A DNA stretch of 64,000 bases from Eubacteriales bacterium (GTDB taxonomy: Bacteria; Bacillota; Clostridia; Oscillospirales; CAG-272). The position numbers were made by a program, and so were the translations under genes. The notes beneath the pieces are model-generated. The model was not told the DNA's origin. It saw only the letters and a list, made by a program, of their open reading frames with translations, and did not search any database. The stretch lies in NCBI GenBank assembly GCA_034178705.1, contig JAXFQY010000004.1, positions 5,987-69,986 on the forward strand. The letters are read 5' to 3'. Shown here piece by piece: positions 1-64,000 of the stretch (positions within the stretch are counted from its first letter, which is position 1; each line of letters starts with the position of its first letter).

Positions 1-1160
1 GCGCAGGCACTGTCGCTCTCCCAGGTTACGGAAACCTGCTCATAGCCGGCCCCTTTGGAGATCAGGCTGATTTCGGTATCCTCCGTTGCGGCAGAAATGA
101 GGTTCAGATTCTCCTTCTCAAAGGCGACCATACCCGCATTATCCTTTGCGGGAAGACTGATGTAGTTAAAGGCATTCCCATCAACCGGAGTAAGATAGAA
201 CGCGCCGTCGTAAATGCAGAGCACGCCGGTCACATCCGCAGTCCAGCCGAGGTGGCTTGCATGTCCCTCTTTGAATGCGGTCTGCTGATCCTTATCAAGC
301 GGGCAGACCGAGGAGGAAATACGAACATAGGACTCAAGATTGCCGAGCTTGAACTTGTAGTAGCCGCTGGATGCATCAGAACCGGTCACTTCCACGCCCT
401 TCACAGTGACAAGAAGCGCCTGCTCGCGAACCAGGGCAGCATCCTTCAGAGAGTCGGCGCTCTTGAACTTTTCAGTCCAGTCCGCCGGGGTAATCTCGGT
501 TTTCGCGGAATCCAGGATCTCAACCTTGGCATCGATAATTTCATAGGTTCCGCTGTAGGTGTCCTTCGTACCGGTGACGCGGATCGTCATGCCGATCTCC
601 AGCTTATCGTCGGTCACGGGATCGGTCGGCATATTGTATACGTAGTAACCGCCGTCTGCATCCTGCAGATAAAGTCCGTTCGAAGAGTTGCCCTTGGACT
701 TGGCAATGATACCGGTGACAACTCCCTTGACAACGACAGAGGTATCATCCTCGGTGGCAATATACTCTGCAAAAGTAAGCTCCTTATAGGCAGGAATCTT
801 GCGGTTGAAGGTAACGGAAACGGTCTTTCCGTTTGCGTCCTTCAGGGTAGCTGTCAGAACATACGGGATTTCGGTCGGCGTTTTTGCATTGACCTGAACG
901 GTGACCATACCGTTGTCTCCCTTTGTGATGATCACGTCATCCGAAACGGAAGAGGTCCACTCGACATCGTAGGTCACGCCGTCACGCACAACCTTTCCGA
1001 CCAGCTCGTAGTCAGAAGGAGTCGCTTCGGATTTATCCTTGTACATAGCGTACAGGTAATCCTTCGCGGCGTCGATTCCGTCCACAGTCTTCTCGCCGCA
1101 GGAAATACAGGCGACAAGGCAGAGCGACAGAAGCAGAACAAATGCGATGATCTTTTTCAT
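1..1160 (-). CDS. Lipoprotein with OB-fold-like module, C-terminus cut by window edge; last gene of ABC/nuclease operon
   Basis: Absent from the ORF track because there is no stop in the window. My reverse translation from ATG 1160-1158 reads MKKIIAFVLLLSLCLVACISCGEK... (signal peptide plus lipobox Cys) and stays open to nt 1. AAAGGG RBS about 7 nt upstream. The segment VVVKGVVTGI..LYLQDADGGYYVY..IRVTGTKDTYSGTYEI resembles OB modules of secreted nucleases (inference). Confidence 0.7.
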   Translation of the reverse strand, partial: MKKIIAFVLLLSLCLVACISCGEKTVDGIDAAKDYLYAMYKDKSEATPSDYELVGKVVRDGVTYDVEWTSSVSDDVIITKGDNGMVTVQVNAKTPTEIPYVLTATLKDANGKTVSVTFNRKIPAYKELTFAEYIATEDDTSVVVKGVVTGIIAKSKGNSSNGLYLQDADGGYYVYNMPTDPVTDDKLEIGMTIRVTGTKDTYSGTYEIIDAKVEILDSAKTEITPADWTEKFKSADSLKDAALVREQALLVTVKGVEVTGSDASSGYYKFKLGNLESYVRISSSVCPLDKDQQTAFKEGHASHLGWTADVTGVLCIYDGAFYLTPVDGNAFNYISLPAKDNAGMVAFEKENLNLISAATEDTEISLISKGAGYEQVSVTWESDSAC

Positions 1161-1175
1161 GTTTTTGCCCTTTCT

Positions 1176-2513
1176 TTAATGAGTTGTAATATCTTTTCCG
1201 GAAAACACCTTGATCTGATAGGCGCCGGAATAGATGTCGACAATGCCGCAGACGCTGATGGTTTTCCCCTTGTATGCATCCGCGGTAATCACGGCACCGG
1301 TCTCATCCCTGAGGACTGTTGTACGAACAACAACGGTTTTTCCGTCTGCCTCGCAGGTCAGAGTCATGGCGCCGTTCGAGGAACTGTCCGCGCCGGAGGT
1401 CGTATAAACATCCCGTACAAAAAGCCCGTCCATTTCAATGGAGGTAGCAAGTGCCAATTCGGCATATGCGAACTCCTTCTCCCCATCATGCGTTTCAAGG
1501 GTAACTGTGCCCTCAGTAAAGGTTGTGGGGTCTGTGCGCAGATAGTCCGGTGCATGACCGGTGCTGATCAGGCGGATGTTGGAGGGATCATCCGGTTTCA
1601 TGACACGGTAGGTAAGACCGGAAACCTGGTAGGTCCCTCCCGCCTCATAATACTGCACGGTTCCGACAATTCTGGAAAGATTCCCGACCGAGAGAATGGA
1701 AAGCCCCTCTCCCGTCAGCCCGAAACCGTAATAAACGGAAATACCGAAAAGCATTTCGGTCTCGCTGTCGTAGGACTCAATATAAATGCTGTTGCCGTCA
1801 TTTACGGTGATCACGCCCTCGAAGGCCACCTTGGAGCCGACATAGGATGCAATGTTTGACCGCAGCTCCCTCAAATCAAGCTCAATTGCCTCACCGTAAT
1901 AGAAGTCGGGGTCCTTTTCTCCGGAATAAAGATTCAGTTTTTGCTCTTTCGCCTGTGCGATAGCCGCTACACAGGTCTTTCCGTAGCGGTTATTGGCAGC
2001 CGAGGAGGCAATCGCGAGACCGTTCTGCAGAAGCTCAATATTCAGATTGCGGTACTCCTCGGACTCCGAGGTGCGATACCAGACCCACGCAAGATAGCGG
2101 GAACCCGTGGAGTCCGCTTCCCACTTTTCCGAATCCGACTCCACAATAATGGAGGAAGCAGAGGAAAGCTTATCTTTTGTAAAGCTCGAGGCTTTCTTCC
2201 CCCACTCCTCAATTTTCCCGGTGGATTCCGGCGTATTGACCGCAAGATAGCGTGCCTTGAGAACGCCTCCCGGAATCACACTGGACGGAACATAAAAGTG
2301 CGTGGTATCCCCGTCAATGAAGGTTTTCACGGTGACCTGCTGTTTGGCGGTCGCGGAGCTCATATCAAGCCGGACGGCAGCGGCATAATCGATCCTCTGC
2401 TCCGGCAGATCCACCGTCTCCTGCGGCTTCCCTCCTCCGCAGGAAGCAAGAGACAGGGACAGCAGGAGTGCCGCCAACAGGGCGGTAAAAATGCTTCGGA
2501 TTATCCTTTTCAT
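1176..2513 (-). CDS. Thermonuclease (staphylococcal nuclease, SNase fold) lipoprotein with two C-terminal OB-like modules
   Basis: ORF 1176..2576. The likely start is the internal ATG at 2513 (MKRIIRSIFTALLAALLLSLSLASCGG, lipobox). SNase pattern: VKTFIDGDTTHF..ARYLAVNTPES..WGKKAS..GSRYLAWVWY..NIELLQNGLA. Confidence 0.85.
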   Translation of the reverse strand: MKRIIRSIFTALLAALLLSLSLASCGGGKPQETVDLPEQRIDYAAAVRLDMSSATAKQQVTVKTFIDGDTTHFYVPSSVIPGGVLKARYLAVNTPESTGKIEEWGKKASSFTKDKLSSASSIIVESDSEKWEADSTGSRYLAWVWYRTSESEEYRNLNIELLQNGLAIASSAANNRYGKTCVAAIAQAKEQKLNLYSGEKDPDFYYGEAIELDLRELRSNIASYVGSKVAFEGVITVNDGNSIYIESYDSETEMLFGISVYYGFGLTGEGLSILSVGNLSRIVGTVQYYEAGGTYQVSGLTYRVMKPDDPSNIRLISTGHAPDYLRTDPTTFTEGTVTLETHDGEKEFAYAELALATSIEMDGLFVRDVYTTSGADSSSNGAMTLTCEADGKTVVVRTTVLRDETGAVITADAYKGKTISVCGIVDIYSGAYQIKVFSGKDITTH

Positions 2514-2526
2514 ATAAAATCCGGTA

Positions 2527-3936
2527 TCAGCCGTTGTATTCGCACTCGTTAATCGCGTTCTTGAAAGCATCGGCAATCATCTTGTCGACATTGCCGCCGT
2601 CATCCGCCGCAAGGCAGGCAGAGAGAAGCGAACCGACCTGGTCGCGCGCAGTAGAAGAACCGTTGAAGGCGGGCGAGGTATAATACGCCTTCTCCTGCTG
2701 CAAACAGATCTTGGCACTCAGTGCGGAAATGTACTTACCGCCGTCCGCATTGGCAAGGAAATTCTTGTAGGTTTCGTTCTGGGCAACAGACTTCAGGACC
2801 GGAACATATCCGGATGCCATCGAAAATTCCGCCTGGAACTCCACACTGGTAATCAGATACTTCACAAACAGCCAGGAAGCAACAACCTCCTGCGCATTAT
2901 CCTTTTTAAAGATACAGACGCTCGGTCCCTGTGAGATTACCTTCGGCTGCTCGGGATTGACCTGAGGAATTGTGGCAATACCAACCTCAAACGGATATTT
3001 TCCTGTTTCATCCGCTGTCGGACGCTGATGCGTTGCACCCGCCGAGGAACCGATGGACATATAGCTCTTTACACCGGTTTCCGCCGTAAAGAGGCCGGAG
3101 GTATAGGCACCGTAAAGCTTCTGCGTGGTCAGGTAACCCTTCTGATACCACTCGCGGAAGGTCTTAACAAATGCACGGTTGGTTTCGTTATCAAAAAGAT
3201 AGTGGTCTCCGGTCGCACTTGTGTAGTCAGAGCCGTACTGCTCGCACATCGTAATAAACCAGTTGCCCTCGCTGTCGTAGCCGAGAGGAATCGAATTCGG
3301 GTCGAGCTGCTTGATCTTTGCACAAAGCGTCTCCATTTCCTCCCATGTGGTCGGCACGGTGAGATTGTTGGCTTCAAAGAAGGTCTTGTTATAATAGAGA
3401 ACCTCGGTGGACTTTGAGAACGGCATCGTATACATCAGACCGTCCCCGAACTGCTTTCCTTCGTTATAATACCCTTCAATGAAATCCGCCTTCTGCTCTT
3501 CCGTGAGGCCGAGCGTTTCCTCGGTCCCATCCGCGCGCTTGACGCTAATCGTGCTGTCGATCAGATTGTCAAGTGTCGCAACGGCGCCGGCAAGGTTGTA
3601 AAGTGCAACATGATCCGGATAGCAGTAGGCGATGTTCGGCTGCCCGCCGACAGTAATCTCCGTGCTGATCTGGTTGCGGACATCATCATAGCTGCCAACC
3701 TGCTCGGAAGCGATATGGATATTCGGATAAAGCTTGTTGAACTCCTCAATGTATAGATTGAGAACATCGCTGAGGTTGGAGCCCATCGTATGGTAGAAAG
3801 TGATGGTTACATCGCTTCCGTCGTAACCGGCTTCCGGTACCTCAAAGTTCGGCGCCGCCTTTGCTTCACCGCAGGATGCAAGCATGGACAGCCCCATCGC
3901 AAGGACAAGAACAAACGCAAGAATCTTCCGTTTCAT
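2527..3936 (-). CDS. ABC transporter substrate-binding lipoprotein (family-1 / CUT1-type)
   Basis: 469-aa ORF with signal peptide and lipobox (LSMLASCGE). Size and composition are typical of family-1 extracellular solute-binding proteins. Sits between the permeases and the nuclease. Confidence 0.88.
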   Translation of the reverse strand: MKRKILAFVLVLAMGLSMLASCGEAKAAPNFEVPEAGYDGSDVTITFYHTMGSNLSDVLNLYIEEFNKLYPNIHIASEQVGSYDDVRNQISTEITVGGQPNIAYCYPDHVALYNLAGAVATLDNLIDSTISVKRADGTEETLGLTEEQKADFIEGYYNEGKQFGDGLMYTMPFSKSTEVLYYNKTFFEANNLTVPTTWEEMETLCAKIKQLDPNSIPLGYDSEGNWFITMCEQYGSDYTSATGDHYLFDNETNRAFVKTFREWYQKGYLTTQKLYGAYTSGLFTAETGVKSYMSIGSSAGATHQRPTADETGKYPFEVGIATIPQVNPEQPKVISQGPSVCIFKKDNAQEVVASWLFVKYLITSVEFQAEFSMASGYVPVLKSVAQNETYKNFLANADGGKYISALSAKICLQQEKAYYTSPAFNGSSTARDQVGSLLSACLAADDGGNVDKMIADAFKNAINECEYNG

Positions 3937-3978
3937 AATTTCCCTCCTTAAATTTATGTTTCCGGGTCTTTCGACCGT

Positions 3979-4872
3979 TCAACCTTTGATACCGCTCCTG
4001 CTTACGCCCTTCATGATATACTTGCGCAGGAAAATGAAGACGAGGAACAGGGGAGCAGATACGATGGCAACCGCTGCCATCTGTACAGGGTAATTGACAT
4101 CGCCTGTTGTATCGGTAAAGGCATTGCGCAATCCGTTTGTAATCAAGCGGTGTGCGTCGTCGTTCGCGACAAGGCGCGGCCAGATATAGGAGTTCCATGC
4201 TCCCATCATTTTCAGAATGGTAATGGAAATCAGTGTTGGAAGTGCGAGCGGAATCATAACCTTCCAGAGATATTTCAGATCACTGGTTCCGTCCACTTTT
4301 GCAGCAAGGTACAACTCATTGGGGATCTGCATGAAGTTCTGTCGCAGCAGGTAGATATAGAACACACTGACAAGGAACGGAACGATCAGAACCGTATAGG
4401 TGTTTTTCCAGCCGAATGTCGTAACGGTTCCGTAATTGGTAATGGTAAACAGCTCACCCGGAATCATCATTGTCGCAAGCAGCGCGGCAAACAGCGCATT
4501 TTTGCCTTTGAACTCCAAGCGCGCAAACGCAAAAGCCGACAGCACGGTGATAACCAGGGAAAGCACAGTGGAAACCAGTCCGACAATCATCGTATTGATA
4601 AAAAGCCGACCGAGCGTCGCCTGACTGAATGCCGTCGCATAGTTGGACCACAGTACCTGCCGCGGCCAGAAGGTCGGAACGCTCATACGGTACTCATCCA
4701 GACTTTTCAGCGAGGAGTTAATCATCCAGTAAAACGGAAACAGGACAATCAGCGCCATCGCAAGCAAAAAGGCGTACAGCAGAAACTGAACCAAAAAACG
4801 TACAATCTTCTGCTTGACCGTTTCACGGCGCAGATCTCTTTCATGCATTGTTGCTGAAGCTTCGTTTTTCAT
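3979..4872 (-). CDS. Carbohydrate-type ABC transporter permease (MalG/UgpE-like)
   Basis: 297-aa polytopic membrane ORF containing the EAA-loop region LYLAAKVDGTSDLKYLWKVMIPLALP. Confidence 0.9.
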   Translation of the reverse strand: MKNEASATMHERDLRRETVKQKIVRFLVQFLLYAFLLAMALIVLFPFYWMINSSLKSLDEYRMSVPTFWPRQVLWSNYATAFSQATLGRLFINTMIVGLVSTVLSLVITVLSAFAFARLEFKGKNALFAALLATMMIPGELFTITNYGTVTTFGWKNTYTVLIVPFLVSVFYIYLLRQNFMQIPNELYLAAKVDGTSDLKYLWKVMIPLALPTLISITILKMMGAWNSYIWPRLVANDDAHRLITNGLRNAFTDTTGDVNYPVQMAAVAIVSAPLFLVFIFLRKYIMKGVSRSGIKG

Positions 4873-4882
4873 CCGGCACCTC

Positions 4883-5827
4883 TCAATAATGCACGCGCTT
4901 CTTGCTGACCTGAAGGTTAATCAGAGTCACGACAAGAATAATCGCGAAAAGGATAAGGGCGGCGGCACTGGCACGTCCCTGCTGATTCGTAGACAGGGAG
5001 TCATAAATAAAGCCGACCATGGTATTGAGACGCCCCGCGTCATCAGCCGGTCCCATGGATTCTCCGAAAATACCGACGATGCTCGTGTATTCTTTAAAGC
5101 CGCCGATAAATCCGGTAATAATAACATAGGCAAGCATAGGGGAAAGGAGCGGAACGGTAATCCGTGTAAAAATCCGACGCCGGCTTGTTCCGTCTACTCG
5201 CGCGGCATCATAGTACTGCCGGTTGATGCTCTGAAGTCCGCCGAGCAGGATCAGGATCTTGAAGGGCAGCGCATTCCAGACAATGTAGACAATCATGACC
5301 GTCATATTTGCTGCATAGGAGGATCCGGCATTAATCCAGTTCACCGCCTTGCCGCCGAAGAATTCGATCACGTTATTGATAATACCCGCAGTAACAACGA
5401 TTTCATTTTCCGTTCCGAAAAAGCTGCCGACGATGTTGAACATCGCAGCAAATACCATGCCGATCGCAATGGAGTTTGTAACATAGGGAAGGAAAAAGAT
5501 CGTTTGCAGCAGCTTCTGCAGCGGCTTGATGGAATTCAGACAGACCGCAATGAGAAGCGCAAGAAAGGAGGAAATCAAAACCGTCGGCACGCAAAGCAGG
5601 ATCGTATTTTTCAGGCAGGAAAGAAAACGATTATACTGCGCAACCTTGACAAAATTTCCGATTCCGAAGGAGAAGGTCTGCCCGCCCACAGCCTTCAGCC
5701 CGCTGTATCCCTCGAGAAAGGCCATCCGAACCGTATTGATAATCGGCCAGACGGTAAAAACAAGCAGAAGCAGAATCGCGGGAAGCAGATAAAGCCATGC
5801 CTTCCACTGGTGTTTGCTCTCAACCAT
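4883..5827 (-). CDS. Carbohydrate-type ABC transporter permease (MalF/UgpA-like)
   Basis: 314-aa polytopic membrane ORF with EAA loop YYDAARVDGTSRRRIFTRITVPLLSP. 10-nt gap to the next permease. Confidence 0.9.
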   Translation of the reverse strand: MVESKHQWKAWLYLLPAILLLLVFTVWPIINTVRMAFLEGYSGLKAVGGQTFSFGIGNFVKVAQYNRFLSCLKNTILLCVPTVLISSFLALLIAVCLNSIKPLQKLLQTIFFLPYVTNSIAIGMVFAAMFNIVGSFFGTENEIVVTAGIINNVIEFFGGKAVNWINAGSSYAANMTVMIVYIVWNALPFKILILLGGLQSINRQYYDAARVDGTSRRRIFTRITVPLLSPMLAYVIITGFIGGFKEYTSIVGIFGESMGPADDAGRLNTMVGFIYDSLSTNQQGRASAAALILFAIILVVTLINLQVSKKRVHY

Positions 5828-5828
5828 C

Positions 5829-6932
5829 TTATTTCACCTCGAAATAAAGCCTCTCCTCCGTATCATCGGAGAACAGGAAAACCTTATGGGGCTTAAGAGC
5901 AAAACGAACGGAAGTAGAGCCCGAAGCAATCCGGTTGTCTGCATCAATAATCGAGCGCACCGTCGGATTGATGCTGTCTGTATGCTTGGATACAACGCTG
6001 ACATCGCGTCCCATCACCTCGACCCCGCTCAGCTCGCAGCAAAGCGGTCCGTCCTCTCGAAGCAGAAAACCCTCCGGTCGGATTCCGACCGTAACCTTCC
6101 GATCTCCGACATCGGGTACCTCCAGTACCGGAGCATCGCCGATATACAGCTTCCCGCCGCGAACCGTTCCGGAAAAAAGATTGATCGGAGGGGTTCCGAG
6201 AAACTTTGCAACAAAAAGGTTAACCGGGTCATCATAAACGTTCTGAGGCTTTCCGATCTGCTGGATCACGCCCTTTTTCATCACAACGATCCAGTCGGAA
6301 ATGCTCATCGCCTCCTCCTGATCATGGGTAACAAAGACGGTCGTGATCTTCGTCTCCCGCTGAATGCGGCGGATTTCCTCCCGCGTCTGCAGGCGAAGGC
6401 GAGCATCAAGGTTGGAAAGCGGTTCATCAAGCAGAAGAACGCGCGGCATCTTTACAAGTGCACGTGCAATGGCAACACGCTGCTGCTGCCCGCCTGACAA
6501 TTCGCTTGGCTTGCGGTCCATCAGATCATCGATCTGCACAAGGCGTGCCGCATAATAGGCGCGCTCCAGCATTTCCTCCTTTGTAAGCTTGTCCTCCCCC
6601 TTCAGGTTCTGCAGAGGAAAGAGAATGTTCTGCTTGACGGTCATGTGCGGATAAAGCGCGTAATTCTGGAAAACCAGTCCGACGCCGCGATTTTCCGGAG
6701 CCAACTCGGTCACATCATCCTCCCCGAAGAAAATCTTCCCCGAGGTCGGCTTCTGCAGCCCGCTGATCATATACAAAGTCGTGCTCTTGCCGCAACCGGA
6801 GGGACCGAGCAAACCGATCAGCGATCCGTCCGGAATGGTAAAGCTGAAGTCGTTGACCGCCACGACCTCTTCCTTCGACTTCTTGTTCCGGCTCGGGAAA
6901 ATTTTAGTCAGGTTTCGCAGTTCTACTTTCAT
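5829..6932 (-). CDS. ABC transporter ATP-binding protein (UgpC/MalK/MsmX-like with C-terminal TOBE-like domain)
   Basis: Walker A GPSGCGKST, signature LSGGQQQRVAIARAL, Walker B LLLDEPLSNLD. The 367-aa length implies a regulatory C-terminal domain. Confidence 0.95.
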   Translation of the reverse strand: MKVELRNLTKIFPSRNKKSKEEVVAVNDFSFTIPDGSLIGLLGPSGCGKSTTLYMISGLQKPTSGKIFFGEDDVTELAPENRGVGLVFQNYALYPHMTVKQNILFPLQNLKGEDKLTKEEMLERAYYAARLVQIDDLMDRKPSELSGGQQQRVAIARALVKMPRVLLLDEPLSNLDARLRLQTREEIRRIQRETKITTVFVTHDQEEAMSISDWIVVMKKGVIQQIGKPQNVYDDPVNLFVAKFLGTPPINLFSGTVRGGKLYIGDAPVLEVPDVGDRKVTVGIRPEGFLLREDGPLCCELSGVEVMGRDVSVVSKHTDSINPTVRSIIDADNRIASGSTSVRFALKPHKVFLFSDDTEERLYFEVK

Positions 6933-6969
6933 ACATGCACTTCCTTTATGTAAGCAGTGAATTAACAGA

Positions 6970-7743
6970 TCAGTAGGGCTCGCGTGCGGCGCGCTCTGCC
7001 GCCGCTTTCTTTTTATACTCCAGCATATCCTCGGTTGTCGGGAAGATCAGCTGACTGGAAAGATCAACGCACACAGTCCCGGCAAGCAGATCATGCAGCA
7101 GACTGTTTTCACGGGTTGCCGCCAGTAAAACGATCTGAAGCAGGAGGATCAGTCCGAGAACGATCACTCCGACGACCCCAATGGAATTGAACCAGATCAT
7201 AATACCGATCAGAACCGGGATCATCGTCTCAATGGTGTACTTGCCAAGCACAGTACGCACAAAAAGCTGCAGATTGGAAATCCGGACACCGTCAGTGCGC
7301 ATCACAGCAATTCCGAAAATCTTTTTTCCCACCGTCTGTCCGTTCCGGAAAGCCATCGGAAGGAAAAACTCCAGAACAAGATACGCGCAAAGAATTCCGA
7401 GTGAGGTAATCAGCAGGGTCAGATTCAGAACCATTCGATAGCAGTGCATCGCCTCCGCGTCCTCCAGAAGAGCACGGTAAGCGGTATCATACGCATCCCG
7501 TGCCTGCTTGTTCAGAGCGTTGTACTGCTCTTCGGTCAGATCGAAGGTCACACCGTAACGTGCTTCATAGGTACGGTAACTGTCGTCAAGACGAGCGGCA
7601 TAACTGTCATAACCGGTCGCGGCGGAAAGAAGCCATCCGAAACCGGCAGCAAGAATGGAAAGAAGAATCAGATCAAGCAGAAATGCCGAAAACCGTTTCA
7701 GCAGACTTGCTTTCTGCACATCGTAGATCATCGGCTGCCTCAC
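6970..7743 (-). CDS. RDD family membrane protein
   Basis: N-terminus KRFSAFLLDLILLSILAAGFGW plus a later RNGQTVGKKIFGI motif are typical of the RDD family. Start is GTG 7743 (GTGA overlap with the surE stop) or ATG 7731. Confidence 0.75.
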   Translation of the reverse strand: MRQPMIYDVQKASLLKRFSAFLLDLILLSILAAGFGWLLSAATGYDSYAARLDDSYRTYEARYGVTFDLTEEQYNALNKQARDAYDTAYRALLEDAEAMHCYRMVLNLTLLITSLGILCAYLVLEFFLPMAFRNGQTVGKKIFGIAVMRTDGVRISNLQLFVRTVLGKYTIETMIPVLIGIMIWFNSIGVVGVIVLGLILLLQIVLLAATRENSLLHDLLAGTVCVDLSSQLIFPTTEDMLEYKKKAAAERAAREPY

Positions 7744-8468
7744 AAGCTTTCCGGAGACCGGAAAGAATTAAAAACTGCGAAATCGGTACGGGACAGAGAC
7801 AGGGGTGTCACCGAAAGATAACCGGAGGCAATCGCCCCGGTATCAAAGGAGGGATCCTCCGTTTCGAGATAACGGCACATCCCTTCCTGCGAGTAAAGTG
7901 CCTCTCCCTTCGGAACAAAGCGATCGGTATAGCAGGTTCCTCCCTGCCGGGTCCATCGAATCCCATGGGGATCCGGGGGGATATTCACATTGAACACACG
8001 GCACCGCTCAAGCAACCGGTTGGAAACCAGAAAATCATAGGCTTCTTCAAGATGATCGGAAATTCCGTCAAGACTGTCTGACGCACCGGCAGAAAAGGCA
8101 ACAGCGGTCAGTTCCATCCGCGCTGCTTCGAAGGCGGCACCGACTGTACCGGAAAAAGCGATATCATCCCCGGCGTTATAGCCCCGGTTCACACCGGAAA
8201 GCACAAGGTCAAAGCGTAGACCGAGTCCGATAACGGCATACCGGACACAGTCAACAGGGGTTCCGTCAACCTCGTAGGCTTTTCTTCCGGAGAAAGCGTC
8301 GGACGGAAGGATCCGGATCGGCTCTCCGATTGTAATGGAATGACTTTTTCCGCTCTGCTGCCGCGCGGGAGCACAAATCACCACTTCACCGAGGCTCTCT
8401 GCCCAATCCGCAAGAGCGCGAAGTCCGGGTGCCTGAATTCCGTCATCGTTTGTGATCAGAATCTTCAT
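7740..8468 (-). CDS. surE: 5'/3'-nucleotidase SurE
   Basis: MKILITNDDGIQAPGLRAL.. and ..SGVNRGYNAGDDIAFSGTVGAAFEA are canonical SurE motifs. ATG 8468 overlaps the upstream gene's stop (ATGA). Confidence 0.9.
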   Translation of the reverse strand: MKILITNDDGIQAPGLRALADWAESLGEVVICAPARQQSGKSHSITIGEPIRILPSDAFSGRKAYEVDGTPVDCVRYAVIGLGLRFDLVLSGVNRGYNAGDDIAFSGTVGAAFEAARMELTAVAFSAGASDSLDGISDHLEEAYDFLVSNRLLERCRVFNVNIPPDPHGIRWTRQGGTCYTDRFVPKGEALYSQEGMCRYLETEDPSFDTGAIASGYLSVTPLSLSRTDFAVFNSFRSPESL

Positions 8469-9448
8469 AGCCACCCCGTGTTTGTTTCCTTATAGTTTTT
8501 CAGCTTTCGGTCCGCCTCTCTCAACAGAGCACGAACCTCCTCACGGCTGAAAACCGTCGCACCCGCCGCATTGACATGCCCCCCGCCGCGCCAATGCTCG
8601 GCGATGTCGTGTACCGGGAGAAAGCGGGAACGGAGTCTCACACGGATTTCCTCCTTTTCCTTGTTCTCAATAAAGGCAATCCAGATCAAAGAGCCACGGA
8701 TGGAATCGAGAAAAGATACTGCTGTTCCCGCCTGCTCCTGAGACAAACCGAATTGTCGCTGCATCGCATCGTCTATCAGAATATAAGCAACCCCATTTGC
8801 CGTAATCTTCATTTTCCGATAAATATATGCCTTGAATTTGAAATAATCGAAATTCTCCAGATAGAGATGAGAAAAAATCGGTTCAGGATCCACCCCGGTA
8901 TCCAGCATTTCGGCAGCAAGCCGGAGAGTATCCCCATTCACTTCGCGATAACGGAAACGCCCCGTATCCGTGACCATGCCTGTGTACAGAAAGGTTGCAG
9001 CGCGGCGGGAAAGCTTCAGCTCCTCCGGATACAGCGCGCGAAATGCAGCAACCATTTCGCAGGTGGAGGCACGGCCATCCTCCACAAGGGAAAGATCTCC
9101 GTATGGCTCGGTATCAATATGATGATCTATCTTAATGGTTTCCCTGGCAAAGCGATGCTTGGAATTTGAAATTCTGCCGAGCGTCGCTGTATCTAAAACG
9201 ATCAGCAAGGCATCTGCGTATGCCTCATCGGGAAGCTGTTCCTCCTCCTTACCGAGAAAATCCAGATATTCTGAGCTGTCTTCGTTGATGACAAAAATCT
9301 CCTTATCGGGATAGCTGTCACGAAGAATCTCGCGCAGGCCGAAAGTGGAACCGACGGCATCTCCGTCGGGACGTATATGGCGGGAAAGAATAATCCGATG
9401 ATATTGACGGATTTTCTCCAGAATCGCCTGTGTCAGTTTTTTATCCAT
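8465..9448 (-). CDS. DHH/DHHA1 phosphoesterase (NrnA-like nanoRNase/pAp phosphatase), copy 1
   Basis: Motifs RPDGDAVGS, IDHHID and GGGHVNAAGA. The internal ATG at 9448 (MDKKLTQAIL) is preferred over the ORF-track start at 9544. Confidence 0.85.
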   Translation of the reverse strand: MDKKLTQAILEKIRQYHRIILSRHIRPDGDAVGSTFGLREILRDSYPDKEIFVINEDSSEYLDFLGKEEEQLPDEAYADALLIVLDTATLGRISNSKHRFARETIKIDHHIDTEPYGDLSLVEDGRASTCEMVAAFRALYPEELKLSRRAATFLYTGMVTDTGRFRYREVNGDTLRLAAEMLDTGVDPEPIFSHLYLENFDYFKFKAYIYRKMKITANGVAYILIDDAMQRQFGLSQEQAGTAVSFLDSIRGSLIWIAFIENKEKEEIRVRLRSRFLPVHDIAEHWRGGGHVNAAGATVFSREEVRALLREADRKLKNYKETNTGWL

Positions 9449-10388
9449 TTCCTTCCTCCGCAGAAAGTTGATCAAGCTCGGCCAGCATCCGCATGGCGGT
9501 TTCCCGATCCGGAAGCGTTGCTCCGCTCGCCTTAGCATGTCCACCGCCGCCGTAACGCACGGCTATCGGATTGATGTTATACCGGGAGGAACGCAGCTCA
9601 CAGAGCACGCCTCCTTTGTCTTCGGTAAAATTGCACCAGATATCCGTTCCCCGGATATCTGCCATGGTATTGACCATTCCGCGCGACAGCGAAAAGGCAT
9701 CTGTGCCGAGCGCCTCGACCTCTTCCTCTGTTGTGTAAAGATAAGCGACGCGATGTTCCGTAAAACGAATCTTCAGAATGAAGGAAGCGCGCATTTTCAT
9801 CCGCTCGTAATCGTCGGAATACAGTGCTGTATAAATTCTTCCCCGATCGATTCCCCGCTCACACAGCATGGCAGCAAGTCGGAAGGTTCTTGCAGAAACG
9901 GAATCAAAGCGGAATCTTCCGGAATCGGTAACCATTCCGGTATAAAGTGCTTCCGCAGCTTCCTGCGGGATCTCAAGCGAACACGCCTCCGCAAATGCGG
10001 CTATCAGTCCGCAGCAGCTCTCAAAGCCGGAATCGACAACTTCGGTATGACAGATCTGTTCAAGAAACAGATGGTGGTCGATGCGCACGGTTTCCGCAGC
10101 CAGCGTATAGCGGGCATCGCTGATAAGCGCCGGAGAGGAGGTATCCAGAACGAAAGCAAGCGCCCCGCTGTACTCTTCATCCGATATCTCGTCCATCTCA
10201 GAGCCGGAAAGAAAAGAAAAGCGCGGCGCAGAATCCCCGACGGCAAAAATACGCTTTCCGGGGAAATTCGCGCGAAGAATATGCTTTAATCCAATCTGGC
10301 TTCCGATTGCGTCACCATCCGGATTGCGATGCCGATGGATCACGATCGTATCATAAAGCCCGATCGCTTTCCTCACGCCGTCAAACAT
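9441..10388 (-). CDS. DHH/DHHA1 phosphoesterase (NrnA-like), copy 2
   Basis: Motifs NPDGDAIGS, IDHHLF and GGGGHAKASGA. GGAGGAAG RBS before ATG 10388. 8-nt overlap with copy 1. Confidence 0.85.
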   Translation of the reverse strand: MFDGVRKAIGLYDTIVIHRHRNPDGDAIGSQIGLKHILRANFPGKRIFAVGDSAPRFSFLSGSEMDEISDEEYSGALAFVLDTSSPALISDARYTLAAETVRIDHHLFLEQICHTEVVDSGFESCCGLIAAFAEACSLEIPQEAAEALYTGMVTDSGRFRFDSVSARTFRLAAMLCERGIDRGRIYTALYSDDYERMKMRASFILKIRFTEHRVAYLYTTEEEVEALGTDAFSLSRGMVNTMADIRGTDIWCNFTEDKGGVLCELRSSRYNINPIAVRYGGGGHAKASGATLPDRETAMRMLAELDQLSAEEGNG

Positions 10389-10509
10389 ACTTCCTCCGCA
10401 TATTTTTTATTTGTTACTATTATAACATGAGTTAACACAGATATCTACATACAATATCAACGAAAATCGATTTAGTTTTATTGCAGATATTCCAAGAATC
10501 CATCATTTT

Positions 10510-11709
10510 TCAGTCGAAATAGCCCTGATACCGGATTTTTGTATCGCGCCAAGGGAAAAAATACCGATACAGATCCAGAAAATAGTCATCGGTCATACTG
10601 GCAATATAATCCGTTACAATCCTGTCCGGCTCCTCGTTTCCGTAGGAAGAACCGCGCAGAGCCTGAAACCGCTCGACATAGGCAATATGGTGAGTAAAAA
10701 TCGGGGATTCCTTTCTCCCCTGCACAAGATCGTCAAACAGCCTCTCATACAGCTCCGCCATCATCGGACGCACCGTTTCCGCAAGGCGCCCCTCCTCCGT
10801 CACGCGGTTGTAAATCACCGCGTAATTCTCCTGTCTCGACTGCATCATGGCATCAAGGTAGCTGCGATCCAGCCGGATATAGGGCTTGCCGTAGCTGTTT
10901 TCGATCAGATTGACCGCCAGATTATTGACGATTTCGGTATTGGAGGCGCCGATCACATTATTTTGGAAAGGATCCTCCCGGATAAAACCGGCGCGCAAAG
11001 CGTCCTCCCGATCTTTGCCGAGATAGGCAATAATGTCGGAAATGCGGACGACAATCGCTTCCAGCGTTGTCGGTGTGATACGGGTTACATAGGTCCGGTC
11101 TTTCTCGCAGCAGGAAAGCACACGGTCAAATTCAGCAAAATCCCCGATCGGTTCCGGAACATACTTTTCACGGTCAAGAAGAAAATTATGACTGCACAGT
11201 CCCGTCAGGGTCTGAAGGGTAATATTATAAGGATAGATACGGTCAAGCACACGCGCCGACTGCGCCGCATGGCAGAAGTGTCTGCCGGTACGGGCAAAGG
11301 AAATTTCATCAAGAAAGCGCTCTCCCGCATGGGCAAAGGGCGTGTGTCCCATATCATGTCCGAGCGCAATAGCCTCGATCAGATCCGTGTTGAGATTCAA
11401 AGCAGCACCGATGGTCCGAGCGATGCGGGATACAAGCTGCACATGCAGCATTCTGTGCGAGACATCGTCGTTCTTGACAAAAGAAAAGACCTGCGTTTTG
11501 TCGGAATACCTGTTATAGAAGGGGCAATGCATAATCATTTCGGTATCGCGTGCATAGGCAGATCGCCATCCGGTATCAACAATTCCCATGCTTCCGTAGC
11601 GATAAACCGCAGCGCTGTCCGGACATGCCGTCCGCGGATACGTTCCGGTGGCACGTTCGGTTTTCATTCTTGCTGTCAGCTCTGCCGACAGGGTATCCAG
11701 CTTCATCAT
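10510..11709 (-). CDS. HD-domain dGTPase-like deoxynucleoside triphosphate triphosphohydrolase
   Basis: HD motif region RMLHVQLVSR..ALGHDMGHTPFAHAGERFLD is typical of the dGTPase/dNTPase family. Start set at ATG 11709 (MMKLD) because a TGtTATAAT extended -10 lies at 11732-11740 inside the longer ORF. Confidence 0.8.
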   Translation of the reverse strand: MMKLDTLSAELTARMKTERATGTYPRTACPDSAAVYRYGSMGIVDTGWRSAYARDTEMIMHCPFYNRYSDKTQVFSFVKNDDVSHRMLHVQLVSRIARTIGAALNLNTDLIEAIALGHDMGHTPFAHAGERFLDEISFARTGRHFCHAAQSARVLDRIYPYNITLQTLTGLCSHNFLLDREKYVPEPIGDFAEFDRVLSCCEKDRTYVTRITPTTLEAIVVRISDIIAYLGKDREDALRAGFIREDPFQNNVIGASNTEIVNNLAVNLIENSYGKPYIRLDRSYLDAMMQSRQENYAVIYNRVTEEGRLAETVRPMMAELYERLFDDLVQGRKESPIFTHHIAYVERFQALRGSSYGNEEPDRIVTDYIASMTDDYFLDLYRYFFPWRDTKIRYQGYFD

Positions 11710-11830
11710 GACCTTCTGTCCTCCGGACAACATTATAACACCTTCCGGCACTTTGAAAAGGGGCTTTTTGTTTTTTCTCCATTATTGACAAATTTCGATG
11801 CACCCGATTAGGAAAAACCGCCGAAACCGA

Positions 11831-11859
11831 TTGACATAGTAAAATCCCGGTGCTATAAT
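11831..11859 (+). promoter_or_regulatory. Sigma-70/SigA-type promoter for the antiporter gene
   Basis: TTGACA (11831-11836), exactly 17 nt, then TATAAT (11854-11859) preceded by TGc (extended -10). The start codon is 31 nt downstream. Confidence 0.65.
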
Positions 11860-11889
11860 GATGCGTATTTTAGAAACAGAGGCGATTTT

Positions 11890-13215
11890 ATGTCAACTAC
11901 ACAGATTCTTCTCAGTGTCTCCGTTTGCCTGTTTGTAGGGCTGATGATGACACGCATTCTGAAGCGGCTTCATCTTCCGGACGTTACCGCCTATCTGATC
12001 GGGGGCGTCCTGATTGGCTCCTTCTGCCTCGGACGCTTTGTTATAGGCGGATACAGCTTCGGTTTTAACAGCGAAATTGCTCCGGTTGAGGCCTTCACCC
12101 TGATCAGTGATGTGGCGCTCGGCTTCATTGCATTCGATATCGGAAATGAGTTCCGGCTTCAGGATCTGAAGCATACCGGCAAAAAAGCAACCATCATCGG
12201 CATCGTGCAAGCGCTTACCGCAACCCTTCTTGTCGATGCGGTGCTGATCGGTACGCATTATCTCCTTCTCTCCGTTACCGGAACCGATTATCTCCCTCTC
12301 CCTGCTGCTATTCTTCTCGGTGCGATTGCAGCGGCAACGGCACCGGCTGCAACCCTTATGGTCGTGCGTCAATACAAAGCGGAAGGGCCTCTTACCAACC
12401 TGCTCCTGCCGATTGTTGCCCTTGATGATGCCGTCGGACTGATCGTTTTTGCTGTCTCCTTCGGTGTTTCCAAGGCGCTTTACGGCAGCTCGCTCAGTGT
12501 GATCTCCGTCGTTGTAGAGCCGCTGCTTGAAATTCTGTTTTCCCTTCTTGTCGGCGGCCTGTTCGGAGCGGCACTCTCCTACATCGAACGGATTTTTCAT
12601 TCCAGAAGCAACCGTTTGACTCTGATGATCTGCTTTGTCTTTCTCACGATTGTTGTCTCCAAGCTCAGTTTTACCATCGGCGCCGTTACCCTGCGCTTCT
12701 CTTCTCTTCTCACTTGCATGATGCTCGGCACCGTTTTTTGCAATCTCTGCAAAACCTCGGAGGAGATGATGGAGCGCGTGGAGCGCTGGACAAAGCCGCT
12801 TTTTCTGCTTTTCTTTGTTATCAGCGGCGCAAGCCTTGATCTCAGCGTCTTTACACAGCCGATTTTTGTGTTGATCGGCGTGATCTATATCCTTTCCCGC
12901 TCCCTCGGAAAATATTTCGGCTCCATGGGCAGTGCCAAAGCAACCGGCTGTGAAGAGAGCATTGTCAAATATCTCGGAATTACCCTGTTGCCGCAGGCTG
13001 GCGTCGCGCTCGGCATGGTAAGCACGGTCTCGGCCGATCCGGTTTTCGGTCCTTCCCACATCGGAAACACCGTGCGATTCATCGTTCTTTTCGCCGTCCT
13101 CGTTTATGAAATTGTAGGACCGGTCATGACCAAAGATGCCCTCACAAAAGCAGGAGATATCAAGGCAAAGCCGGAAGGCACAACCGCCCGCCGCGAAAAT
13201 CCCCGTGTTTCTTGA
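11890..13215 (+). CDS. Cation:proton antiporter (Na+/H+ exchanger family, CPA-type)
   Basis: 441-aa polytopic ORF. The N-terminus LLSVSVCLFVGLMMTRILKRLHLPDVTAYLIGGVLIG is characteristic of the Na_H_exchanger family. Confidence 0.85.
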   Translation: MSTTQILLSVSVCLFVGLMMTRILKRLHLPDVTAYLIGGVLIGSFCLGRFVIGGYSFGFNSEIAPVEAFTLISDVALGFIAFDIGNEFRLQDLKHTGKKATIIGIVQALTATLLVDAVLIGTHYLLLSVTGTDYLPLPAAILLGAIAAATAPAATLMVVRQYKAEGPLTNLLLPIVALDDAVGLIVFAVSFGVSKALYGSSLSVISVVVEPLLEILFSLLVGGLFGAALSYIERIFHSRSNRLTLMICFVFLTIVVSKLSFTIGAVTLRFSSLLTCMMLGTVFCNLCKTSEEMMERVERWTKPLFLLFFVISGASLDLSVFTQPIFVLIGVIYILSRSLGKYFGSMGSAKATGCEESIVKYLGITLLPQAGVALGMVSTVSADPVFGPSHIGNTVRFIVLFAVLVYEIVGPVMTKDALTKAGDIKAKPEGTTARRENPRVS

Positions 13216-13281
13216 AAATCTCCTGGGTATTGCCTTTCCGCAGGAATATTGGAAACACTCAGCGCTCAGAAAAAGCAACGG

Positions 13282-13314
13282 AGAACAGCGATCGTTCCGA
13301 CCGCTGTTCTTTTC
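13282..13314 (+). terminator. Intrinsic terminator after the antiporter gene
   Basis: AGAACAGCG / CGCTGTTCT stem with an 11-nt loop, followed by TTTT. Confidence 0.5.
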
Positions 13315-13382
13315 GCGTGCAAGGCCGCTCCAAGCGCCGCAAGGTGCACTGTTTTTTCTCTTAACGTTTTTGCTTTTCTCTC

Positions 13383-13411
13383 TTGACAAATTCTTACCCG
13401 TATGCTAAAAT
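13383..13411 (+). promoter_or_regulatory. Promoter driving the riboswitch/P-type ATPase transcript
   Basis: TTGACA (13383-13388), 17 nt, TAAAAT (13406-13411). Confidence 0.6.
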
Positions 13412-13414
13412 TTT

Positions 13415-13535
13415 GTCTGTAGGGGAGTAGTCAGCACCTTTCGGTGCGATAACGCCAACACACGGATCTTCGGATTCTGGCTTATCTTAAAAGACGAGAC
13501 TTACCGGGTCGGTAAGTTGCGTCTTTCTTTTTTTC
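13415..13535 (+). promoter_or_regulatory. yybP-ykoY (Mn2+) riboswitch with terminator expression platform
   Basis: Hallmark GGGGAGTAG at 13422-13430. Internal hairpins GCACC-TTTC-GGTGC and GGATC-TTCG-GATTC. 3' conserved-like AAAGAC at 13490-13495. Overlapping long terminator stem (13490-13526) followed by a T-run to 13535. Sits 90 nt upstream of a P-type ATPase, a known genomic context for this riboswitch class. Confidence 0.75.
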
Positions 13536-13624
13536 CGTTACGGCCCGACACCACGCCGGACAGCGGTTCCCGGTATAATCCATTCAGAATCCGCAAAAAT
13601 AATCAAAAAGGAGTGTCCCGATTC

Positions 13625-16294
13625 ATGACCCATTACCTTGAACCGAAGGAAAAGGTTCTGCAGGACCTCGGCACGGATGCCGGAGGTCTGAGCAGTGCAG
13701 AAGCCGCCAAGCGCGCAGAGCAATACGGCAGGAATAAGCTTGCTGAGGGAAAGAAGGAGTCTCTTCTCCACCGTTTTCTCTCTCAGCTTGCCGACCCGAT
13801 GATCATCATTCTTCTCGTTGCTGCCGTAATTTCTGCGGTGACCACTATCGTTTCCAACCAGGTAAACGGCGGAGGCGAGAGCTTTGCTGATGTCTTCATT
13901 ATTCTTTTCGTTGTTATTCTCAACGCTGTTCTCGGTGTCATTCAGGAAAGCAAGGCAGAGGCGGCAATTGAAGCCCTGAAGGATATGACGGCAGCTACCT
14001 CCAAGGTTCTGCGCGACGGGAAACAGATTACGGTCCGCAGCGAGGAGCTTGTTCCCGGCGATATCATCCTTCTGGAAGCGGGAGACTCCGTGCCCGCCGA
14101 CTGCCGTATTCTCGAATGTGCCTCTCTGAAAATCGAAGAGGCTGCCCTCACCGGTGAGTCGGTTCCCGTGGAAAAAACCGACGATGTTGTCTCCCATGAC
14201 GGGAAAGAAGTTCCCCTCGGAGACCGCAGAAACATGTGCTACATGGGCAGCACCGCCGTTTACGGACGCGGCACTGCCGTTGTCTGCGGAACCGGAATGA
14301 ATACCGAGATGGGAAAGATCGCCTCAGCGCTTACCGCAACCGAGGAGGAGCAAACCCCGCTGCAAAAAAAACTTGCGGGACTTTCCGTCGTTCTCACCTG
14401 GATCGTCCTCGCCATCTGTGTTGTGATTTTCGCCGTGGAAATTCTGGAAAGCTTCGTGCTTCAGGGAAGCTTCCCCGCGTTCAGCGAGCTGCTTGAATTC
14501 TTCATGGTCGCTGTCAGCCTTGCCGTTGCGGCCATCCCCGAAGGACTGGCTGCAGTCGTGACAATCGTCCTTTCGATCGGCGTCACAAAAATGTCCAAGC
14601 GCAACGCAGTCATCCGCAAGCTGACCGCCGTGGAAACGCTCGGCTGTGCGCAGGTTATCTGCTCGGACAAAACCGGCACTCTTACCCAAAATAAAATGAC
14701 CGTGGTTGACCGTTATACAAGCGACGAACGACTGCTTGTCACCGCAATGGCGCTCTGCTCCGATGCGGAATATGACAAAACAGAGGGCAAGGCCGTCGGA
14801 GAACCTACGGAATGCGCCCTCGTCAACGATGCTTTCACGCTCGGATATGACAAGAATGAATTGAAAACCGCCGAACCGCGTATCGGAGAGGTTCCCTTCG
14901 ACTCCGGCAGAAAACGCATGACCACTGTCCACTCTACAAACGGAAAGATTCTCCAGTATACCAAGGGAGCGCCCGATGAGCTTCTCAAATGCTGCAGCCG
15001 GATTCTGACAGCAGACGGAATTCTGCCGCTGGACGATACCAAGCGTGCGGAGATTGCCGAGCAAAACAAAGGAATGGCAGACAAGGCGCTTCGGGTTCTC
15101 GCTGCCGCCTACCGGGAGCTGGACGTAACCCCTGCGGAATATACGGCAGACGCCCTGGAAAAAGACCTGATCTTTGTCGGGCTTTGCGGCATGATCGATC
15201 CTGTCCGCCCTGAGGTTAAGGCAGCGATCGAGGAGTGCAAGGAAGCAAGCGTCCGTGTCATTATGATTACGGGCGACCATATTGACACCGCAGTTGCTAT
15301 CGCACGGGAACTCGGGATTCTTACTGACCGTTCCCAGGCAATCATGGGAATGGAGCTGAACTCACTCTCCGATGAAGAGCTTGACCGTGTAATCGATCGG
15401 TACAGCGTTTACGCACGGGTCCAGCCGGAGCACAAGGTCCGCATCGTTGAAGCCTGGAAACGCCGCGGCATGATCACCGCCATGACAGGAGACGGTGTCA
15501 ACGATGCCCCGAGCATCAAGGCTGCCGACATCGGAATCGGCATGGGAATCACCGGCACAGACGTCACGAAAAATGTCGCCGATATGATTCTTGCGGATGA
15601 CAATTTTGCCACCATTGTTTCCGCGGTCGAGGAAGGCAGAAAAATCTACGCCAACATCCGCCGCGCCATTCAGTTCCTGCTTTCCTCCAACCTCAGTGAG
15701 GTGATCAGTGTCTTTGTCGCAACACTTCTCGGCTTTGTGATTCTCAAGCCGGTTCATTTGCTGTGGATCAACCTCATCACCGACAGTCTCCCGGCGCTGG
15801 CCCTTGGTATGGAGCACGGAGAAGCCGGAATCATGCGGCAGAAACCGCGCAGCTCGAAAGAAGGGATCTTCTCCGGTGGAGTCGGTTTCGATGTCGTCTA
15901 TCAGGGATTGCTTGTATCCGTACTGACTCTCGCCGCCTATCTGATCGGTCACTATATGGAAGCAAATGAATGGGTCTTCACGCAAAGCCGCGACGGTATG
16001 ACCATGGCGTTTCTCACCATGTCGATGGCGGAGATTTTCCACGCCTTCAACATGCGTTCGCGCCGCGGGTCCATCTTCACACTGAAGAAGCAGAATGTCG
16101 TTCTGTGGGGTGCAGCCGCCCTGGCCTTCCTGCTTACCGCCGGTGTCATCTATATTCCGCCGCTTGCCAGAATGTTTGACTTTTCAACCATTAGCCTGGC
16201 AGAATATCTTGTTGCCATGGGACTTGCTCTATCCGTCATCCCGCTGGTTGAGCTTGTCAAGTTGCTCCAGAGGCTTTGCGCAAAAAAGAAATAA
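13625..16294 (+). CDS. P-type IIA cation ATPase (Ca2+/Mn2+-transporting, SERCA/YloB-like)
   Basis: Motifs DKTGTLTQNKM, TGDGVNDAPS, TM4 IPEGLAAV and TM6 NLITDSLPALALG. Start ATG 13625 with AAAGGAG RBS. The ORF-track start at 13517 lies inside the riboswitch terminator. Confidence 0.92.
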   Translation: MTHYLEPKEKVLQDLGTDAGGLSSAEAAKRAEQYGRNKLAEGKKESLLHRFLSQLADPMIIILLVAAVISAVTTIVSNQVNGGGESFADVFIILFVVILNAVLGVIQESKAEAAIEALKDMTAATSKVLRDGKQITVRSEELVPGDIILLEAGDSVPADCRILECASLKIEEAALTGESVPVEKTDDVVSHDGKEVPLGDRRNMCYMGSTAVYGRGTAVVCGTGMNTEMGKIASALTATEEEQTPLQKKLAGLSVVLTWIVLAICVVIFAVEILESFVLQGSFPAFSELLEFFMVAVSLAVAAIPEGLAAVVTIVLSIGVTKMSKRNAVIRKLTAVETLGCAQVICSDKTGTLTQNKMTVVDRYTSDERLLVTAMALCSDAEYDKTEGKAVGEPTECALVNDAFTLGYDKNELKTAEPRIGEVPFDSGRKRMTTVHSTNGKILQYTKGAPDELLKCCSRILTADGILPLDDTKRAEIAEQNKGMADKALRVLAAAYRELDVTPAEYTADALEKDLIFVGLCGMIDPVRPEVKAAIEECKEASVRVIMITGDHIDTAVAIARELGILTDRSQAIMGMELNSLSDEELDRVIDRYSVYARVQPEHKVRIVEAWKRRGMITAMTGDGVNDAPSIKAADIGIGMGITGTDVTKNVADMILADDNFATIVSAVEEGRKIYANIRRAIQFLLSSNLSEVISVFVATLLGFVILKPVHLLWINLITDSLPALALGMEHGEAGIMRQKPRSSKEGIFSGGVGFDVVYQGLLVSVLTLAAYLIGHYMEANEWVFTQSRDGMTMAFLTMSMAEIFHAFNMRSRRGSIFTLKKQNVVLWGAAALAFLLTAGVIYIPPLARMFDFSTISLAEYLVAMGLALSVIPLVELVKLLQRLCAKKK

Positions 16295-16302
16295 CACTTT
16301 CA

Positions 16303-16336
16303 GGGAAGGACGCCGATCGGCGTCCTTCCCTTTTCC
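16303..16336 (+). terminator. Intrinsic terminator after the P-type ATPase
   Basis: Perfect 12-bp stem GGGAAGGACGCC-GATC-GGCGTCCTTCCC followed by TTTT. Confidence 0.75.
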
Positions 16337-16464
16337 CCTTCCTATGAAGCCGGTTTGCAACCGGTCAATCCTTTTTCTATGACCGAATTTCGATAAAACG
16401 GTCGATTGATGCCGATTAACAGAGAAACAGGAAAAAAACCGGCCTTTTCATGGCAGATTGACTA

Positions 16465-16493
16465 TTGAAAAAAGGAAAAAAATACGGTATACT
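16465..16493 (+). promoter_or_regulatory. Candidate atp operon promoter
   Basis: TTGAAA (16465-16470), 17 nt, TATACT (16488-16493). atpI starts at 16536 with an AAAGGAGG RBS. Confidence 0.5.
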
Positions 16494-16535
16494 AAATAAT
16501 ATTACGGCTATGCTCCGCACAAAGGAGGAGACAAT

Positions 16536-16934
16536 ATGCGTAAGAAGGCAAAGATCGATCCTACCGTCCGAAAGGAAACCCTGTATATCGGGGTCGCCGT
16601 GCTGATACTCAGCGCGCTGATGGAAGCCGTGTTCCTGATCATAGGGAAATGGGATTATACCGTGCTTCTTGGTAATCTTCTCAGCGGCTGTGCGGCGGTT
16701 CTCAATTTTTTTCTGATGGGCATCACGGTACAAAATGTTGTCGGGCGGGAGGAAAAAGAGATTGTGTCCCGAGTCCGTCTTTCTCAGGTTCTGCGTTATC
16801 TCATGCTTTTTGCTGTTGCCATACTTGGGCTTCTTCTGCCCTGCTTTAACCTCTTCTCGGTTCTTATCCCCTTATTTTTTCCCCGCATTGCCGCATCTTT
16901 TCGTCCGCTCTTTCTGCGGCAGAAGGACAAATAA
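16536..16934 (+). CDS. atpI: ATP synthase protein I (AtpI-like small membrane protein)
   Basis: 132-aa ORF with 4 hydrophobic segments, immediately upstream of atpB. This is the typical position and size. Confidence 0.7.
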   Translation: MRKKAKIDPTVRKETLYIGVAVLILSALMEAVFLIIGKWDYTVLLGNLLSGCAAVLNFFLMGITVQNVVGREEKEIVSRVRLSQVLRYLMLFAVAILGLLLPCFNLFSVLIPLFFPRIAASFRPLFLRQKDK

Positions 16935-16967
16935 ATCCCGGTGCTTTACCCGAAAGGGGGTGAATTT

Positions 16968-17876
16968 TTGAAAAAAAACAAACGCGCTTTTCTTGCTGTT
17001 GATATTCTGTTGCTGATTTTGATCATTCTTCCCATCATCGCAGCCATAACACTCAAGGTGCTCTTTACCCCGGCTTCGGATGAAGTCCGGATTGAAGGTG
17101 CCATGATCTATTATACCCTGAAAATGCCCTTTCTCGGCGATTTTCCGATTACGGAATCTCAGATCAATTCCTGGCTTGTCATGCTCTCCGTTTTTTGGCT
17201 CTGTCTTTATCTGACTCACGGTCTGAGCGTAAAAGGAGGCACTCGCCGGCAGGTTCTTGCAGAATGGGCAGTCGAGCAGACGGAAAAAATGGTCGCAACC
17301 AATATGGGAAGTCATTTCGGCGGCTTTGCCCCGTTTATTGCCGCCGTTATGGTTCTGTCCGCCTTTTCCAGTCTTTTGTCTCTTTTCGGTCTTTATGCTC
17401 CGACGTCGGATATCAATATTGTCGCCGGCTGGGCACTGCTTGTCTTCATGCTGATTACCTATTATAAATGTAAGTGCGGTCCCCTCCAGTATCTGAAGAG
17501 TTTTGCGGAACCGGTTCCCCTTCTTGCGCCGCTGAATATCATCAGTGAGGTTGCGACCCCGATTTCCATGGCATTCCGTCATTACGGAAACGTGCTTTCG
17601 GGCGCGGTCATTTCCGTCCTGCTTGGTTATGCGCTGACCTCACTGTCCAAAATGCTTCTCGGCTGGCTTCCCGGTGTCCTCGGAGAGATTCCCTTGCTTC
17701 GCATCGGACTTCCTGCTGTGCTCTCCCTTTATTTTGACATTTTCAGCGGTCTTCTTCAGGCCTTCATCTTCGCTATGCTGACCATGCTCTATGTTTCCGG
17801 CGGCTTCCCCGTCGATCTGTACGAACAGAGACAAGCAAAAAAGAATGCTAAAAAACAGGCAAAAAATCAAGCATAA
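16968..17876 (+). CDS. atpB: F0F1 ATP synthase subunit a
   Basis: C-terminal region NIISEVATPISMAFRHYGNVLSGAVI contains the essential Arg of the conserved a-subunit helix. TTG 16968 follows an AAGGGGG RBS. The ORF-track alternative is 16941. Confidence 0.9.
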   Translation: MKKNKRAFLAVDILLLILIILPIIAAITLKVLFTPASDEVRIEGAMIYYTLKMPFLGDFPITESQINSWLVMLSVFWLCLYLTHGLSVKGGTRRQVLAEWAVEQTEKMVATNMGSHFGGFAPFIAAVMVLSAFSSLLSLFGLYAPTSDINIVAGWALLVFMLITYYKCKCGPLQYLKSFAEPVPLLAPLNIISEVATPISMAFRHYGNVLSGAVISVLLGYALTSLSKMLLGWLPGVLGEIPLLRIGLPAVLSLYFDIFSGLLQAFIFAMLTMLYVSGGFPVDLYEQRQAKKNAKKQAKNQA

Positions 17877-18188
<312 letters not shown>

Positions 18189-18199
18189 GGAGGCGTACC

Positions 18200-18715
18200 G
18201 TGCAAAACCTGGATGTCATTTCTGTCAACCTTTGGCAGATCCTGGTTTCTCTGTGCAATCTCCTGATTATCTTTCTGATTCTGAAACGATTTCTCTACCA
18301 GCCGGTTAAGCGTATTCTCACCACGCGTCAGGCAGAGCTTGACGGGCAGTATGCCGCGGCCAGGGAAGCGCAGGATCGGGCGGAAGCCGATCGCCGTGCC
18401 TGGGATGAAAAAATGCAGACCGCCGAAACGGAGGCTGCTCAGATTCTAAAAAAGGCAACTGAGCGTGCAGACCGCCGCGGCGAACAGATTCTTTCCGACG
18501 CACGCGGACGGGCAGACTCCATTATCCGCGAGGCGGAAATGCAGGCGGCATTGGAGCAGCGCAAAGCGCAGTCCGAAATCAAGCAGGAGATCGTGGATAT
18601 CTCCGCTCTTCTGACCGAAAAGATGCTTCGCCGGGAAATCAATACAGAGGATCACCGTACGATGATCGATTCCGTCCTGTCGGAAATAGGTGAAAAGCAT
18701 GACGGAAATCAGTAA
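18200..18715 (+). CDS. atpF: F0F1 ATP synthase subunit b
   Basis: GTG 18200 after an AAGGAGG RBS. One N-terminal TM helix, then a long charged coiled-coil (AELDGQYAAAREAQDRAEADRRAW...). Confidence 0.85.
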   Translation: MQNLDVISVNLWQILVSLCNLLIIFLILKRFLYQPVKRILTTRQAELDGQYAAAREAQDRAEADRRAWDEKMQTAETEAAQILKKATERADRRGEQILSDARGRADSIIREAEMQAALEQRKAQSEIKQEIVDISALLTEKMLRREINTEDHRTMIDSVLSEIGEKHDGNQ

Positions 18716-19232
18716 GGAATATGCAGTAGCGCTCTTTTCCCTTGCCCGGGAAAAGGAAGATCGCATTCTTCCCTACCGCGATGCTCTCCGCCGGATACTC
18801 TCAGCCTTTGAAGAGCAGCCGGAATATATCTCCCTGCTCTCTTCTCCGAGCATTCCGATCCGGGAGCGCCGCGCGCTGATTGAACAGGCATTTGCCGATT
18901 CTGTTCCGGAGCAGGTTCTGTCCTTTACCGAACTGCTCTGTGAAAAAGGGCATCTGCGTCTTTTCGAAAACTGCGTCAAAGAATATGAGGAGCTTTGCCG
19001 GGCTGCCAGCTCGGTCTCTTCCGCGCGTGTTGTCAGCGCAGTTCCGCTGACCGACGGGGAGAAAACAACCCTGATTGCCAAGCTGGAAAAGTTCAGCGGT
19101 CACAGGGTGGAAGCACACTACGAAACCGACGAGACGCTGCTCGGCGGGGTCACCGTTTACATGGATGACACCGTAATCGACGGCAGTCTCCGCCGGAAAT
19201 TAAAACAAGTAAAGGAGGTGCTCGGTAAGTGA
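18699..19232 (+). CDS. atpH: F0F1 ATP synthase subunit delta
   Basis: [16 protein letters not shown]... is a typical OSCP/delta N-terminus. AGGTGA RBS before ATG 18699 (track start GTG 18690). Confidence 0.85.
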
Positions 19233-20725
19233 GTACGAGTGCGTCGGAAATCAGCAGCATTATCAAAGAGCAGATTCGTGCCTACCGTACACGCACCGAG
19301 ATGGCGGAAACGGGAACGGTCATTCTTGTGGGTGACGGAATTGCCAGAGTCTACGGACTTCGCAACTGTATGGCAAGCGAGCTGCTGGAGTTTGAAGACG
19401 GCAGTTTTGGCATGGCACAGAATCTGGAAGACGAGACCGTCTCGGTCGCTATTCTGTCCGATAAAAACACAATCCGTGAGGGAACTCAGGTTCGCCGAAC
19501 CGGGCGCGTGGTATCTGTTCCGGTCGGTGAGGCACTTCTCGGGCGCGTGGTCGATGCGCTCGGTCAGCCGATCGACGGAAAGGGACCGGTTACCTGTCGG
19601 GAAACCCGTCCGATTGAAGCGGAAGCACCCGGAATTATTGAACGGGAAAGTGTTTCCGTTCCGCTTCACACCGGCATCAAAGCAATTGACGGTATGATCC
19701 CGATCGGACGCGGTCAGCGCGAGCTGATTATCGGAGACCGCCAGACCGGAAAAACCGAAATCGCGATCGACACCATCATCAATCAGAAAAACAGCGACGT
19801 GCTCTGTATCTATGTCGCGATCGGGCAGAAGAACACATCGGTTGTTCAGCTTGTGAATGAGCTGTCCCATTACGGCGCGATGGAGTACACCATTGTCGTT
19901 TCCGCTTCCGCATCGGAAAGTGCCCCTCTTCAATATATCGCCCCCTATGCCGGGTGTGCTATGGCTGAATACTTCCGCGAAAAAGGCAAAGACGTCCTCA
20001 TTGTTTATGACGATCTGTCGAAGCATGCGGTTGCCTACCGCGCACTCTCTCTGCTTATCCGGCGTCCGCCGGGCCGTGAAGCATATCCGGGTGATGTCTT
20101 CTATCTGCATTCCCGTCTTCTCGAACGCGCTGCGTGCGTTTCTGAGGAATACGGAGGCGGCTCTATCACCGCGCTTCCGATCATTGAAACGCAGGCGGGT
20201 GACGTTTCCGCCTATATTCCGACAAACGTGATCTCCATCACCGATGGACAGATTTTCTTGGAAACAGAGCTCTTTCACGCCGGGATCATGCCCGCAATCA
20301 ACCCGGGTATATCGGTCAGCCGTGTCGGCGGCTCCGCTCAGCTCAAAGCAATGAAAAAGGTCTCAGGCGAGTTGAAACTTCTCTACTCCCAGTACCGCGA
20401 GCTTCAGGCGTTCTCCCAGTTCGGCAGCGATCTTGACGCCGATACCAAAGCGCGTCTTGCGCTTGGGGAACGAATTGTCGAGGTTCTGAAGCAAAAGCGC
20501 AATTCCCCCGTTGAACCGGGTTGCCAGGTGGCGATTCTCTATTCCGTGATTCACGGTTACCTGAACGACACACCGGTCAATAAGGTCAGCGAATACGAAG
20601 CCGAACTGTTCGATAAGCTGAAGTCGGAATATGCCGACCTGCTTGAACGGATTGAAGCGGGCTTCTGGGACCCGGAGGATGAAGCACAGCTGAAAAAGGC
20701 TCTTGAAGAAATGAAGGTGCAGTAA
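19229..20725 (+). CDS. atpA: F0F1 ATP synthase subunit alpha
   Basis: GDRQTGKT Walker A. Highly conserved alpha-subunit sequence throughout. GTG start. Confidence 0.97.
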
Positions 20726-20726
20726 G

Positions 20727-23210
<2,484 letters not shown>

Positions 23211-23242
23211 AAGAAAAGCTGCGAAAAAGAGTTTTTTCTGAT

Positions 23243-23286
23243 CTACGCCGCAAAGGGCATTCATCCCTTCGCGGCGTATTTTTTCT
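23243..23286 (+). terminator. atp operon intrinsic terminator
   Basis: ACGCCGCAAAGGG / CCCTTCGCGGCGT stem followed by TTTTTT. Confidence 0.7.
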
Positions 23287-23377
23287 CACGAAGGGGCGAC
23301 ACTGTTATTATGTTCCATCTTCGCTTTCAAAGGATTATCTGCTTTTGAAAATCACAAAACGGGAAAAGGTTTATGTA

Positions 23378-23560
23378 ATGGTGGAATATCGAGTCTCCGC
23401 ACCGGCAGATATCACGGAAAAATTAAGTGAATGCGACGCTGAGCGGTTGCAGACGCTGATTTGCCGATATTCGCTGTATGCCGACGGGCAAAATGCCCTG
23501 CAGGAAAGCTTCATCAACAAGGGATACAAAGAGATTCAATACTACGGAAAAACCTACTAA
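23378..23560 (+). CDS. Hypothetical small protein (60 aa), weakly supported
   Basis: Internal ATG of ORF 23084..23560 (MVEYRVSAPADITEKLSECDAERLQ...). Plausible composition and a weak RBS. No family recognised. Confidence 0.25.
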   Translation: MVEYRVSAPADITEKLSECDAERLQTLICRYSLYADGQNALQESFINKGYKEIQYYGKTY

Positions 23561-23755
23561 CGCCGGGATGAACATGCCGAAAACAATCCCGATAAGCGAA
23601 TCATCGGATATGAAATCGCTTTTCTGCAGGACGGAAACCTGATCCTCCTGCATCTTACGGCCGTTGATACCTTTGAAAACAGGATGCGGCACGCGGATGT
23701 CATCAAAATCGATATTCGGTAAATATCTTAAATTTTCCGGGGGGCTTCCCTGAAC

Positions 23756-23791
23756 AAAGGCGGGTAAGTGCATGCGCTTACCCGCCTTTTT
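23756..23791. terminator. Bidirectional intrinsic terminator hairpin
   Basis: AAA-GGCGGGTAAG-TGCATGCG-CTTACCCGCC-TTTTT. A-run and T-run flanks. Confidence 0.55.
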
Positions 23792-23932
23792 CAAATGTTC
23801 TTCAAATGTCCCTCTCCCGCTTCTGGGGCCCCGACCAGCGCACGGACGGGGAGCCGGTTCCCCGTTTGCCGGAATCCGGTGTGAAAGGCGTCTCTGCTTC
23901 CCCCCGACATGAAACCCGCGCTGAGAAAAAAG

Positions 23933-23971
23933 AACGGTGCAGCGCCCGTTTCCTGAGCTGCACCGTTTTTC
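23933..23971. terminator. Bidirectional intrinsic terminator hairpin
   Basis: 11-bp stem AACGGTGCAGC / GCTGCACCGTT with a 13-nt loop. AAAAAAG upstream and TTTCTT downstream. Confidence 0.5.
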
Positions 23972-23995
23972 TTATCGCTGCCAAACCGTCGGGCG

Positions 23996-24023
23996 GCTTC
24001 GCCTCAGAATAAAGAGGCGAAGC
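23996..24023 (-). terminator. Hairpin just downstream of the ABC-2 permease stop
   Basis: 10-bp stem GCTTCGCCTC / GAGGCGAAGC, 27 nt beyond the stop at 24050. No clean U-tract on the minus strand. Confidence 0.35.
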
Positions 24024-24049
24024 AGTTTATTCTCGGATTTTCTAAGCGG

Positions 24050-24817
24050 TCAACACAGGTCGGCGCGTAGGCGCAGGCGGAAAACCAGAGAGGAAAGGCA
24101 GAACGCGCCAAGCGCCCAGAGGGTGCAATTCAGCAAGGCACCGCCGGGAATGGCCTGTCCCGCAAGCGCCGCCCGTGCAACTTCGACCGCATTTTCAAAA
24201 GGAAGTATACGGCAAAGCACGCCGAAGAAATTTCCTTCCGGAAAAACCGAGGAATCAAACCAGATACCGCCGAGAACCCCACAAAGCGAAATCAGAATGG
24301 AACAGCAGGGCGGCGCCGCTTTTTCTCCCAACAGGGCTCCAAACAAAACTCCCAGCGCAATAAACAGTACGGCACAAGGAATGAGAGAGAGAATCGACAG
24401 CAAAGCGTTTCCGATAAGAAGGCGTTCCCCCATCACGCCTCCGATCACCCCGCCGGCAAGATAGGTGACAACCGCCTCACCCGCCGAAACGAGGAGCAGC
24501 GGAAGTATATAACCCGCGACAAACTCTGCCGGGCGCATTGGGGAGGAGCAAAGGCGCAGCAAAAAAGCAGAGGACCGATCCTTGGATACCGACAGGGTTG
24601 CAAGCAGCATCACAAAGGAAAGGGCAAAAACGGCAATTCCCGGCGTAAGGTTCCGGATTTTGAAAATCGTCATCCCCGCTTCCGGTGGAATAACGGAATC
24701 AATTGCCGTCATCATCCCAAGCATTACAAGCGGAAAAGCAAAGCAGAAAAGGTAGCTGAGCGGATCCCGCAGCAGCTCCCGCAGACACCGTCCGGCAAAC
24801 GCGAAGGCGCGTTTCAT
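24050..24817 (-). CDS. ABC-2 type transporter permease
   Basis: 255-aa ORF with 6 hydrophobic segments. N-terminus CLRELLRDPLSYLFCFAFPLVML is typical of ABC-2 permeases. 4-nt overlap with the ATPase gene. Confidence 0.85.
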   Translation of the reverse strand: MKRAFAFAGRCLRELLRDPLSYLFCFAFPLVMLGMMTAIDSVIPPEAGMTIFKIRNLTPGIAVFALSFVMLLATLSVSKDRSSAFLLRLCSSPMRPAEFVAGYILPLLLVSAGEAVVTYLAGGVIGGVMGERLLIGNALLSILSLIPCAVLFIALGVLFGALLGEKAAPPCCSILISLCGVLGGIWFDSSVFPEGNFFGVLCRILPFENAVEVARAALAGQAIPGGALLNCTLWALGAFCLSSLVFRLRLRADLC

Positions 24818-25545
24818 TGTTTTTTCCCCCCTTCCGCAATAGCAATAAAGGCCTCTTCAAAGCGGTCCTTACCCGCAAGCCGTTTCAGCTCTTCAGCTGT
24901 TCCGCAAGCGGCAATTCTGCCCTGTACCATGATCGCAATCCGGTCACAGAGTGCCTCAGCCTCCTCAAGATAATGCGTTGTCAGAACAACGGTAACTCTG
25001 CCCTTAAGCATTTCTGCCGTTTTCCAAAGCTCACGGCGCGCAAGCACATCCAGTCCAAGGGTTGGTTCATCCAAAAAGAGAATCTCCGGCTGCGTAATCA
25101 AGGCCATCGCAATACTCAGACGTCGCTGCCATCCTCCGGAAAGCTTCCCTGCCCTCTTTTTTTCCTGCTCTCCGAGAGCAAATTCCTCAAGGCTGTGGGT
25201 AGCGCGTTCCCGTGCTTTCCCTCTGTCACAGCCGTAAAGACGCGCCATCAGCTCAAGATTCTCCCGGACAGTCAGATTCGGGGCAACCGCCGTCTCCTGG
25301 GGGGACAAATCGGTGATCCTCTTCACCTGCTCCCGTTCAGTCAGAATCGACCGTCCGCCGAGAAACGCCTCTCCTGATGTCGGACGCGCCAGGCAGGACA
25401 GCATCCGCACGGTCGTCGTCTTTCCGGCGCCGTTGACACCGAGGAGCCCGAAGAACTCCCCCTGAGTCACTGAGAAATCAATTCCGTCAACCGCCGTAAA
25501 GGCACCGAAGCGCTTTGTCAGCTTATCCGCTCGGATTGCTTCCAT
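24814..25545 (-). CDS. ABC transporter ATP-binding protein
   Basis: Walker A GVNGAGKTT, signature LSGGWQRRLSIAMAL, Walker B LFLDEPTLGLD. Confidence 0.93.
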   Translation of the reverse strand: MEAIRADKLTKRFGAFTAVDGIDFSVTQGEFFGLLGVNGAGKTTTVRMLSCLARPTSGEAFLGGRSILTEREQVKRITDLSPQETAVAPNLTVRENLELMARLYGCDRGKARERATHSLEEFALGEQEKKRAGKLSGGWQRRLSIAMALITQPEILFLDEPTLGLDVLARRELWKTAEMLKGRVTVVLTTHYLEEAEALCDRIAIMVQGRIAACGTAEELKRLAGKDRFEEAFIAIAEGGKKQ

Positions 25546-25770
25546 TTATTTGTCCTCCCTGCCAAGCTGTGCCGACAAAATCTGTTCGCGAATTGCGGCA
25601 GCCTCTTCCTTTGGCGGGATTGCCATTCCCTTATCCTGCCGCGCAAGAATCAGCAGCTCATCTCCCGGTCGGATCCCCAGCATGTCGCGCACCGTTTTCG
25701 GAATCACAATCTGTCCTTTCTCCCCAACTGTCGCAGTGCCCATAAAGCCTTCCTTTTTCTTTTGTTCCAT
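25546..25770 (-). CDS. AbrB/MazE/SpoVT-family DNA-binding protein
   Basis: GTATVGEKGQIVIPKTVRDMLGIRPGDELLI is the SpoVT-AbrB swapped-hairpin motif. Abuts the ABC ATPase start codon. Confidence 0.85.
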   Translation of the reverse strand: MEQKKKEGFMGTATVGEKGQIVIPKTVRDMLGIRPGDELLILARQDKGMAIPPKEEAAAIREQILSAQLGREDK

Positions 25771-25790
25771 TGTGCCCCCTCTTAGTATAA

Positions 25791-25831
25791 TTTGTTATAC
25801 TTGTTATAACATGTTATACTTTTGCTGTCAA
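25791..25831 (-). promoter_or_regulatory. Promoter plus repeat operator of the AbrB-like/ABC-2 operon
   Basis: Minus-strand TTGACA (25831-25826), 17 nt, TATAAC (25808-25803). Overlapped by three direct TGTTATA(A)C repeats (25792-25819) and a perfect 14-bp palindrome TATAACATGTTATA (25805-25818). Confidence 0.5.
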
Positions 25832-25882
25832 GATGGTTTCTGTATTTTTATCAGCGAAAACGGAGATTTTTCGGATCAGTAC

Positions 25883-25911
25883 TTGACAAAAGCGTATGCA
25901 TTTGCTATAAT
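25883..25911 (+). promoter_or_regulatory. Consensus promoter for the tRNA pair
   Basis: TTGACA (25883-25888), 17 nt, TGcTATAAT (-10 at 25906-25911). tRNA-Arg begins 21 nt downstream. Confidence 0.7.
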
Positions 25912-25931
25912 AAATCTCGCGTTGCTGATGT

Positions 25932-26008
25932 GTGCCTTTAGCTCAGCTGGATAGAGCAACTGCCTTCTAAGCAGTAGGTCGTGGGTTCGAGTCCCCCAAG
26001 GCACGCCA
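25932..26008 (+). tRNA. tRNA-Arg (anticodon TCT)
   Basis: Hand-folded cloverleaf. Acceptor GTGCCTT/AAGGCAC, D arm GCTC..GAGC, anticodon arm ACTGC-CTTCTAA-GCAGT, T loop TTCGAGT, encoded CCA. One U-C mismatch in the T stem. Confidence 0.9.
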
Positions 26009-26017
26009 ATCCTATAT

Positions 26018-26095
26018 GGTGGGTATAGCTCAGCTGGTTAGAGCGCCAGGTTGTGGCCCTGGAGGCCGACGGTTCGAACCCGTTTACTCACCCCA
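26018..26095 (+). tRNA. tRNA-His (anticodon GTG) with encoded G-1
   Basis: Extra 5' G opposite discriminator C (His identity element). Anticodon arm CCAGG-TTGTGGC-CCTGG, T arm GACGG-TTCGAAC-CCGTT, encoded CCA. Confidence 0.93.
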
Positions 26096-26096
26096 T

Positions 26097-26126
26097 AAAA
26101 GCCGCTTGTCGGCTTTTTTCTTTTTT
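26097..26126 (+). terminator. Terminator after the tRNA pair
   Basis: AAAAGCCG-CTTGT-CGGCTTTT followed by a long T-run. Confidence 0.6.
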
Positions 26127-26251
26127 GCTTTTCTTCCCGATTGACCGAAAAACCAATCTGTCCGATTGCTTTCAAAAAACCGGAAAGATCACTCCCTGTT
26201 CTGCCCCGGACTCTTGACCCCTCCGGTCAGCTTTCTTTTTTATGAATATAT

Positions 26252-26300
26252 AAAAGCAAGTCAGCAGCACGGCGCAACGCCATGCTGCTGACTTGCTTTC
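26252..26300 (-). terminator. Terminator of the 26.4-33.2 kb surface operon
   Basis: 14-bp perfect stem GCAAGTCAGCAGCA / TGCTGCTGACTTGC (26256-26269 and 26283-26296). On the minus strand it is followed by TTTTATATATT. Confidence 0.7.
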
Positions 26301-26362
26301 AAGCCAAATAATCTGCCACGGTCATGACCGGGCTTAGTGCCTGCTATCCTTCCGGATAGCGC

Positions 26363-27553
26363 TTATTCCTGTGTTTTCTTTTTTGCTTTTGCCGTAATCA
26401 TTACCACCATAGAAGCAGAAGCCAGCGCCGCAGCGACAATAACCCACATGGCGTCTCCGGTATCCGGGGTGCTTTCCCCAGCACCCGGAACCGTTGTTGC
26501 AGGTGCCGCAGTTGTTACAGGTGCTTCTGTTGTTACCGGCGCTGCCGTTGTCTCCGGCGCTTCGGTTGCAGTCTCTTCGACGCGATCAAAAATCGCCGCA
26601 ATCTCGGCAAAATTCGCGTTTGATTTCACTGCTGCTCCATAACGAAGCAGGGTTCCCTTAGTTGCCGTAAAGGTTTTTCCGGGCGTATAATGGCAGCACC
26701 ATTCAAATGCGTTCCCATCGTTACCGCCGAAGGTACCGCCGAGCCAGGTCAGCGTAAAACTTTCCATTTCAACATTGTTTGTACAGCCATAGAAGTTATC
26801 GATATGCGCGTTTTCTTCCACTGTTACATCCACTTTGCCGAGCACCACTCCGTCCGGGTAAGCGGCAGAACCGTGCAGAACCGAAACCTGTGCGTTTCCG
26901 CCAATTCGAATATGGGCAGTACCTGTGTAATTACCGGCAATGTTGCGGGAAAACGGAACAATATAAATGCTGCTGCCGGACAAAACCGTAATATTCACAT
27001 CTTTGTCCGAGTCAAGGGGAGGATCATCCTGCCCACTTTGATAGCCGCCGAGAAGACAGAATGCTTTCGCGATATTCTCGCCGGTCATGCTTGCGCCGGT
27101 CATCGTAACACCTTCTCCCACAGTAAGCGGATGATGCTGACCGATTACAAGCAAATTGGTTCCCAAAGCGACAAAGTCCATATTTTCAAATCGTGTATCG
27201 CCCCAACAGACAAAACGTGCCGGCTTAAACTGATAGCTTGCTCCTTCGGTACGATAATCCTTGCCGCCATATACCGAGGTAAAGGTAACGGAACCGGTAT
27301 ATTCCTCACACCAGTTGAAGGTCATCTGCTGCGTGAAAACCCCGCAGATAACGATTGTACAATTCTTTGTCAAGTCAAGATTTTCATAAGCGGTAAAAAG
27401 ATCATTTGTTGCTTTGTCAGGCGAGGAACCGTCTCCGGTTCCGGAATCCGAAAGAAAAACAACATTGTCCGCCGCTGAGACAGAGAAGGCAGGAACACAA
27501 AGGAGAAGCGCGAGAAAAACAGCAAGAGAGAGCCTGAATCGCTTTTTCATCAT
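26363..27553 (-). CDS. Secreted, C-terminally anchored surface protein of unknown function
   Basis: Start MMKKRFRLSLAVFLALLLCVPAFSVSA (signal peptide), a Cys/Gly/Thr-rich globular region, a T/P/A-rich linker (ATEAPETTAAPVTTEAPVTTAAPATT), then PDTGD + hydrophobic helix + KAKKK tail. Confidence 0.8.
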   Translation of the reverse strand: MMKKRFRLSLAVFLALLLCVPAFSVSAADNVVFLSDSGTGDGSSPDKATNDLFTAYENLDLTKNCTIVICGVFTQQMTFNWCEEYTGSVTFTSVYGGKDYRTEGASYQFKPARFVCWGDTRFENMDFVALGTNLLVIGQHHPLTVGEGVTMTGASMTGENIAKAFCLLGGYQSGQDDPPLDSDKDVNITVLSGSSIYIVPFSRNIAGNYTGTAHIRIGGNAQVSVLHGSAAYPDGVVLGKVDVTVEENAHIDNFYGCTNNVEMESFTLTWLGGTFGGNDGNAFEWCCHYTPGKTFTATKGTLLRYGAAVKSNANFAEIAAIFDRVEETATEAPETTAAPVTTEAPVTTAAPATTVPGAGESTPDTGDAMWVIVAAALASASMVVMITAKAKKKTQE

Positions 27554-27621
27554 AATTTTCCTTTCTTGATATATGAATATTTTTTCGGCTGCGCCGGAAA
27601 AATGCAAAGAAGTTGGAAAGA

Positions 27622-29784
27622 TCAATACCGATCCTTCACTGTCAGATATTCCGCTTTTTTGATCAGTACATTTCCCTTTCCCGTACCGATCTTCAAAGTA
27701 TGGGTACCGGATTTCAGGAGAAGGCGCACGGAAATGCTGTCTGTCGCTGTATAGATCTTCCCCTGTGCCGCTGTTGCGGAAAACCCGATTCCCCCGTATT
27801 TGCGCCCGTCCACCACCAATTCTTCGGCAAGAATGCTGGACGGATTTTCATAGGTAATCCGCAGGAGTTGTTCTGTATTCTCCCGTCCATCCGGAATGTC
27901 CAAAGCCACAAGCTGTCTTCCGGATGCATCGAGCTCTCCGAGACTTCCGCCTGCAATCAGCGTCTCTTCTACGCGTACAAGGAGAAGTTCATCAATTCTG
28001 CCGGAGCAAGCCGCGCTTTTTGAGGCATCTCCGTCAACTCTCTCCACGCGGAAACCAAGCTCAGCCGTTTCGGCCTCCGCACGGAAAATCAACTCCCGAC
28101 GCACGGTATTCTGCGCTTCATATTTCGTTGGAGCGGTCACAGAGTTAGCACTGACGGCAACCGTTTTCCCGCCGCTCCGAACATAAAGATAGCCGTTCAC
28201 ACCGTCAGCGGTACAGAGGAACGCCGAGAAACGGTAGCTCGCCCCCACAGTCAGTCCTTTTATCGTGGTGCAAAGCTCTGCAGTTCCGTATAATTCCGCA
28301 GCATACTCGCCGGTTGTCGCCAGATTTCCGACCTTCACGGTTCCCGTGTTTACCGTGTAACCGGTCAGGTCTCCGGTCTCAAACCCGTTGTTTTCCGGAG
28401 GTATTGCATCATACCGCAAAAGCGTTTCTTTGGGAATATAGTAAATGCCGTCACAGATGTATCCGCCGTTCTCGACCAGAACAGATTCAAAATTCGTGCG
28501 GTACTTTTCTATGATAGCCGAGATCTTCATCCTTTCCGGAAGCTTCATTGCGCACATCCAGTAGCCGGTCTTATCCCCCAGCGGACGATTCACAAATACC
28601 CCGTTCCCATCCTGCCAGACATATTGATTCACCGTCTCCGGGTTCTTCTCCATTCCGCCGATAATCGCAACTACGGAAAGTGCAATTCCCACGGTACTCT
28701 CACAATCATACCCTGCAAGGGAGCCGATCCGGCAGGTCTCGGTATAGTCACCTTCTCCGTAGAGCAGATCGAGCAATACGAATCCCGCATTGATTGTTGA
28801 GTCGGTCATTTTGGTCTGTCCCGCCAGATAGTGCCGGCGCTCCAGTTCCGAGTACGCGGCGCGCCAGTTATCCGGATAGGTCCGGTACAGCTCGAAGACT
28901 TCATCAACAACTGTAAGCTGATAGGCACCTGTAGGAAACACCTTTTCCGCTTCCCGGATCAATGTGGGAATATCCTTTTCAAAATAGGCAAGTGACATCA
29001 TGACCGCAAACATCTGCGCCCACCCCACATTGTCCCGATCCCCGGTGACCGAGGCGCACATACCGGAAAGACGAAAGGCGGTCTCCGGCATCCCCGCGGC
29101 ATCCATACCGAGCGTGTCTGCTCCAAGATAGGGCTCTGTACAATAGCTGTACATATTTTCAAACTCTGCGTTTCCGGAAAACTGCGGCAGATATCCGTTG
29201 CGATTGATCAAGCCATATGCCCCGACCGTACGCTGACCGCCTCCCATATCGTAAACATCATACTTTTTCCAGCCCTCGCTCACCGATCGGGAGCATAATG
29301 TTCCGTATATTTTGTACATATCCGCCAGAATGTACTGATTGACCACATCAATTCCGAAGTCATCATCATTCCAGACCTCCCACAGTGTGCCATCCGCATT
29401 TTTCAGCAGTTTGACCGTGTGAGTCTTATGTTCGTTTTTCTTTGCATACGGTCCCTGACACATCGCAAACCAGCTGTCCGGCATCGCTACTCTTCCGCGT
29501 CCGCCCGGAAGTGTCACGAATTCATAGCCGGAAAGGGTTCCGACCAGCTGTGCAAGAAAACCAGCCGTTGTTTTATCCACATATTCGGCTACGGAGAGCA
29601 GCCGATATTCCTCTGCCGGAAGCAGGAGTTCTTTTCCGTTTTCATCTCGTATTAGATAAGTTGCTGCGGTTTCAGCGGATTTTTCGGTAGTTGTTGTATC
29701 TCCCAAAGCGGAACCGCACCCGCAAACAGAAGCAAGCAGCAGTGCAGAAAGCATCACAACCGCAAGGTTTCTTTTCATTGTCAT
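27622..29784 (-). CDS. Lipoprotein: ADP-ribosylglycohydrolase-fold (ARH-like) domain fused to CBM-like beta-sandwich domains
   Basis: Start MTMKRNLAVVMLSALLLASVCGCGS (lipobox); ATGA overlap with the upstream stop. ARH-like motifs DKTTAGFLAQLVGTLSGYEF, VWNDDDFGIDV and SLAGYDCESTVGIALSVVAIIGG. CBM4/9-like NNGFETGDLTGYTV... segment. The family call is by motif memory only. Confidence 0.6.
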   Translation of the reverse strand: MTMKRNLAVVMLSALLLASVCGCGSALGDTTTTEKSAETAATYLIRDENGKELLLPAEEYRLLSVAEYVDKTTAGFLAQLVGTLSGYEFVTLPGGRGRVAMPDSWFAMCQGPYAKKNEHKTHTVKLLKNADGTLWEVWNDDDFGIDVVNQYILADMYKIYGTLCSRSVSEGWKKYDVYDMGGGQRTVGAYGLINRNGYLPQFSGNAEFENMYSYCTEPYLGADTLGMDAAGMPETAFRLSGMCASVTGDRDNVGWAQMFAVMMSLAYFEKDIPTLIREAEKVFPTGAYQLTVVDEVFELYRTYPDNWRAAYSELERRHYLAGQTKMTDSTINAGFVLLDLLYGEGDYTETCRIGSLAGYDCESTVGIALSVVAIIGGMEKNPETVNQYVWQDGNGVFVNRPLGDKTGYWMCAMKLPERMKISAIIEKYRTNFESVLVENGGYICDGIYYIPKETLLRYDAIPPENNGFETGDLTGYTVNTGTVKVGNLATTGEYAAELYGTAELCTTIKGLTVGASYRFSAFLCTADGVNGYLYVRSGGKTVAVSANSVTAPTKYEAQNTVRRELIFRAEAETAELGFRVERVDGDASKSAACSGRIDELLLVRVEETLIAGGSLGELDASGRQLVALDIPDGRENTEQLLRITYENPSSILAEELVVDGRKYGGIGFSATAAQGKIYTATDSISVRLLLKSGTHTLKIGTGKGNVLIKKAEYLTVKDRY

Positions 29785-31265
29785 TGTTCCGGTTTGAACA
29801 GTGCGTCGTTCAGCTTTTGAATCGAACGTTCTGCACTCCGCTGATAGGAACGCCATGCTGAAGAGAAACTTGTGGAATACGCCTTTGAAAGATTTTCAAC
29901 CATATCCTTCATTCCACCGATGTTGAAAATATAACCGATGTCGAAAATACGGTTCTCCATCTCAATGGTGATCATATTATGACTTTCCTCATCCTGTATA
30001 TAGGTTCCGACAAGGGTCTTTGTGTAATAGGCGGGGGTCACCATCTGCCGGGAAATATAGGCAAGGTATTCCATGATGGCGGAAGTACGTTCGTCATTTT
30101 CGGTAGAATTCGGTACACAGACAAACGCGGCGTCCCATCCGCCGAACGGGGTATAGTAGCGGCTCTGTGCTTCGTCCAGTTTCGGAAGCGGCAAAATGCC
30201 GTAATCCAACTGTGTATCCCGGTAATACGGGAACATTACATGCTCTCCGAGTCGGAAAAGGCAATGCCCTTCAGCAAACATTCCTGTGGCGGAAAGTCCG
30301 CCCGTAGCAGTCTGTCCGTTATAGACATGCTCCCGGTCCTGGGTCAGCTCAATAAAGCCGACAATGGCATTTTCCGCTCTCTCCGTTCCGAGCGTAAGCT
30401 CTACCTTTCCGTCCTCTCCGATCTGCGCAAAACGCTCGCCGGACATATTCAGCGCCGCGACAACCGTACTGTGGATATAAACCATACCGTAAAGATCGTT
30501 GGAATCCATCTTATCGTCAGCGTTAAGATCTCTTGAAACCGCGGTAATATAGGATTTCATTTTGTCGAAGGTCCAGGTCCCGTTTTCCACATCCTGATAG
30601 GGCATATCCCATCCCTTTTCACGGAACATGGTTTTGTTGAAAACCATGTTGTACATGGCAACCGTCGTTACAAGGCTGATGTCTCCGGTCGTGAAATACA
30701 AGCGGTCATTCACGGTTATATCCCTGTTTATATTCTGATCCCACCATTCCCGATCCAGGTCGAGATACCCGTAAGTTCTCAGATCACGCAGATCACCGGA
30801 GGTAGTCAGCGTGCCGCAATCGTATGTGGAAATGATCCCCATATCATAGTTGGAATCCCCGGAGGTGTTTGCTTGGCGGATCAGGGAAACTCCGCTGTTG
30901 GTTGATTTATAATCCTCAATTCCGGTAATCACGATGTCAAGCCGTGCCATGGCAGCCATATTACGCCGGTAAAGTGCTTCATCAAGAACAGTCCCGCCCG
31001 CTGGCTCCGAGAAGTCCCGGATAATCGTGGGATCACTGTTCAGATTCGTCATCAGAACGACAAACTCATGCCCGTTGTAGGTCTCATCCGGAAGTCCCGG
31101 ATAGGCAAGCGGGTCTGCGGTAGTTTCGGAAACAGGATTCTCGCCCTGGGAAGAGGTGGTCGCTTCCGTGGTCACCGAGGGCTTTTCCGCGGCGCACGCA
31201 ACAAAAGCAGAACAGAGTAGGAAAAGCGCCAAAAGCAGGGAAAGGTGTCTTTTTGCGTTCTTCAT
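29781..31265 (-). CDS. Orphan family-1 solute-binding-protein-like lipoprotein
   Basis: MKNAKRHLSLLLALFLLCSAFVACAAE lipobox. About 490 aa, SBP-like (WWDQN.., GTWTFDKM..). No permease or ATPase genes adjacent. Confidence 0.8.
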   Translation of the reverse strand: MKNAKRHLSLLLALFLLCSAFVACAAEKPSVTTEATTSSQGENPVSETTADPLAYPGLPDETYNGHEFVVLMTNLNSDPTIIRDFSEPAGGTVLDEALYRRNMAAMARLDIVITGIEDYKSTNSGVSLIRQANTSGDSNYDMGIISTYDCGTLTTSGDLRDLRTYGYLDLDREWWDQNINRDITVNDRLYFTTGDISLVTTVAMYNMVFNKTMFREKGWDMPYQDVENGTWTFDKMKSYITAVSRDLNADDKMDSNDLYGMVYIHSTVVAALNMSGERFAQIGEDGKVELTLGTERAENAIVGFIELTQDREHVYNGQTATGGLSATGMFAEGHCLFRLGEHVMFPYYRDTQLDYGILPLPKLDEAQSRYYTPFGGWDAAFVCVPNSTENDERTSAIMEYLAYISRQMVTPAYYTKTLVGTYIQDEESHNMITIEMENRIFDIGYIFNIGGMKDMVENLSKAYSTSFSSAWRSYQRSAERSIQKLNDALFKPEQ

Positions 31266-31291
31266 AAGATCCTCCTAATATATTTTATTTT

Positions 31292-33241
31292 TTAAATCTT
31301 TCGAATATCAAATCTCATCTCATCCGGTGCAAGGCAATAGTCACCCAGATCGACGGAAGTATCAAGGGGATTGTAGGTAACCGTAAGGAGACGCTTGCCG
31401 TCTGCGGAAAGATATTCCCCGCGGCGGACAAAACCCGGAAGCTCCAGATCGGATGTCGCGGTAAAAGTACCGTCCAGGAAAAACTCCCTGTACTCTATCA
31501 GCGTGTCTGTATATGCTTTGACAGCGGCAGCATATTTCGGCGCAGCATCAAGATGCGCACGGCAGACATAAAGCTCTGCATCGAGACGGAGACCGTAGAC
31601 AAGCGCACAACGCAGCCGGCGTGCAAAATCGCCCTCCTCGTCCCGAATTCCCCGTTCGGTTGTAATCACCTCCGGGAAGGTATAGCGGAACATCGCCGGG
31701 AAACTGTCTCCGCGAATCGAAAAATCGACATTCACGAGACCGTGCATGAACTGATTGTAGCTTGCGGCAACGTCGGTGACCACCTCGGCGGCCAGTACCT
31801 TTCCGTGCTTTTTGCAGTAGTCCTCCGCCTCGGCAAAGAACTGCCGGCGGTAATACCACTCTCTGTCGACCCGGTTGCCATGCTCATGTTGATCGTTGAA
31901 GCAGGGCTGATACGGGCATCCGCCGATACAGTCGGCAAAGGTACAATCGGCGCCCAGTTCGTCAAGCTGCCTGATCTGTGACAAAACCTGATTCCGCCAT
32001 TTCTCGGTTCCGAAACAGCAAAGGGGAAACTGCACGGCGCCGTAAGTCACACGATACTCTCCGTATCCCGGATAGACGAAGGCGGGGCGAACCTCATTTC
32101 CGTTAATATCGAGGATCGCAAGCTCTGCTCCGTTTTCCCGATAATAATCCGTTTTGGGATCCATGAAGTGACAGTTACATTCCAGAATCACCCGCCCGCC
32201 GAGGGCACGGACACGCTCAATACCCTCCTTCAGCTTCCGGAAGGCACCGGGATACGGTTCCTCATAAACCGGATAGCCGCGGTCCATTCCCTCCTTCCAC
32301 CAGGCAAAAAGGAACAGGGTATGTATCCCGTACTTGGCACCGATCCGATAAAGCTCAGGCAGATCGTCGGCCGTCACATAATCCTCCCCGTATTGAGAAC
32401 GCATAATGATCCGCTGCCAACCGGTCATTTCCCGAACCCAGGGTGCCTTTTCGGGAAGCCGGAAAAAGCTTCGGTCCGCCCATTCGCGGTATTTCTTCGC
32501 CCCGGCACGCCAGTCCCCTTCCAGCATTCCAATCACAACAGGAGGATACTCCACCGTCTCGCCCCGGCGCGCCATCGGGAAATGATCGACGCCTACCATC
32601 AGGTCGCTCGGGTTGCTGTGAATTCTTTGGCGAACGGTCAGAAAACAATGCCGCGCTTCTTCGTCGTAACGGGAAACATACAGAAAACGTCCTGCGCTCT
32701 GCACACCGAACCATCCCATTGACGCACGGGGATAGTGAAGATGCCAGAAGGTTTCGTGCTCATTGTGGAAATAATAGCGCGTCGTCAGACCGGAGAGCAC
32801 CTTCCAGGGATTTTTTGCACAGGTTCCGAGACCGTGCGGAAGATACAGTTTGTCCTTCTCCTTCTCTCCGCCGAGGGAAGTAAAATCGGCAAGAGGACAA
32901 AAGCACTCATTCACACGCAGCGCAGCGTGATTCTCAATGCGCGTTGTAAAGGAAAGCAAATCTCCCTCAGCGCGCACCGTAACTGTGAAACGGACCTGAA
33001 CAGAATCCCCGTAACCGGTTCGAAGCATCGGATAGTCAATGGTAAGAGAATCTCCGTTCTGCATTACCGTACCGCTCTGTTCGTGGGAAAAAACAGGAAT
33101 CTCTGTGCGCATTCCGTCATCCAGAATCAAGCGCCAAAAATCTGCTCCTTCATAGGGAATCACACCGTCAGCAAGAAAACAAGCCCTGCTGCCATCGGAA
33201 GACACCGAAAAATCCAAACCTTTGCTGTGTAGTGTCAGCAT
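31292..33241 (-). CDS. Cytoplasmic glycoside-hydrolase-like protein (putative TIM barrel; family not recognised with certainty)
   Basis: 649-aa ORF with a good RBS (TAGGAG) and no signal peptide. The central segment GIHTLFLFAWWKEGMDRGYP..GGRVILECNCHFMD looks like glycosidase barrel strands (inference). Confidence 0.7.
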   Translation of the reverse strand: MLTLHSKGLDFSVSSDGSRACFLADGVIPYEGADFWRLILDDGMRTEIPVFSHEQSGTVMQNGDSLTIDYPMLRTGYGDSVQVRFTVTVRAEGDLLSFTTRIENHAALRVNECFCPLADFTSLGGEKEKDKLYLPHGLGTCAKNPWKVLSGLTTRYYFHNEHETFWHLHYPRASMGWFGVQSAGRFLYVSRYDEEARHCFLTVRQRIHSNPSDLMVGVDHFPMARRGETVEYPPVVIGMLEGDWRAGAKKYREWADRSFFRLPEKAPWVREMTGWQRIIMRSQYGEDYVTADDLPELYRIGAKYGIHTLFLFAWWKEGMDRGYPVYEEPYPGAFRKLKEGIERVRALGGRVILECNCHFMDPKTDYYRENGAELAILDINGNEVRPAFVYPGYGEYRVTYGAVQFPLCCFGTEKWRNQVLSQIRQLDELGADCTFADCIGGCPYQPCFNDQHEHGNRVDREWYYRRQFFAEAEDYCKKHGKVLAAEVVTDVAASYNQFMHGLVNVDFSIRGDSFPAMFRYTFPEVITTERGIRDEEGDFARRLRCALVYGLRLDAELYVCRAHLDAAPKYAAAVKAYTDTLIEYREFFLDGTFTATSDLELPGFVRRGEYLSADGKRLLTVTYNPLDTSVDLGDYCLAPDEMRFDIRKI

Positions 33242-33505
33242 ACGAATCTCCTAAAACCATTTTCCTGTCTTTCAGTTTCTTTTCTTTTAATTTCATTATA
33301 GCAAAGCGAAATGGGAAATTTCCATACACCTCCACTGCTCTCTTTTTTAAAATATGAAACACTCCCGGCTTTGCGTCAGACAGCTTGCAACACAGATTCT
33401 GCGATTCCCCCCAAATTCATAAAGAGAGGAATCTTGCCTTTTCTGCAGAACTGTGTTACAATAAAAACAGATTTTGCCCAAACAACCGGAGAAAAGGAGA
33501 CTCTC

Positions 33506-35077
33506 ATGAAACTTAGCTATAAGAGAACGGTGCTTGTCGGCTTTGCCTTTTTCCTGATTTGCCTCTTTTGGCAGGCATACGACAATACGATCCCTCTTAT
33601 CCTCACAAACAAGTTCGGCATGTCGCAGACCCTATCCGGAGCAATCATGGCACTTGACAATGTTCTGGCGCTCTTTCTTCTTCCGTTTTTCGGCGCATTG
33701 AGCGATAAGTGCGCTTCCAGATTCGGAAAACGCACGCCCTTTATTGCCGTCGGAACGGTTGCTGCCGCAGTTCTTTTTGTTTGTCTGTCTTTTGTGGACT
33801 CCGCCCAGATGACCCGTCTGGAGGATGTAACCCTGGACCGCTATGAATCCTCTCTTGCGGTTATCTACGATTCCAACCCGACAATTTCTCTTCCCGAGGA
33901 GACTGCAGACGGTATGTCTGTCGGAGAGGCCATTCACCATGTATTTTCTTCGGGGCAAAAAAAACCTCTTCAGGAAATCTATCCGAACCGCAGTGAGTTT
34001 CTTGCTATAAAAATGTACCGCGAGGATGGAACACTGACCGAAGAGTATGAGAACTATGTTAAACCGGCACGCAATGCCTATGCATGGCAGCAAACAGCGG
34101 ATAATCCAAACACCCTTATCTTTTTTATCCTTCTCCTGCTCTGTACGCTCGTTGCGATGGGCACATTCCGTTCCCCCGCTGTTGCCTTGATGCCTGATGT
34201 TACGCCGAAGCCTCTCCGATCGAAGGCCAATGCGATTATCAATCTGATGGGTACCTTCGGTGGAATCACCGTGCTTGTGCTCGGAATGATCTTCAAGACC
34301 GGATCGGCAAAGAACATATATATGAACTACACTCCTTTTTTCATCGTGGTCAGTATACTGATGCTGCTTTCCCTCGCCATATTCCTGATGACGGTCCGGG
34401 AACCGAAATGGAGTGCAGAAGCCGAAGCCCTTTCCGCCCCGGCAGAAACGCAAGAGCTGTCGGACTCCCTTCAATCAGGGCGTCTTTCCGCGGAGGAACG
34501 GCGTTCGCTTTTGTTCATTCTTGCTTCTGTCGCCCTTTGGTATATGGGTTATAATGCGGTAACCAGTAAGTATTCGGTTTATGCGCTCAATGTTTTGGAA
34601 AAGGATTACAATACCACCTTGCTGATTGCACAGGCAGCAGCCATCGTTTCCTATCTGCCCATCGGGTTTCTCTCCACCAAAATCGGCAGAAAGAAAGCGA
34701 TTCTCGGAGGCGTCGCCATTTTGACTGTTTCTTTCGGAGCGGCCGCATTTATGCGGCATGACAGCCCGACTGTACTGATGAATCTTTTGTTTGCACTTGC
34801 CGGCATCGGCTGGGCGACAATCAATGTCAATTCGTATCCGATGGTTGTTGAGCTTGCAAAGGGGGGCAATGTCGGAAAGTATACCGGTTATTACTACACG
34901 GCCAGTATGGCAGCACAGACAATCACGCCGATTCTCAGCGGATTTTTTATGGATATACATATGACATCACTGTTTATCTACGCAGCCTTCTTTGTTCTTC
35001 TTGCGTTCTTTACCATGCTTTGCGTGCGCCATGGCGACACAAAGCCGATTCATCCTGGGATACCGGAGGCAGAGTGA
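33506..35077 (+). CDS. MFS transporter (GPH/SLC45-like) with a large extracytoplasmic insertion
   Basis: ATG 33506 after an AAAGGAG RBS. MFS motif-A-like GALSDKCASRFGKRTP between TM2 and TM3. About 12 TM segments. About 105-aa hydrophilic insert between TM3 and TM4. Confidence 0.85.
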   Translation: MKLSYKRTVLVGFAFFLICLFWQAYDNTIPLILTNKFGMSQTLSGAIMALDNVLALFLLPFFGALSDKCASRFGKRTPFIAVGTVAAAVLFVCLSFVDSAQMTRLEDVTLDRYESSLAVIYDSNPTISLPEETADGMSVGEAIHHVFSSGQKKPLQEIYPNRSEFLAIKMYREDGTLTEEYENYVKPARNAYAWQQTADNPNTLIFFILLLLCTLVAMGTFRSPAVALMPDVTPKPLRSKANAIINLMGTFGGITVLVLGMIFKTGSAKNIYMNYTPFFIVVSILMLLSLAIFLMTVREPKWSAEAEALSAPAETQELSDSLQSGRLSAEERRSLLFILASVALWYMGYNAVTSKYSVYALNVLEKDYNTTLLIAQAAAIVSYLPIGFLSTKIGRKKAILGGVAILTVSFGAAAFMRHDSPTVLMNLLFALAGIGWATINVNSYPMVVELAKGGNVGKYTGYYYTASMAAQTITPILSGFFMDIHMTSLFIYAAFFVLLAFFTMLCVRHGDTKPIHPGIPEAE

Positions 35078-35078
35078 T

Positions 35079-35912
35079 ATGGTATGGCTTTTTTCCCTTG
35101 CAGGGATTCTTCTGCTCTGCTTCTTGCTGTTTTGCTTTCTCATTGCTCCAAGCCGGAGAGGAAACCGGACACGGGATTTCTTTTCCGATAAGCGGTATTA
35201 CGCCCATCGCGGGCTGCACGGAGGGGAAATCCCGGAGAATTCTCTTGCCGCGTTTGAAGCGGCCTGCCGTGCCGGATACGGGATTGAATTGGATGTGCAC
35301 CGTACCGCAGACAATCAGCTTTGCGTTTTTCATGACAGAACGCTGAAGCGGATGTGCGGCGTGGACGGCACAGTAGAGGAAAACACCCTTGCCGAGCTGC
35401 GCACGCTTGCTCTTGCCGGCACACAGGAGCGTATTCCTTCCTTTGACGAGGTTCTGACACTGATTGACGGACGGGCGCCGCTGATTGTGGAAATCAAGGG
35501 AGAAAACAGGGATACGGATGTATGTCGTCTGACAGCGGAGCGTCTGCGCGCCTATTCCGGAAAATACTGCGTTGAGTCCTTCAATCCGTTTTATATTTCC
35601 TGGTGGCGCAAACACATGCCCCATGACGTGCGCGGCATTCTTTCCTGCCGGATGAAGAACGGAAAAAGTTTTCGGGGTCGACTGCAGGATTTCCTGCTTT
35701 CCAACCTGTTGCTCAATGTCATTGCGCGCCCCGATTTTCTTGCTTACAGCATTCCGGACCGCGGGAATTCCGCCTTCCGTCTTTCCCGGCGTTTCGGGGG
35801 CTGCCCGGTTGGCTGGACCTGCCGGACGGAGGAGGAAAAAGCGGCTTCTGAGAATGCGTTCTGCGTTGTAATATTTGAAAAAATCCGTCCGGATCCGGAG
35901 AGTCTGCAATGA
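35079..35912 (+). CDS. Membrane-anchored glycerophosphodiester phosphodiesterase (GDPD)
   Basis: N-terminal TM helix, then YYAHRGLHGGEIPENSLAAFEAACRAGYGIELDVHRTADNQLCVFHD (GDPD catalytic motifs). Starts 1 nt after the MFS stop. Confidence 0.9.
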   Translation: MVWLFSLAGILLLCFLLFCFLIAPSRRGNRTRDFFSDKRYYAHRGLHGGEIPENSLAAFEAACRAGYGIELDVHRTADNQLCVFHDRTLKRMCGVDGTVEENTLAELRTLALAGTQERIPSFDEVLTLIDGRAPLIVEIKGENRDTDVCRLTAERLRAYSGKYCVESFNPFYISWWRKHMPHDVRGILSCRMKNGKSFRGRLQDFLLSNLLLNVIARPDFLAYSIPDRGNSAFRLSRRFGGCPVGWTCRTEEEKAASENAFCVVIFEKIRPDPESLQ

Positions 35913-36715
35913 ATAAACCCAATTTCCTCAAGGAAACGCTTGCGAAGAAAGAACTCTTCATTTTCGATATGGATGGTACAATCTACCTTGGCGACCGCGT
36001 ATTTGATGCAGCCGTCCGGTATATCGACCGACTGCGTAAAAGCGGCAAACACGTGCTGTTTTTTACCAACAATGCAAGTCACACCTCGTTTTTTTACCGT
36101 TCCAAACTTTCCCGCCTCGGTTTTTCCCCACAGGACGGGGAAATCATGACCAGCGGAGACGTGACAAAGGTATATCTGAACAGATTCCGACCGGGAAAGA
36201 CCGTTTTTCTCGTCGGAACCGACGAGCTTACCGAGGATTTCCGGAGCAGCGGCATTCCGCTCGCCGACATTCATGCGCCACGCGCGGATCTTGTTGTGAC
36301 AAGCTTTGATACCTCCCTGACCTACGAAAAGCTTGAGGCCGCCTGCCGCTTTATCCGAGACGGAGCGGAGTATCTTTCTACCCATCCGGATTTCAACTGC
36401 CCGACCGAGCACGGCTTTATCCCGGACAGTGGAGCGATTGCCGCATTTGTAACCGCTTCTACCGGGGTCACTCCGGTTTATTTTGGCAAGCCGTATCCGG
36501 AAACCGTTCAAATGATTTGCGAAGCAACCGGCTGCACTAAGAATGAAATGTGTGTATTCGGCGACCGTCTTTATACCGATATTGCTCTCGGTGTCCGAAA
36601 CGGTGTTACCAGCGTACTGGTTATGACGGGCGAGACAACGAAAGCGCAGCTGGAAGCGGCCGCTCCGGAGGAAAAACCCTCCTTTGTCATTCCGTCTTTC
36701 TCAGCGCTTCTCTGA
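35909..36715 (+). CDS. HAD-IIA family sugar-phosphate phosphatase (NagD-like)
   Basis: FIFDMDGTIYLG (DxDGT), FFTNNAS, GKP, and GDRLYTDI motif IV. 4-nt overlap with the GDPD gene. Confidence 0.9.
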   Translation: MNKPNFLKETLAKKELFIFDMDGTIYLGDRVFDAAVRYIDRLRKSGKHVLFFTNNASHTSFFYRSKLSRLGFSPQDGEIMTSGDVTKVYLNRFRPGKTVFLVGTDELTEDFRSSGIPLADIHAPRADLVVTSFDTSLTYEKLEAACRFIRDGAEYLSTHPDFNCPTEHGFIPDSGAIAAFVTASTGVTPVYFGKPYPETVQMICEATGCTKNEMCVFGDRLYTDIALGVRNGVTSVLVMTGETTKAQLEAAAPEEKPSFVIPSFSALL

Positions 36716-36984
36716 AAAAAACTGACCGCTGAAGATGTTGAATACCAATGCGGAAGATAAAAGAACCGCCGCTGTAAAGGGAGTGTCTGTCAAACAGGCT
36801 TCCCGCTGTAAGGGGAACCGATAGAAACCTTTGACTGACTATCTTGAAAAGCGCACGAGGTTTTTTTGAACGCCTCCGAATGTTTCTTTGCACAGATGGC
36901 GGATTTTTACAAGCGTATTATTGTACTGAAATTTGTTATCGCCCCCACAAGTCCATAAAACAGCAATTATACCCCACCGAAAAC

Positions 36985-37031
36985 AGACCGTTGACACACA
37001 TCCCTATGTGCAAGTCAGCGGTCTTTTTTAT
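36985..37031 (+). terminator. Strong plus-strand intrinsic terminator with no adjacent CDS
   Basis: About 16-bp interrupted stem (AGACCGTTGAC..CACAT / ATGTG..GTCAGCGGTCT) followed by TTTTTTATT. Lies 270 nt beyond the HAD gene stop. Confidence 0.55.
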
Positions 37032-37160
37032 TCTCCTTTTCCCCAAAAAGAGGTCTCGAAAAAAGGAAAAACCGGAAATCACTTGCACAGTTTCGAGCAA
37101 AAAAGAAGGAGCCGAAACACAGCTTGCACAGGCAAAGCACAAGGGGGTGCCCTCTAAGGT

Positions 37161-37194
37161 CAAAAAAGCATCCGTACCCAAAGGATACGGATGC
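37161..37194 (-). terminator. Minus-strand intrinsic terminator with no adjacent CDS
   Basis: GCATCCGTA / TACGGATGC 9-bp stem. On the minus strand it is followed by TTTTTT. Lies about 450 nt beyond the nifJ stop. Confidence 0.55.
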
Positions 37195-37564
37195 AAAACG
37201 GTTTTACAAGAGCTGTCCGAACGACCGGGGGATTCTTTTAGCCCCCATTGAATTTTTCCTTGCTTCGTTAGAAAATGCGGACTGTTGTTGCCCCTCTTGT
37301 CGTGAAAACAGATACGCGCCTGCACACCTTCCGGCAGGCAAAACCCGAATCCAAAAGAGCAACCAGCGCCGATGGTGATCGGATCGTTCGTATCCGATTC
37401 GGAATAGAACTTCTTTCAAAACCATTCACACAAAAAGACGACGTAAGCCACCTGATCGCGGAATCGTTCTATCCTGCTTGGCGGAAAGCCGATCGGCAGA
37501 TTTGTAAACCAGAATCCGCACGCTGTTCGCTCATTGGCTTTTGGGGGTCGCACACGATGTATCG

Positions 37565-37598
37565 AGACGCCCCGGCGTTTTTTCCCGCCGGGGCGTCT
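37565..37598 (-). terminator. GC-rich hairpin immediately downstream of nifJ
   Basis: Perfect 13-bp stem AGACGCCCCGGCG / CGCCGGGGCGTCT, 45 nt after the nifJ stop. No canonical U-tract on the minus strand, so it could equally be an RNA-stabilising or processing hairpin. Confidence 0.4.
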
Positions 37599-37642
37599 GA
37601 GAAAAATTCAGTTTTTTTCCGGGCTTTCCTTGAAAGCGAAAA

Positions 37643-40600
37643 TCAGCTGTAGAGCTGACCGATCTTGGTCAAGCGCTCATACTTTGCCTTTGCCGCCTCG
37701 GCAGCTTCCTCAAAGAGCACCTTAGCGCGCTCCGGGAACTGCTGTGCAAGACGTGCATAGCGGACTTCAGACTGAATAAAGTCAATGTAGCTTGCGGAAG
37801 GAGCCTTGGAGTCGATCACAAACTTTGCCTCGCCCTCAAGCTGCGGGTTGAAGCGGAACATGTGCCAGTAGCCAGCCTCAACCGCCTTCTTCATTTCGAG
37901 CTGGCAGTTCTGCATACCGCCCTTAACACCGTGCATCTCACACGGAGCATAGCCGATAATCAGGGACGGTCCGTGATAAGCCTCAGCCTCGCGAAGTGCC
38001 TTCAAAGTCTGATTCATATCCGCACCCATGGCAATCTGTGCCACATAGACATAGCCGTAGGACATGGCAATTTCCGCGAGATTCTTCTTTCCGATCGACT
38101 TACCGGCAGCAGCAAACTGCGCAACCTGACCGATCTGAGAAGCCTTGGACGCCTGTCCGCCGGTGTTGGAATAAACCTCGGTATCGAAGACCATCACATT
38201 GACATCCTCACCGGAAGCGAGAACATGATCCAGCCCGCCGAAGCCGATATCATATGCCCAACCGTCACCGCCGAAGATCCAAACGGATTTCTTTGCAAGG
38301 TAATCCTTGCTTTCCAGAATCTCCTTAGAGGCTTCACAACCTGCAGCAGCCCATTTCTCAAGGAGAGCAATGAGAGCGTCGGCAGCCTTCGCATTTGCAG
38401 CGCCGTCGTCAACGGTATTGAGATATGCATCGATCACTGCACGGTCAGCAGCATCGTCCGCCTTCAGAGCTTTGATTTTCTCAATAGCGCGATTGCGGAT
38501 CGTCTTCTGTCCGAGGGCGATACCGAGACCGTGCTCGGCATTGTCCTCAAAGAGGGAATTCGCCCATGCCGGACCCTTACCCGTTTCACGGTTGACTGTA
38601 TACGGAGTAGCCGGTGCAGAACCGCCCCAAATGGAGGAACAGCCGGTCGCGTTGGAAATATACATTCTCTCGCCGAAGAGCTGTGTGATCAGACGGGCAT
38701 AGGAGGTCTCCGCACAGCCGGCGCAGGAACCGGAGAACTCAAGCAGCGGCTGCTTGAACTGGCTTCCCTTGACAGTTGTGTTGTTGATCAGCTCCGGCTT
38801 TTCGGATACGTTCTTGACGGCATAATCGAAAGCCTTCTGCTGATCGAGCTGGGTTTCAATCGGAACCATCTCAAGAGCGCGCTTCTCGGGCTTGGTCGGG
38901 CAAGCCTTGACGCAAAGCGTACACCCCATACAATCGAGAGGGCTTACCGCCATGGTGAACTTATAATCGGTTTTGATTACCGGCTTTGCAGCGAATTTTG
39001 TCTCGGCAGGTGCATGCGCAGCCTCATCCGCGTTCATTGCGAAAGGACGGATTGCAGCATGCGGGCAGACAAATGCACAGTTGTTGCACTGTACGCAGTT
39101 TTCTTCGTGCCACACCGGAACACTGACAGCAACACCGCGCTTATCGAAAGCAGCAGCACCCTGCGGATAGTGGCCGTCGGCGCAGTCCTTGAAGGCGGAA
39201 ACAGGGAGAGAGTCGCCAGCCATCCCGTTGACCGGACGGACAATGCGATTGACAAAGTCGGCAAGCTCCGGACGCTTATCCACAACGGGAGCAAGCGGCG
39301 CATCATCCGGGCAGGTAGCCCACGCAGCGGGAACGTCAACCTTTACGGTTGCATCGGCACCGGCATCAATTGCAGCGTAGTTAAGGTCAACAATCGCCTG
39401 ACCCTTTTTGATATAGGATTTGTACGCCATCTTCTTCATGTAGCCAATGGCCTCATCCTTCGGGAGAATGCCGGCGAGCGAGAAGAAGGCAGACTGCAGA
39501 ACGGTATTTTTAACCTTGACATTGCCGATGCGCTTTGCCGCAATACCGGTCGCATCGATGATGTAGAAGTTGATTTTGTTCTTGGCAATATACTGCTTGA
39601 CACGGGAGGGAAGCTCACGATCAAGCTCGTCCGCTGTCCACGGGCAGTCAAGCAGGAAGACGCCGTTCGGCTTAAGGTCGGTAATCATGCTGTCGTACTT
39701 TGTCAGATAAGCATGATTGTGGCAGGCAACAAAGTCTGCCTTATTGATGTAGTACGGGCTCTTGATCGGAGAATCGCCGAAACGCAGATGGGAAACGGTA
39801 AAGCCGCCGGTCTTTTTGGAGTCGTACTGGAAATAAGCCTGAATATACTTATCGGTATGGTCTCCGATGATCTTGATGGAGTTCTTGTTCGCACCGACGG
39901 TTCCGTCACCGCCGAGACCCCAGAATTTGCAGGAGATTGTCCCTTTCGGAGCGGTATCCGGACTCTTCTTCTCCGGCAGAGAATGACCGGTCAAATCATC
40001 CACAATGCCGATTGTGAAGTCCTTTTTCGGATTCTTCTTCGCCAGATTGTCAAATACGGCAAAGATTGAGGACGGAGGCGTATCCTTCGAACCCAGTCCG
40101 TAACGTCCCCCGATTACCTCAGCATTCACGCCCTCCTTTGCCAGAGCGGCAACAACATCGAGGTAAAGCGGCTCGCCGAGAGCACCGGGCTCCTTGGTAC
40201 GGTCAAGAACCGCAATGCGCTTGACGGTCTTCGGAAGAGCGGCAACCAGTCTGTCGGCGCAGAACGGACGGTACAGTCTGACCTTGACAAGACCGACCTT
40301 CTTACCCTTCGCCATCAGGTAGTCGATAACCTCCTCCGCAACGTCACAAACAGAGCCCATCGCAACGATGACATTTTCTGCATCCGGAGCACCGTAATAG
40401 TTGAAGAGTTTATAGTCGGTGCCGATCATCTTGTTGATCTTCTTCATGTACTTTTCGACAACAGCGGGAAGCGCATCGTAATAAGGGTTGCATGCCTCTC
40501 TGTGCTGGAAGAAGATATCACCGTTCTCTGCGGAACCGCGGAGAATCGGATGCTCGGGGTTGAGAGCCTCATTGCGGAACCTTTCCACAGCCTCACGGTT

Positions 40601-41206
40601 GAGAAGCTTGGCAAGATCCTTGTAATCCCACACCTCAATCTTCTGAATCTCATGGGAAGTACGGAAGCCGTCGAAGAAGTTGATAAACGGCACTCTTCCC
40701 TCAATCGTCGCAAGGTGTGCAACAGCACCGAGATCCATGATCTCCTGCGGGTTGGTTTCCGCGAGCATCGCAAAACCCGTCTGACGGCATGCGTACACAT
40801 CGGAATGATCGCCGAAAATGTTCAGCGCATGGGAGGCAACGCAGCGTGCCGAAACGTGAATGACGCAGGGCAACAGCTCGCCTGCAATCTTATAAAGGTT
40901 CGGAATCATCAGGAGAAGTCCCTGAGAAGCCGTATAGGTGGTCGTAAGGGCACCCGCGGCGAGGGAGCCGTGAACTGCGCCGGCAGCGCCTGCCTCGGAC
41001 TGCATTTCGATGACCTTTACCTTGTCGCCGAAAAGGTTAATCGCCGGATCACCCGCATAGTTCTTCCCTGCCGCGGACCAGGCGTCAACCTGCTCTGCCA
41101 TCGGGGAAGACGGAGTGATCGGGTAGATAGCAGCAACTTCCGTGAACGCATAGGAAACATGCGCAGCGGCAGTGTTGCCATCCATGGATAATTTCTTTCT
41201 TACCAT
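37643..41206 (-). CDS. nifJ: Pyruvate:ferredoxin (flavodoxin) oxidoreductase
   Basis: 1187-aa single-chain PFOR. MDGNTAAAHVSYAF..., two ferredoxin CxxCxxCxxxCP motifs (CVQCNNCAFVCP, CMGCTLCVKACP) and a TPP region GGDGWAYDIGFGGLDH. Confidence 0.97.
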   Translation of the reverse strand: MVRKKLSMDGNTAAAHVSYAFTEVAAIYPITPSSPMAEQVDAWSAAGKNYAGDPAINLFGDKVKVIEMQSEAGAAGAVHGSLAAGALTTTYTASQGLLLMIPNLYKIAGELLPCVIHVSARCVASHALNIFGDHSDVYACRQTGFAMLAETNPQEIMDLGAVAHLATIEGRVPFINFFDGFRTSHEIQKIEVWDYKDLAKLLNREAVERFRNEALNPEHPILRGSAENGDIFFQHREACNPYYDALPAVVEKYMKKINKMIGTDYKLFNYYGAPDAENVIVAMGSVCDVAEEVIDYLMAKGKKVGLVKVRLYRPFCADRLVAALPKTVKRIAVLDRTKEPGALGEPLYLDVVAALAKEGVNAEVIGGRYGLGSKDTPPSSIFAVFDNLAKKNPKKDFTIGIVDDLTGHSLPEKKSPDTAPKGTISCKFWGLGGDGTVGANKNSIKIIGDHTDKYIQAYFQYDSKKTGGFTVSHLRFGDSPIKSPYYINKADFVACHNHAYLTKYDSMITDLKPNGVFLLDCPWTADELDRELPSRVKQYIAKNKINFYIIDATGIAAKRIGNVKVKNTVLQSAFFSLAGILPKDEAIGYMKKMAYKSYIKKGQAIVDLNYAAIDAGADATVKVDVPAAWATCPDDAPLAPVVDKRPELADFVNRIVRPVNGMAGDSLPVSAFKDCADGHYPQGAAAFDKRGVAVSVPVWHEENCVQCNNCAFVCPHAAIRPFAMNADEAAHAPAETKFAAKPVIKTDYKFTMAVSPLDCMGCTLCVKACPTKPEKRALEMVPIETQLDQQKAFDYAVKNVSEKPELINNTTVKGSQFKQPLLEFSGSCAGCAETSYARLITQLFGERMYISNATGCSSIWGGSAPATPYTVNRETGKGPAWANSLFEDNAEHGLGIALGQKTIRNRAIEKIKALKADDAADRAVIDAYLNTVDDGAANAKAADALIALLEKWAAAGCEASKEILESKDYLAKKSVWIFGGDGWAYDIGFGGLDHVLASGEDVNVMVFDTEVYSNTGGQASKASQIGQVAQFAAAGKSIGKKNLAEIAMSYGYVYVAQIAMGADMNQTLKALREAEAYHGPSLIIGYAPCEMHGVKGGMQNCQLEMKKAVEAGYWHMFRFNPQLEGEAKFVIDSKAPSASYIDFIQSEVRYARLAQQFPERAKVLFEEAAEAAKAKYERLTKIGQLYS

Positions 41207-41278
41207 GTTTTCCTCCAGAAAAAATATATGTTTTTTAAGTTAGCGCATAAATCGGAAGAGACACTTATGCCTCCTAAT

Positions 41279-41307
41279 ATTTTAACACCGATCGTCCGGA
41301 TTGTAAA
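41279..41307 (-). promoter_or_regulatory. Candidate nifJ promoter
   Basis: Minus-strand TTTACA (41307-41302), 17 nt, TAAAAT (41284-41279). GGAGGAAAAC RBS before the nifJ ATG. Confidence 0.55.
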
Positions 41308-41362
41308 GGCTTTTTCTATCGATTTTTTTTATTTTATAGTGTTTTTTCAGGAAATGCTTCCT

Positions 41363-41701
41363 TTATAGGGAAGCAAGTGCCGCACAAAGATCAAAAACGG
41401 GAAGAGGGGAGCGATAGACGTTGATTTTCTGTTCCCTTGCTTTTTCCAGGGCAGCAGCGTCCAGTTCCGCTCCCTCTGCCAGCAACACACAGCCGACATC
41501 GGCAAGGGATGCAACCGCAATCACGTTCACATTGGACATCACTGTGACCCAGACGCAGCCCTCCGGTGCACGTCCCATCACCCAACTGAGCAGGTCTCCG
41601 GCATATCCGCAGCAAACGACGCGATCCGCAGCTTCCTCCGTGACTGTTTCCAGTCCGAGCGCATTTTTCAGTTCACACACCTTCAGTTCTTTGATCCTCA
41701 T
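41363..41701 (-). CDS. DRTGG domain protein (copy 2)
   Basis: Internal ATG 41701 with a GGAGGG RBS. GYAGDLLSWVMGRAPEGCVWVTVMSNVNVIAVASLADVGCVLLAEG fits the DRTGG pattern. Overlaps the upstream gene's 3' end by 29 nt. Confidence 0.75.
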   Translation of the reverse strand: MRIKELKVCELKNALGLETVTEEAADRVVCCGYAGDLLSWVMGRAPEGCVWVTVMSNVNVIAVASLADVGCVLLAEGAELDAAALEKAREQKINVYRSPLPVFDLCAALASL

Positions 41702-43037
41702 GCTCGGTCCCCTCCGTTTTTTTCTCTCTTTCGACGTTTTTGGCAAATCCCCCACGCAGATCGACGTGCTCAATATCCGCAAGGCGGGAGAAAATATCCT
41801 GTATTTCTTCCCGCATCCGGAAAATACAGTCGCTCTCATACGCGGTACCGCGCACAATATCCTCAGCAAGGGCAGCACAGGAGGGAGCACCGCAGGAGCC
41901 GCAGTCAAGACCGGGAAGGGTCGCCGTCAGTTCTTTAATTCGCCGGCTCATTTCTATTGCCTGCGTACGGTCGTCATTCAGTCGGAGAGCCGGGTTATTC
42001 TCGGTTCCGCGTTCCCAACCGAGGCGCTCTGCATGCGGAACATCCTCAATATGATTCTCCGACAAGGGAAGATACTTACGGAGCTTCTGAATTCTGGCCT
42101 TTGCGATGAAGGGATTTTCAACTGCCATCACACCGCCCACACAACCGCCGCAGCAGGCATTCAGCTCGATGAATTCCAGTCCGGCAAAGTTCTCATTCTC
42201 GATTTCATCCAATACCTTGATCACATTCTCAATCCCGTCCGCTGCAAGGTAACGTTCGTTCAATAAGCCTGCCGCTTCTCCCCCCGTCGCTGCCCAGCTG
42301 ATTCCGATTACTCCGGAATGGGAAAGCAGCTCCGGACGCTTTACCTCAGGCAGAACACTGAGAAGTCTGCGGTAGATTTCGCTCATGGAAAGGACGCGAT
42401 CAACGGCACTTTTTTCAAACCCAATCGGATTTTTCACATAGCTGACCTTCGCGGGGCAGGGAGAAACAAAGAAAACTCCGATCTCCTCCGGCTTCAGGGA
42501 CGGATGCTTTTTCTGCGCCTCGCTGCGCGCAAGCCTGGCTGCAAGCTCAACCGGAGAGGCAATGGGAAGAAGATAGTCCCTCAGGTAAGGAAAGCGCACC
42601 TCCACAAGACGCACGACGGCAGGGCACGCCGTGCTTATGTACGGGTGATCGGCCTTATGCTCCGCAAGCAGGCGGCGGGTATAACCGGTAACAAGCTCCG
42701 CCGCACGGCTGACTTCAAACACCTCGTCAAATCCGCAAAGCTTCAGCCCGGTCAGGATCAGATCAATATCGTCAATGTTGTTGAACTGTCCGTAGAGCGC
42801 CGGGGCAGGCAAAACGATACGATAGGAAAACTCAGTTTTGTCAAACGGATCAAATATTGCTTTTTTAGCGTTGTGCGGGCAGATACGGATACATTCACCG
42901 CAGTCAATACAACGCTCCGGTGTAATGGCAGCCTTTCTGCCGCGTACACGGATGGCCTCCGTGGGGCAGCGTTTGATGCAATTGGTGCAACCAAGGCATT
43001 TATCCTTGTCAAGGGTAACCGAATGGATGTATTTCAC
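41673..43037 (-). CDS. [FeFe]-hydrogenase-like protein, putative sensory type (2x[4Fe-4S] ferredoxin + H-domain + C-terminal Cys4 domain)
   Basis: CLGCTNCIKRCP and CIDCGECIRICP. H-cluster motif equivalents ISTACP, SPCPAK and ELNACCGGCVGG. C-terminal LDCGSCGAPSC...C. GTG 43037 follows a GGAGGAGGG RBS (track start TTG 43058). Confidence 0.88.
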   Translation of the reverse strand: MKYIHSVTLDKDKCLGCTNCIKRCPTEAIRVRGRKAAITPERCIDCGECIRICPHNAKKAIFDPFDKTEFSYRIVLPAPALYGQFNNIDDIDLILTGLKLCGFDEVFEVSRAAELVTGYTRRLLAEHKADHPYISTACPAVVRLVEVRFPYLRDYLLPIASPVELAARLARSEAQKKHPSLKPEEIGVFFVSPCPAKVSYVKNPIGFEKSAVDRVLSMSEIYRRLLSVLPEVKRPELLSHSGVIGISWAATGGEAAGLLNERYLAADGIENVIKVLDEIENENFAGLEFIELNACCGGCVGGVMAVENPFIAKARIQKLRKYLPLSENHIEDVPHAERLGWERGTENNPALRLNDDRTQAIEMSRRIKELTATLPGLDCGSCGAPSCAALAEDIVRGTAYESDCIFRMREEIQDIFSRLADIEHVDLRGGFAKNVEREKKTEGTEHEDQRTEGV

Positions 43038-43054
43038 GGCTTTCCCTCCTCCGA

Positions 43055-43504
43055 TCAAAGAACGTTTTTCGGGCTGTCCGACAGAATCGTCATATAAACC
43101 GTTGTCCCTTTCCCGATCTCTGTCTCAATACGCATTTCGTCGCTGTAACGTTTCATGTTCGGGAGTCCCATTCCTGCGCCGAAGCCGAGCGCACGAATGT
43201 TGTCCGGAGCCGTGGAGTATCCGTCCCGCATTGCCATCTCTACATCGGCAATACCCGGCCCCTCATCCCGCAGTGTGATATCAATCCGGTCGTCGCTGAC
43301 GCTGACCTCAGCTTCTCCGCCCTCCGCATGGATCACCATGTTGATTTCTCCCTCATACATGGCTATGGCGGCACGCCGGATCACGTTCGCATCGAAGCCA
43401 AGCTGTCGCAGTTCCCTCTTCATGGAAACCGACGCTTCCCCCGCCCCGGTAAAATTATCGCCGGGAACGACATACTTCAGCCGAAGAACCTTGCTGTCAT
43501 TCAA
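43055..43504 (-). CDS. RsbW/SpoIIAB-like serine kinase ATPase (HATPase_c fold)
   Basis: 149-aa ORF. AIAMYEGEINMVIHA..., DEGPGI, and GFGAGMGLPNMKR (G1/G2 boxes). TTG start after a GGGGGAGAG RBS. Confidence 0.85.
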   Translation of the reverse strand: MNDSKVLRLKYVVPGDNFTGAGEASVSMKRELRQLGFDANVIRRAAIAMYEGEINMVIHAEGGEAEVSVSDDRIDITLRDEGPGIADVEMAMRDGYSTAPDNIRALGFGAGMGLPNMKRYSDEMRIETEIGKGTTVYMTILSDSPKNVL

Positions 43505-43850
43505 TCAGCTCTCCCCCCTTCAGCCCCGCCTCATAAAGCTTGCCGCAGGCAACATACATCCGCTCGTTTGTAGCAAGCACACAGAGACGGCAGCTCTCCG
43601 CGAGAGAGAGAACATCGGCGTCCGGGCGTTTTCCGCGCACGAACACGACGCACTGCATATCCATCATCATTGCGGTGCGGATAACCTGAGGGTTCAGAAG
43701 TCCGGTGAGAAGCACCGCCTGATCCTTGACGAAAGCAAGCACGTCGCTCATCATGTCGCTGCCGCAGGCGGACTTAACCTCCCCGTCGAGACGATCCGCG
43801 CCGCAAAGGACCTCCGCGTCCAGCAGCTCTGCAATTTTGCTGATCTTCAT
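43497..43850 (-). CDS. DRTGG domain protein (copy 1)
   Basis: GSDMMSDVLAFVKDQAVLLTGLLNPQVIRTAMMMDMQCVVFVRGKRP fits the DRTGG pattern. 8-nt overlap with the kinase gene. Confidence 0.8.
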   Translation of the reverse strand: MKISKIAELLDAEVLCGADRLDGEVKSACGSDMMSDVLAFVKDQAVLLTGLLNPQVIRTAMMMDMQCVVFVRGKRPDADVLSLAESCRLCVLATNERMYVACGKLYEAGLKGGELIE

Positions 43851-43929
43851 GTTCGTTTCCTTATCCTTTCAATCCTTTCACGCCCAGTCGGCGAAATATA
43901 GGCAAAAGTCATCGGCGACATACGCCGTA

Positions 43930-44664
43930 TCAGTTTTTCCGCCCGCAGCGGAGATAAGCAAGGAGAGCGCCCGCCGGACCAAGATCGGAAATCAACCTAT
44001 CCCCGAGGGTAACCGCGCCGCCCGCCGTTCCGATCGTCTCGGGCGTATGGGCGTCGGAATCATAGAGCACAGGCGAGCCCTCCGGCAAATATATATGGTA
44101 TTTATCATAGCTGCCCCGATCCCGAAGCTCAAATGCCGTAAACCCAGCCTCCGGAGGCACGGTTCCGAAAAAAGCAACGGCGCCGTTTGCCGTACGGTCG
44201 ATATGTGCCGGCAAAGCAACTCCTCCGAAGCTCTCGACACAGCGCTTCGCATCGTTGAAGGCAAGGTCGGTATCACCCGAAAGAAGCCAACGCTCTTCCG
44301 AGAGAATATTGTCCTCTTCGTCGCATATAAGCTGCCGTCCGAAAAAAGCAGGATCGTTCTCGGTACGGATCAGACGGGAGGAAACAAATTCGTCAAAGGC
44401 CATCACCCGCTCCAGCCTGTCAAAAAGGCAGAGGACATGAACCCCCTCCACGGTGGAAAGCTCCAGACCTCCGAGCGGGGTCAGACCGTAAAACTCCGCG
44501 GCACGGAAAAAAGCGGGGCAGTTTTTTGCGCTGTTATGATCGGTCAGTGCCGCCAGATCCAGTCCGAGAAGCTTACAGGATCCGGCGATAAAGGCAGGGG
44601 TCATGACATCATCCCCGCAGGGAGACAAGCAGGAATGAATGTGCAAATCGTACCGGATGCGCAT
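43930..44664 (-). CDS. PHP (polymerase/histidinol-phosphatase) domain metal-dependent phosphoesterase
   Basis: MRIRYDLHIHSCLSPCGDD...LTDHNS are PHP motifs. GGGAGG RBS. Confidence 0.85.
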   Translation of the reverse strand: MRIRYDLHIHSCLSPCGDDVMTPAFIAGSCKLLGLDLAALTDHNSAKNCPAFFRAAEFYGLTPLGGLELSTVEGVHVLCLFDRLERVMAFDEFVSSRLIRTENDPAFFGRQLICDEEDNILSEERWLLSGDTDLAFNDAKRCVESFGGVALPAHIDRTANGAVAFFGTVPPEAGFTAFELRDRGSYDKYHIYLPEGSPVLYDSDAHTPETIGTAGGAVTLGDRLISDLGPAGALLAYLRCGRKN

Positions 44665-44679
44665 TTTCCTATCCTCCCG

Positions 44680-46188
44680 TCAGTATGCGTCGTTGCGAAT
44701 CGTCTCCAAAGCGCCAAGCGCACCGTAATAATTCCGGAAATGAACATCAAGCAAGTCCTCTCCGGTCGTAATCGCCTGCAGAATCGTCTGCGTCGTGCCG
44801 GCGGCAAGAAGCGGGTAACGCGCGTTCAGATTTACCGCCAGATCAAAATAAGGGACATCCAGAATAATCGACAGCATCTCAACTGAGCGCTCATTGCGGG
44901 AAAAGGAATAAAAATAAGTATTCAGATAAGCTTCGGAAAGACATCCGGCAGCCCGTACATTCAGTGCCTCAATCAGAAGCGACGCCTCCGCTGTAGACTC
45001 GCTTCCCTCCGGGATGGCAAAAAGCATGGCAGAGCCCACAGTGGGAGTGACATAGGTCAGCTGCTCCTCCGAGATTTTGGGAACCGGAAGCGGAATCATT
45101 TCATCTTGTGCGTTCCGGAAGCGTCTGGCATCATACACAGAGCCGAAGAAGAAAAGAGAACGTCTGCCGCAGAAAAGCTCATATTCCGTCGGCTCGTAAT
45201 ACTCGCCGAGCTCCTCGTCGTAAAAGTTTTTTTTCTCTTCCTCAGTCAAAACACAGCCATACTGCCCACCGGAGAACAGTTCACGCATCCCCGCCACAAG
45301 GGTCTGCGGCGCTCCGACGGGAGAATAGAAGGTCATCTTTCCTGCACGGTTATCGACATACTGGACACCGCATCCTTCAAAAAACGTGAGAGAAACCGTC
45401 TCCTCGTCGTACTCGGAAAGGATACCTGTACAGGCGATATCCGAACTGCCCGCTCTCTTGGAAGCCGACAGCATCGCATCAAGGGTCCACGCCCCCTGAC
45501 GTACCGTTTCGCACAGATCGGAAAGACCGAGAGATTGGACAAGCCCATCGTTCACATAAAGGCAGCGGAAGACATCCGGATTAATCCCCGCTTCTCCGGC
45601 AATACCGTAGACTTTGCCGTCCACCGAAGCGGAAGCCACAGAGGACGGATAATAATACTCAGAGTCCAGCGTGAGAAAGGGCATTTGAGAAAGATCGGCA
45701 ACAAGACCGTCCGCAAAAAATTCCGCGAAACTGCCGGATTCAAGCAGAAGAATATCGGCATAATACAGTCCTGCCGTTTTGGCATCCTTCAGCTTTTGCG
45801 GCATATCTGCCGGCTTGTCGGCAGTAACAAGCAGAGAAATGCCGTATTTATCCTGCACCTCATTCAGCACCTTCCAACGGGCACCGTCAATCAGCGTTGA
45901 GGTGCCGGACGGTTTCGGAACTGAGGAATCCGCTGTCGCAAGAACAATCGTTTTTCCGTTCATATCATAACCGACCATCGATTGGAGCGCCTGCGACGCC
46001 TTCTCATCCGCGGACAGCTTCTCCGTCGGGGGATTGACTCCTGTATTCTCACTTGTTGCGGCAGGCGTTGTCTGCGTTTCCGTCGTCATTTCCGCCGGAC
46101 GGTTGACGACGATCAGACAGGAAGGAAGGAAAGGCATCAAAGCGCAAAGAAGCAGAGCACACAGAACAGAAACAGCATTCTTCTTCAC
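44680..46188 (-). CDS. Orphan solute-binding-protein-like lipoprotein
   Basis: MKKNAVSVLCALLLCALMPFLPSC lipobox, T/P-rich linker. About 500 aa, SBP-like, with no cognate permeases nearby. Confidence 0.8.
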   Translation of the reverse strand: MKKNAVSVLCALLLCALMPFLPSCLIVVNRPAEMTTETQTTPAATSENTGVNPPTEKLSADEKASQALQSMVGYDMNGKTIVLATADSSVPKPSGTSTLIDGARWKVLNEVQDKYGISLLVTADKPADMPQKLKDAKTAGLYYADILLLESGSFAEFFADGLVADLSQMPFLTLDSEYYYPSSVASASVDGKVYGIAGEAGINPDVFRCLYVNDGLVQSLGLSDLCETVRQGAWTLDAMLSASKRAGSSDIACTGILSEYDEETVSLTFFEGCGVQYVDNRAGKMTFYSPVGAPQTLVAGMRELFSGGQYGCVLTEEEKKNFYDEELGEYYEPTEYELFCGRRSLFFFGSVYDARRFRNAQDEMIPLPVPKISEEQLTYVTPTVGSAMLFAIPEGSESTAEASLLIEALNVRAAGCLSEAYLNTYFYSFSRNERSVEMLSIILDVPYFDLAVNLNARYPLLAAGTTQTILQAITTGEDLLDVHFRNYYGALGALETIRNDAY

Positions 46189-46240
46189 GGATTCTCCTCC
46201 CTTCGTTTTTGGATTCTTTTCATAGGCTCTCTTTTCCGCA

Positions 46241-47563
46241 TCAAAAGCGATAGCGCCGACCCCGTTTGGAATGCCGCCGGCGTATATAGGCGGAAATCAA
46301 GATATAAAGCACCGTAAAAACAACGGCGGCAATACAGGTAGCACGGAAAAATCGCCCCTTTGACCACTCCTTCACATTTTCGAGCAAATAGAGGAAAGAG
46401 TTCCGTTCCACAGAGTCTCCGGTGATCAGCTCAACCGAACCGAGCTGGGTATCCCCATAGTAAATATTCAGATATCCGGCGGTCTGCCCCTTTTCCACAG
46501 GCGCAGCCAGACTTTCGGAGGAAAGACGGTAGCTTGTGCGGATTTCCTTATCCACGTCCACATCGGTCGGCAGGTAAACGGTCAATCCGTTTTTCGGATA
46601 CAGCAGGACAAAGTCTGTGGTAGCGGAAAGGGTTACGGGTATTTCACACACCGGCTTTTCGAGAGCAATTACCTCACGGTAGCCGAAATTCTCGACTCCG
46701 TAGGTCAGCAGTTTTTTTACTGCGGTCATGGCATAATCGGTTCCGCCGACCGGATCCTCTTCCCCGCCGATAACAACGGCAATGTAGGTCAGTCCGTTAT
46801 GGCTGGCACTGGATGTACAGGTCACGCCGCTTTCATCGGTCGAGCCATAGTTCATCCCGCGCGCATATTCGTAGTAATATTTGGTCTCCTGAAAACGGGA
46901 AACCACACTGTTTTTGTTGTAGATCGTACGGCGGTCGCTTTTGTTGTTTTCCGGAATGATATACTTCACAACACTGGAAATGGCAAGCAGCTGCTCCTCC
47001 TTTGCAAATTCCAGCGCAATCTTCAGGGTGTCGTTTACAGTGGTGACCATCTGCGGCTCATGCATGCCGCCTGGATTGAGATAGAAGGTGTCCTGCATGC
47101 CCAGCTCCTTTGCATAGGCATTCATCCGGTCGACAAACGCCGATACGGTATCGGCAGTCAGACAGGCAAGTGCATAGGCGGCATCATTGGATCCGCGCAG
47201 AAGCATCGCATAGAAAAGTGACTCGATCGAAACTTCCTCTCCCTCCGCAAAACCCGTGCGATACCCCTGCACGCCGTTGATCATCCGTTGGGTAATTGTA
47301 ATTGTTTCCTGCATCCGGTCGGAAAGAGCACGGTAAGCAAGAACTGCCGTCATCAGTTTGACGCTCGACGCAGGGTAAACCGCTTCCTCCGCATGAAGCG
47401 AGTAAAGCACACAGTCATTTTCCACATTGTATAGAACGGCTGCCCGCACAGCGGTCAGCTCCGGCGCTTCTGCAGCAAAAGCAGGAAGAGTAAAAAGAGA
47501 AAGGGAGGGTAAAAAAAGCAGGAGCAAAAGCAGAAGCGCCATACAGCGCAATCCGTTTTTCAC
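46241..47563 (-). CDS. D-alanyl-D-alanine carboxypeptidase (PBP5-type serine peptidase) with C-terminal anchor
   Basis: SxxK (ASSVKLMT), SxN (GSNDAA), signal peptide, and a C-terminal TM helix plus basic tail. Confidence 0.9.
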   Translation of the reverse strand: MKNGLRCMALLLLLLLFLPSLSLFTLPAFAAEAPELTAVRAAVLYNVENDCVLYSLHAEEAVYPASSVKLMTAVLAYRALSDRMQETITITQRMINGVQGYRTGFAEGEEVSIESLFYAMLLRGSNDAAYALACLTADTVSAFVDRMNAYAKELGMQDTFYLNPGGMHEPQMVTTVNDTLKIALEFAKEEQLLAISSVVKYIIPENNKSDRRTIYNKNSVVSRFQETKYYYEYARGMNYGSTDESGVTCTSSASHNGLTYIAVVIGGEEDPVGGTDYAMTAVKKLLTYGVENFGYREVIALEKPVCEIPVTLSATTDFVLLYPKNGLTVYLPTDVDVDKEIRTSYRLSSESLAAPVEKGQTAGYLNIYYGDTQLGSVELITGDSVERNSFLYLLENVKEWSKGRFFRATCIAAVVFTVLYILISAYIRRRHSKRGRRYRF

Positions 47564-48531
47564 GCTTGTTTCCCTCCTTCTGCGTTTTCTTTTTCTTGTC
47601 GGGTTGTCTCCGTCCGATATGCCTCCGCAATATCGGCACGCACGGCGGCGGCAAGCTCTTCTTCGGAAGAAAAGCGATGTTCCTCCCGCAAAAAACGTTC
47701 CAACGATACCCGTACAACCGCGCCGTAAAGATTGCCCGAGAATCCGAGCAAATGAGTTTCCGCATTCGGAATATCTGTTTGGCTGACAGTCGGACGTACC
47801 CCGACGTTCGTCACCGACGGAAAAAAAGAACCTCCGACTTCGGTTCTGCCGGCGTACACGCCGAAGCGCGGCAGCGCAGCACCTTCAAAAAAACTTTGAT
47901 TGACAGTCGGAAAACCCAAGGCAGTACCCAGGTGCTGCCCGGTCACAACCGTAGAAGTGATCGTATACGGACGTCCGAGCATTGCGGCCACCGTTTCGGT
48001 ATCTCCCGCCGCAAGGGCAGCACGGATTGCGGCAGAGCTGACGGTTTTTCCGTTTACCGCGACCGGGGGTACAACGACCGTCGCCGCACCGGCATCCGCA
48101 AGAAGCGAGGAAAGACACTGTGCGTTTCCGGCAGCGCGCTTGCCAAAAGTGAAATTGTATCCGCAAACAGCGAGCCGGCAACTGCATTCCCTGAGAAGAA
48201 TCTCCGAAACGAATTTTTCAGGGGAAAGATCGGCAACATCGGAAAACTCATAGACAAAAGCGTAATACACGCCGAGCGCCGCAAGCCGCTCCAGCTTTTC
48301 CTGAAAGGAAATCAAGCGGGGCTTTCTTTTGACCGGGCAAAGACCTCCGTCCCGAGGCGGAGCAAAAGTCCATGCTGCCGCACAAAGACGACTTTCCCCG
48401 GCATGGGAAAGAAGAGAGCGAAAAAGCGCGGCGTGCCCTACATGAAGACCGTCGAAACAGCCAAGAGCCAAGGCAAATCCCTTCTCCGGGATTTTATCCA
48501 CCTGCTGTCCGGTCACAGTAGAAATGAGCAT
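47560..48531 (-). CDS. ribF: Bifunctional riboflavin kinase / FMN adenylyltransferase
   Basis: ALGCFDGLHVGHAALF nucleotidyltransferase motif. C-terminal riboflavin-kinase region GFPTVN..., ...ETHLLGFSGNLYG. Confidence 0.92.
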   Translation of the reverse strand: MLISTVTGQQVDKIPEKGFALALGCFDGLHVGHAALFRSLLSHAGESRLCAAAWTFAPPRDGGLCPVKRKPRLISFQEKLERLAALGVYYAFVYEFSDVADLSPEKFVSEILLRECSCRLAVCGYNFTFGKRAAGNAQCLSSLLADAGAATVVVPPVAVNGKTVSSAAIRAALAAGDTETVAAMLGRPYTITSTVVTGQHLGTALGFPTVNQSFFEGAALPRFGVYAGRTEVGGSFFPSVTNVGVRPTVSQTDIPNAETHLLGFSGNLYGAVVRVSLERFLREEHRFSSEEELAAAVRADIAEAYRTETTRQEKENAEGGKQA

Positions 48532-48548
48532 GAAGCGATCCTTTCAGA

Positions 48549-48809
48549 TCAAACGTCAAGATAATAGGCAACCAAAACATTCAGCAGCTCGTCCCTGTCG
48601 ATCTTGCGGATAAGGCTGCGGGCATTGTTGTGATTGGTAATGTATGTCGGATCTTCGGAAAGAATATACCCGACCAGTTGATTAATCGGATTATAGCCCT
48701 TCTCCTTCAGCGCCTGATAAACAGTCAGCAGGATACCGCGCATTCCGGACTCATCGTCTCCGCCGATCCGGAAGGTTTGGGTTTTGCTGTTTTCGTTGTT
48801 CTGTAACAT
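48549..48809 (-). CDS. IreB-family regulatory phosphoprotein (UPF0297)
   Basis: [47 protein letters not shown] is the UPF0297/IreB signature. Confidence 0.85.
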
Positions 48810-48877
48810 CGTCCGCTTCCTCCCTACCGCGCATCTGCGCGGTTTCTTTCCGATAGTATGAAATATCTATTGTTAAT

Positions 48878-48906
48878 ATTATACCGCATGGTCCCTATCA
48901 ATTCAA
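48878..48906 (-). promoter_or_regulatory. Promoter of the ireB-ribF-... co-directional array
   Basis: Minus-strand TTGAAT (48906-48901), 17 nt, TATAAT (48883-48878). Downstream leader hairpin CCGCGC-AGAT-GCGCGG, then a GGGAGGAAG RBS. Confidence 0.6.
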
Positions 48907-49280
48907 GGGCAATCCGCAGTTTTTCTCCGACTTTTTTACAGCCGGCCTTGCGGCCATCTTATTAGATGTTCATCAATTGTTCGGGCGAAAAATCGACTCT
49001 ACCGATATTCTACCATCCGAAAAATCAGATTGTTTCAACATTTTTACACCTTAGCAGGACATTTCACAAGCATCAAACATCATTCGGCTGTCCTTCGCTG
49101 AAATACAAGATAATTATCAAACTTATAGATCGTTTCCGTTTTATATTCTTTTAAGGATAAAATGTTTTTCAGGATACCGCGCAGCCGAAGCTGAAAAAGC
49201 GGGATTCCGAAAAAACAGCATTTGAATTTTTTCGCAGAGCTGCCCGATCCCCCATACAAGAGAAGTCCGGGCAGGGCGCT

Positions 49281-50510
49281 TTACCGCAGCTCTGCACGGA
49301 AAACCACAGTATGATCCTCCGTCATCTCTGCACGAATGTCTCCTCCGTGGCCCTCGGAAATGCCGCGCGCTACGGAAAGCCCCAATCCAAAACCACCGGA
49401 ATCGGCGCTTCGGGAAGCATCGGTACGGTAAAAACGGTCGAACAATTTAGGAAGATCAGAGGAATTCAGCTTTTCGCATTGATTTTCTGTACGAATGACA
49501 ATTCCCCGCTTCCCTTTTTCCAGAAAAAAAGAAATCGCGGAATCCGGATCGGCATAACGAATTGCATTATCCAGCAAAATGGAAACCAGCTGTCTGACCG
49601 CATATTCGTCCCCTATATACTTCAAACCGGGCACAACGTCGATATTCAGAGAATGTCCTCTCGACACCGAATAATCGCGGAAGGATTCTGCGGTTTCCGA
49701 TACTGCATCACTGACCGCAAACTCGGCAAAATGCAGCGGAGAGTCCTCCTCGTCCATTTTGGAAAGCGACACAAGAGAATTGACCAGTTCTATCAGCCTT
49801 TCTGCCTGGGTCTGAGCCTTATCGATCCACTTATGCTGCCCAACCTCCATCTCCAATACTTTCAGACTGGTCGCGATAACAGTAATCGGTGTTTTCAGTT
49901 CATGGCCGGCATCGGTAATGAACTGCTTCTGACGCTCGTAGGACTTTACGACCGGATCAATTGCGCGTCGGGAAAGCAGAAGCAGAATCAGGTACACAAG
50001 AAAAACACAAACCGTCATGGCAGAAAAAGAAAGCACGGCAACCGTCAGAAGAGAATGCCCCTCACGGTAGCAGTCAAGAAAAACCGCCATCATACGGTTT
50101 TCCCCATGACTTACCACACGATACTTAAAACCGGACAGATACCCGTAGCCCTCTCCACGCTTCAGCGCTACGGAAAGATACTTATCCGTGTCCTCCTCTG
50201 TTACAGAAGCGATACTGTCCAGTTGTGCATTGATCAGTTCCCCTTTTTCGGTAAAACGAAGGACGAAATATCTGGTATCGTACGGTGTCTCCTTTGTGAA
50301 CGGGCCATCCCTTTTTCCTGCCGGCTTTCCGGAAGACGGCAGGGAGGGAATTCTTCCCTGATTTTCAGAAATAAGATCCAGCATATTGGTCAATTCGGAA
50401 TCTACGGACAAAAAATGCGCCACATTAACAATCAGACAAAGAAGGAGCATGACAAGAGTCACGGAGATCACGGAGATCCGAATGAACCTTTTTCGCAGAC
50501 GTTTAATCAT
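49281..50510 (-). CDS. Sensor histidine kinase (two TM helices, HisKA + HATPase_c)
   Basis: H-box FITDAGHELKTPIT, N-box LLDNAIRYA, G-box GGFGLGLSVARG. Start ATG 50510 (MIKRLRKRF) overlaps the RR gene end. Confidence 0.9.
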   Translation of the reverse strand: MIKRLRKRFIRISVISVTLVMLLLCLIVNVAHFLSVDSELTNMLDLISENQGRIPSLPSSGKPAGKRDGPFTKETPYDTRYFVLRFTEKGELINAQLDSIASVTEEDTDKYLSVALKRGEGYGYLSGFKYRVVSHGENRMMAVFLDCYREGHSLLTVAVLSFSAMTVCVFLVYLILLLLSRRAIDPVVKSYERQKQFITDAGHELKTPITVIATSLKVLEMEVGQHKWIDKAQTQAERLIELVNSLVSLSKMDEEDSPLHFAEFAVSDAVSETAESFRDYSVSRGHSLNIDVVPGLKYIGDEYAVRQLVSILLDNAIRYADPDSAISFFLEKGKRGIVIRTENQCEKLNSSDLPKLFDRFYRTDASRSADSGGFGLGLSVARGISEGHGGDIRAEMTEDHTVVFRAELR

Positions 50511-51180
50511 TTTTCTCCTCCAGAACATATCCGAGTCCGCGATTGGCATAGATCGAGACCGCTGATCCGATCGCTCTCAGTTTTTTCCGAAGATTAGAGA
50601 TATGGACCCACACAACATTGATCTCCGCTTCACTGTCCCATCCCCATATCCGTTCCATGATGCGGTCTGCGGAAAAGACGATCCCCGGCGAACGCATAAA
50701 AAGCTCCATTACCTGAAATTCCCGTCCGCTCAAACGGGCGGACTCTTCGCCGCACTCCAGACTTCCGGAAGCGGTGTTCAGGCGAAGATCCCCAAAAGAA
50801 AGAACGATTGGCTTATACTCCCCGCTTCTCCGGAGCATGGCACGGACACGGCAGATCAACTCGTCCGGTTCGAATGGTTTTGGCAGATAATCGTCCGCTC
50901 CGGCATTGAACCCGGTTATCCGATCCTCCTTCTGCGTTTTGGCAGTAAGCATCATAACAGGTGTTTTCACGCCCTCTCCGCGCAGCCGCTGCAAAACTTC
51001 AATGCCGCTCAGTTTCGGCATCATCACATCCAAAATTATGGCATCATATTCTCCGGAAGAGGCGTATTCATACGCCGATAGCCCGTCATTTACCGTGTCA
51101 ACGGAAAACTGGTTTTTTTCAAAAAAAACAGTAAGCGCCTCTGCAAGATCCCTTTCATCCTCCGCAATCAGCAAGCGCAT
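50503..51180 (-). CDS. OmpR/PhoB-family response regulator
   Basis: MRLLIAEDE..., D at ILDVMMP, K at YLPKPF, and a C-terminal winged helix (VHISNLRKKL..RGLGY). Confidence 0.93.
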   Translation of the reverse strand: MRLLIAEDERDLAEALTVFFEKNQFSVDTVNDGLSAYEYASSGEYDAIILDVMMPKLSGIEVLQRLRGEGVKTPVMMLTAKTQKEDRITGFNAGADDYLPKPFEPDELICRVRAMLRRSGEYKPIVLSFGDLRLNTASGSLECGEESARLSGREFQVMELFMRSPGIVFSADRIMERIWGWDSEAEINVVWVHISNLRKKLRAIGSAVSIYANRGLGYVLEEKND

Positions 51181-51364
51181 AAAATCCCTCCTTTTGGCTG
51201 TCTGCCAGCCGTCCTCGAGCTATCTGAATTTATTATTTATTATAATTATAATGAAACAATCTGCGAAAATCAACCGGCACAGCAGATTGATTGCCGCTCT
51301 TCTGTATGCTATTATAATATAATGAGCAGAGTTAAAGGATACCTAAAGAAAAAACTCCTGCAAT

Positions 51365-51382
51365 CTTTAGGTAGACTTTAGG
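51365..51382 (+). promoter_or_regulatory. Direct repeat CTTTAGG-N4-CTTTAGG, candidate response-regulator box
   Basis: Two identical heptamers with an 11-bp period in the divergent TCS / beta-helix intergenic region. They are also part of an imperfect inverted repeat GGATACCTAAAG (51337-51348) / CTTTAGG-AGG-GTATCC (51376-51391). Confidence 0.3.
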
Positions 51383-51426
51383 AGGGTATCCTATGATAAA
51401 CAGGAAGAAAGAAAGGAGTCTCTCAT

Positions 51427-53106
51427 ATGAAAAAGCAAAGAATCTTTTCAAGGAGCGCAGCAGTGCTTCTTGCACTGATTGTCGCTCTGGCATGCCTGCC
51501 TGCGGCATCTGCAGCAGAATACAATACCGCAAATGCAGTTTCTTTACTCTTTTCCGATACCTCCATTACAGCCACAGGAGGCAGTAATACCGGTTACAAG
51601 ATCAACGGTACAAAGCTGACACTTAGTGGGGCAGGCACCTATATTCTTTCCGGCACATGCTCCAACGGCTCTGTTAAGGTAGAAAAAGGAACAACCGATG
51701 TCACACTTGTCCTAAAGGGGCTGTCCCTGACCAGCACCGACACCGCGCCGATTATCTGTGCAAAATCAAGCCATGTGACAATTCTCGCTGAAGCCGGATC
51801 GGTCAATACACTGACCGATACTGCCCAGAACAACGATGAAACCCACCCGGAAAATACCAACGCAGAGAATGCCGTTATCAAATGCAAGGACGGCTCTCAA
51901 GTGACGCTTGGCGGCTCCGGTACCTTGAACCTTGTTGCAAAAGGAAAAAACGGGATTAAATCCGGCGTTACCACCGAAAGCGAGGGAGAAGCTTGGCTTC
52001 TCATCCGGGACCTGAAGTTGAATATCGATGCGGCCGTAAACGACGGAATTAACGCAGAACAGCTGCTCACAATCGAAAGCGGGACCATCACGGTAAGCGC
52101 CATAAGCGACGGAGTTCACTGTGACCTTGTCATGAATATCGGGGCTGCCGATACGGAAGGACCGACAATCACCGTGACAAAGTGCAGCGAAGGATTGGAA
52201 GCGGCAAACCTGAATATTTTCTCCGGGAAAATCACCGTTCATGCACAGGATGACTGCCTGAATGCGGCAAATTCTGATCTCTCCAGATATGCTTTCACGC
52301 TCAATATTTCCGGAGGAACCCTCCTTCTGGATACAACAGGCGGGGATGGCATTGACTCAAACGGAACGCTTACCATTTCCGGAGGAACCACAGTCGTCTG
52401 GACAGCAAGCACTTCCGACAACCAAGCCCTCGACGCCGACGGAGCAATTACCGTCACCGGCGGAACGGTTCTTGCCGCAGGCGGAAGCGCAGGAATGGGC
52501 ATGAGGCTTAGTGCAGGGCAGCCATATGTGTCCTTCGGATCCGCCGCAATGGGGGGATTCGGCGGCGGAGGTCGTCCGAACAAAGGATTCGGCGGTCAGT
52601 CTTCCACAGGCCTTCTCTCCTCCGGAAGCGCCTTTGAGATCCGCGATGCCTCCGGAAATACCGTATACAGCGGAACAGCCGTATATAATGCCAGTTCCAT
52701 CTTCTTCTCTTCCCCCTCGTTGACCTCCGGAAGCAACTATACGCTTTCCTCCGGCGGGAATGAGGTTGCCTCTGCTGCAGCAGGGACAAGCGCGACAGGT
52801 TCCGGAGATCAGCAGCAGCCCATACCCGGCGGGCAACAACCGACCCCAGGTGGGCAACAACCGATCCCAGGCGGACAGCAGCCCTTGCCGGATGACAAAG
52901 AATCCCCTCCGGAAACACAGCCTTCTGTCAGCATGGATTCCGGAAATACAGAAAAAGAGGATTCAGCAGCATCACCCACGGATGCCTCACAAACGGGCAA
53001 CGGGGACAGAGCGCTTTGGATTGCCTTCGGAGTGCTTGCCGTCTGCACCGCAATTGCTATTCTCTTGTTGGGCTTGAATCTGAAAAAGCAGCGGAAGTCC
53101 GATTAA
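51427..53106 (+). CDS. Cthe_2159-like beta-helix carbohydrate-binding surface protein with repeat linker and C-terminal anchor
   Basis: Signal peptide. Repeated pattern ..ITATGG..GTKLTLSGAGTYILSG..VKVEKGT..VTLVLKGLSLTS..APIICAK..VTI.. is typical of the PF14262-type family (from memory). QQPxPGG repeats, then SQTGN + TM + KKQRK tail. Confidence 0.82.
   Translation: MKKQRIFSRSAAVLLALIVALACLPAASAAEYNTANAVSLLFSDTSITATGGSNTGYKINGTKLTLSGAGTYILSGTCSNGSVKVEKGTTDVTLVLKGLSLTSTDTAPIICAKSSHVTILAEAGSVNTLTDTAQNNDETHPENTNAENAVIKCKDGSQVTLGGSGTLNLVAKGKNGIKSGVTTESEGEAWLLIRDLKLNIDAAVNDGINAEQLLTIESGTITVSAISDGVHCDLVMNIGAADTEGPTITVTKCSEGLEAANLNIFSGKITVHAQDDCLNAANSDLSRYAFTLNISGGTLLLDTTGGDGIDSNGTLTISGGTTVVWTASTSDNQALDADGAITVTGGTVLAAGGSAGMGMRLSAGQPYVSFGSAAMGGFGGGGRPNKGFGGQSSTGLLSSGSAFEIRDASGNTVYSGTAVYNASSIFFSSPSLTSGSNYTLSSGGNEVASAAAGTSATGSGDQQQPIPGGQQPTPGGQQPIPGGQQPLPDDKESPPETQPSVSMDSGNTEKEDSAASPTDASQTGNGDRALWIAFGVLAVCTAIAILLLGLNLKKQRKSD
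52813..52890 (+). repeat. In-frame 21-nt tandem repeat (3.7 copies) encoding QQPxPGG
   Basis: cagcagcccatacccggcggg / caacaaccgaccccaggtggg / caacaaccgatcccaggcgga / cagcagcccttgccg. The copies differ mostly at synonymous positions. Confidence 0.85.
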
Positions 53107-53155
53107 ACGTTCAATGCCGAACGGGAAACAGCTCCCTCAACCTATCCCATCAAGG

Positions 53156-53196
53156 AAAAATTCCCTGCAAAAGGATCACCTTTTGCAGGGAATTTT
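53156..53196. terminator. Bidirectional terminator shared by convergent genes
   Basis: Perfect stem AAAATTCCCTGCAAAAGG-ATCA-CCTTTTGCAGGGAATTTT between the beta-helix gene (+) and the acyl-CoA synthetase gene (-). Confidence 0.8.
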
Positions 53197-53334
53197 CTTC
53201 ATCTTCCTTGTGACTGCTTCTGTAATTTATTTCAAAAACCGGCTTTCTTCCGCAGGAGAAGGAAACCCTCTTGTTTAGCCGCATTCGAGGCATTTTTCAT
53301 GCACTTCGGTTTGGTTCTCAAGGAAAAGCAGCCG

Positions 53335-55014
53335 TTATTCACGATTTTCGGGGGCAAAGCGTTTGATTTTCCGTGTACCGGTCTTGAGAAATTCTTCACG
53401 GCGTATTTTTATCCGTTTCAAAGCCTTGAAATACGGGAGCTTGGCATTGACATCCTTCATCAGTTTTTTGCTCCACTCGGCGATTGCATTGTCATACTCC
53501 GGAGTTTCCGGAAGAATTCCCTCCTTTGCCAGCCTTTCCTCCAGAGCGGGATAATCGGGATAAACAGAGGCAACCACGGTAATATCACCGTTCTCCTCCT
53601 CTCCCCAGACCAGCGCATCTGAAACAAGGGGATCCTGCGTGAGATGATACTCGATCTCCTCCGGGAAAATCTTCTTTCCGTTCTGTGTAACAATCATACT
53701 CTTCGTGCGACCGACAATGCTGTAACTGCCGTCGCGGTTCCGATGTGCCATATCGCCCGTCCGGAACCAGCCGTCCTGCAAGACCGCTGCTGTTTCCTCC
53801 GGTTTTTTGTAATAGCCGAGCATCACATTCGGCCCCTTGACGGCGAGTTCGCCGGTTCCGTCCTCATTCTGCTCAATCAGCCGCACGGATACCCCGGAAA
53901 TCGGATATCCGACGCTGTCAAGAGAGCGGTAAAAATCGTTGTGCATGATACAAACGGGAGAGGTTTCGGTCAAGCCGTACCCAACATAGCAGGGGAATCC
54001 GAAGCTCTCCAGTCCGCGGGCCACGGCAGGCGGAAGAGCCGCCGCTCCGCATAGAAACGCCCGCAGCCTGCCCCCGAACGCAGCATTGACTTCCGCGAAT
54101 ATTTTCTTTTTTCCCTCATCTTTTGCAGTAAGGGAAGAAGCTGCCCGCTGAACGGAAAGAAGCAGCTTACCGCCTTTACGGTTTGCGTATTTCTTTTCAA
54201 CGGAGGACAAAAAAGTCTCAAGAATCAGCGGAACCGTCACAAACACCGTCGGACGGAAAAGAACAAACTCCTGCATCAGATGCTTCAGAGAGGTGCAGTA
54301 GGCAATGGACGCCCCGGCATACAGGAAAGCAAGGAAACCGGCACAAGCTTCATAGGTATGATGAAGCGGAAGAACAGACAAACACCGGTCTTCCTCCCCC
54401 AAATAGGTACGGCGCAAAACACCCGTAATGTTGGAGCAGATGTTATACTGCGAAAGCATAACACCTTTGGCAACTCCCGTTGTGCCTGACGTGTAAATCA
54501 GCACAGACAAAGTGTACGGATCAATTCTATGGTTCTCAAGGGTACGATCCCCCTCGCGACGCAGGGATTCACCGCGTTCAAGATATTCCGCGAAACGAGA
54601 AAAGGGGTAGATCGGGATCGTAAGCCCGGCCAGCTTCGGCAACTGTGCATCATCCGCAACAATCGCCAAAATTTCGGACTCTTCTGCAAGAAAGGAAATC
54701 TCCCCTTCCTTCAATTCTCTGTCGAAAGGAACAATTACACCGATGCCGCAGGTAACGGCAAGATAGGTAATTGCCCATTCATAACAATTCTTCCCGATCA
54801 CCGCAATCTTCGCACCGTCAAGCTTCTCCGCAGAGAAGAAAGAGGCAAGAGCAGAAATATCCTCCGCCGCCCGGCGATAGGTAATCTCCTCAGCTTCCTT
54901 TCCCACGCGCCGGAGAAATGCGGTATTCTCCGGAACGCGTTCCGCGGATCCGAAAAACAACTCCCGGAAATCGCGGACATCCCGGATTTCATAAACAAGT
55001 TTTGAATTTTTCAT
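53335..55014 (-). CDS. AMP-dependent long-chain acyl-CoA synthetase/ligase
   Basis: AMP-binding motif LIYTSGTTGVAKGVML, YGLTET, and TGDMA...GR.KS. Start ATG 55014 (MKNSKLVYEI). Confidence 0.9.
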   Translation of the reverse strand: MKNSKLVYEIRDVRDFRELFFGSAERVPENTAFLRRVGKEAEEITYRRAAEDISALASFFSAEKLDGAKIAVIGKNCYEWAITYLAVTCGIGVIVPFDRELKEGEISFLAEESEILAIVADDAQLPKLAGLTIPIYPFSRFAEYLERGESLRREGDRTLENHRIDPYTLSVLIYTSGTTGVAKGVMLSQYNICSNITGVLRRTYLGEEDRCLSVLPLHHTYEACAGFLAFLYAGASIAYCTSLKHLMQEFVLFRPTVFVTVPLILETFLSSVEKKYANRKGGKLLLSVQRAASSLTAKDEGKKKIFAEVNAAFGGRLRAFLCGAAALPPAVARGLESFGFPCYVGYGLTETSPVCIMHNDFYRSLDSVGYPISGVSVRLIEQNEDGTGELAVKGPNVMLGYYKKPEETAAVLQDGWFRTGDMAHRNRDGSYSIVGRTKSMIVTQNGKKIFPEEIEYHLTQDPLVSDALVWGEEENGDITVVASVYPDYPALEERLAKEGILPETPEYDNAIAEWSKKLMKDVNAKLPYFKALKRIKIRREEFLKTGTRKIKRFAPENRE

Positions 55015-55049
55015 GGTTTCCCCCTGTCTTCCCGACGTGCGGGAGCGTT

Positions 55050-58000
55050 TTATGGCAGAACAACCTGCGTCCAGTTCCATGTGCCGTTCTTATACTCACA
55101 GATGCTTCGGCAGTTTGCTGTGCTGCCGGTTGGCTCCCCGTCCGCATTCAGCATCATTGCATATTCATAGACAATAATAAACGAATCGCTGCGGAAAGTT
55201 ATGACATATTCGCTTTTCGTAATCTTATTGTATCCGGGCGTTGCCGCAATCTTCTTTGCTTTTGCGTCGAGGAAGGATTCCGCAATCTGCTGCAACGTCA
55301 TCCCGACGCCCGAGGGAGCACCGGAAATGTCGGTAAAGTTGCTGTACTTTTCCGGAAGCACCTCTTCCGTGTCATCAGGGGATTTTGTGGTTCCTGCGGG
55401 ATCGGTAGTCCCGGAAGTGCCACTTCCTGTTGCAGTTCCGGTTCCCGCGCTTCCGGACCAGGTTTCTCCGTCCGTAACATACTCGGTGCGGACAGCGGTC
55501 CATTTTCCGGAAACAAGAGACCATTCATAGGTAACTGCGGAAGCGGAGCCGGCCACCGTTTCCCGCACGGCCAGACGGAGGCGGGAGGATCCCATCCACT
55601 GATAGTATTCGGCATCCGATGCCTTTGCGCCCTTTGCCGAAAAACTCGGAGAAAGCGGTGTCTGCTGTCCGGTAGAAAGATCATACACATAATACTTGCC
55701 CGTGATTGCATTGACCTGATCGGACACACGAAGAAGAACGCGGAGATTTCCGGGAGATGCCCCGAGAAGCCGTGCGCCGCAATACGGATAGGATTTTCCC
55801 GCTTTTTTCATCGCGGCGATCTCACTCTCGTATGCCGCAAACCCGGTTTTTCCGCTGAGAAGTACGGTTTTTCCGGTTTGAATTTCCACAAGCGCAGTAT
55901 CATATACCCCGTTTCTGGTTACCGAAACAAGAGCACGGCTTCCGAAAATGTAAGTCTCACCGAACAGGAGCTCGTCGTTCGCGTACTCCTCTCCTTTTTC
56001 ATCAATCGGAGTCCTGCTGATCCCTCCCGTTCCCTCCACAGAGGTATAAAGCGGATAGTACACACGGTTGGATCCCTTGGATACGGCAAACCAAAGCGGT
56101 GTCTGTTTTTCCCCGTCCAATTCAAACGGCGGAAGTGTATTCTCCGCTCCCTCCTCGGTCAAAGCAACCGCTTCCAGCCGAAAATAAGGCTCCCCGTTTC
56201 CGTCCTCATAGGCAGTAACGGTATACTCAGCGGGAAGATATACATCATCCGGACCGCGCAAAAGCAGCGAAACGGTCATGCGGTTCGCATTCTGAGTAAC
56301 TACCGCTCCCCCGAGCTGAGCGCTCCAGCCGGATTTTGGATCTCCCTCCGGGGTAAAAACAAACACGCCGGTTTCGCGGTCATAAAAATCCTCTCCGCTC
56401 AAGCCGAGATAGTAGTTCTCGTGTGCTTCCGTTTCGGAAGAACCGGAGAGGAGCTCCTCCGCGTCGTCCTTTGGCTCCAGAATATAATCCTCGAAATACT
56501 CCTCCTCTATCCCAAGGAGCTTCCATGCAAGCACCTTGAGCTGATAAATGGTGACAGTCGCCCGCCCGGAGCTGTCTGTATCGGGTTCCGAAGCTGCATT
56601 TGCCGTATCGGTTGTTGCGGAAGAAGCGACATTTGCCGTATTGGCTGTTACAGGGGTATTTGGTTCAGAAGAAGCGGCGCTCGGCTCTTCCGGCTCGGTA
56701 TAGACACCGGTCATATCATTACGCGCGGCATAATTCAGAAGATAATAGATAATATTTGTCCCCGAGAAGGAGGCTGCCCCATTTGCGGGTCTGTAAAAAT
56801 ACTCCGCCGCAAAACCGACGTGCCGCACAAGCTCGGTATAGTCAGGCGCATAATTCGGATTCTTCGCGACGCTGTCCGGATCAAAGCTTCCGCCTGGGGT
56901 CGTTCGATCCGGCAGATCAATGGTATAGATCACCCCCCACCCCGCGGTGGCAACAAGAATATTCTTTTTCATGGCAAACACGGTTTCCATGTTCGGCACT
57001 GCAGTCGTGTAAACACATTTGAAGCTGCGCGTGCTGAAAAGGGAAATCCTGCTGGCGTCATCCGCCGGGAAGAAAACAAAGTAACTGCCGTCCTCATTGA
57101 GGGTAATTCTGCTTTTGAAAAAGATATCCTCATAGTTGTCGAAGAAGCCCTCCTGTCTTTCTCCGCCGTCGGTATACATTGTCTCACGGCTGGAAAGATC
57201 GGTAAGCGGCAGACGGCAGATTTCGTAGGTTCTTCCGTCAATCACATTGAGACACCAAAGGTAAGAGGCAGAGCACCCGATCGGTGTAAGACCGTTTTTG
57301 TATTCCTCGGTTTTTCCCGAAACGGCATTATAAACGCCGATGCCGACAACCTCATTCTGACCGTCAATCCGGAAAATGAGGCTGCCGTCCTTCGTAAAAC
57401 AGAGCGGAACCACGCTGCGGGAAGCAGCATCCAGCACCTGCGCCGTGCGCGGGGAATAGACGACCGTACTTCCGCCGGTCGAGAGGCACTCAACCACAAG
57501 ACTTCCGGTTGCAGCCTGCACATGAGCACGGTATTCTCCGTCAGGAGAATAAATGGCATCCGCAAAGGCGCGATTCAATTTCTGCACCTTCGCGTTCCCG
57601 GGAGCGCCGGTCAAAGTATAGTATTTCCCATAAACAGGAGAAACAATCAGGCCCTCCTGCGCGTTGTAAACACTGCAGCTCTCCGCTCCACGGTAAACTT
57701 CAATCCATTCACCGACAAAGCGGTTCTCCTGCACACCGAAAAAGGACACCCAAAGAAGTCCCGCGGCATCCTTGATAAAAACGGCAAGATGCGTGTCGTC
57801 GTACTGACGAACCTCAGCAACCTCAAAACCGTCCGGCAGAGCCTCGTACAGAGAGAAGGAACGGGTATCCAATCCGTCCGCAAGTTCAATGGCAAAGCCC
57901 TCGGCGGAAAGCCGTACGCTGTCGGCTACGGTACACAGAATCTCCCTTGTTGTGTCAGCGCGGAATGCCGTATAGCCGGTAAACTCAAACACGAAGGGAA

Positions 58001-58601
58001 CCGCATTCATACCATCTGCCGAAAAAAGAACACTGTATGCGCGATAAATACCGGTATTTTTTTCCTTGGAAAAAGTATAGCAGGTCAAAAGAGTCCCGCC
58101 GCCGGGAAGCCGATCGGAGGTATTCTCCATGACAGTATATTCGGTATCCGCAAGAGCAGAGAAAAACGCAAGAAGCGTGTCTTCCTCAGCTGCGGGAACC
58201 TCTGTCGCGGAAGAGAACCCGACAATATTTTCTGCACGGATCGAGAGAAGCCCGGTTCTGTCCGACAGCCCGGTATTCTTTGCCGTAAACTCCCGATAAC
58301 CGCCCCCGAACCCTTCCGGAAGGGAAACAGAGGCATAAACGGTGCTTTCCGTCTTCACAAACGGCCCCGGGAAACTTCCCGTGAGCAGATCAGAGGAGTA
58401 GACGGTGGCGGAATAAGTAATCTTCTCCTCAACCGGCGGATCGGTAACCGGCGCGGTCGAAGAGGTTGTGGGGGTCGGCGTTGTAACCGGCGGCGTCTTT
58501 CCCCCGTCGCAGGAAGCCAGTCCCGCAAGGCAGGAAAAGGACAGCAGTAATGCCGTCGCGCTTTTTGCGACCTTCCCGAATTGCTTCAACTTTTTTTTCA
58601 T
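55050..58601 (-). CDS. Very large lipoprotein of unknown function (about 1183 aa) with PD40-like beta-propeller motifs
   Basis: MKKKLKQFGKVAKSATALLLSFSCLAGLASCDGG lipobox, P/T linker, then SPDGEY / TKDGSLIF PD40-like motifs and a mid-protein low-complexity TANTANVASSATTDTANAAS linker. Track start is GTG 58607. No family recognised. Confidence 0.85.
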   Translation of the reverse strand: MKKKLKQFGKVAKSATALLLSFSCLAGLASCDGGKTPPVTTPTPTTSSTAPVTDPPVEEKITYSATVYSSDLLTGSFPGPFVKTESTVYASVSLPEGFGGGYREFTAKNTGLSDRTGLLSIRAENIVGFSSATEVPAAEEDTLLAFFSALADTEYTVMENTSDRLPGGGTLLTCYTFSKEKNTGIYRAYSVLFSADGMNAVPFVFEFTGYTAFRADTTREILCTVADSVRLSAEGFAIELADGLDTRSFSLYEALPDGFEVAEVRQYDDTHLAVFIKDAAGLLWVSFFGVQENRFVGEWIEVYRGAESCSVYNAQEGLIVSPVYGKYYTLTGAPGNAKVQKLNRAFADAIYSPDGEYRAHVQAATGSLVVECLSTGGSTVVYSPRTAQVLDAASRSVVPLCFTKDGSLIFRIDGQNEVVGIGVYNAVSGKTEEYKNGLTPIGCSASYLWCLNVIDGRTYEICRLPLTDLSSRETMYTDGGERQEGFFDNYEDIFFKSRITLNEDGSYFVFFPADDASRISLFSTRSFKCVYTTAVPNMETVFAMKKNILVATAGWGVIYTIDLPDRTTPGGSFDPDSVAKNPNYAPDYTELVRHVGFAAEYFYRPANGAASFSGTNIIYYLLNYAARNDMTGVYTEPEEPSAASSEPNTPVTANTANVASSATTDTANAASEPDTDSSGRATVTIYQLKVLAWKLLGIEEEYFEDYILEPKDDAEELLSGSSETEAHENYYLGLSGEDFYDRETGVFVFTPEGDPKSGWSAQLGGAVVTQNANRMTVSLLLRGPDDVYLPAEYTVTAYEDGNGEPYFRLEAVALTEEGAENTLPPFELDGEKQTPLWFAVSKGSNRVYYPLYTSVEGTGGISRTPIDEKGEEYANDELLFGETYIFGSRALVSVTRNGVYDTALVEIQTGKTVLLSGKTGFAAYESEIAAMKKAGKSYPYCGARLLGASPGNLRVLLRVSDQVNAITGKYYVYDLSTGQQTPLSPSFSAKGAKASDAEYYQWMGSSRLRLAVRETVAGSASAVTYEWSLVSGKWTAVRTEYVTDGETWSGSAGTGTATGSGTSGTTDPAGTTKSPDDTEEVLPEKYSNFTDISGAPSGVGMTLQQIAESFLDAKAKKIAATPGYNKITKSEYVITFRSDSFIIVYEYAMMLNADGEPTGSTANCRSICEYKNGTWNWTQVVLP

Positions 58602-59049
58602 AACCACTCAACTTTCAATCAGATGGAACCTTACATAAGAGCGGAACATCCCGGCACGAAAAAACAGGATCTTCGAAAAACGGGATGACACTTTCCGGAC
58701 AGCGCAGCGGAAGAGCAAAGAAAGCCCATGTGAAAACGCCTGCAGGTATTCAGAACTTGCCCTTTGCAGTCGCACTGCCGCACCGGCAATCCTACTGCAT
58801 CCTACTGTACCGTATTATAAGGTAGAGTTGTTTCGGAAATTCAAACAAGATGTAAAATTTTCGTAAACATTTCAGAGAATCGGTATTTCTGACACTATAG
58901 TAGCACAGACCAAAGAAAAAAGCAAGTTGCCATACAGAATCGCTTGTTTGCCCTTCGCCGAAATCCGGGGGGAATCCGCTCTCTCTTCGGGCAAAACGCA
59001 CAATCGGAACCAACTACCCGATATCGTACCCCTTCAGAAAACAGAGAAT

Positions 59050-59081
59050 CCCCGTGCCATTCACGGATGAAATGCACGGGG
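59050..59081 (-). terminator. Hairpin downstream of azlD
   Basis: CCCCGTGC / GCACGGGG 8-bp stem. On the minus strand it is followed by ATTCTCTGTTTTCTG. Confidence 0.4.
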
Positions 59082-59100
59082 AAGAATACCCGGGAACCCC

Positions 59101-59403
59101 TCAGAAAAGCAGCATCAAAAACGCCGTTCCGGTTGCTGCCAGTGAGACAACAACCATCGGAACACGAAAGAAGGCAAGCCCGAACGCGACGGCACAGCCG
59201 GCAACGGACGCAGCAAGATTTCCCGTGGAATAGAAGACGGCAGGAAAGGTCAGCGCACCCAGTACGGCATAAGGAAGATAGGCAAGCAAACTGAGCAGAT
59301 AGCGGTTTTTCAGCCGTTTGCGGAGCAGCACGGTCGGCAGCATCCGGATCAGATAAGTAACTGCCGCCATAATCAGAATAGCAAAAAAGATACTCCTGTT
59401 CAT
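59101..59403 (-). CDS. azlD: Branched-chain amino acid transport protein AzlD
   Basis: 100-aa hydrophobic ORF. ILIMAAVTYLIRMLPTVLL is typical of AzlD. 4-nt overlap with azlC. Confidence 0.85.
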   Translation of the reverse strand: MNRSIFFAILIMAAVTYLIRMLPTVLLRKRLKNRYLLSLLAYLPYAVLGALTFPAVFYSTGNLAASVAGCAVAFGLAFFRVPMVVVSLAATGTAFLMLLF

Positions 59404-60161
59404 ACTTCATCCTCCTTTTCCTGCACAGGGAACAGTGCCGCACAAAGAGCGGCAGATGCCAAAGAACAGAGAATGACACGAAAGCCAAAGGAGATTGAAG
59501 AGAGTACCGGAAGAAAGGCAAAGAGGCAGGAAGTTGCGGAAGCAATCAGCACAGCCCAGCAGACCCCGCGATTTTCTCTTGCCGGAGGAATCACAATGGC
59601 TAGGAACATTCCGTAGAGTGCAATTCCGAGCGCGTCACTGAGCAAAGCCGGAAGAATGTCACCGGCAAGCGCTCCGCACAGCGTCCCTGCCGACCAACAG
59701 AGAAAAGGCACGCCGGACAGTCCATACCAATACCCCGGTTCCAGTTCTCCCTGTCTGGAAACGGCGACGGCAAAAATCTCATCCGTGATGGAAGCGGATG
59801 CAAGCAAACGGTGAGCAATGCCGAAACGGGGAGAAAGCCTTTGGGATAATGTCAATCCCATCAACGCATACCGAAGATTGATCACAGCCTGTGTCAGTAC
59901 CAATTCCCCGGCAACGGCAAGTGTAAACGCACCGTCGGCTCCGGCGGAGATAATCCGTTGGCTGATCACCTCAATACCTGCGGCCTGTCCCGCACTGGTC
60001 AGATTGGTCGCGGACATCAAAAGCGCGAGCAGTGCGGAAATGCCCTTGGCCCTGGCAACGACACCGACACCGAACGAAACCGAAAAATAGGCAAGGCCGA
60101 TCGGAATTCCGTCCCGAATTCCGTCCCGAAAACAGATTCCTTTTCCTTTCATGCTCCTCAT
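59400..60161 (-). CDS. azlC: AzlC-family branched-chain amino acid exporter subunit
   Basis: FRDGIRDGIPIGLAYFSVSFGVGVVA...SATNLTSAGQ are AzlC hallmarks. ATGA overlap with the upstream ABC gene. Confidence 0.88.
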   Translation of the reverse strand: MRSMKGKGICFRDGIRDGIPIGLAYFSVSFGVGVVARAKGISALLALLMSATNLTSAGQAAGIEVISQRIISAGADGAFTLAVAGELVLTQAVINLRYALMGLTLSQRLSPRFGIAHRLLASASITDEIFAVAVSRQGELEPGYWYGLSGVPFLCWSAGTLCGALAGDILPALLSDALGIALYGMFLAIVIPPARENRGVCWAVLIASATSCLFAFLPVLSSISFGFRVILCSLASAALCAALFPVQEKEDEV

Positions 60162-61939
60162 GGCTTCTCCTTCGGCACTTCCTCGGCCGCATGGATCATA
60201 GCGGCATATCTTCCGCCGAGCCGCATCAGTTCCTCGTGGGTTCCGCGCTCTGCAATTTCTCCGGCGTCCAGCAGGAGAATCAAATCACACTCCCGCACGG
60301 TAGACAGCCGGTGGGCAATGAACACGCAGGTACGGCCGTAGGAAACACTGCGGATCGCTTCCTGAAGTTTCTCCTCCGTCAGGGAATCGATGTTGGCGGT
60401 GGCTTCATCAAGAACCAGAACACCGGGATCTCCGACCGCCGCGCGCGCAAAAGAGAGCATCTGCCGCTGCCCTGTTGAAAAATTCACCCCCTGCTCATAA
60501 ACACGTGCGTGAATTCCTCCGATATCACGAAGAAACTCTTCGCTTCCGGAAATCGCAAGCGCCCGGGCAAGCGACTCATCCGACGCACCGGAATGCATAT
60601 CCAGATTGCTGCGCACATCTCCGTCAAACAGGAAAACCTGCTGCATGACCGAAGAAATTCCGCGGCGCAGATCACGCAGACGCCAGTCACGGATATCAAC
60701 CCCGTCAACAAAAATCTGCCCTTCGGTCGGCAAATAGTACCGGCAAAGCAAGCTGACAATTGTTGTCTTACCAGCCCCCGTCGCCCCGACAAGCGCCGCG
60801 TGCGTACCCGGAGCGAGACGGAAACTGATGTTCTTCAGAACAGGAGTTTTCCCGTCATAGGAAAAGGACACATTCCGGAATTCAATTTCCCCACGCACGG
60901 TTCCGCCGTGTGTTCCCGCGTCCGGCTCTTCTTTATCCGGCGCATCGAGCAGCTCGTAAATACGGTCAACAGACACAAAGGCGGACTGCACGTTAGTATA
61001 CTTCTCCGCAAGATCGTTGATCGGCTCAAAGAAGCGTTTTACATAGGTTGTAAATGCATAAAGTACACCAACTCCGAGAACTCCGGTTGAAATCCGTCCG
61101 AATGCAGCGACCAGCAAGACAGCAATAACCAGATTGTTGATGATTTCCATTGAGGGACGAAGCAGCGAATTCAGCACAATCTGCGTCAGGGTTCCCTTAT
61201 AGTAGCGCCGATTGATCGCATTGAATTCCGCATGCTTTTTCTCCTGACGGTTATAGGTTTTTACCAAACGCATTCCGCTGATATTCTCCGCCATGAAGCC
61301 GTTCATTTCTCCTGTGATGCTTTTTACAAGGCGGAAATTACGCTTCAGAACTTTTTTCAAAGAGAAGGTAATCAGACAAATAATCGGCACACCGAGCAGC
61401 GACCAGGCAGCAAGCACCGGATCAATTACAACCATGACAACGGCAATTCCGATCAGAAGAATCGCGTCCTTGAACAGGTTGATAAAGATGTCGGAATAGA
61501 ATTCGTTTACCGTTTCCACATCATTTGTCGCGCGCGTGATCAGCCGTCCGGTTCCGCTTTCGTCAATATCGGAAATACGCATGTGCAAAATCTTGTCAAA
61601 GACACGGCGGCGCAGGGTGTGCAGGATCGTTTGGGAAACCGCAGCGATACGCCGTGTCTGCAGAAGGCCGAAAACAGCGCCGCCCAATTCCACGCACAAA
61701 TAGAGCACACCGAAGCCCAAGATCGAATACAGACCATGCTGTTGTGTGCCCGCCTTCAGAAATTCATCAATAACCACCGATACGATCACCGGGCTGGCAA
61801 GAGAGGCGGCATTGGCAAGCAAAGCAAAAATCAGGCAAACAAGCAGTTGCCAGCGGAAAGGCGCCATCAGCTGTGCAAGCCTTTTCAGGGAAGAACCCGG
61901 ATGCTCCGCATGCAGCGCATTCGTTTGTTCATTACGCAA
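60158..61939 (-). CDS. ABC exporter half-transporter B (TMD-NBD; canonical Walker B Glu, degenerate signature)
   Basis: GATGAGKTT, FSTGQRQMLSFARAA, VLVLDEATANID. Probable TTG start at 61939 behind a GAAGGGAGGG RBS (alternatives ATG 61972, or 62020 as in the track). Confidence 0.9.
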   Translation of the reverse strand: MRNEQTNALHAEHPGSSLKRLAQLMAPFRWQLLVCLIFALLANAASLASPVIVSVVIDEFLKAGTQQHGLYSILGFGVLYLCVELGGAVFGLLQTRRIAAVSQTILHTLRRRVFDKILHMRISDIDESGTGRLITRATNDVETVNEFYSDIFINLFKDAILLIGIAVVMVVIDPVLAAWSLLGVPIICLITFSLKKVLKRNFRLVKSITGEMNGFMAENISGMRLVKTYNRQEKKHAEFNAINRRYYKGTLTQIVLNSLLRPSMEIINNLVIAVLLVAAFGRISTGVLGVGVLYAFTTYVKRFFEPINDLAEKYTNVQSAFVSVDRIYELLDAPDKEEPDAGTHGGTVRGEIEFRNVSFSYDGKTPVLKNISFRLAPGTHAALVGATGAGKTTIVSLLCRYYLPTEGQIFVDGVDIRDWRLRDLRRGISSVMQQVFLFDGDVRSNLDMHSGASDESLARALAISGSEEFLRDIGGIHARVYEQGVNFSTGQRQMLSFARAAVGDPGVLVLDEATANIDSLTEEKLQEAIRSVSYGRTCVFIAHRLSTVRECDLILLLDAGEIAERGTHEELMRLGGRYAAMIHAAEEVPKEKP

Positions 61940-63740
61940 GCAGCATCCCTCCCTTCGCGTCGGCATCTGCATCGGCGCATTGCTTTCTCCAGAGCGCCGC
62001 GTAAGCTCCGCCCTGCGCAATCAGCGCCTCATGACTTCCCTGCTCGGCAATTCTGCCGTTCTCCATATACAGGATGTTATCGCAGTCGGTCAAAGCGGAA
62101 AGCTTCTGACTGATTACAATGACAGTGCGACCGGCAAAATAAGCGGAAAGGCGCTCCTTGATATGCTTTTCCGTCACACTGTCAACAGCCGAAAGAGTAT
62201 CGTCGAGAAGAAGAAGCTGCGGCTCCCGGGCCAAAGCGCGCGCAAGAGAAATCCGCTGCTTCTGACCGCCAGACAAATGGGTTCCGCGCTCTCCGACCTC
62301 CGTTTCATAACCTTCGGGGAAAGTATCGCGATCAGAGGGATCAATATCGGCAACATGCGCCGCCTCACGGATTCTTTCCTCTGTTGCTCCTTCCGTGTAA
62401 AAAGCAATATTACCCCTGATCGAATCCGAAAACAGGAAGCTGTCCTGCGGGACATAGCCGCAAAGCTCGCGCATGGAATATGCCGGAAGATCGCAAAGAT
62501 CCTTTCCGTCAACAAAAACCGTGCCGCGCGGTACATCGTACAGCTTAAGGAGAAGAGAAATCAGGGTCGTTTTTCCGCATCCCGTCGGTCCGGTAATTCC
62601 AAGCGTTGTTCCCTTCGGCAGTTCAAAGGAAATATCGTCCAGTGCCGGATTCTGCGCCTCTTCATAACGGAAAGTCAGCGAGCGTACGGATATCCGGTCA
62701 CGGAATTCTATGTCATCACCCGCAAGTTCTCCCTCAGAGACAGACGGAACGGCAAAAATATCGTGCAGACGGCGATAGGATGCCGTTCCGCGAACGATCA
62801 GGTTGATAATCCTGCCGAGCTGAACGACAGGAGTCTTTACCAGTGCAAGATAGCCCTGATAGGCAACAAGCTGTCCAACCGTCATGCTTCCCGAAAGAAC
62901 AAGATTCCCCCCGTAGATCAGGCTGACGGCATAGCTGATACCGAAAGCGACCGTGATCGAGGGTCCAAGCAGCGAGGTTACCCGCACAAGCGAAAGATTG
63001 GCATCCCGCATATCACCGGAGAGACGGTCGTAATCCTCTTCCCATTCATCCTCACGCGCAAAAGATTTGATGATCTTCACACCCATAATCGACTCGTTAA
63101 CAAAACCGGAAATACGGGCAAAAAGCCCTTGAACCTTAGTGAAGCGCGTCCGGATCAGGGAGCCGAGCAGAACAATTGCCAGAACGGCAAAAGGGAGCGG
63201 AAGAAGGACGAACATCGTCATGCGCGCATCGATGTTTCCCGCCATGGAGGCTATCGAGAAAACGGAAATGGCGATACCGCGCACCGCCATGGCCAGCAGA
63301 GGACCGAACATCATCCGCACCGCATTGATGTCGTTAATGGCATAAGCAATCAGATCGCCGGAACGCTGGCGGGCAAAATAAGAAACCGGCAGGCTCTGAA
63401 GCTTCACAAAAAAGCTTTCCCGCATCGCACATTCAATACGGCGTGCATTGCCGATTACACAGTATCGCCAGCCGAACTGCGTAAAGAAAACGCCGATCGC
63501 CAGCAAAACAAGCAGAAAAGCGGCACGAAGCACGCCATCGCGTGTCACCGCGCCGGATTCCAGAAGGTCAATCGCATCACCAAGCGCCTCGGGAATCAGG
63601 GAACTCAGTTTGTTTTGCAAGATCAAAAAAACAACGCCGGGAAGATAAAGCCACCCGTATTTCCGGAAAAAATTGCCGAACATGTGCCACCGCCGTTTAT
63701 AAAATAAGATCTTATTTATTGTAGCATATGGTTCCGTCAT
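61932..63740 (-). CDS. ABC exporter half-transporter A (TMD-NBD; Walker B followed by Asp, canonical signature)
   Basis: GPTGCGKTT, LSGGQKQRISLARAL, LLLLDDTLSAVD. ATG 63740 with a GGTGGA RBS (alternative ATG 63683, MFGNFFRKYGW). Confidence 0.9.
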   Translation of the reverse strand: MTEPYATINKILFYKRRWHMFGNFFRKYGWLYLPGVVFLILQNKLSSLIPEALGDAIDLLESGAVTRDGVLRAAFLLVLLAIGVFFTQFGWRYCVIGNARRIECAMRESFFVKLQSLPVSYFARQRSGDLIAYAINDINAVRMMFGPLLAMAVRGIAISVFSIASMAGNIDARMTMFVLLPLPFAVLAIVLLGSLIRTRFTKVQGLFARISGFVNESIMGVKIIKSFAREDEWEEDYDRLSGDMRDANLSLVRVTSLLGPSITVAFGISYAVSLIYGGNLVLSGSMTVGQLVAYQGYLALVKTPVVQLGRIINLIVRGTASYRRLHDIFAVPSVSEGELAGDDIEFRDRISVRSLTFRYEEAQNPALDDISFELPKGTTLGITGPTGCGKTTLISLLLKLYDVPRGTVFVDGKDLCDLPAYSMRELCGYVPQDSFLFSDSIRGNIAFYTEGATEERIREAAHVADIDPSDRDTFPEGYETEVGERGTHLSGGQKQRISLARALAREPQLLLLDDTLSAVDSVTEKHIKERLSAYFAGRTVIVISQKLSALTDCDNILYMENGRIAEQGSHEALIAQGGAYAALWRKQCADADADAKGGMLLA

Positions 63741-63873
63741 ATTTCCACCGTTTTCAGCAAAAAAATCACAATCCCTTTTGTTTTTTCCCTCTCTATACTT
63801 GAAGAGCACCACACAGTCATGATATAATAAGAAAAACCGCCGATACTGTTTATAACGATGGGGATTTTGTCTT

Positions 63874-64000
63874 ATGAACCAAACCTTATTACTGATTATG
63901 AATCCCTGCGCAGGGATGAAGCGCGCTAACCGTTTTTTAACTGATATTCTGTCGCTTTTCTCCTCCTTCGGCTGGGAAACGCTCGTTCACATGACCCAGG
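63874..64000 (+). CDS. Diacylglycerol/lipid kinase family protein (YegS/DagK-like), N-terminal fragment
   Basis: MNQTLLLIMNPCAGMKRANRFL... matches the LLxNPxAG start of the DAGK_cat family. Runs off the window. Confidence 0.65.
   Translation, partial: MNQTLLLIMNPCAGMKRANRFLTDILSLFSSFGWETLVHMTQ

Follow-up and report, generated by a model that had tools for sequence, protein, structure and literature searches.

Here, we show that an uncultured gut Clostridium (Eubacteriales/Oscillospiraceae-like) carries an operon in which a cytoplasmic alpha-glycosidase-like enzyme is combined with three surface proteins, but which has no membrane transporter genes. The operon occupies positions 26363-33241 on the minus strand of the 64,000-nucleotide stretch of DNA analyzed here (the window). 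It comprises G1 (31292..33241), coding for a 649-amino-acid cytoplasmic DUF6259 protein; G2 (29781..31265), coding for a 494-amino-acid SBP_bac_1-type lipoprotein; G3 (27622..29784), coding for a 720-amino-acid lipoprotein with a predicted ARH-fold domain and a CBM4_9-like module; and G4 (26363..27553), coding for a 396-amino-acid exported protein with a sortase-type anchor signal. Many unrelated contigs show the arrangement again, with synteny and gene fusions, which excludes chance.

Layout of the operon

The four same-strand genes form a genuine operon, as the original prediction had proposed for this segment. They are spaced exactly as claimed there, with 26 nt between G1 and G2, a 4-nt ATGA overlap of G2 and G3, and 68 nt between G3 and G4. 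A 718-amino-acid database twin of G3 (P0121) suggests that translation of G3 starts at the second ATG (MKRN...), which would turn the overlap into a 2-nt gap; coupling of G2 and G3 is tight with either start. Clear Shine-Dalgarno sequences precede G1, G2, and G4. The expected extended -10 element and terminator were also recovered. A consensus scan and direct reading of the sequence predict a sigma-70-type promoter on the minus strand at 33295..33324, composed of a -35-like TGGAAA, 18 nt, and the extended -10 element TG-c-TATAAT at 33303-33295 (10/12 consensus matches plus the TG). A terminator scan placed an intrinsic-terminator-like hairpin at 26255..26297 (minus strand), with a 20-bp stem including 12 GC pairs followed by TTTATATATT.

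Localization signals, folds, and family assignments bear out the anticipated combination of one cytoplasmic glycosidase-like and three exported proteins. Permease, ATPase, and regulator genes are indeed missing from the operon, and no transcriptional regulator was found between 25.5 and 37 kb of the window. To be added to the original prediction are two transport systems outside the operon: a GPH-type sugar-symporter-like MFS gene (33506..35077, plus strand; Pfam MFS_1 and MFS_2) adjoins G1 divergently, and at a distance of about 23 kb there is a complete ABC sugar importer of the CUT1 type. This importer, the only one in the window, is encoded on the minus strand at 2527..6932 (ABC_tran, two BPD_transp_1 proteins, and SBP_bac_8 with an E value of 9e-36) and is a candidate translocon that may act in trans for G2.

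Four divergent proteins

G1 matched DUF6259 (E value, 8e-18) and no other Pfam family, and no signal peptide was found in it. DUF6259 has no characterized member, and no paper on it was found in the literature searched. The AlphaFold2 model of G1 (pLDDT, 92.4; pTM, 0.92) consists of an N-terminal beta-sandwich, a (beta/alpha)8 barrel, and a C-terminal beta-sandwich, an architecture resembling that of clan GH-D. The top Foldseek matches were to GH129 (5opq with an E value of 1e-26 and a TM score of 0.69, and NagBb, 5wzq), GH36, GH101, and GH31. GH129 and GH36 structures were matched with E values from 1e-26 to 1e-21, TM scores of 0.55-0.73, and 12-17% identity, whereas no PDB chain matched G1 by sequence (phmmer) or by family profile. 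Acidic residues are invariant at barrel positions; D437 and E486, as well as D320 and D361, are unchanged in 37 sequences and are candidates for the catalytic nucleophile and acid/base pair. The model thus makes G1 a candidate retaining alpha-glycosidase with a GH129/GH36-like fold. It has the predicted three-domain architecture in common (TM scores of about 0.69-0.73) with the GH129 enzymes NagBb, an alpha-N-acetylgalactosaminidase, and the Zobellia 3,6-anhydro-D-galactosidase, and with the GH36 alpha-galactosidases/galactosaminidases. NagBb is intracellular, like G1. By sequence, however, G1 belongs to DUF6259 and not to GH129 or GH36.

G2 itself stayed below the Pfam thresholds. SBP_bac_1 was matched by 11 of 21 family members, hhalign related G2 to the canonical SBP of the window with a probability of 77%, and the lipobox Cys24 is invariant in 21 homologues. 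As judged from sequence, G2 is a true though divergent SBP_bac_1-type relative; it retains the SBP_bac_1 architecture and many conserved aromatic residues. Its family, with at least 588 genomic matches, all from uncultured Clostridia, is very rich in paralogues, of which as many as 7 occur within 21 kb (L020). The "permease-less" character noticed at this single locus turned out to be a trait of the entire family. A permease HMM built by iteration, the sensitivity of which sufficed to detect PotB/C, found no permease beside any of 107 family genes, and none was found near remote homologues of about 28-33% identity. Importer permease genes occurred within 10 kb of the SBP gene in only 4 of 85 SBP-centered loci, never adjacent to it. 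In at least three of these loci, the permeases are part of other systems (a canonical SBP accompanies them in L043 and L045, and those of L055 are Pot-like), and the fourth, L065, is interrupted by a contig end. Compared with a CUT1 ABC importer, G2 thus provides the extracellular lipoprotein SBP of the SBP_bac_1/8 type, but the two adjacent permeases are missing. Sharing of one translocon by several SBPs is established for other ABC systems, as in HisJ/ArgT-HisQMP and the Ami/Ali oligopeptide systems, and the MsmK ATPase is shared likewise. In contrast to such systems, the whole G2 family is devoid of linked permeases, and we know of no description of translocon sharing on this scale for sugar SBPs.

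G3 carries a lipidation site at Cys21/Cys23. Its ARH-like domain (about residues 62-455; 28420..29601, minus strand) matched Pfam ADP_ribosyl_GH (PF03747) with 38.6 bits against a cutoff of 26.2, residues 178-383 aligning to profile positions 89-286. The match was found in 17 of 17 aligned homologues (best E value, 3.6e-13). Conserved acidic motifs of the domain are, in alignment columns, E88, W-x-D140-D141-D142, YDxYDMGGG (175-183), and GYDCEST (358-364)/GHGGDST; by analogy with ARH motifs, these acidic and Thr motifs in the N- and C-terminal parts may correspond to the binuclear metal site of ARHs. The CBM4_9-like carbohydrate-binding module follows at about residues 462-600 (27985..28401, minus strand); CBM_4_9 was detected in 13 of the 17 homologues, and the family profile matched CBM structures (8xmz with an E value of 2e-6, plus alginase, xylanase, and galactanase CBMs). 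A beta-sandwich forms the C-terminal part. No solved ARH structure was matched by the family profile, and the domain is strongly divergent.

ARH enzymes cleave ribofuranosyl-type (ribose) linkages, and to our knowledge no ARH-fold glycoside hydrolase has been described. G3 has the PF03747 match above the curated threshold in common with the ADP-ribosylglycohydrolases DraG, ARH1, and ARH3. It differs from them in being exported, lipid-anchored, and fused to a CBM4_9-like module, in the size of its ARH domain (about 400 amino acids, with large insertions), and in having relatives that are fused to dockerin, SLH, or G4 modules. Cu_amine_oxidN1 modules were also seen on homologues. To the extent that sequence features permit, the extracellular site and the CBM and dockerin fusions argue for a glycan substrate rather than an ADP-ribosyl linkage. 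A precedent for ARH genes in nutrient-acquisition loci is given by Bacteroidetes, in which they were found inside ribose-utilization PULs (Glowacki et al., bioRxiv 10.1101/574913).

G4 is composed of a signal peptide (residues 1-27), a domain of about 300 amino acids (30-330), a Thr/Pro linker, a TPDTG motif, a transmembrane segment, and a Lys-rich tail. No Pfam family was matched. The AlphaFold2 model, with a pLDDT of about 85-95 across residues 30-330, displays stacked short beta-strands, and Foldseek returned only weak beta-helix matches (best E value, 1.4 in the PDB and 0.03 in BFVD; TM score, <0.4). The strand pattern and the kind of weak matches suggest that the domain is a novel beta-solenoid. 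Right-handed parallel beta-helix proteins, such as the pectate lyase superfamily and tailspikes, are its sole structural neighbors, at a level short of significance; unlike them, the G4 domain has the character of an accessory module that is found repeatedly on enzymes of the GH43 and ARH types. Among 1.84 billion proteins, the family forms 365 clusters. It has no conserved acidic or basic residues, so that G4 is probably noncatalytic.

G4 had been foreseen as an anchored surface protein. Its anchor appears to be more than a plain transmembrane helix, in that TPDTG (26456..26470, minus strand, read from the translation) is directly followed by a hydrophobic segment and a KAKKK tail (26366-26452, minus strand), so that the C terminus reads TPDTG-D, 21 hydrophobic residues, and KAKKKTQE. 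This resembles a sortase sorting signal, and by its combination of an xPxTG motif, transmembrane segment, and basic tail, G4 may be a sortase-anchored surface protein. An xPxTG[DS] motif with transmembrane segment and basic tail was present in 19 of 149 family representatives, whereas the L011 and L033 orthologues lack it. A scan of the window for the TLxTC motif yielded no sortase-like open reading frame.

Conservation and relation to known glycan systems

All four families are neighbors on 11 or more other contigs of uncultured gut Clostridia, so the proposed association withstood the co-occurrence test set for it beforehand. The order DUF6259-SBP-ARH-G4 is kept in L011, L033, L095, L096, L104, and L106, and the order is permuted or proteins are fused in L017, L018, L098, L099, and L100. 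Of 10 informative loci with a G1 identity of at least 58%, 9 have the SBP gene directly downstream of G1, and the overlap between SBP and ARH genes amounts to 1-7 nt in the window, L002, L011, L033, and L036. In 17 of 107 cases, the gene directly after that of the SBP codes for a G4-domain or ARH protein. Fusions connect the families as well: N-terminal G4 domains occur on 13 of 120 ARH homologues, 8 and 2 of the 149 G4-family representatives are fused to ARH and SBP, respectively, GH43 is present on 13 of 41 G4-domain proteins within loci, and fusion proteins of SBP and G4 domain exist (L065, L071, and P0407). The closest relative, L088, retains the GDPD-side neighbor and has no ARH gene, indicating that the four-gene set is modular. 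AraC/cupin regulators are encoded divergently upstream in relatives, and AraC regulator, GH43, GH76-like, DUF5696, and DUF5107 genes are neighbors in other loci. Locus L108 has the order DUF5107-DUF6259-canonical SBP-permease-permease-GH43 and L102 the order permease-permease-SBP-GH-DUF6259-AraC-type regulator-kinase, and a Bacteroidales DUF6259 gene is situated within an HTCS/GH43 cluster.

The gpPULs known from Roseburia, Eubacterium, and Ruminococcus likewise co-locate a CBM-bearing surface-tethered enzyme, an SBP lipoprotein, and a cytoplasmic glycosidase. AraC-type regulators in the operon's relatives and dockerin/SLH modules on homologues extend the likeness, and the predicted GH129/GH36-like fold of G1 and CBM4_9-like module of G3 are the kind of features that would qualify the operon's enzymes for such a locus. 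However, it contributes an SBP only, ABC permease and ATPase genes being absent from the locus and its surroundings (the closest complete ABC system is that at 2527-6932), and lacks a regulator, in contrast to the AraC/cupin genes in homologous loci. It also differs in that, by sequence, not one of its four proteins is a member of a characterized CAZy family.

Proposed import and its alternatives

We read the operon as a polysaccharide-utilization "spoke" with an SBP that delivers to a permease from another locus, a reading to which we give roughly even chances. The CBM4_9-like module of G3 would hold a polymeric glycan at the cell surface, and the metal-dependent ARH-fold domain would cut it. 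Given the action of ARH enzymes on ribofuranosyl-type bonds and the GH43 partners of the family, we guess at a furanosidic bond or an alpha linkage. G4, putatively anchored by its sortase-type signal, may help to bind or present the glycan. G2 would capture the released oligosaccharide and pass it on to the permease/ATPase of a CUT1 ABC system from another locus; in the window, only the one at 3979-6932 is a candidate. In the cytoplasm, G1 would remove an alpha-linked sugar, and the divergent AraC/cupin regulator of the relatives, missing from the window operon, would sense the product. Since G1 and these sensors are cytoplasmic, the substrate would have to be imported; the occurrence of DUF6259 in an SBP-permease-permease-GH43 locus elsewhere favors import, too. 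Against this reading stand the lack of a permease partner among the 85 SBP-centered loci and the SBP-G4 fusions and SBP/ARH translational coupling, which fit a surface complex equally well. Also against it are the strong divergence of the ARH domain, the lack of a regulator in the window operon, and the missing ARH gene of L088.

Alternatively, the SBP-like lipoprotein may be a surface glycan-capture or scaffold subunit in complex with G4 and the ARH/CBM enzyme, analogous in a Gram-positive setting to SusD/SGBP proteins, with any uptake going via unrelated carriers. A scaffold or capture role had already been suggested in the original prediction and is in part consistent with our data: in 85 or more loci, and for distant homologues too, the family shows no linkage to permeases, it is heavily paralogous, some of its members are fused to G4 domains, and its genes are at several loci coupled to or followed by ARH or G4-domain genes. 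We nevertheless consider it unlikely, as cytoplasmic G1 and the AraC/cupin regulators demand substrate import, the equivalent gene position in L108 is taken by a canonical SBP followed by permeases, G2 retains SBP_bac_1 architecture and aromatic residues, and translocon sharing is established in other ABC systems. Equally doubtful is the farther-reaching claim that these SBP-like lipoproteins (about 500 amino acids) are scaffolds, not importer subunits, and that the ARH-fold domain of the exported protein is the first of a new class of carbohydrate-active enzymes that depend on metal and act on polysaccharides. If true, the scaffold assembly would correspond, in Gram-positive bacteria, to the surface machinery of Sus systems, with a glycan-binding surface lipoprotein beside surface enzymes like SusD/E/F; this would be a functional analogy only, because the fold of G2 is unrelated and the operon has no SusC-like partner.

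That the module instead remodels or recycles an envelope glycopolymer of its own host (wall polysaccharide or teichoic-acid-like), with the ARH-fold enzyme trimming a ribofuranosyl- or ribitol-type decoration, appears improbable to us. In its favor, the three exported proteins all remain attached to the surface of the cell that makes them, ribose linkages are the targets of ARH enzymes, ARH genes occur in the Bacteroidetes ribose loci, and GDPD and HAD phosphatase genes are neighbors in the window. However, GDPD adjacency is limited to the window and L088, neighbors in other loci are those of a typical nutrient PUL, and dockerins on homologues point to cellulosome-type attack on external substrates. 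Import of the product by the divergent MFS protein, with G2 merely concentrating substrate at the surface, is quite improbable. The gene faces G1 across a common 264-bp intergenic region, weakly resembles symporters of the GPH, sucrose, and melibiose types (NCBIfam gph; E value, 3e-13), and recalls the known pairing of an alpha-galactosidase with a GPH carrier in melAB; yet all NCBIfam scores are far below curated cutoffs, the gene is in line with the GDPD and HAD genes and may belong to that unit, and it is absent from L088 and every other locus examined. Finally, the block lies directly downstream of tRNA-Arg (25932-26008) and tRNA-His (26019-26095), as stated originally, and the presence of ARH and MFS genes varies between relatives. 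Accessory DNA linked to these tRNAs is not borne out, however: the suggested search for a second copy of the tRNA-His 3' end (up to 3 mismatches) found none, no other border repeats around the block and no integrase open reading frame were detected, its GC content of 0.49-0.54 is that of the remaining window, and L088 retains the neighbor on the GDPD side. With synteny and fusions over many contigs excluding chance, a horizontally acquired island or a juxtaposition without common function is extremely improbable.

The operon thus brings together four protein families that are all uncharacterized, which makes it a good lead to new carbohydrate-active proteins.

Organisation and conservation of the operon

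The four minus-strand genes constitute a genuine, conserved operon of four uncharacterised families. They encode a DUF6259 protein of 649 aa (G1, 31292-33241), a solute-binding protein (SBP)-type lipoprotein of 494 aa (G2, 29781-31265), a lipoprotein of 720 aa with an ADP-ribosylglycohydrolase (ARH) fold and a CBM (G3, 27622-29784), and a predicted anchored beta-solenoid protein of 396 aa (G4, 26363-27553). ORF calling reproduced the four reading frames of the original prediction and their spacing (26 nt, an ATGA overlap, and 68 nt), and scans recovered both its extended -10 promoter TGcTATAAT (33303-33295, minus strand, predicted) and its terminator (26297-26255, minus strand), with a stem of 20 bp here. 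The overlap would become a 2-nt gap if G3 began at its second ATG (MKRN...), which is the start in its database twin (718 aa, 99% identical); an exact-match lookup of G3 itself returned no record. Shine-Dalgarno sequences are good for G1, G2, and G4. Because the scan also picked up a promoter-like site and a hairpin, both weak, in the G3-G4 gap, G4 may also be transcribed independently. An Rfam scan of 25.5-37 kb (E up to 1) detected two tRNAs and spurious hairpin matches on the terminator only; in the operon leader, neither a riboswitch nor another known RNA element was seen.

Co-occurrence of the four families in other genomes was borne out in two independent samples. For the SBP-centred sample, the G2 alignment was scanned over one genome per GTDB species, and ORFs were called and searched with iterated HMMs. 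At least 588 genomic matches to the G2 family were confirmed, and the best 80 of these all belong to uncultured Clostridia, Eubacteriales, or Oscillospiraceae MAGs (about 43 genomes) from gut, rumen, or digester. The order DUF6259-SBP-ARH-G4 recurs in two loci of this sample (L011, L033) and a permuted or partial module in five (L017, L018, L019, L026, L085). Metagenome contigs were scanned independently for the G1-centred sample, and its 41 loci included the identical gene order in L095, L096, L104, and L106, the order DUF6259-SBP-G4-G4-ARH in L099 and L100, and, in L098, a fused form of it. The SBP gene lies directly downstream of the G1 homologue in 9 of the 10 informative loci with G1 at least 58% identical; the SBP drops out below about 57% identity, where DUF6259 is found in other contexts. 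The set is modular, since the closest relative (L088, 77-83% identity), which carries GDPD and then, divergently, DUF6259-SBP-G4, possesses neither an ARH gene nor an MFS gene.

As judged from sequence, the three exported proteins are tied together by domain fusions. N-terminal G4 domains, i.e., the ~300-aa beta-solenoid module of G4, occur in 13 of the 120 ARH homologues listed out of 136, and among 149 G4-family representatives 8 are fused to an ARH and 2 to an SBP. Single polypeptides combining a full SBP-family domain with a C-terminal G4 domain were seen in L065 (9764-12229) and L071 (10007-12451) and in protein P0407. The G4-domain proteins in the loci (n = 41) contain GH43 in 13, SLH in 9, and Cu_amine_oxidN1 in 6 cases. 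In some loci GH76-like (alpha-1,6-mannanase family) proteins adjoin SBP, G4, or ARH genes (L062, 6021-7979; L071, 12552-14651), so modules of this kind probably target different glycans.

Predicted properties of G1, G3, and G4

G1 matches DUF6259 in Pfam (E 8e-18), and nothing beyond this domain was detected in nine G1 homologues at E up to 10. Neither the G1 sequence nor its family profile matched PDB chains, and single-sequence PDB searches with G1 to G4 gave nothing meaningful. An AlphaFold2 model built with 37 homologues (pLDDT 92.4, pTM 0.92) showed a GH129/GH36/GH101/GH31 architecture in Foldseek, with 3,6-anhydro-D-galactosidase 5opq (E 1e-26, TM 0.69), the alpha-GalNAc-ase NagBb (TM 0.69-0.73), and many GH36 alpha-galactosidases among the matches. 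Thus, the description of G1 as glycosidase-like stands at the level of the fold but not as sequence membership in any characterised family: G1 resembles GH129 and GH36 enzymes by predicted fold, whereas it belongs to neither by sequence. D320, D361, D437, and E486 are invariant in the family alignment, and the protein has no signal peptide. In similar modules DUF5696 proteins replace DUF6259, with an AraC gene and the order DUF5696-SBP-like-ARH-GH43 (L007, 6526-13419 and 19004-21986; L067, 2700-8277). Since the L067 DUF5696 protein also matches DUF6259 weakly, the two families may be related.

G3 matches ADP_ribosyl_GH above the curated Pfam cut-off, as do 17 of 17 aligned homologues, 13 of which also match CBM_4_9; the family numbers 136 proteins at E up to 1e-3. 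Pfam thus places G3 in the ARH superfamily, but its exported location and CBM and, in relatives, the fusions to dockerin and G4 domains are atypical. Family members bearing dockerin, SLH, or Cu-amine-oxidase-N modules (among the 120 relatives listed out of 136) mark it as a family of extracellular, carbohydrate-directed enzymes. The catalytic domain is very divergent, because the family profile recovered CBM structures and no ARH from the PDB. Acidic motifs are strongly conserved (E88, W-x-DDD at 140-142, YDxYDMGGG, and GYDCEST or GHGGDST); we take them to sit where ARH3/DraG-type ARHs bind two metal ions, which is a lead only. Two motif types, GYDCEST and GHGGDST, are distinguished in the family alignment A3 at the columns of G3 residues 358-364. 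In A3, both the DDD and the C-terminal acidic motifs are lost from one homologue, P0236, which may be an inactive paralogue.

G4 has no Pfam or NCBIfam match. Its residues 30-330 were modelled as stacked short strands (pLDDT ~85-95), and Foldseek against PDB and BFVD gave nothing significant, with right-handed beta-helix proteins making up almost all of the weak matches. With 365 clusters in a set of 1.84 billion representatives, the family is a small one, and its domain occurs in one to seven tandem copies per protein in the 149 representatives. Conserved columns across 41 family proteins comprise Gly, Ala, Val, and Thr only, which points to a module for structure or binding rather than to an enzyme. 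The C-terminus consists of TPDTG-D, 21 hydrophobic residues, and KAKKKTQE; because 19 of the 149 representatives share the pattern xPxTG[DS]-TM-basic tail, we think that it is a sortase-type wall-sorting signal. The L011 and L033 orthologues are devoid of the sorting motif. A TLxTC motif scan for a sortase gene in the window returned only a chance match (TLLTC), through which we noticed a predicted lipoprotein of 1185 aa with the signal ...LAGLASC (55050-58607, minus strand).

An SBP family without linked permeases

G2 itself has no Pfam match. Among its 184 homologues at E up to 1e-3, some are named extracellular solute-binding protein at source; 11 of 21 aligned family members match SBP_bac_1, and the family profile aligned to the window's canonical SBP with a probability of 77%. 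A PDB search with this profile gave marginal SBP matches only. The lipobox Cys24 is invariant.

The observation that the operon lacks a permease proved correct and extends to the whole SBP family. HMMs sensitive enough to detect Pot-type permeases placed importer permease genes no more than 10 kb from the SBP in just 4 of the 85 SBP-centred loci, and never adjacent to it. In L043 and L045 these genes belong to complete systems that include a canonical SBP of their own, and the L065 case is cut by the contig end. The L055 permeases were considered as an SBP-less set and rejected, as they are part of a PotABCD-like system that has a binding protein of its own. Among the 140 unassigned immediate neighbours of the SBP, Pfam scans revealed AraC regulators (14), LacI-type regulators (4), GH43, and housekeeping genes, and BPD_transp_1 is not among the families listed. 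G2 homologues at ~28-33% identity equally lack linked permeases, including three tandem copies in L090. The window encodes a second SBP-like lipoprotein of ~500 aa, distantly related to G2 (20% identity, E 3e-10), with no permease nearby (44680-46188, minus strand); it is flanked by genes for a PHP/CehA-like metallohydrolase and a D-Ala-D-Ala carboxypeptidase (43930-44664 and 46241-47563, both minus strand). The 85 loci, the remote homologues, and this second orphan together indicate that the absence of permeases is a trait of the SBP family and not an accident of the window operon.

Other contexts of the family were noted. In L020 (1314-21463), seven paralogues within 21 kb, with no permease there, alternate with ~450-aa proteins whose N-termini resemble cytoplasmic beta-helix (pectate-lyase-like) proteins. 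XerC/D-like tyrosine recombinase genes lie directly 3' of orphan SBP genes in L001 (11621-12463), L008 (11597-12439), and L090 (13953-14960), followed in L001 and L008 by cohesin/dockerin/LRR surface-protein genes.

Between G1 and a GDPD gene (~35079-35912) lies an MFS transporter gene (33506-35077, plus strand), whose product has a long hydrophilic central loop and weakly resembles GPH and sucrose symporters; a HAD-IIA gene (35909-36715) follows GDPD. The MFS gene seems to have been inserted or lost in a lineage-specific way, because in L088 GDPD is directly beside DUF6259. The tRNA-Arg and tRNA-His genes (25932-26095) are encoded on the strand opposite to the operon. Just upstream of them, an exporter unit not related to the operon comprises genes for an AbrB/SpoVT-like small regulator, an ABC ATPase, and an ABC-2 (DrrB-like) permease (24050-25770, minus strand).

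We favour, at roughly even probability, a glycan-utilisation operon dependent on a distal ABC translocon. G1 is cytoplasmic and an AraC/cupin regulator is located divergently upstream of DUF6259 in relatives, so the product would enter the cell. In other lineages DUF6259 lies in loci of the classical type, with an SBP and two permeases, in L108 (DUF5107-x-DUF6259-canonical SBP-permease-permease-GH43) and in L102 (permease-permease-SBP-GH-DUF6259-AraC-type response regulator-kinase), and a Bacteroidales copy lies in an HTCS-DUF5107-DUF6259-GH43-BNR cluster. Since the L108 SBP occupies the same position as G2, the simplest history would be that the permease genes were lost and the SBP now serves a translocon encoded elsewhere, for which the window's one complete CUT1 system (sugar importer; 2527-6932) is a candidate. 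From the recurrence of GH43 as a partner, and from its replacement by ARH/CBM and G4 in the window lineage, our guess is a GH43-type substrate, e.g., arabinan, arabinogalactan, or arabinoxylan.

The capture or scaffold role first proposed for the SBP seems unlikely to us, even though it would fit the fusions among the SBP, ARH, and G4 families and the SBP/ARH gene overlaps of 1-7 nt in several lineages. Turnover of the cell's own envelope glycans is improbable: its main basis is the neighbouring GDPD and HAD genes, which are not kept beyond the closest relative. That the adjacent GPH-like MFS protein imports for the operon is very improbable, given that its gene is specific to the window genome. 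We give almost no credence to a tRNA-linked island, as the original prediction had suggested from the tRNA pair; no integrase or att repeat was found, composition is flat, and searches with the tRNA-His 3' end (up to 3 mismatches) and for direct repeats over 25.8-37 kb returned short repeats at chance level only.

Possible implications for glycan utilisation in Clostridia

We regard the operon as a variation on an established type of system rather than as a category of its own. It would work like a Gram-positive polysaccharide utilisation locus (PUL), but in the window it lacks two of the three defining features, a transporter and a regulator. Within the library searched, there was no paper on DUF6259, DUF5696, ARHs with dockerin or CBM, or orphan solute-binding proteins, and a Paenibacillus SBP paper had no bearing on the operon; the sole link was a preprint that mentions ARH genes in ribose-utilisation PULs of Bacteroidetes (bioRxiv 10.1101/574913).

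If correct, our reading would provide handles on four uncharacterised families that are common among uncultured Clostridia of the gut and rumen. The operon points to a candidate new CAZyme fold, a new accessory module, and a large SBP family with a questioned transport role. DUF6259 would represent a new clan-D-like glycosidase family that occurs also in Bacteroidales PULs, ARH-fold enzymes with CBMs and dockerins would carry the fold of ADP-ribose signalling into extracellular glycan breakdown, and the G4 beta-solenoid would be a new accessory module on GH43 and ARH enzymes. A permease-unlinked SBP family with hundreds of members would imply either hub-and-spoke sharing of a few ABC translocons among many binding proteins or a non-transport role for the SBP fold, and either answer would alter transporter-based PUL prediction and substrate inference for Gram-positive gut bacteria.

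Follow-up and report, generated by a model that had tools for sequence, protein, structure and literature searches.

Known ARH-Fold Enzymes

ADP-ribosylglycohydrolase (ARH)-fold enzymes are the textbook intracellular erasers of ADP-ribosylation. ARH3 and DraG cleave alpha-ribosyl O- or N-glycosidic bonds, and the canonical enzymes of the family, which include DraG, ARH3/ADPRS, ARH1, Tri1, MJ1187, and the T. thermophilus proteins 2cwc/2yzv, have an all-alpha fold and a cytoplasmic regulatory or immunity role. ARH genes have also been catalogued in the ribose-utilisation (rus) PULs of Bacteroidetes, where the release of ribose has been hypothesised (Glowacki et al., bioRxiv 10.1101/574913). No published characterisation of exported ARH proteins carrying carbohydrate-binding modules (CBMs) was found, and the rus-locus paper was the sole relevant literature.

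An Exported Lipoprotein with a Divergent ARH Domain

The window analysed here is a stretch of 64,000 nucleotides of a Clostridia genome, and the gene under study encodes a protein, termed ARH–CBM, with the following features:

27622..29784, minus strand: ARH–CBM lipoprotein gene, 720 aa (open reading frame and translation, PF03747, homologues, AlphaFold)
29716..29784, minus strand: signal peptide with lipobox, MTMKRNLAVVMLSALLLASVCGC, likely lipidated residue Cys23 (sequence)
28417..29664, minus strand: divergent ARH-fold domain, aa 41–456, extended at its C-terminus and bearing an additional beta-hairpin at its N-terminus (domain model, Foldseek)
27991..28407, minus strand: CBM4/9/22-like beta-sandwich, aa 460–598 (family profile, Foldseek)
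27625..27990, minus strand: second C-terminal beta-sandwich, aa 599–720, weakly CBM35/6-like (DSSP of the model)

A longer version of the reading frame extends to 29856 on the same strand. The protein has 136 homologues at 37–52% identity, and its full-length AlphaFold model has a pLDDT of 90.7, which together rule out a chance open reading frame or an annotation artefact. All of the strings quoted in the original prediction are present: the lipobox of the proposed lipoprotein signal (LLASVCGC(23)GS), GTLSGYEF at aa 82–89, NDDD at aa 139–142, GYDCEST at aa 358–364, and NNGFETGDLTGY at aa 465–476.

The N-terminal cysteine is kept in the family consensus, and a crude test identified signal-peptide-like N-termini in 88 of 115 family members, compared with 1 of 14 canonical ARHs, while an equally crude test found lipobox-like motifs in 62 of these 88. 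Among the relatives, modules of the SLH, dockerin, and Cu_amine_oxidN1 types are found. The lipobox, the anchoring modules of the relatives, and the signal-peptide test support the predicted extracellular location, and the best explanation of these features is that ARH–CBM is lipid-anchored and displayed at the cell surface.

The Pfam profile PF03747 matches the protein with 38.6 bits (E 1.3e-9), above the gathering score of 26.2, and the match is limited to aa 178–383, corresponding to profile positions 89–286. The genome search gave 40.9 bits; ordinary Clostridia ARHs, in contrast to these values of 38.6–40.9, score 100–284 bits. The single ARH–CBM sequence has no match among PDB sequences. 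A Foldseek search with the full-length model was swamped by beta-sandwiches (GH101, Vip3/Cry), and the search was therefore repeated with the catalytic domain alone, for which the domain-only AlphaFold model has a pLDDT of 92.1 and a pTM of 0.93. Every one of its best 49 PDB matches is ARH-fold, with TM-scores of 0.55–0.71 on the target, and these include DraG (2woc; E 1.3e-5, TM 0.62), T. thermophilus 2yzv (TM 0.71), ARH3, ARH1, Tri1, and MJ1187. The significant profile match and the exclusively ARH-fold structural matches bear out the assignment to this fold, and the test proposed for its refutation did not refute it. The domain thus shares the all-alpha fold of the canonical enzymes but is only 9–15% identical to them and about 120 residues longer, and it belongs to an exported lipoprotein with CBM-like fusions, encoded in a sugar-utilisation operon, rather than to a cytoplasmic protein.

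The C-terminal half had been described as carrying a CBM4/9-like module, which holds for its fold and for its homology through relatives, but a direct match to PF02018 in the protein itself is absent; none of the Pfam CBM families, including CBM_4_9, matches ARH–CBM even at E ≤ 10. A weak match to NCBIfam NTTRR-F1 covers aa 465–525, many relatives have PF02018 at the same position, and PF21466 is also found in relatives. The family profile matches a porphyran-binding CBM (8xmz; E 2.2e-5) and, weakly, CBM22 and CBM35, and the CBM35 structures 2w87 and 2w3j are weak profile matches to the second sandwich (E about 0.45). With the full-length model, Foldseek returned 8xmz (TM 0.78) and CBM61 (2xom; 0.70), as well as the sandwiches at the C-terminus of GH101. 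Genuine CBM35 and CBM6 modules occur in more distant relatives.

The Putative Metal Site

The residues that align with the motifs of the canonical enzymes are as follows:

29521..29523, minus strand: E88, aligned with the catalytic/metal-binding Glu of canonical GDALGxxxE(F) (multi-tier alignment)
29359..29367, minus strand: D140–D141–D142, aligned with (T/S)-D-D of the canonical TDDT metal motif (alignment)
29236..29250, minus strand: D179-M-G-G-G, aligned with canonical P-x-D-I-G of ARH enzymes (alignment)
28696..28707, minus strand: D360-C-E362-S363, aligned with D-x-D-T of the canonical GGDTDT metal motif (hhalign and hmmsearch alignments)

When the family was compared with 14 canonical Clostridia ARHs by hhalign and hmmsearch, the C-terminal half alone could be aligned. 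The N-terminal motifs were mapped by a multiple alignment bridged through intermediate relatives, because the N-terminal half has diverged too far to be aligned directly, profile against profile, with canonical ARHs. The motifs are modified as originally claimed, with GTLSGYEF, NDDD, and GYDCEST in place of the canonical forms; the first has a loop two residues shorter than the canonical one, and the substitutions comprise T to D and D to E. Of 101 family members, 100 have E at position 88 and 100 have an acidic residue at position 362; at position 360, D occurs in 74 members and G in 27. D141 is invariant across all 80 domain sequences, D140 and D142 are invariant outside one degenerate clade, and D179-M-G-G-G, where the Pfam match begins (profile position 89), is invariant in both the 101 and the 80 sequences; in our own reading, D179 would occupy the position of DraG D97. 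As the bridged alignment predicts E88, D140–D142, and D360/E362/S363 to be retained, and D179 likewise maps to a canonical residue, the metal/catalytic site looks intact, and the second condition proposed for refutation, absence of the acidic metal-binding residues, did not refute the idea either.

The GNG(S/A)xMR loop, which we take to be the nucleotide/diphosphate-binding, ADP-ribose loop of ARHs, is remodelled. N210 is the sole GN residue kept (in F-E-N-M-Y), the G..MR part is absent, and the family consensus at this position is E-Y-G-N-x-Y. The family-wide invariants DMGGG, E207, E217, and NFE are not classical metal ligands. ARH–CBM itself and 72 of 80 relatives conserve the Glu of the first motif, the DDD triad, and, in the third motif, an acidic residue with Ser/Thr; the largest clade lacks the first Asp of the third motif (GHGGDST). 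The remaining 8 of 80 form a well-supported, degenerate sister clade, in which E88 is replaced by K, D140 by A, and D142 by A, T, or S, and the third motif is truncated. This clade retains D141, D179, E207, and E217 and still adjoins SURF genes (see below); since it is linked to SURF without the metal ligands, the two-metal centre may be dispensable for the shared role of the family.

The Operon and Its Conserved Cassette

ARH–CBM is the third gene of a four-gene operon, in the order DUF6259 protein, solute-binding protein (SBP), ARH–CBM, and SURF, with overlaps or short gaps between the genes. The other features of the operon are listed here:

33295..33324, minus strand: TGGAAA-18-TATAAT with TG, a promoter-like site 5' of the DUF6259 gene (consensus scan only)
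31292..33241, minus strand: DUF6259 protein, cytoplasmic, 649 aa, without signal peptide, encoded at the head of the operon (PF19773, E 8.2e-18)
29781..31265, minus strand: SBP, sugar-type ABC solute-binding lipoprotein, 494 aa (translation)
26363..27553, minus strand: SURF, surface-anchored protein of 396 aa, start codon ATG at 27553 (translation and ribosome-binding site)
26255..26297, minus strand: strong intrinsic-terminator-like hairpin, 20-bp stem and T-run, 3' of the SURF gene (consensus scan)

The hairpin is the probable end of the operon, and the ATG of the ARH–CBM gene (29784) overlaps the stop codon of the SBP gene as ATGA. The SBP family profile has no significant match in the PDB, SBP_bac_1 is matched by 11 of 18 SBP family members, and no permease genes lie beside the SBP gene. 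An AraC regulator is absent from the window, and the four-gene cassette encodes no other extracellular hydrolase. A neighbouring MFS gene was considered as a conserved partner and ruled out, as it is divergently transcribed and is not among the recurrent neighbours in related loci.

The DUF6259 protein is a putative intracellular glycosidase. It has no relative among PDB sequences, even with a diverse 20-sequence profile, its similarity to DUF5696 is local and non-significant (E 0.049), and no mention of DUF6259 was found in the literature searched. Homologues that are 55–56% identical sit in PUL-like loci of Bacteroidales, which contain an HTCS regulator, GH43, SASA, BNR, and SusC, and no ARH or SURF homologues. 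SURF has no match in Pfam, NCBIfam, or the PDB at any threshold; it represents an undescribed domain family of about 300 aa and is an obligate partner of the ARH gene. Its invariant residues are mostly Gly, Thr, and Ser, and it may form a beta-helix.

A cassette of DUF6259, SBP, and one or more SURF and ARH genes on one strand is found in dozens of MAGs of uncultured gut Clostridia, in at least 16 with a divergent AraC regulator. SURF adjoins ARH in 46 of 76 loci, synteny of the SBP and ARH genes is seen in about 37 loci, and DUF6259 orthologues, 58–64% identical, head the cassette in 21. Of 42 long relatives, 25 have ARH–CBM joined in one polypeptide with one or two SURF domains, and both ARH and SURF genes are tandemly expanded in relatives. 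The recurrent neighbours in the 76 loci are AraC, DUF6259, DUF5696, SBP, SURF, and an ABC exporter, with Pfam identification applied to the large recurrent clusters only; within these large clusters, no ribokinase, ribose transporter, SusC/D, or nucleoside hydrolase was recognised. DUF5696, which sometimes replaces DUF6259, matches GH129 alpha-N-acetylgalactosaminidase (E 1.6e-11). When set against a Gram-positive PUL, the locus has the SBP, many related loci have AraC, the only recognisable GH is the GH129-like protein of other loci, and DUF6259 is unassigned. ARH–CBM occurs in 9 of 9 genomes of the genus with 1–7 copies per genome, and several MAGs hold at least 6 copies spread across well-supported clades. 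Some orthologues stand alone amid genes for housekeeping or for the cell envelope, examples being those of Mur ligases and an amidase.

A search with the family profile yields 971 representative clusters at E ≤ 1e-10. Beyond the core family, the wider exported ARH and CBM superfamily (e.g., P0334, P0348, P0332, and P0380) carries CBM_4_9, CBM35, CBM6, and CBM13/ricin modules, as well as SLH, dockerin, Laminin_G_3, PKD, and a T9SS tail, and 71–80% of the listed relatives have signal-peptide-like N-termini in a crude test. These proteins share the domain of the core family, with the motifs GxLSGYEF, SDDD, DWGGG, and GYDGDC, but score 200–380 bits with the family profile, in comparison with more than 500 bits for the core family, and have DxDC rather than DCES in the third motif. 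More distant exported relatives reach E 9e-64 on PF03747.

Proposed Function and Alternative Explanations

On balance, ARH–CBM is probably a metal-dependent extracellular glycan hydrolase, a reading in line with the glycan-directed activity originally suggested and with the conserved sugar-utilisation partners (AraC, SBP, and GH129-like or DUF6259 proteins). We infer that its ARH domain is catalytically active and cuts a glycosidic bond. The catalytic module would be a highly divergent ARH domain that retains the acidic two-metal centre, the two CBM-like beta-sandwiches would keep the enzyme on a polymeric carbohydrate, and, within a four-gene cassette for glycan acquisition, the protein would be the component that cleaves outside the cell. 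ARH–CBM and the wall-anchored SURF would bind and cut a glycan or glycoconjugate there, the SBP lipoprotein would capture the oligosaccharide set free and serve an ABC importer whose genes lie elsewhere, and the cytoplasmic DUF6259 protein, or the GH129-like DUF5696 protein in other lineages, would complete its hydrolysis. If ARH3 and DraG are taken as a guide, the substrate may be a sugar that chelates the metals through a cis-diol; a furanosyl-type linkage as the target is pure speculation. In the GH92, GH38, and GH47 alpha-mannosidases, the sugar being released is held through its vicinal hydroxyls by divalent metal(s) of the active site, and ARH–CBM may be likened to these enzymes in its proposed working principle, while the folds are unrelated.

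Several other explanations have to be weighed against this one. The ARH module could be a pseudoenzyme that binds or scaffolds, presenting the CBMs and pairing with SURF, for example, in an adhesin or substrate-capture complex, with cleavage left to other proteins. The conserved, SURF-linked clade without most metal ligands points in this direction, as do the family-wide invariants that differ from the classical ligands, the Gly, Thr, and Ser that dominate the invariant positions of SURF, and the presence among the fold matches of 8xks_Q and 8xqw_G, structural ARH-fold subunits of the chloroplast Ycf2/Orf2971–FtsHi complex. However, conservation of the metal-site residues in 72 of 80 relatives would be unexpected without catalysis, and no second extracellular hydrolase is encoded in the cassette to do the cleaving, so that we regard a non-catalytic role as rather unlikely. 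Classical ARH chemistry outside the cell, acting on ADP-ribose, NAD-derived compounds, poly(ADP-ribose), or ADP-ribosylated proteins from lysed cells or host surfaces, and scavenging ribose or nucleotides in the manner proposed for the rus loci, is likewise unlikely. It would accord with the apparent retention of equivalents of the full set of canonical metal/catalytic residues and of part of the nucleotide-loop GN (N210), with the ARH genes of Bacteroidetes rus PULs and their hypothesised ribose release, and with the strong PF03747 scores of distant exported relatives (up to E 9e-64). The reduced GNGxxMR loop and a mostly unalignable N-terminal half argue against it, as does the lack of recognised ribokinase-, ribose transporter-, or nucleoside hydrolase-like genes among the large recurrent neighbour clusters of the 76 loci, and CBM-type modules and tandem paralogues would better suit polymeric, diverse substrates.

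A purpose other than nutrition, in which ARH–CBM and SURF would remodel the envelope glycopolymers of the cell itself (a secondary cell-wall or teichoic-acid-like polymer, or an S-layer glycan), seems very improbable. Relatives anchored by wall-binding SLH and Cu_amine_oxidN1 modules and the solitary copies beside Mur ligases and an amidase would fit such a role, but AraC, the SBP, and a cytoplasmic GH129-like or DUF6259 protein are the signature of substrate-induced uptake, dockerin-bearing relatives suggest nutrient capture of the cellulosome type, and a patchy, multi-copy distribution is unlike that of a core envelope function.

Because cleavage of an extracellular glycan by ARH–CBM is the probable reading, the ARH fold may represent a class of carbohydrate-active enzymes that has so far gone unrecognised. 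In a stronger version of this proposal, which is possible although we lean slightly against it, the core family and the wider superfamily would together be a new CAZyme class with a two-metal ARH site and an obligate SURF partner, feeding DUF6259 or DUF5696; candidate targets would be a cis-diol sugar or, by analogy with the Ser-ADP-ribose of ARH3, a sugar–Ser/Thr linkage. If the exported, CBM-bearing branch does cleave glycans, a new catalytic scaffold, probably with a new metal-dependent mechanism, would be added to the carbohydrate-active enzymes, functions for SURF, DUF6259, and DUF5696 would be assigned together, and an overlooked nutrient-acquisition pathway would come to light in uncultured Clostridia that are abundant in the guts of ruminants, rabbits, and humans. 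Experiments would have a concrete system to work with in the conserved cassette and the ARH–SURF fusions.

Comparison with Known Systems

In the full-length fold comparison, the two C-terminal sandwiches of ARH–CBM match best the C-terminal domains of GH101 (endo-alpha-GalNAc-ase EngBF/SpGH101), and Pfam GH101_dom-5 is matched by some of its relatives, while GH129 is resembled by the alternative cassette partner DUF5696 and not by the ARH domain. The resemblance to GH101 and GH129 (including NagBb and ZgGH129) is therefore limited to accessory modules and a partner gene, as the catalytic module of ARH–CBM is no TIM barrel. The rus PULs and the ARH–CBM cassette are alike in that both encode exported ARH-family proteins in nutrient-acquisition loci of gut bacteria. 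In contrast to the rus PULs, the cassette occurs in a different phylum and without SusC/D, and ARH–CBM belongs to a different and much more divergent ARH subfamily, whose partners, unlike those of the rus ARHs, are SURF and DUF6259 or GH129-like proteins.

The ARH-CBM gene and its cassette

The open reading frame predicted at 27622–29784 is real, lies on the minus strand, and yields a 720-aa translation (ARH-CBM) in which all of the sequence strings quoted by the original prediction are found. The translation starts with MTMKRNLAVVMLSALLLASVCGCGS; S-V-C-G-C23 is a fitting lipobox, and the family consensus has a conserved cysteine at the same place. The ATG at 29784 and the upstream stop codon share the sequence ATGA, and the cassette as a whole comprises four tightly packed minus-strand genes, in which SURF is the working name of an anchored partner protein:

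33324–33295 (−): promoter-like site upstream of the cassette
33241–31292 (−): DUF6259 gene, without a signal peptide
31265–29781 (−): lipoprotein gene (SBP), 494 aa
29784–27622 (−): ARH-CBM gene
27553–26363 (−): SURF gene, 396 aa, anchored, with a good ribosome-binding site
26297–26255 (−): terminator with a 20-bp stem, downstream of the cassette

Scanning a single genome from each species gave 76 related loci, all from uncultured gut metagenome-assembled genomes (MAGs) labelled Clostridia, Eubacteriales, or Oscillospiraceae, with goat, cattle, roe deer, rabbit, and human (including Hadza) hosts. According to tblastn searches of these loci with the window neighbours, DUF6259, SBP, and one or more SURF and ARH genes form a conserved co-directional cassette; all four gene kinds occur together in 15 loci, SURF adjoins ARH in 46, and an array can contain up to three ARH and up to six SURF genes. 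When all flanking ORFs are clustered, 16 loci prove to have a divergently transcribed regulator of the AraC family, and two further AraC types occur in 14 and 6. Some ARH orthologues stand alone amid housekeeping genes.

Fold and C-terminal modules

The PF03747 profile matches ARH-CBM with 38.6 bits (E 1.3e-9; gathering score 26.2), coverage being limited to residues 178–383 (profile positions 89–286). Across 120 Clostridia genomes, ordinary ARHs score 100–284 bits compared with 40.9 for the window's protein, which is therefore a very divergent member; a plain sequence search of the PDB returned no match. The AlphaFold models are confident, both for the whole protein (63-sequence alignment; pLDDT 90.7, pTM 0.91) and for residues 38–458 (pLDDT 92.1, pTM 0.93), and in a Foldseek search of the PDB with the domain model, the best 49 matches are all ARH-fold proteins at 9–15% identity, including DraG (2woc, E 1.3e-5, TM 0.62 on target), a T. 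thermophilus protein (2yzv, TM 0.71), ARH3, ARH1, Tri1, and MJ1187. The predicted ARH fold is therefore confirmed. The best matches also include subunits with the ARH fold from chloroplast Orf2971/Ycf2-FtsHi motor complexes (8xks_Q and 8xqw_G), recalling that this fold serves non-catalytic uses as well.

The CBM-like character predicted for modules of the C-terminal half is supported at the fold and family level, but not by any direct match to Pfam CBM families, even at E ≤ 10. Many homologues carry PF02018 (CBM_4_9) or PF21466 (GH101 domain 5) at the equivalent position. With the family profile, the porphyran-binding CBM 8xmz scores E 2.2e-5, and structures of CBM22 and CBM35 give weak matches. 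In Foldseek, the full-length model resembles 8xmz (TM 0.78), CBM61 (2xom, 0.70), and the sandwiches at the C-terminus of GH101 enzymes; the modules are putatively carbohydrate-binding.

The metal site

Profile–profile comparison of the family with 14 canonical Clostridia ARHs aligned the C-terminal half only, placing G-Y-D360-C-E362-S363-T onto the canonical G-G-D-x-D-T. The N-terminal motifs were bridged through intermediates found in a domain-profile search of 1.84 billion representative proteins (1897 matches at E ≤ 1e-3, 971 at ≤ 1e-10, and 91 at ≤ 1e-30), which gave two tiers of relatives, some of which match PF03747 strongly and at full length (up to E 9e-64).

Table. Motifs in a joint alignment of canonical, tier-3, tier-2, and family sequences, with residues of the window's ARH-CBM
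Motif; canonical; tier 3; tier 2; family; residues
Motif 1; GDALGxxxEF; GVTYGxPTEF; as family; GFLSGYEF, two residues shorter; E88
Motif 2; (T/S)-D-D-T; x-D-D-x; S-D-D-D; x-D-D-D; D140–D142
D-I-G motif; P-x-D-I-G; no clear equivalent; D-W-G-G-G; D-M-G-G-G; D179
GN loop; GNGxxMR; N only; GN; GN only, MR lost; N210 (position 209 is E in the window's protein)
Motif 3; GGDxDT; GQDSDC; GYDGDC; GYDCES; D360, E362, S363

Among 101 family sequences, position 88 is Glu in 100, positions 140, 141, and 142 are Asp in 100–101, and position 362 is acidic in 100, while position 360 is Asp in 74 and Gly in 27. By alignment, the window's ARH-CBM appears to retain an equivalent of every canonical ARH ligand.

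Clades of the ARH domain

The 80 ARH domain sequences from genome contigs split into well-supported clades.

Table. Clades of the ARH domain
GYDCE(S/T)T clade; 27 rows; support 100/100; includes the window's ARH-CBM
GYD(G/A)DS clade; small
GHGGD/E-S-T group; large; first Asp of motif 3 absent
Degenerate GY--DAR clade; 8 rows; support 100/100; E88 to K, D140 to A, D142 to A/T/S, motif 3 truncated

The degenerate clade, a sister clade within the ARH family, comprises the ARH genes of loci L057, L059–L061, L063, L069, L073, and L076, which are still adjoined by SURF genes. D141, D179-MGGG, E207, and E217 are invariant in all 80 sequences, this clade included. The clade either represents a naturally occurring pseudoenzyme or points to another functional site.

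Cassette partners

The SURF domain (about 300 aa; further examples in L056, L071, L029, and L048) has no relatives in Pfam, NCBIfam, or the PDB. Its invariant residues are mainly Gly, Thr, and Ser, plus D123, Y124, and R125, and its homologues carry SLH or Cu_amine_oxidN1 anchors, as in the ARH family. The C-terminus of the window copy (26363–26490, −) consists of a T/P-rich linker, a PDTGD motif, a hydrophobic helix, and a basic tail, a putative non-LPXTG sorting-signal-like layout. SURF genes are multiplied in tandem beside ARH-CBM genes, and in 25 of the 42 long proteins of the ARH family the same polypeptide includes one or two SURF domains, as in relative P0311 (SURF 18–322 and 342–631, SLH 707–747, and ARH 853–1254, followed by a GH101-dom5-like module). 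Adjacency, co-expansion, and, decisively, fusion all favour the view that ARH-CBM works with SURF as a single extracellular unit.

DUF6259 (PF19773) is the most conserved cassette gene (58–64% identity), and has homologues at 55–56% identity in Bacteroidales PUL-like loci (L102 and L103, 10001–12028) that also carry a hybrid two-component regulator (HTCS), DUF5107-TPR, GH43, SASA, BNR, and SusC. No sequence relatives were found in the PDB; residues invariant in a diverse alignment (D243, W244, D320, D437, C447, H452, H454, E486, and D490) suggest an enzyme, possibly metal-binding. Nine loci without DUF6259 instead encode a 592-aa DUF5696 protein as a cytoplasmic partner (L007, 4502–6277; L008, 7102–8880; L045, 6217–7977; and six others), which appears GH129-like from profile matches to the alpha-N-acetylgalactosaminidase 5wzn (E 1.6e-11) and ZgGH129 (5opq, 2.4e-7).

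The sugar-type SBP lipoprotein is kept in the cassette in the window and 37 related loci, and 11 of 18 members of its family match SBP_bac_1. In none of the loci examined do ABC permease or ATPase genes lie beside it; it may deliver to a transporter whose genes are elsewhere, or serve as a binding protein on the cell surface.

The window's cassette is a mosaic. Its ARH is nearest to the copies of L007, L008, and L045 (65% across the domain), whose partner is DUF5696, as it is elsewhere for the GYDCEST clade, and its DUF6259, SBP, and SURF are nearest to those of L043, L044, and L046, where the ARH belongs to the GHGGDST group. This suggests that the cassette has had its ARH gene replaced.

Proposed function

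The best-supported reading, to which we give moderate credence, is that ARH-CBM would be a surface-anchored metal-dependent hydrolase whose target is a glycan or glycoconjugate outside the cell, and that it belongs to an acquisition cassette induced by the substrate. The chemistry is inferred from the established mechanism of ARHs, in which two metals and a Glu act on a ribose whose hydroxyls face the metals, and alpha O- or N-glycosidic bonds are cleaved. The degenerate clade, which has lost canonical metal ligands, is the main internal evidence that the common role of the family might not need the two-metal centre, and favours a non-catalytic binding or scaffold role for the domain, an unlikely alternative. 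Ribose scavenging through classical hydrolysis of ADP-ribosyl or ribosyl linkages seems quite improbable, as the nucleotide loop is remodelled in ARH-CBM and the recurrent neighbours in the 76 loci include no recognisable ribose-catabolic genes, and we think it very doubtful that the protein remodels envelope polymers of its own cell.

Distribution and wider relatives

Beyond the core family, the ARH domain of tier-2 and tier-3 relatives occurs together with bona fide CBM_4_9, CBM35, CBM6, CBM13/ricin, Laminin_G_3, PKD, and FIVAR modules, and also with SLH repeats or a T9SS sorting tail. By a crude test, 71–80% of the wider relatives have a signal-peptide-like start, compared with 1 of 14 canonical ARHs. 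Exported ARH and CBM proteins are thus a broad, cross-phylum group, uncharacterised in the literature as far as we found. The sole trace found is a paper that lists genes for ADP-ribosylglycohydrolases with the enzymes that vary between ribose-utilisation PULs of Bacteroidetes (10.1101/574913).

A single ARH-CBM copy is present in the window's genome (2.14 Mb, 97% complete). Core-family members occur in all nine genomes of the genus (1–7 copies each), in only 1 of 16 other genera of the taxonomic family, and in none of 17 other sampled genomes of the order, and several MAGs elsewhere hold six or more copies from different clades. This patchy, multi-copy, and diversifying distribution resembles the pattern shown by carbohydrate-active enzyme families.
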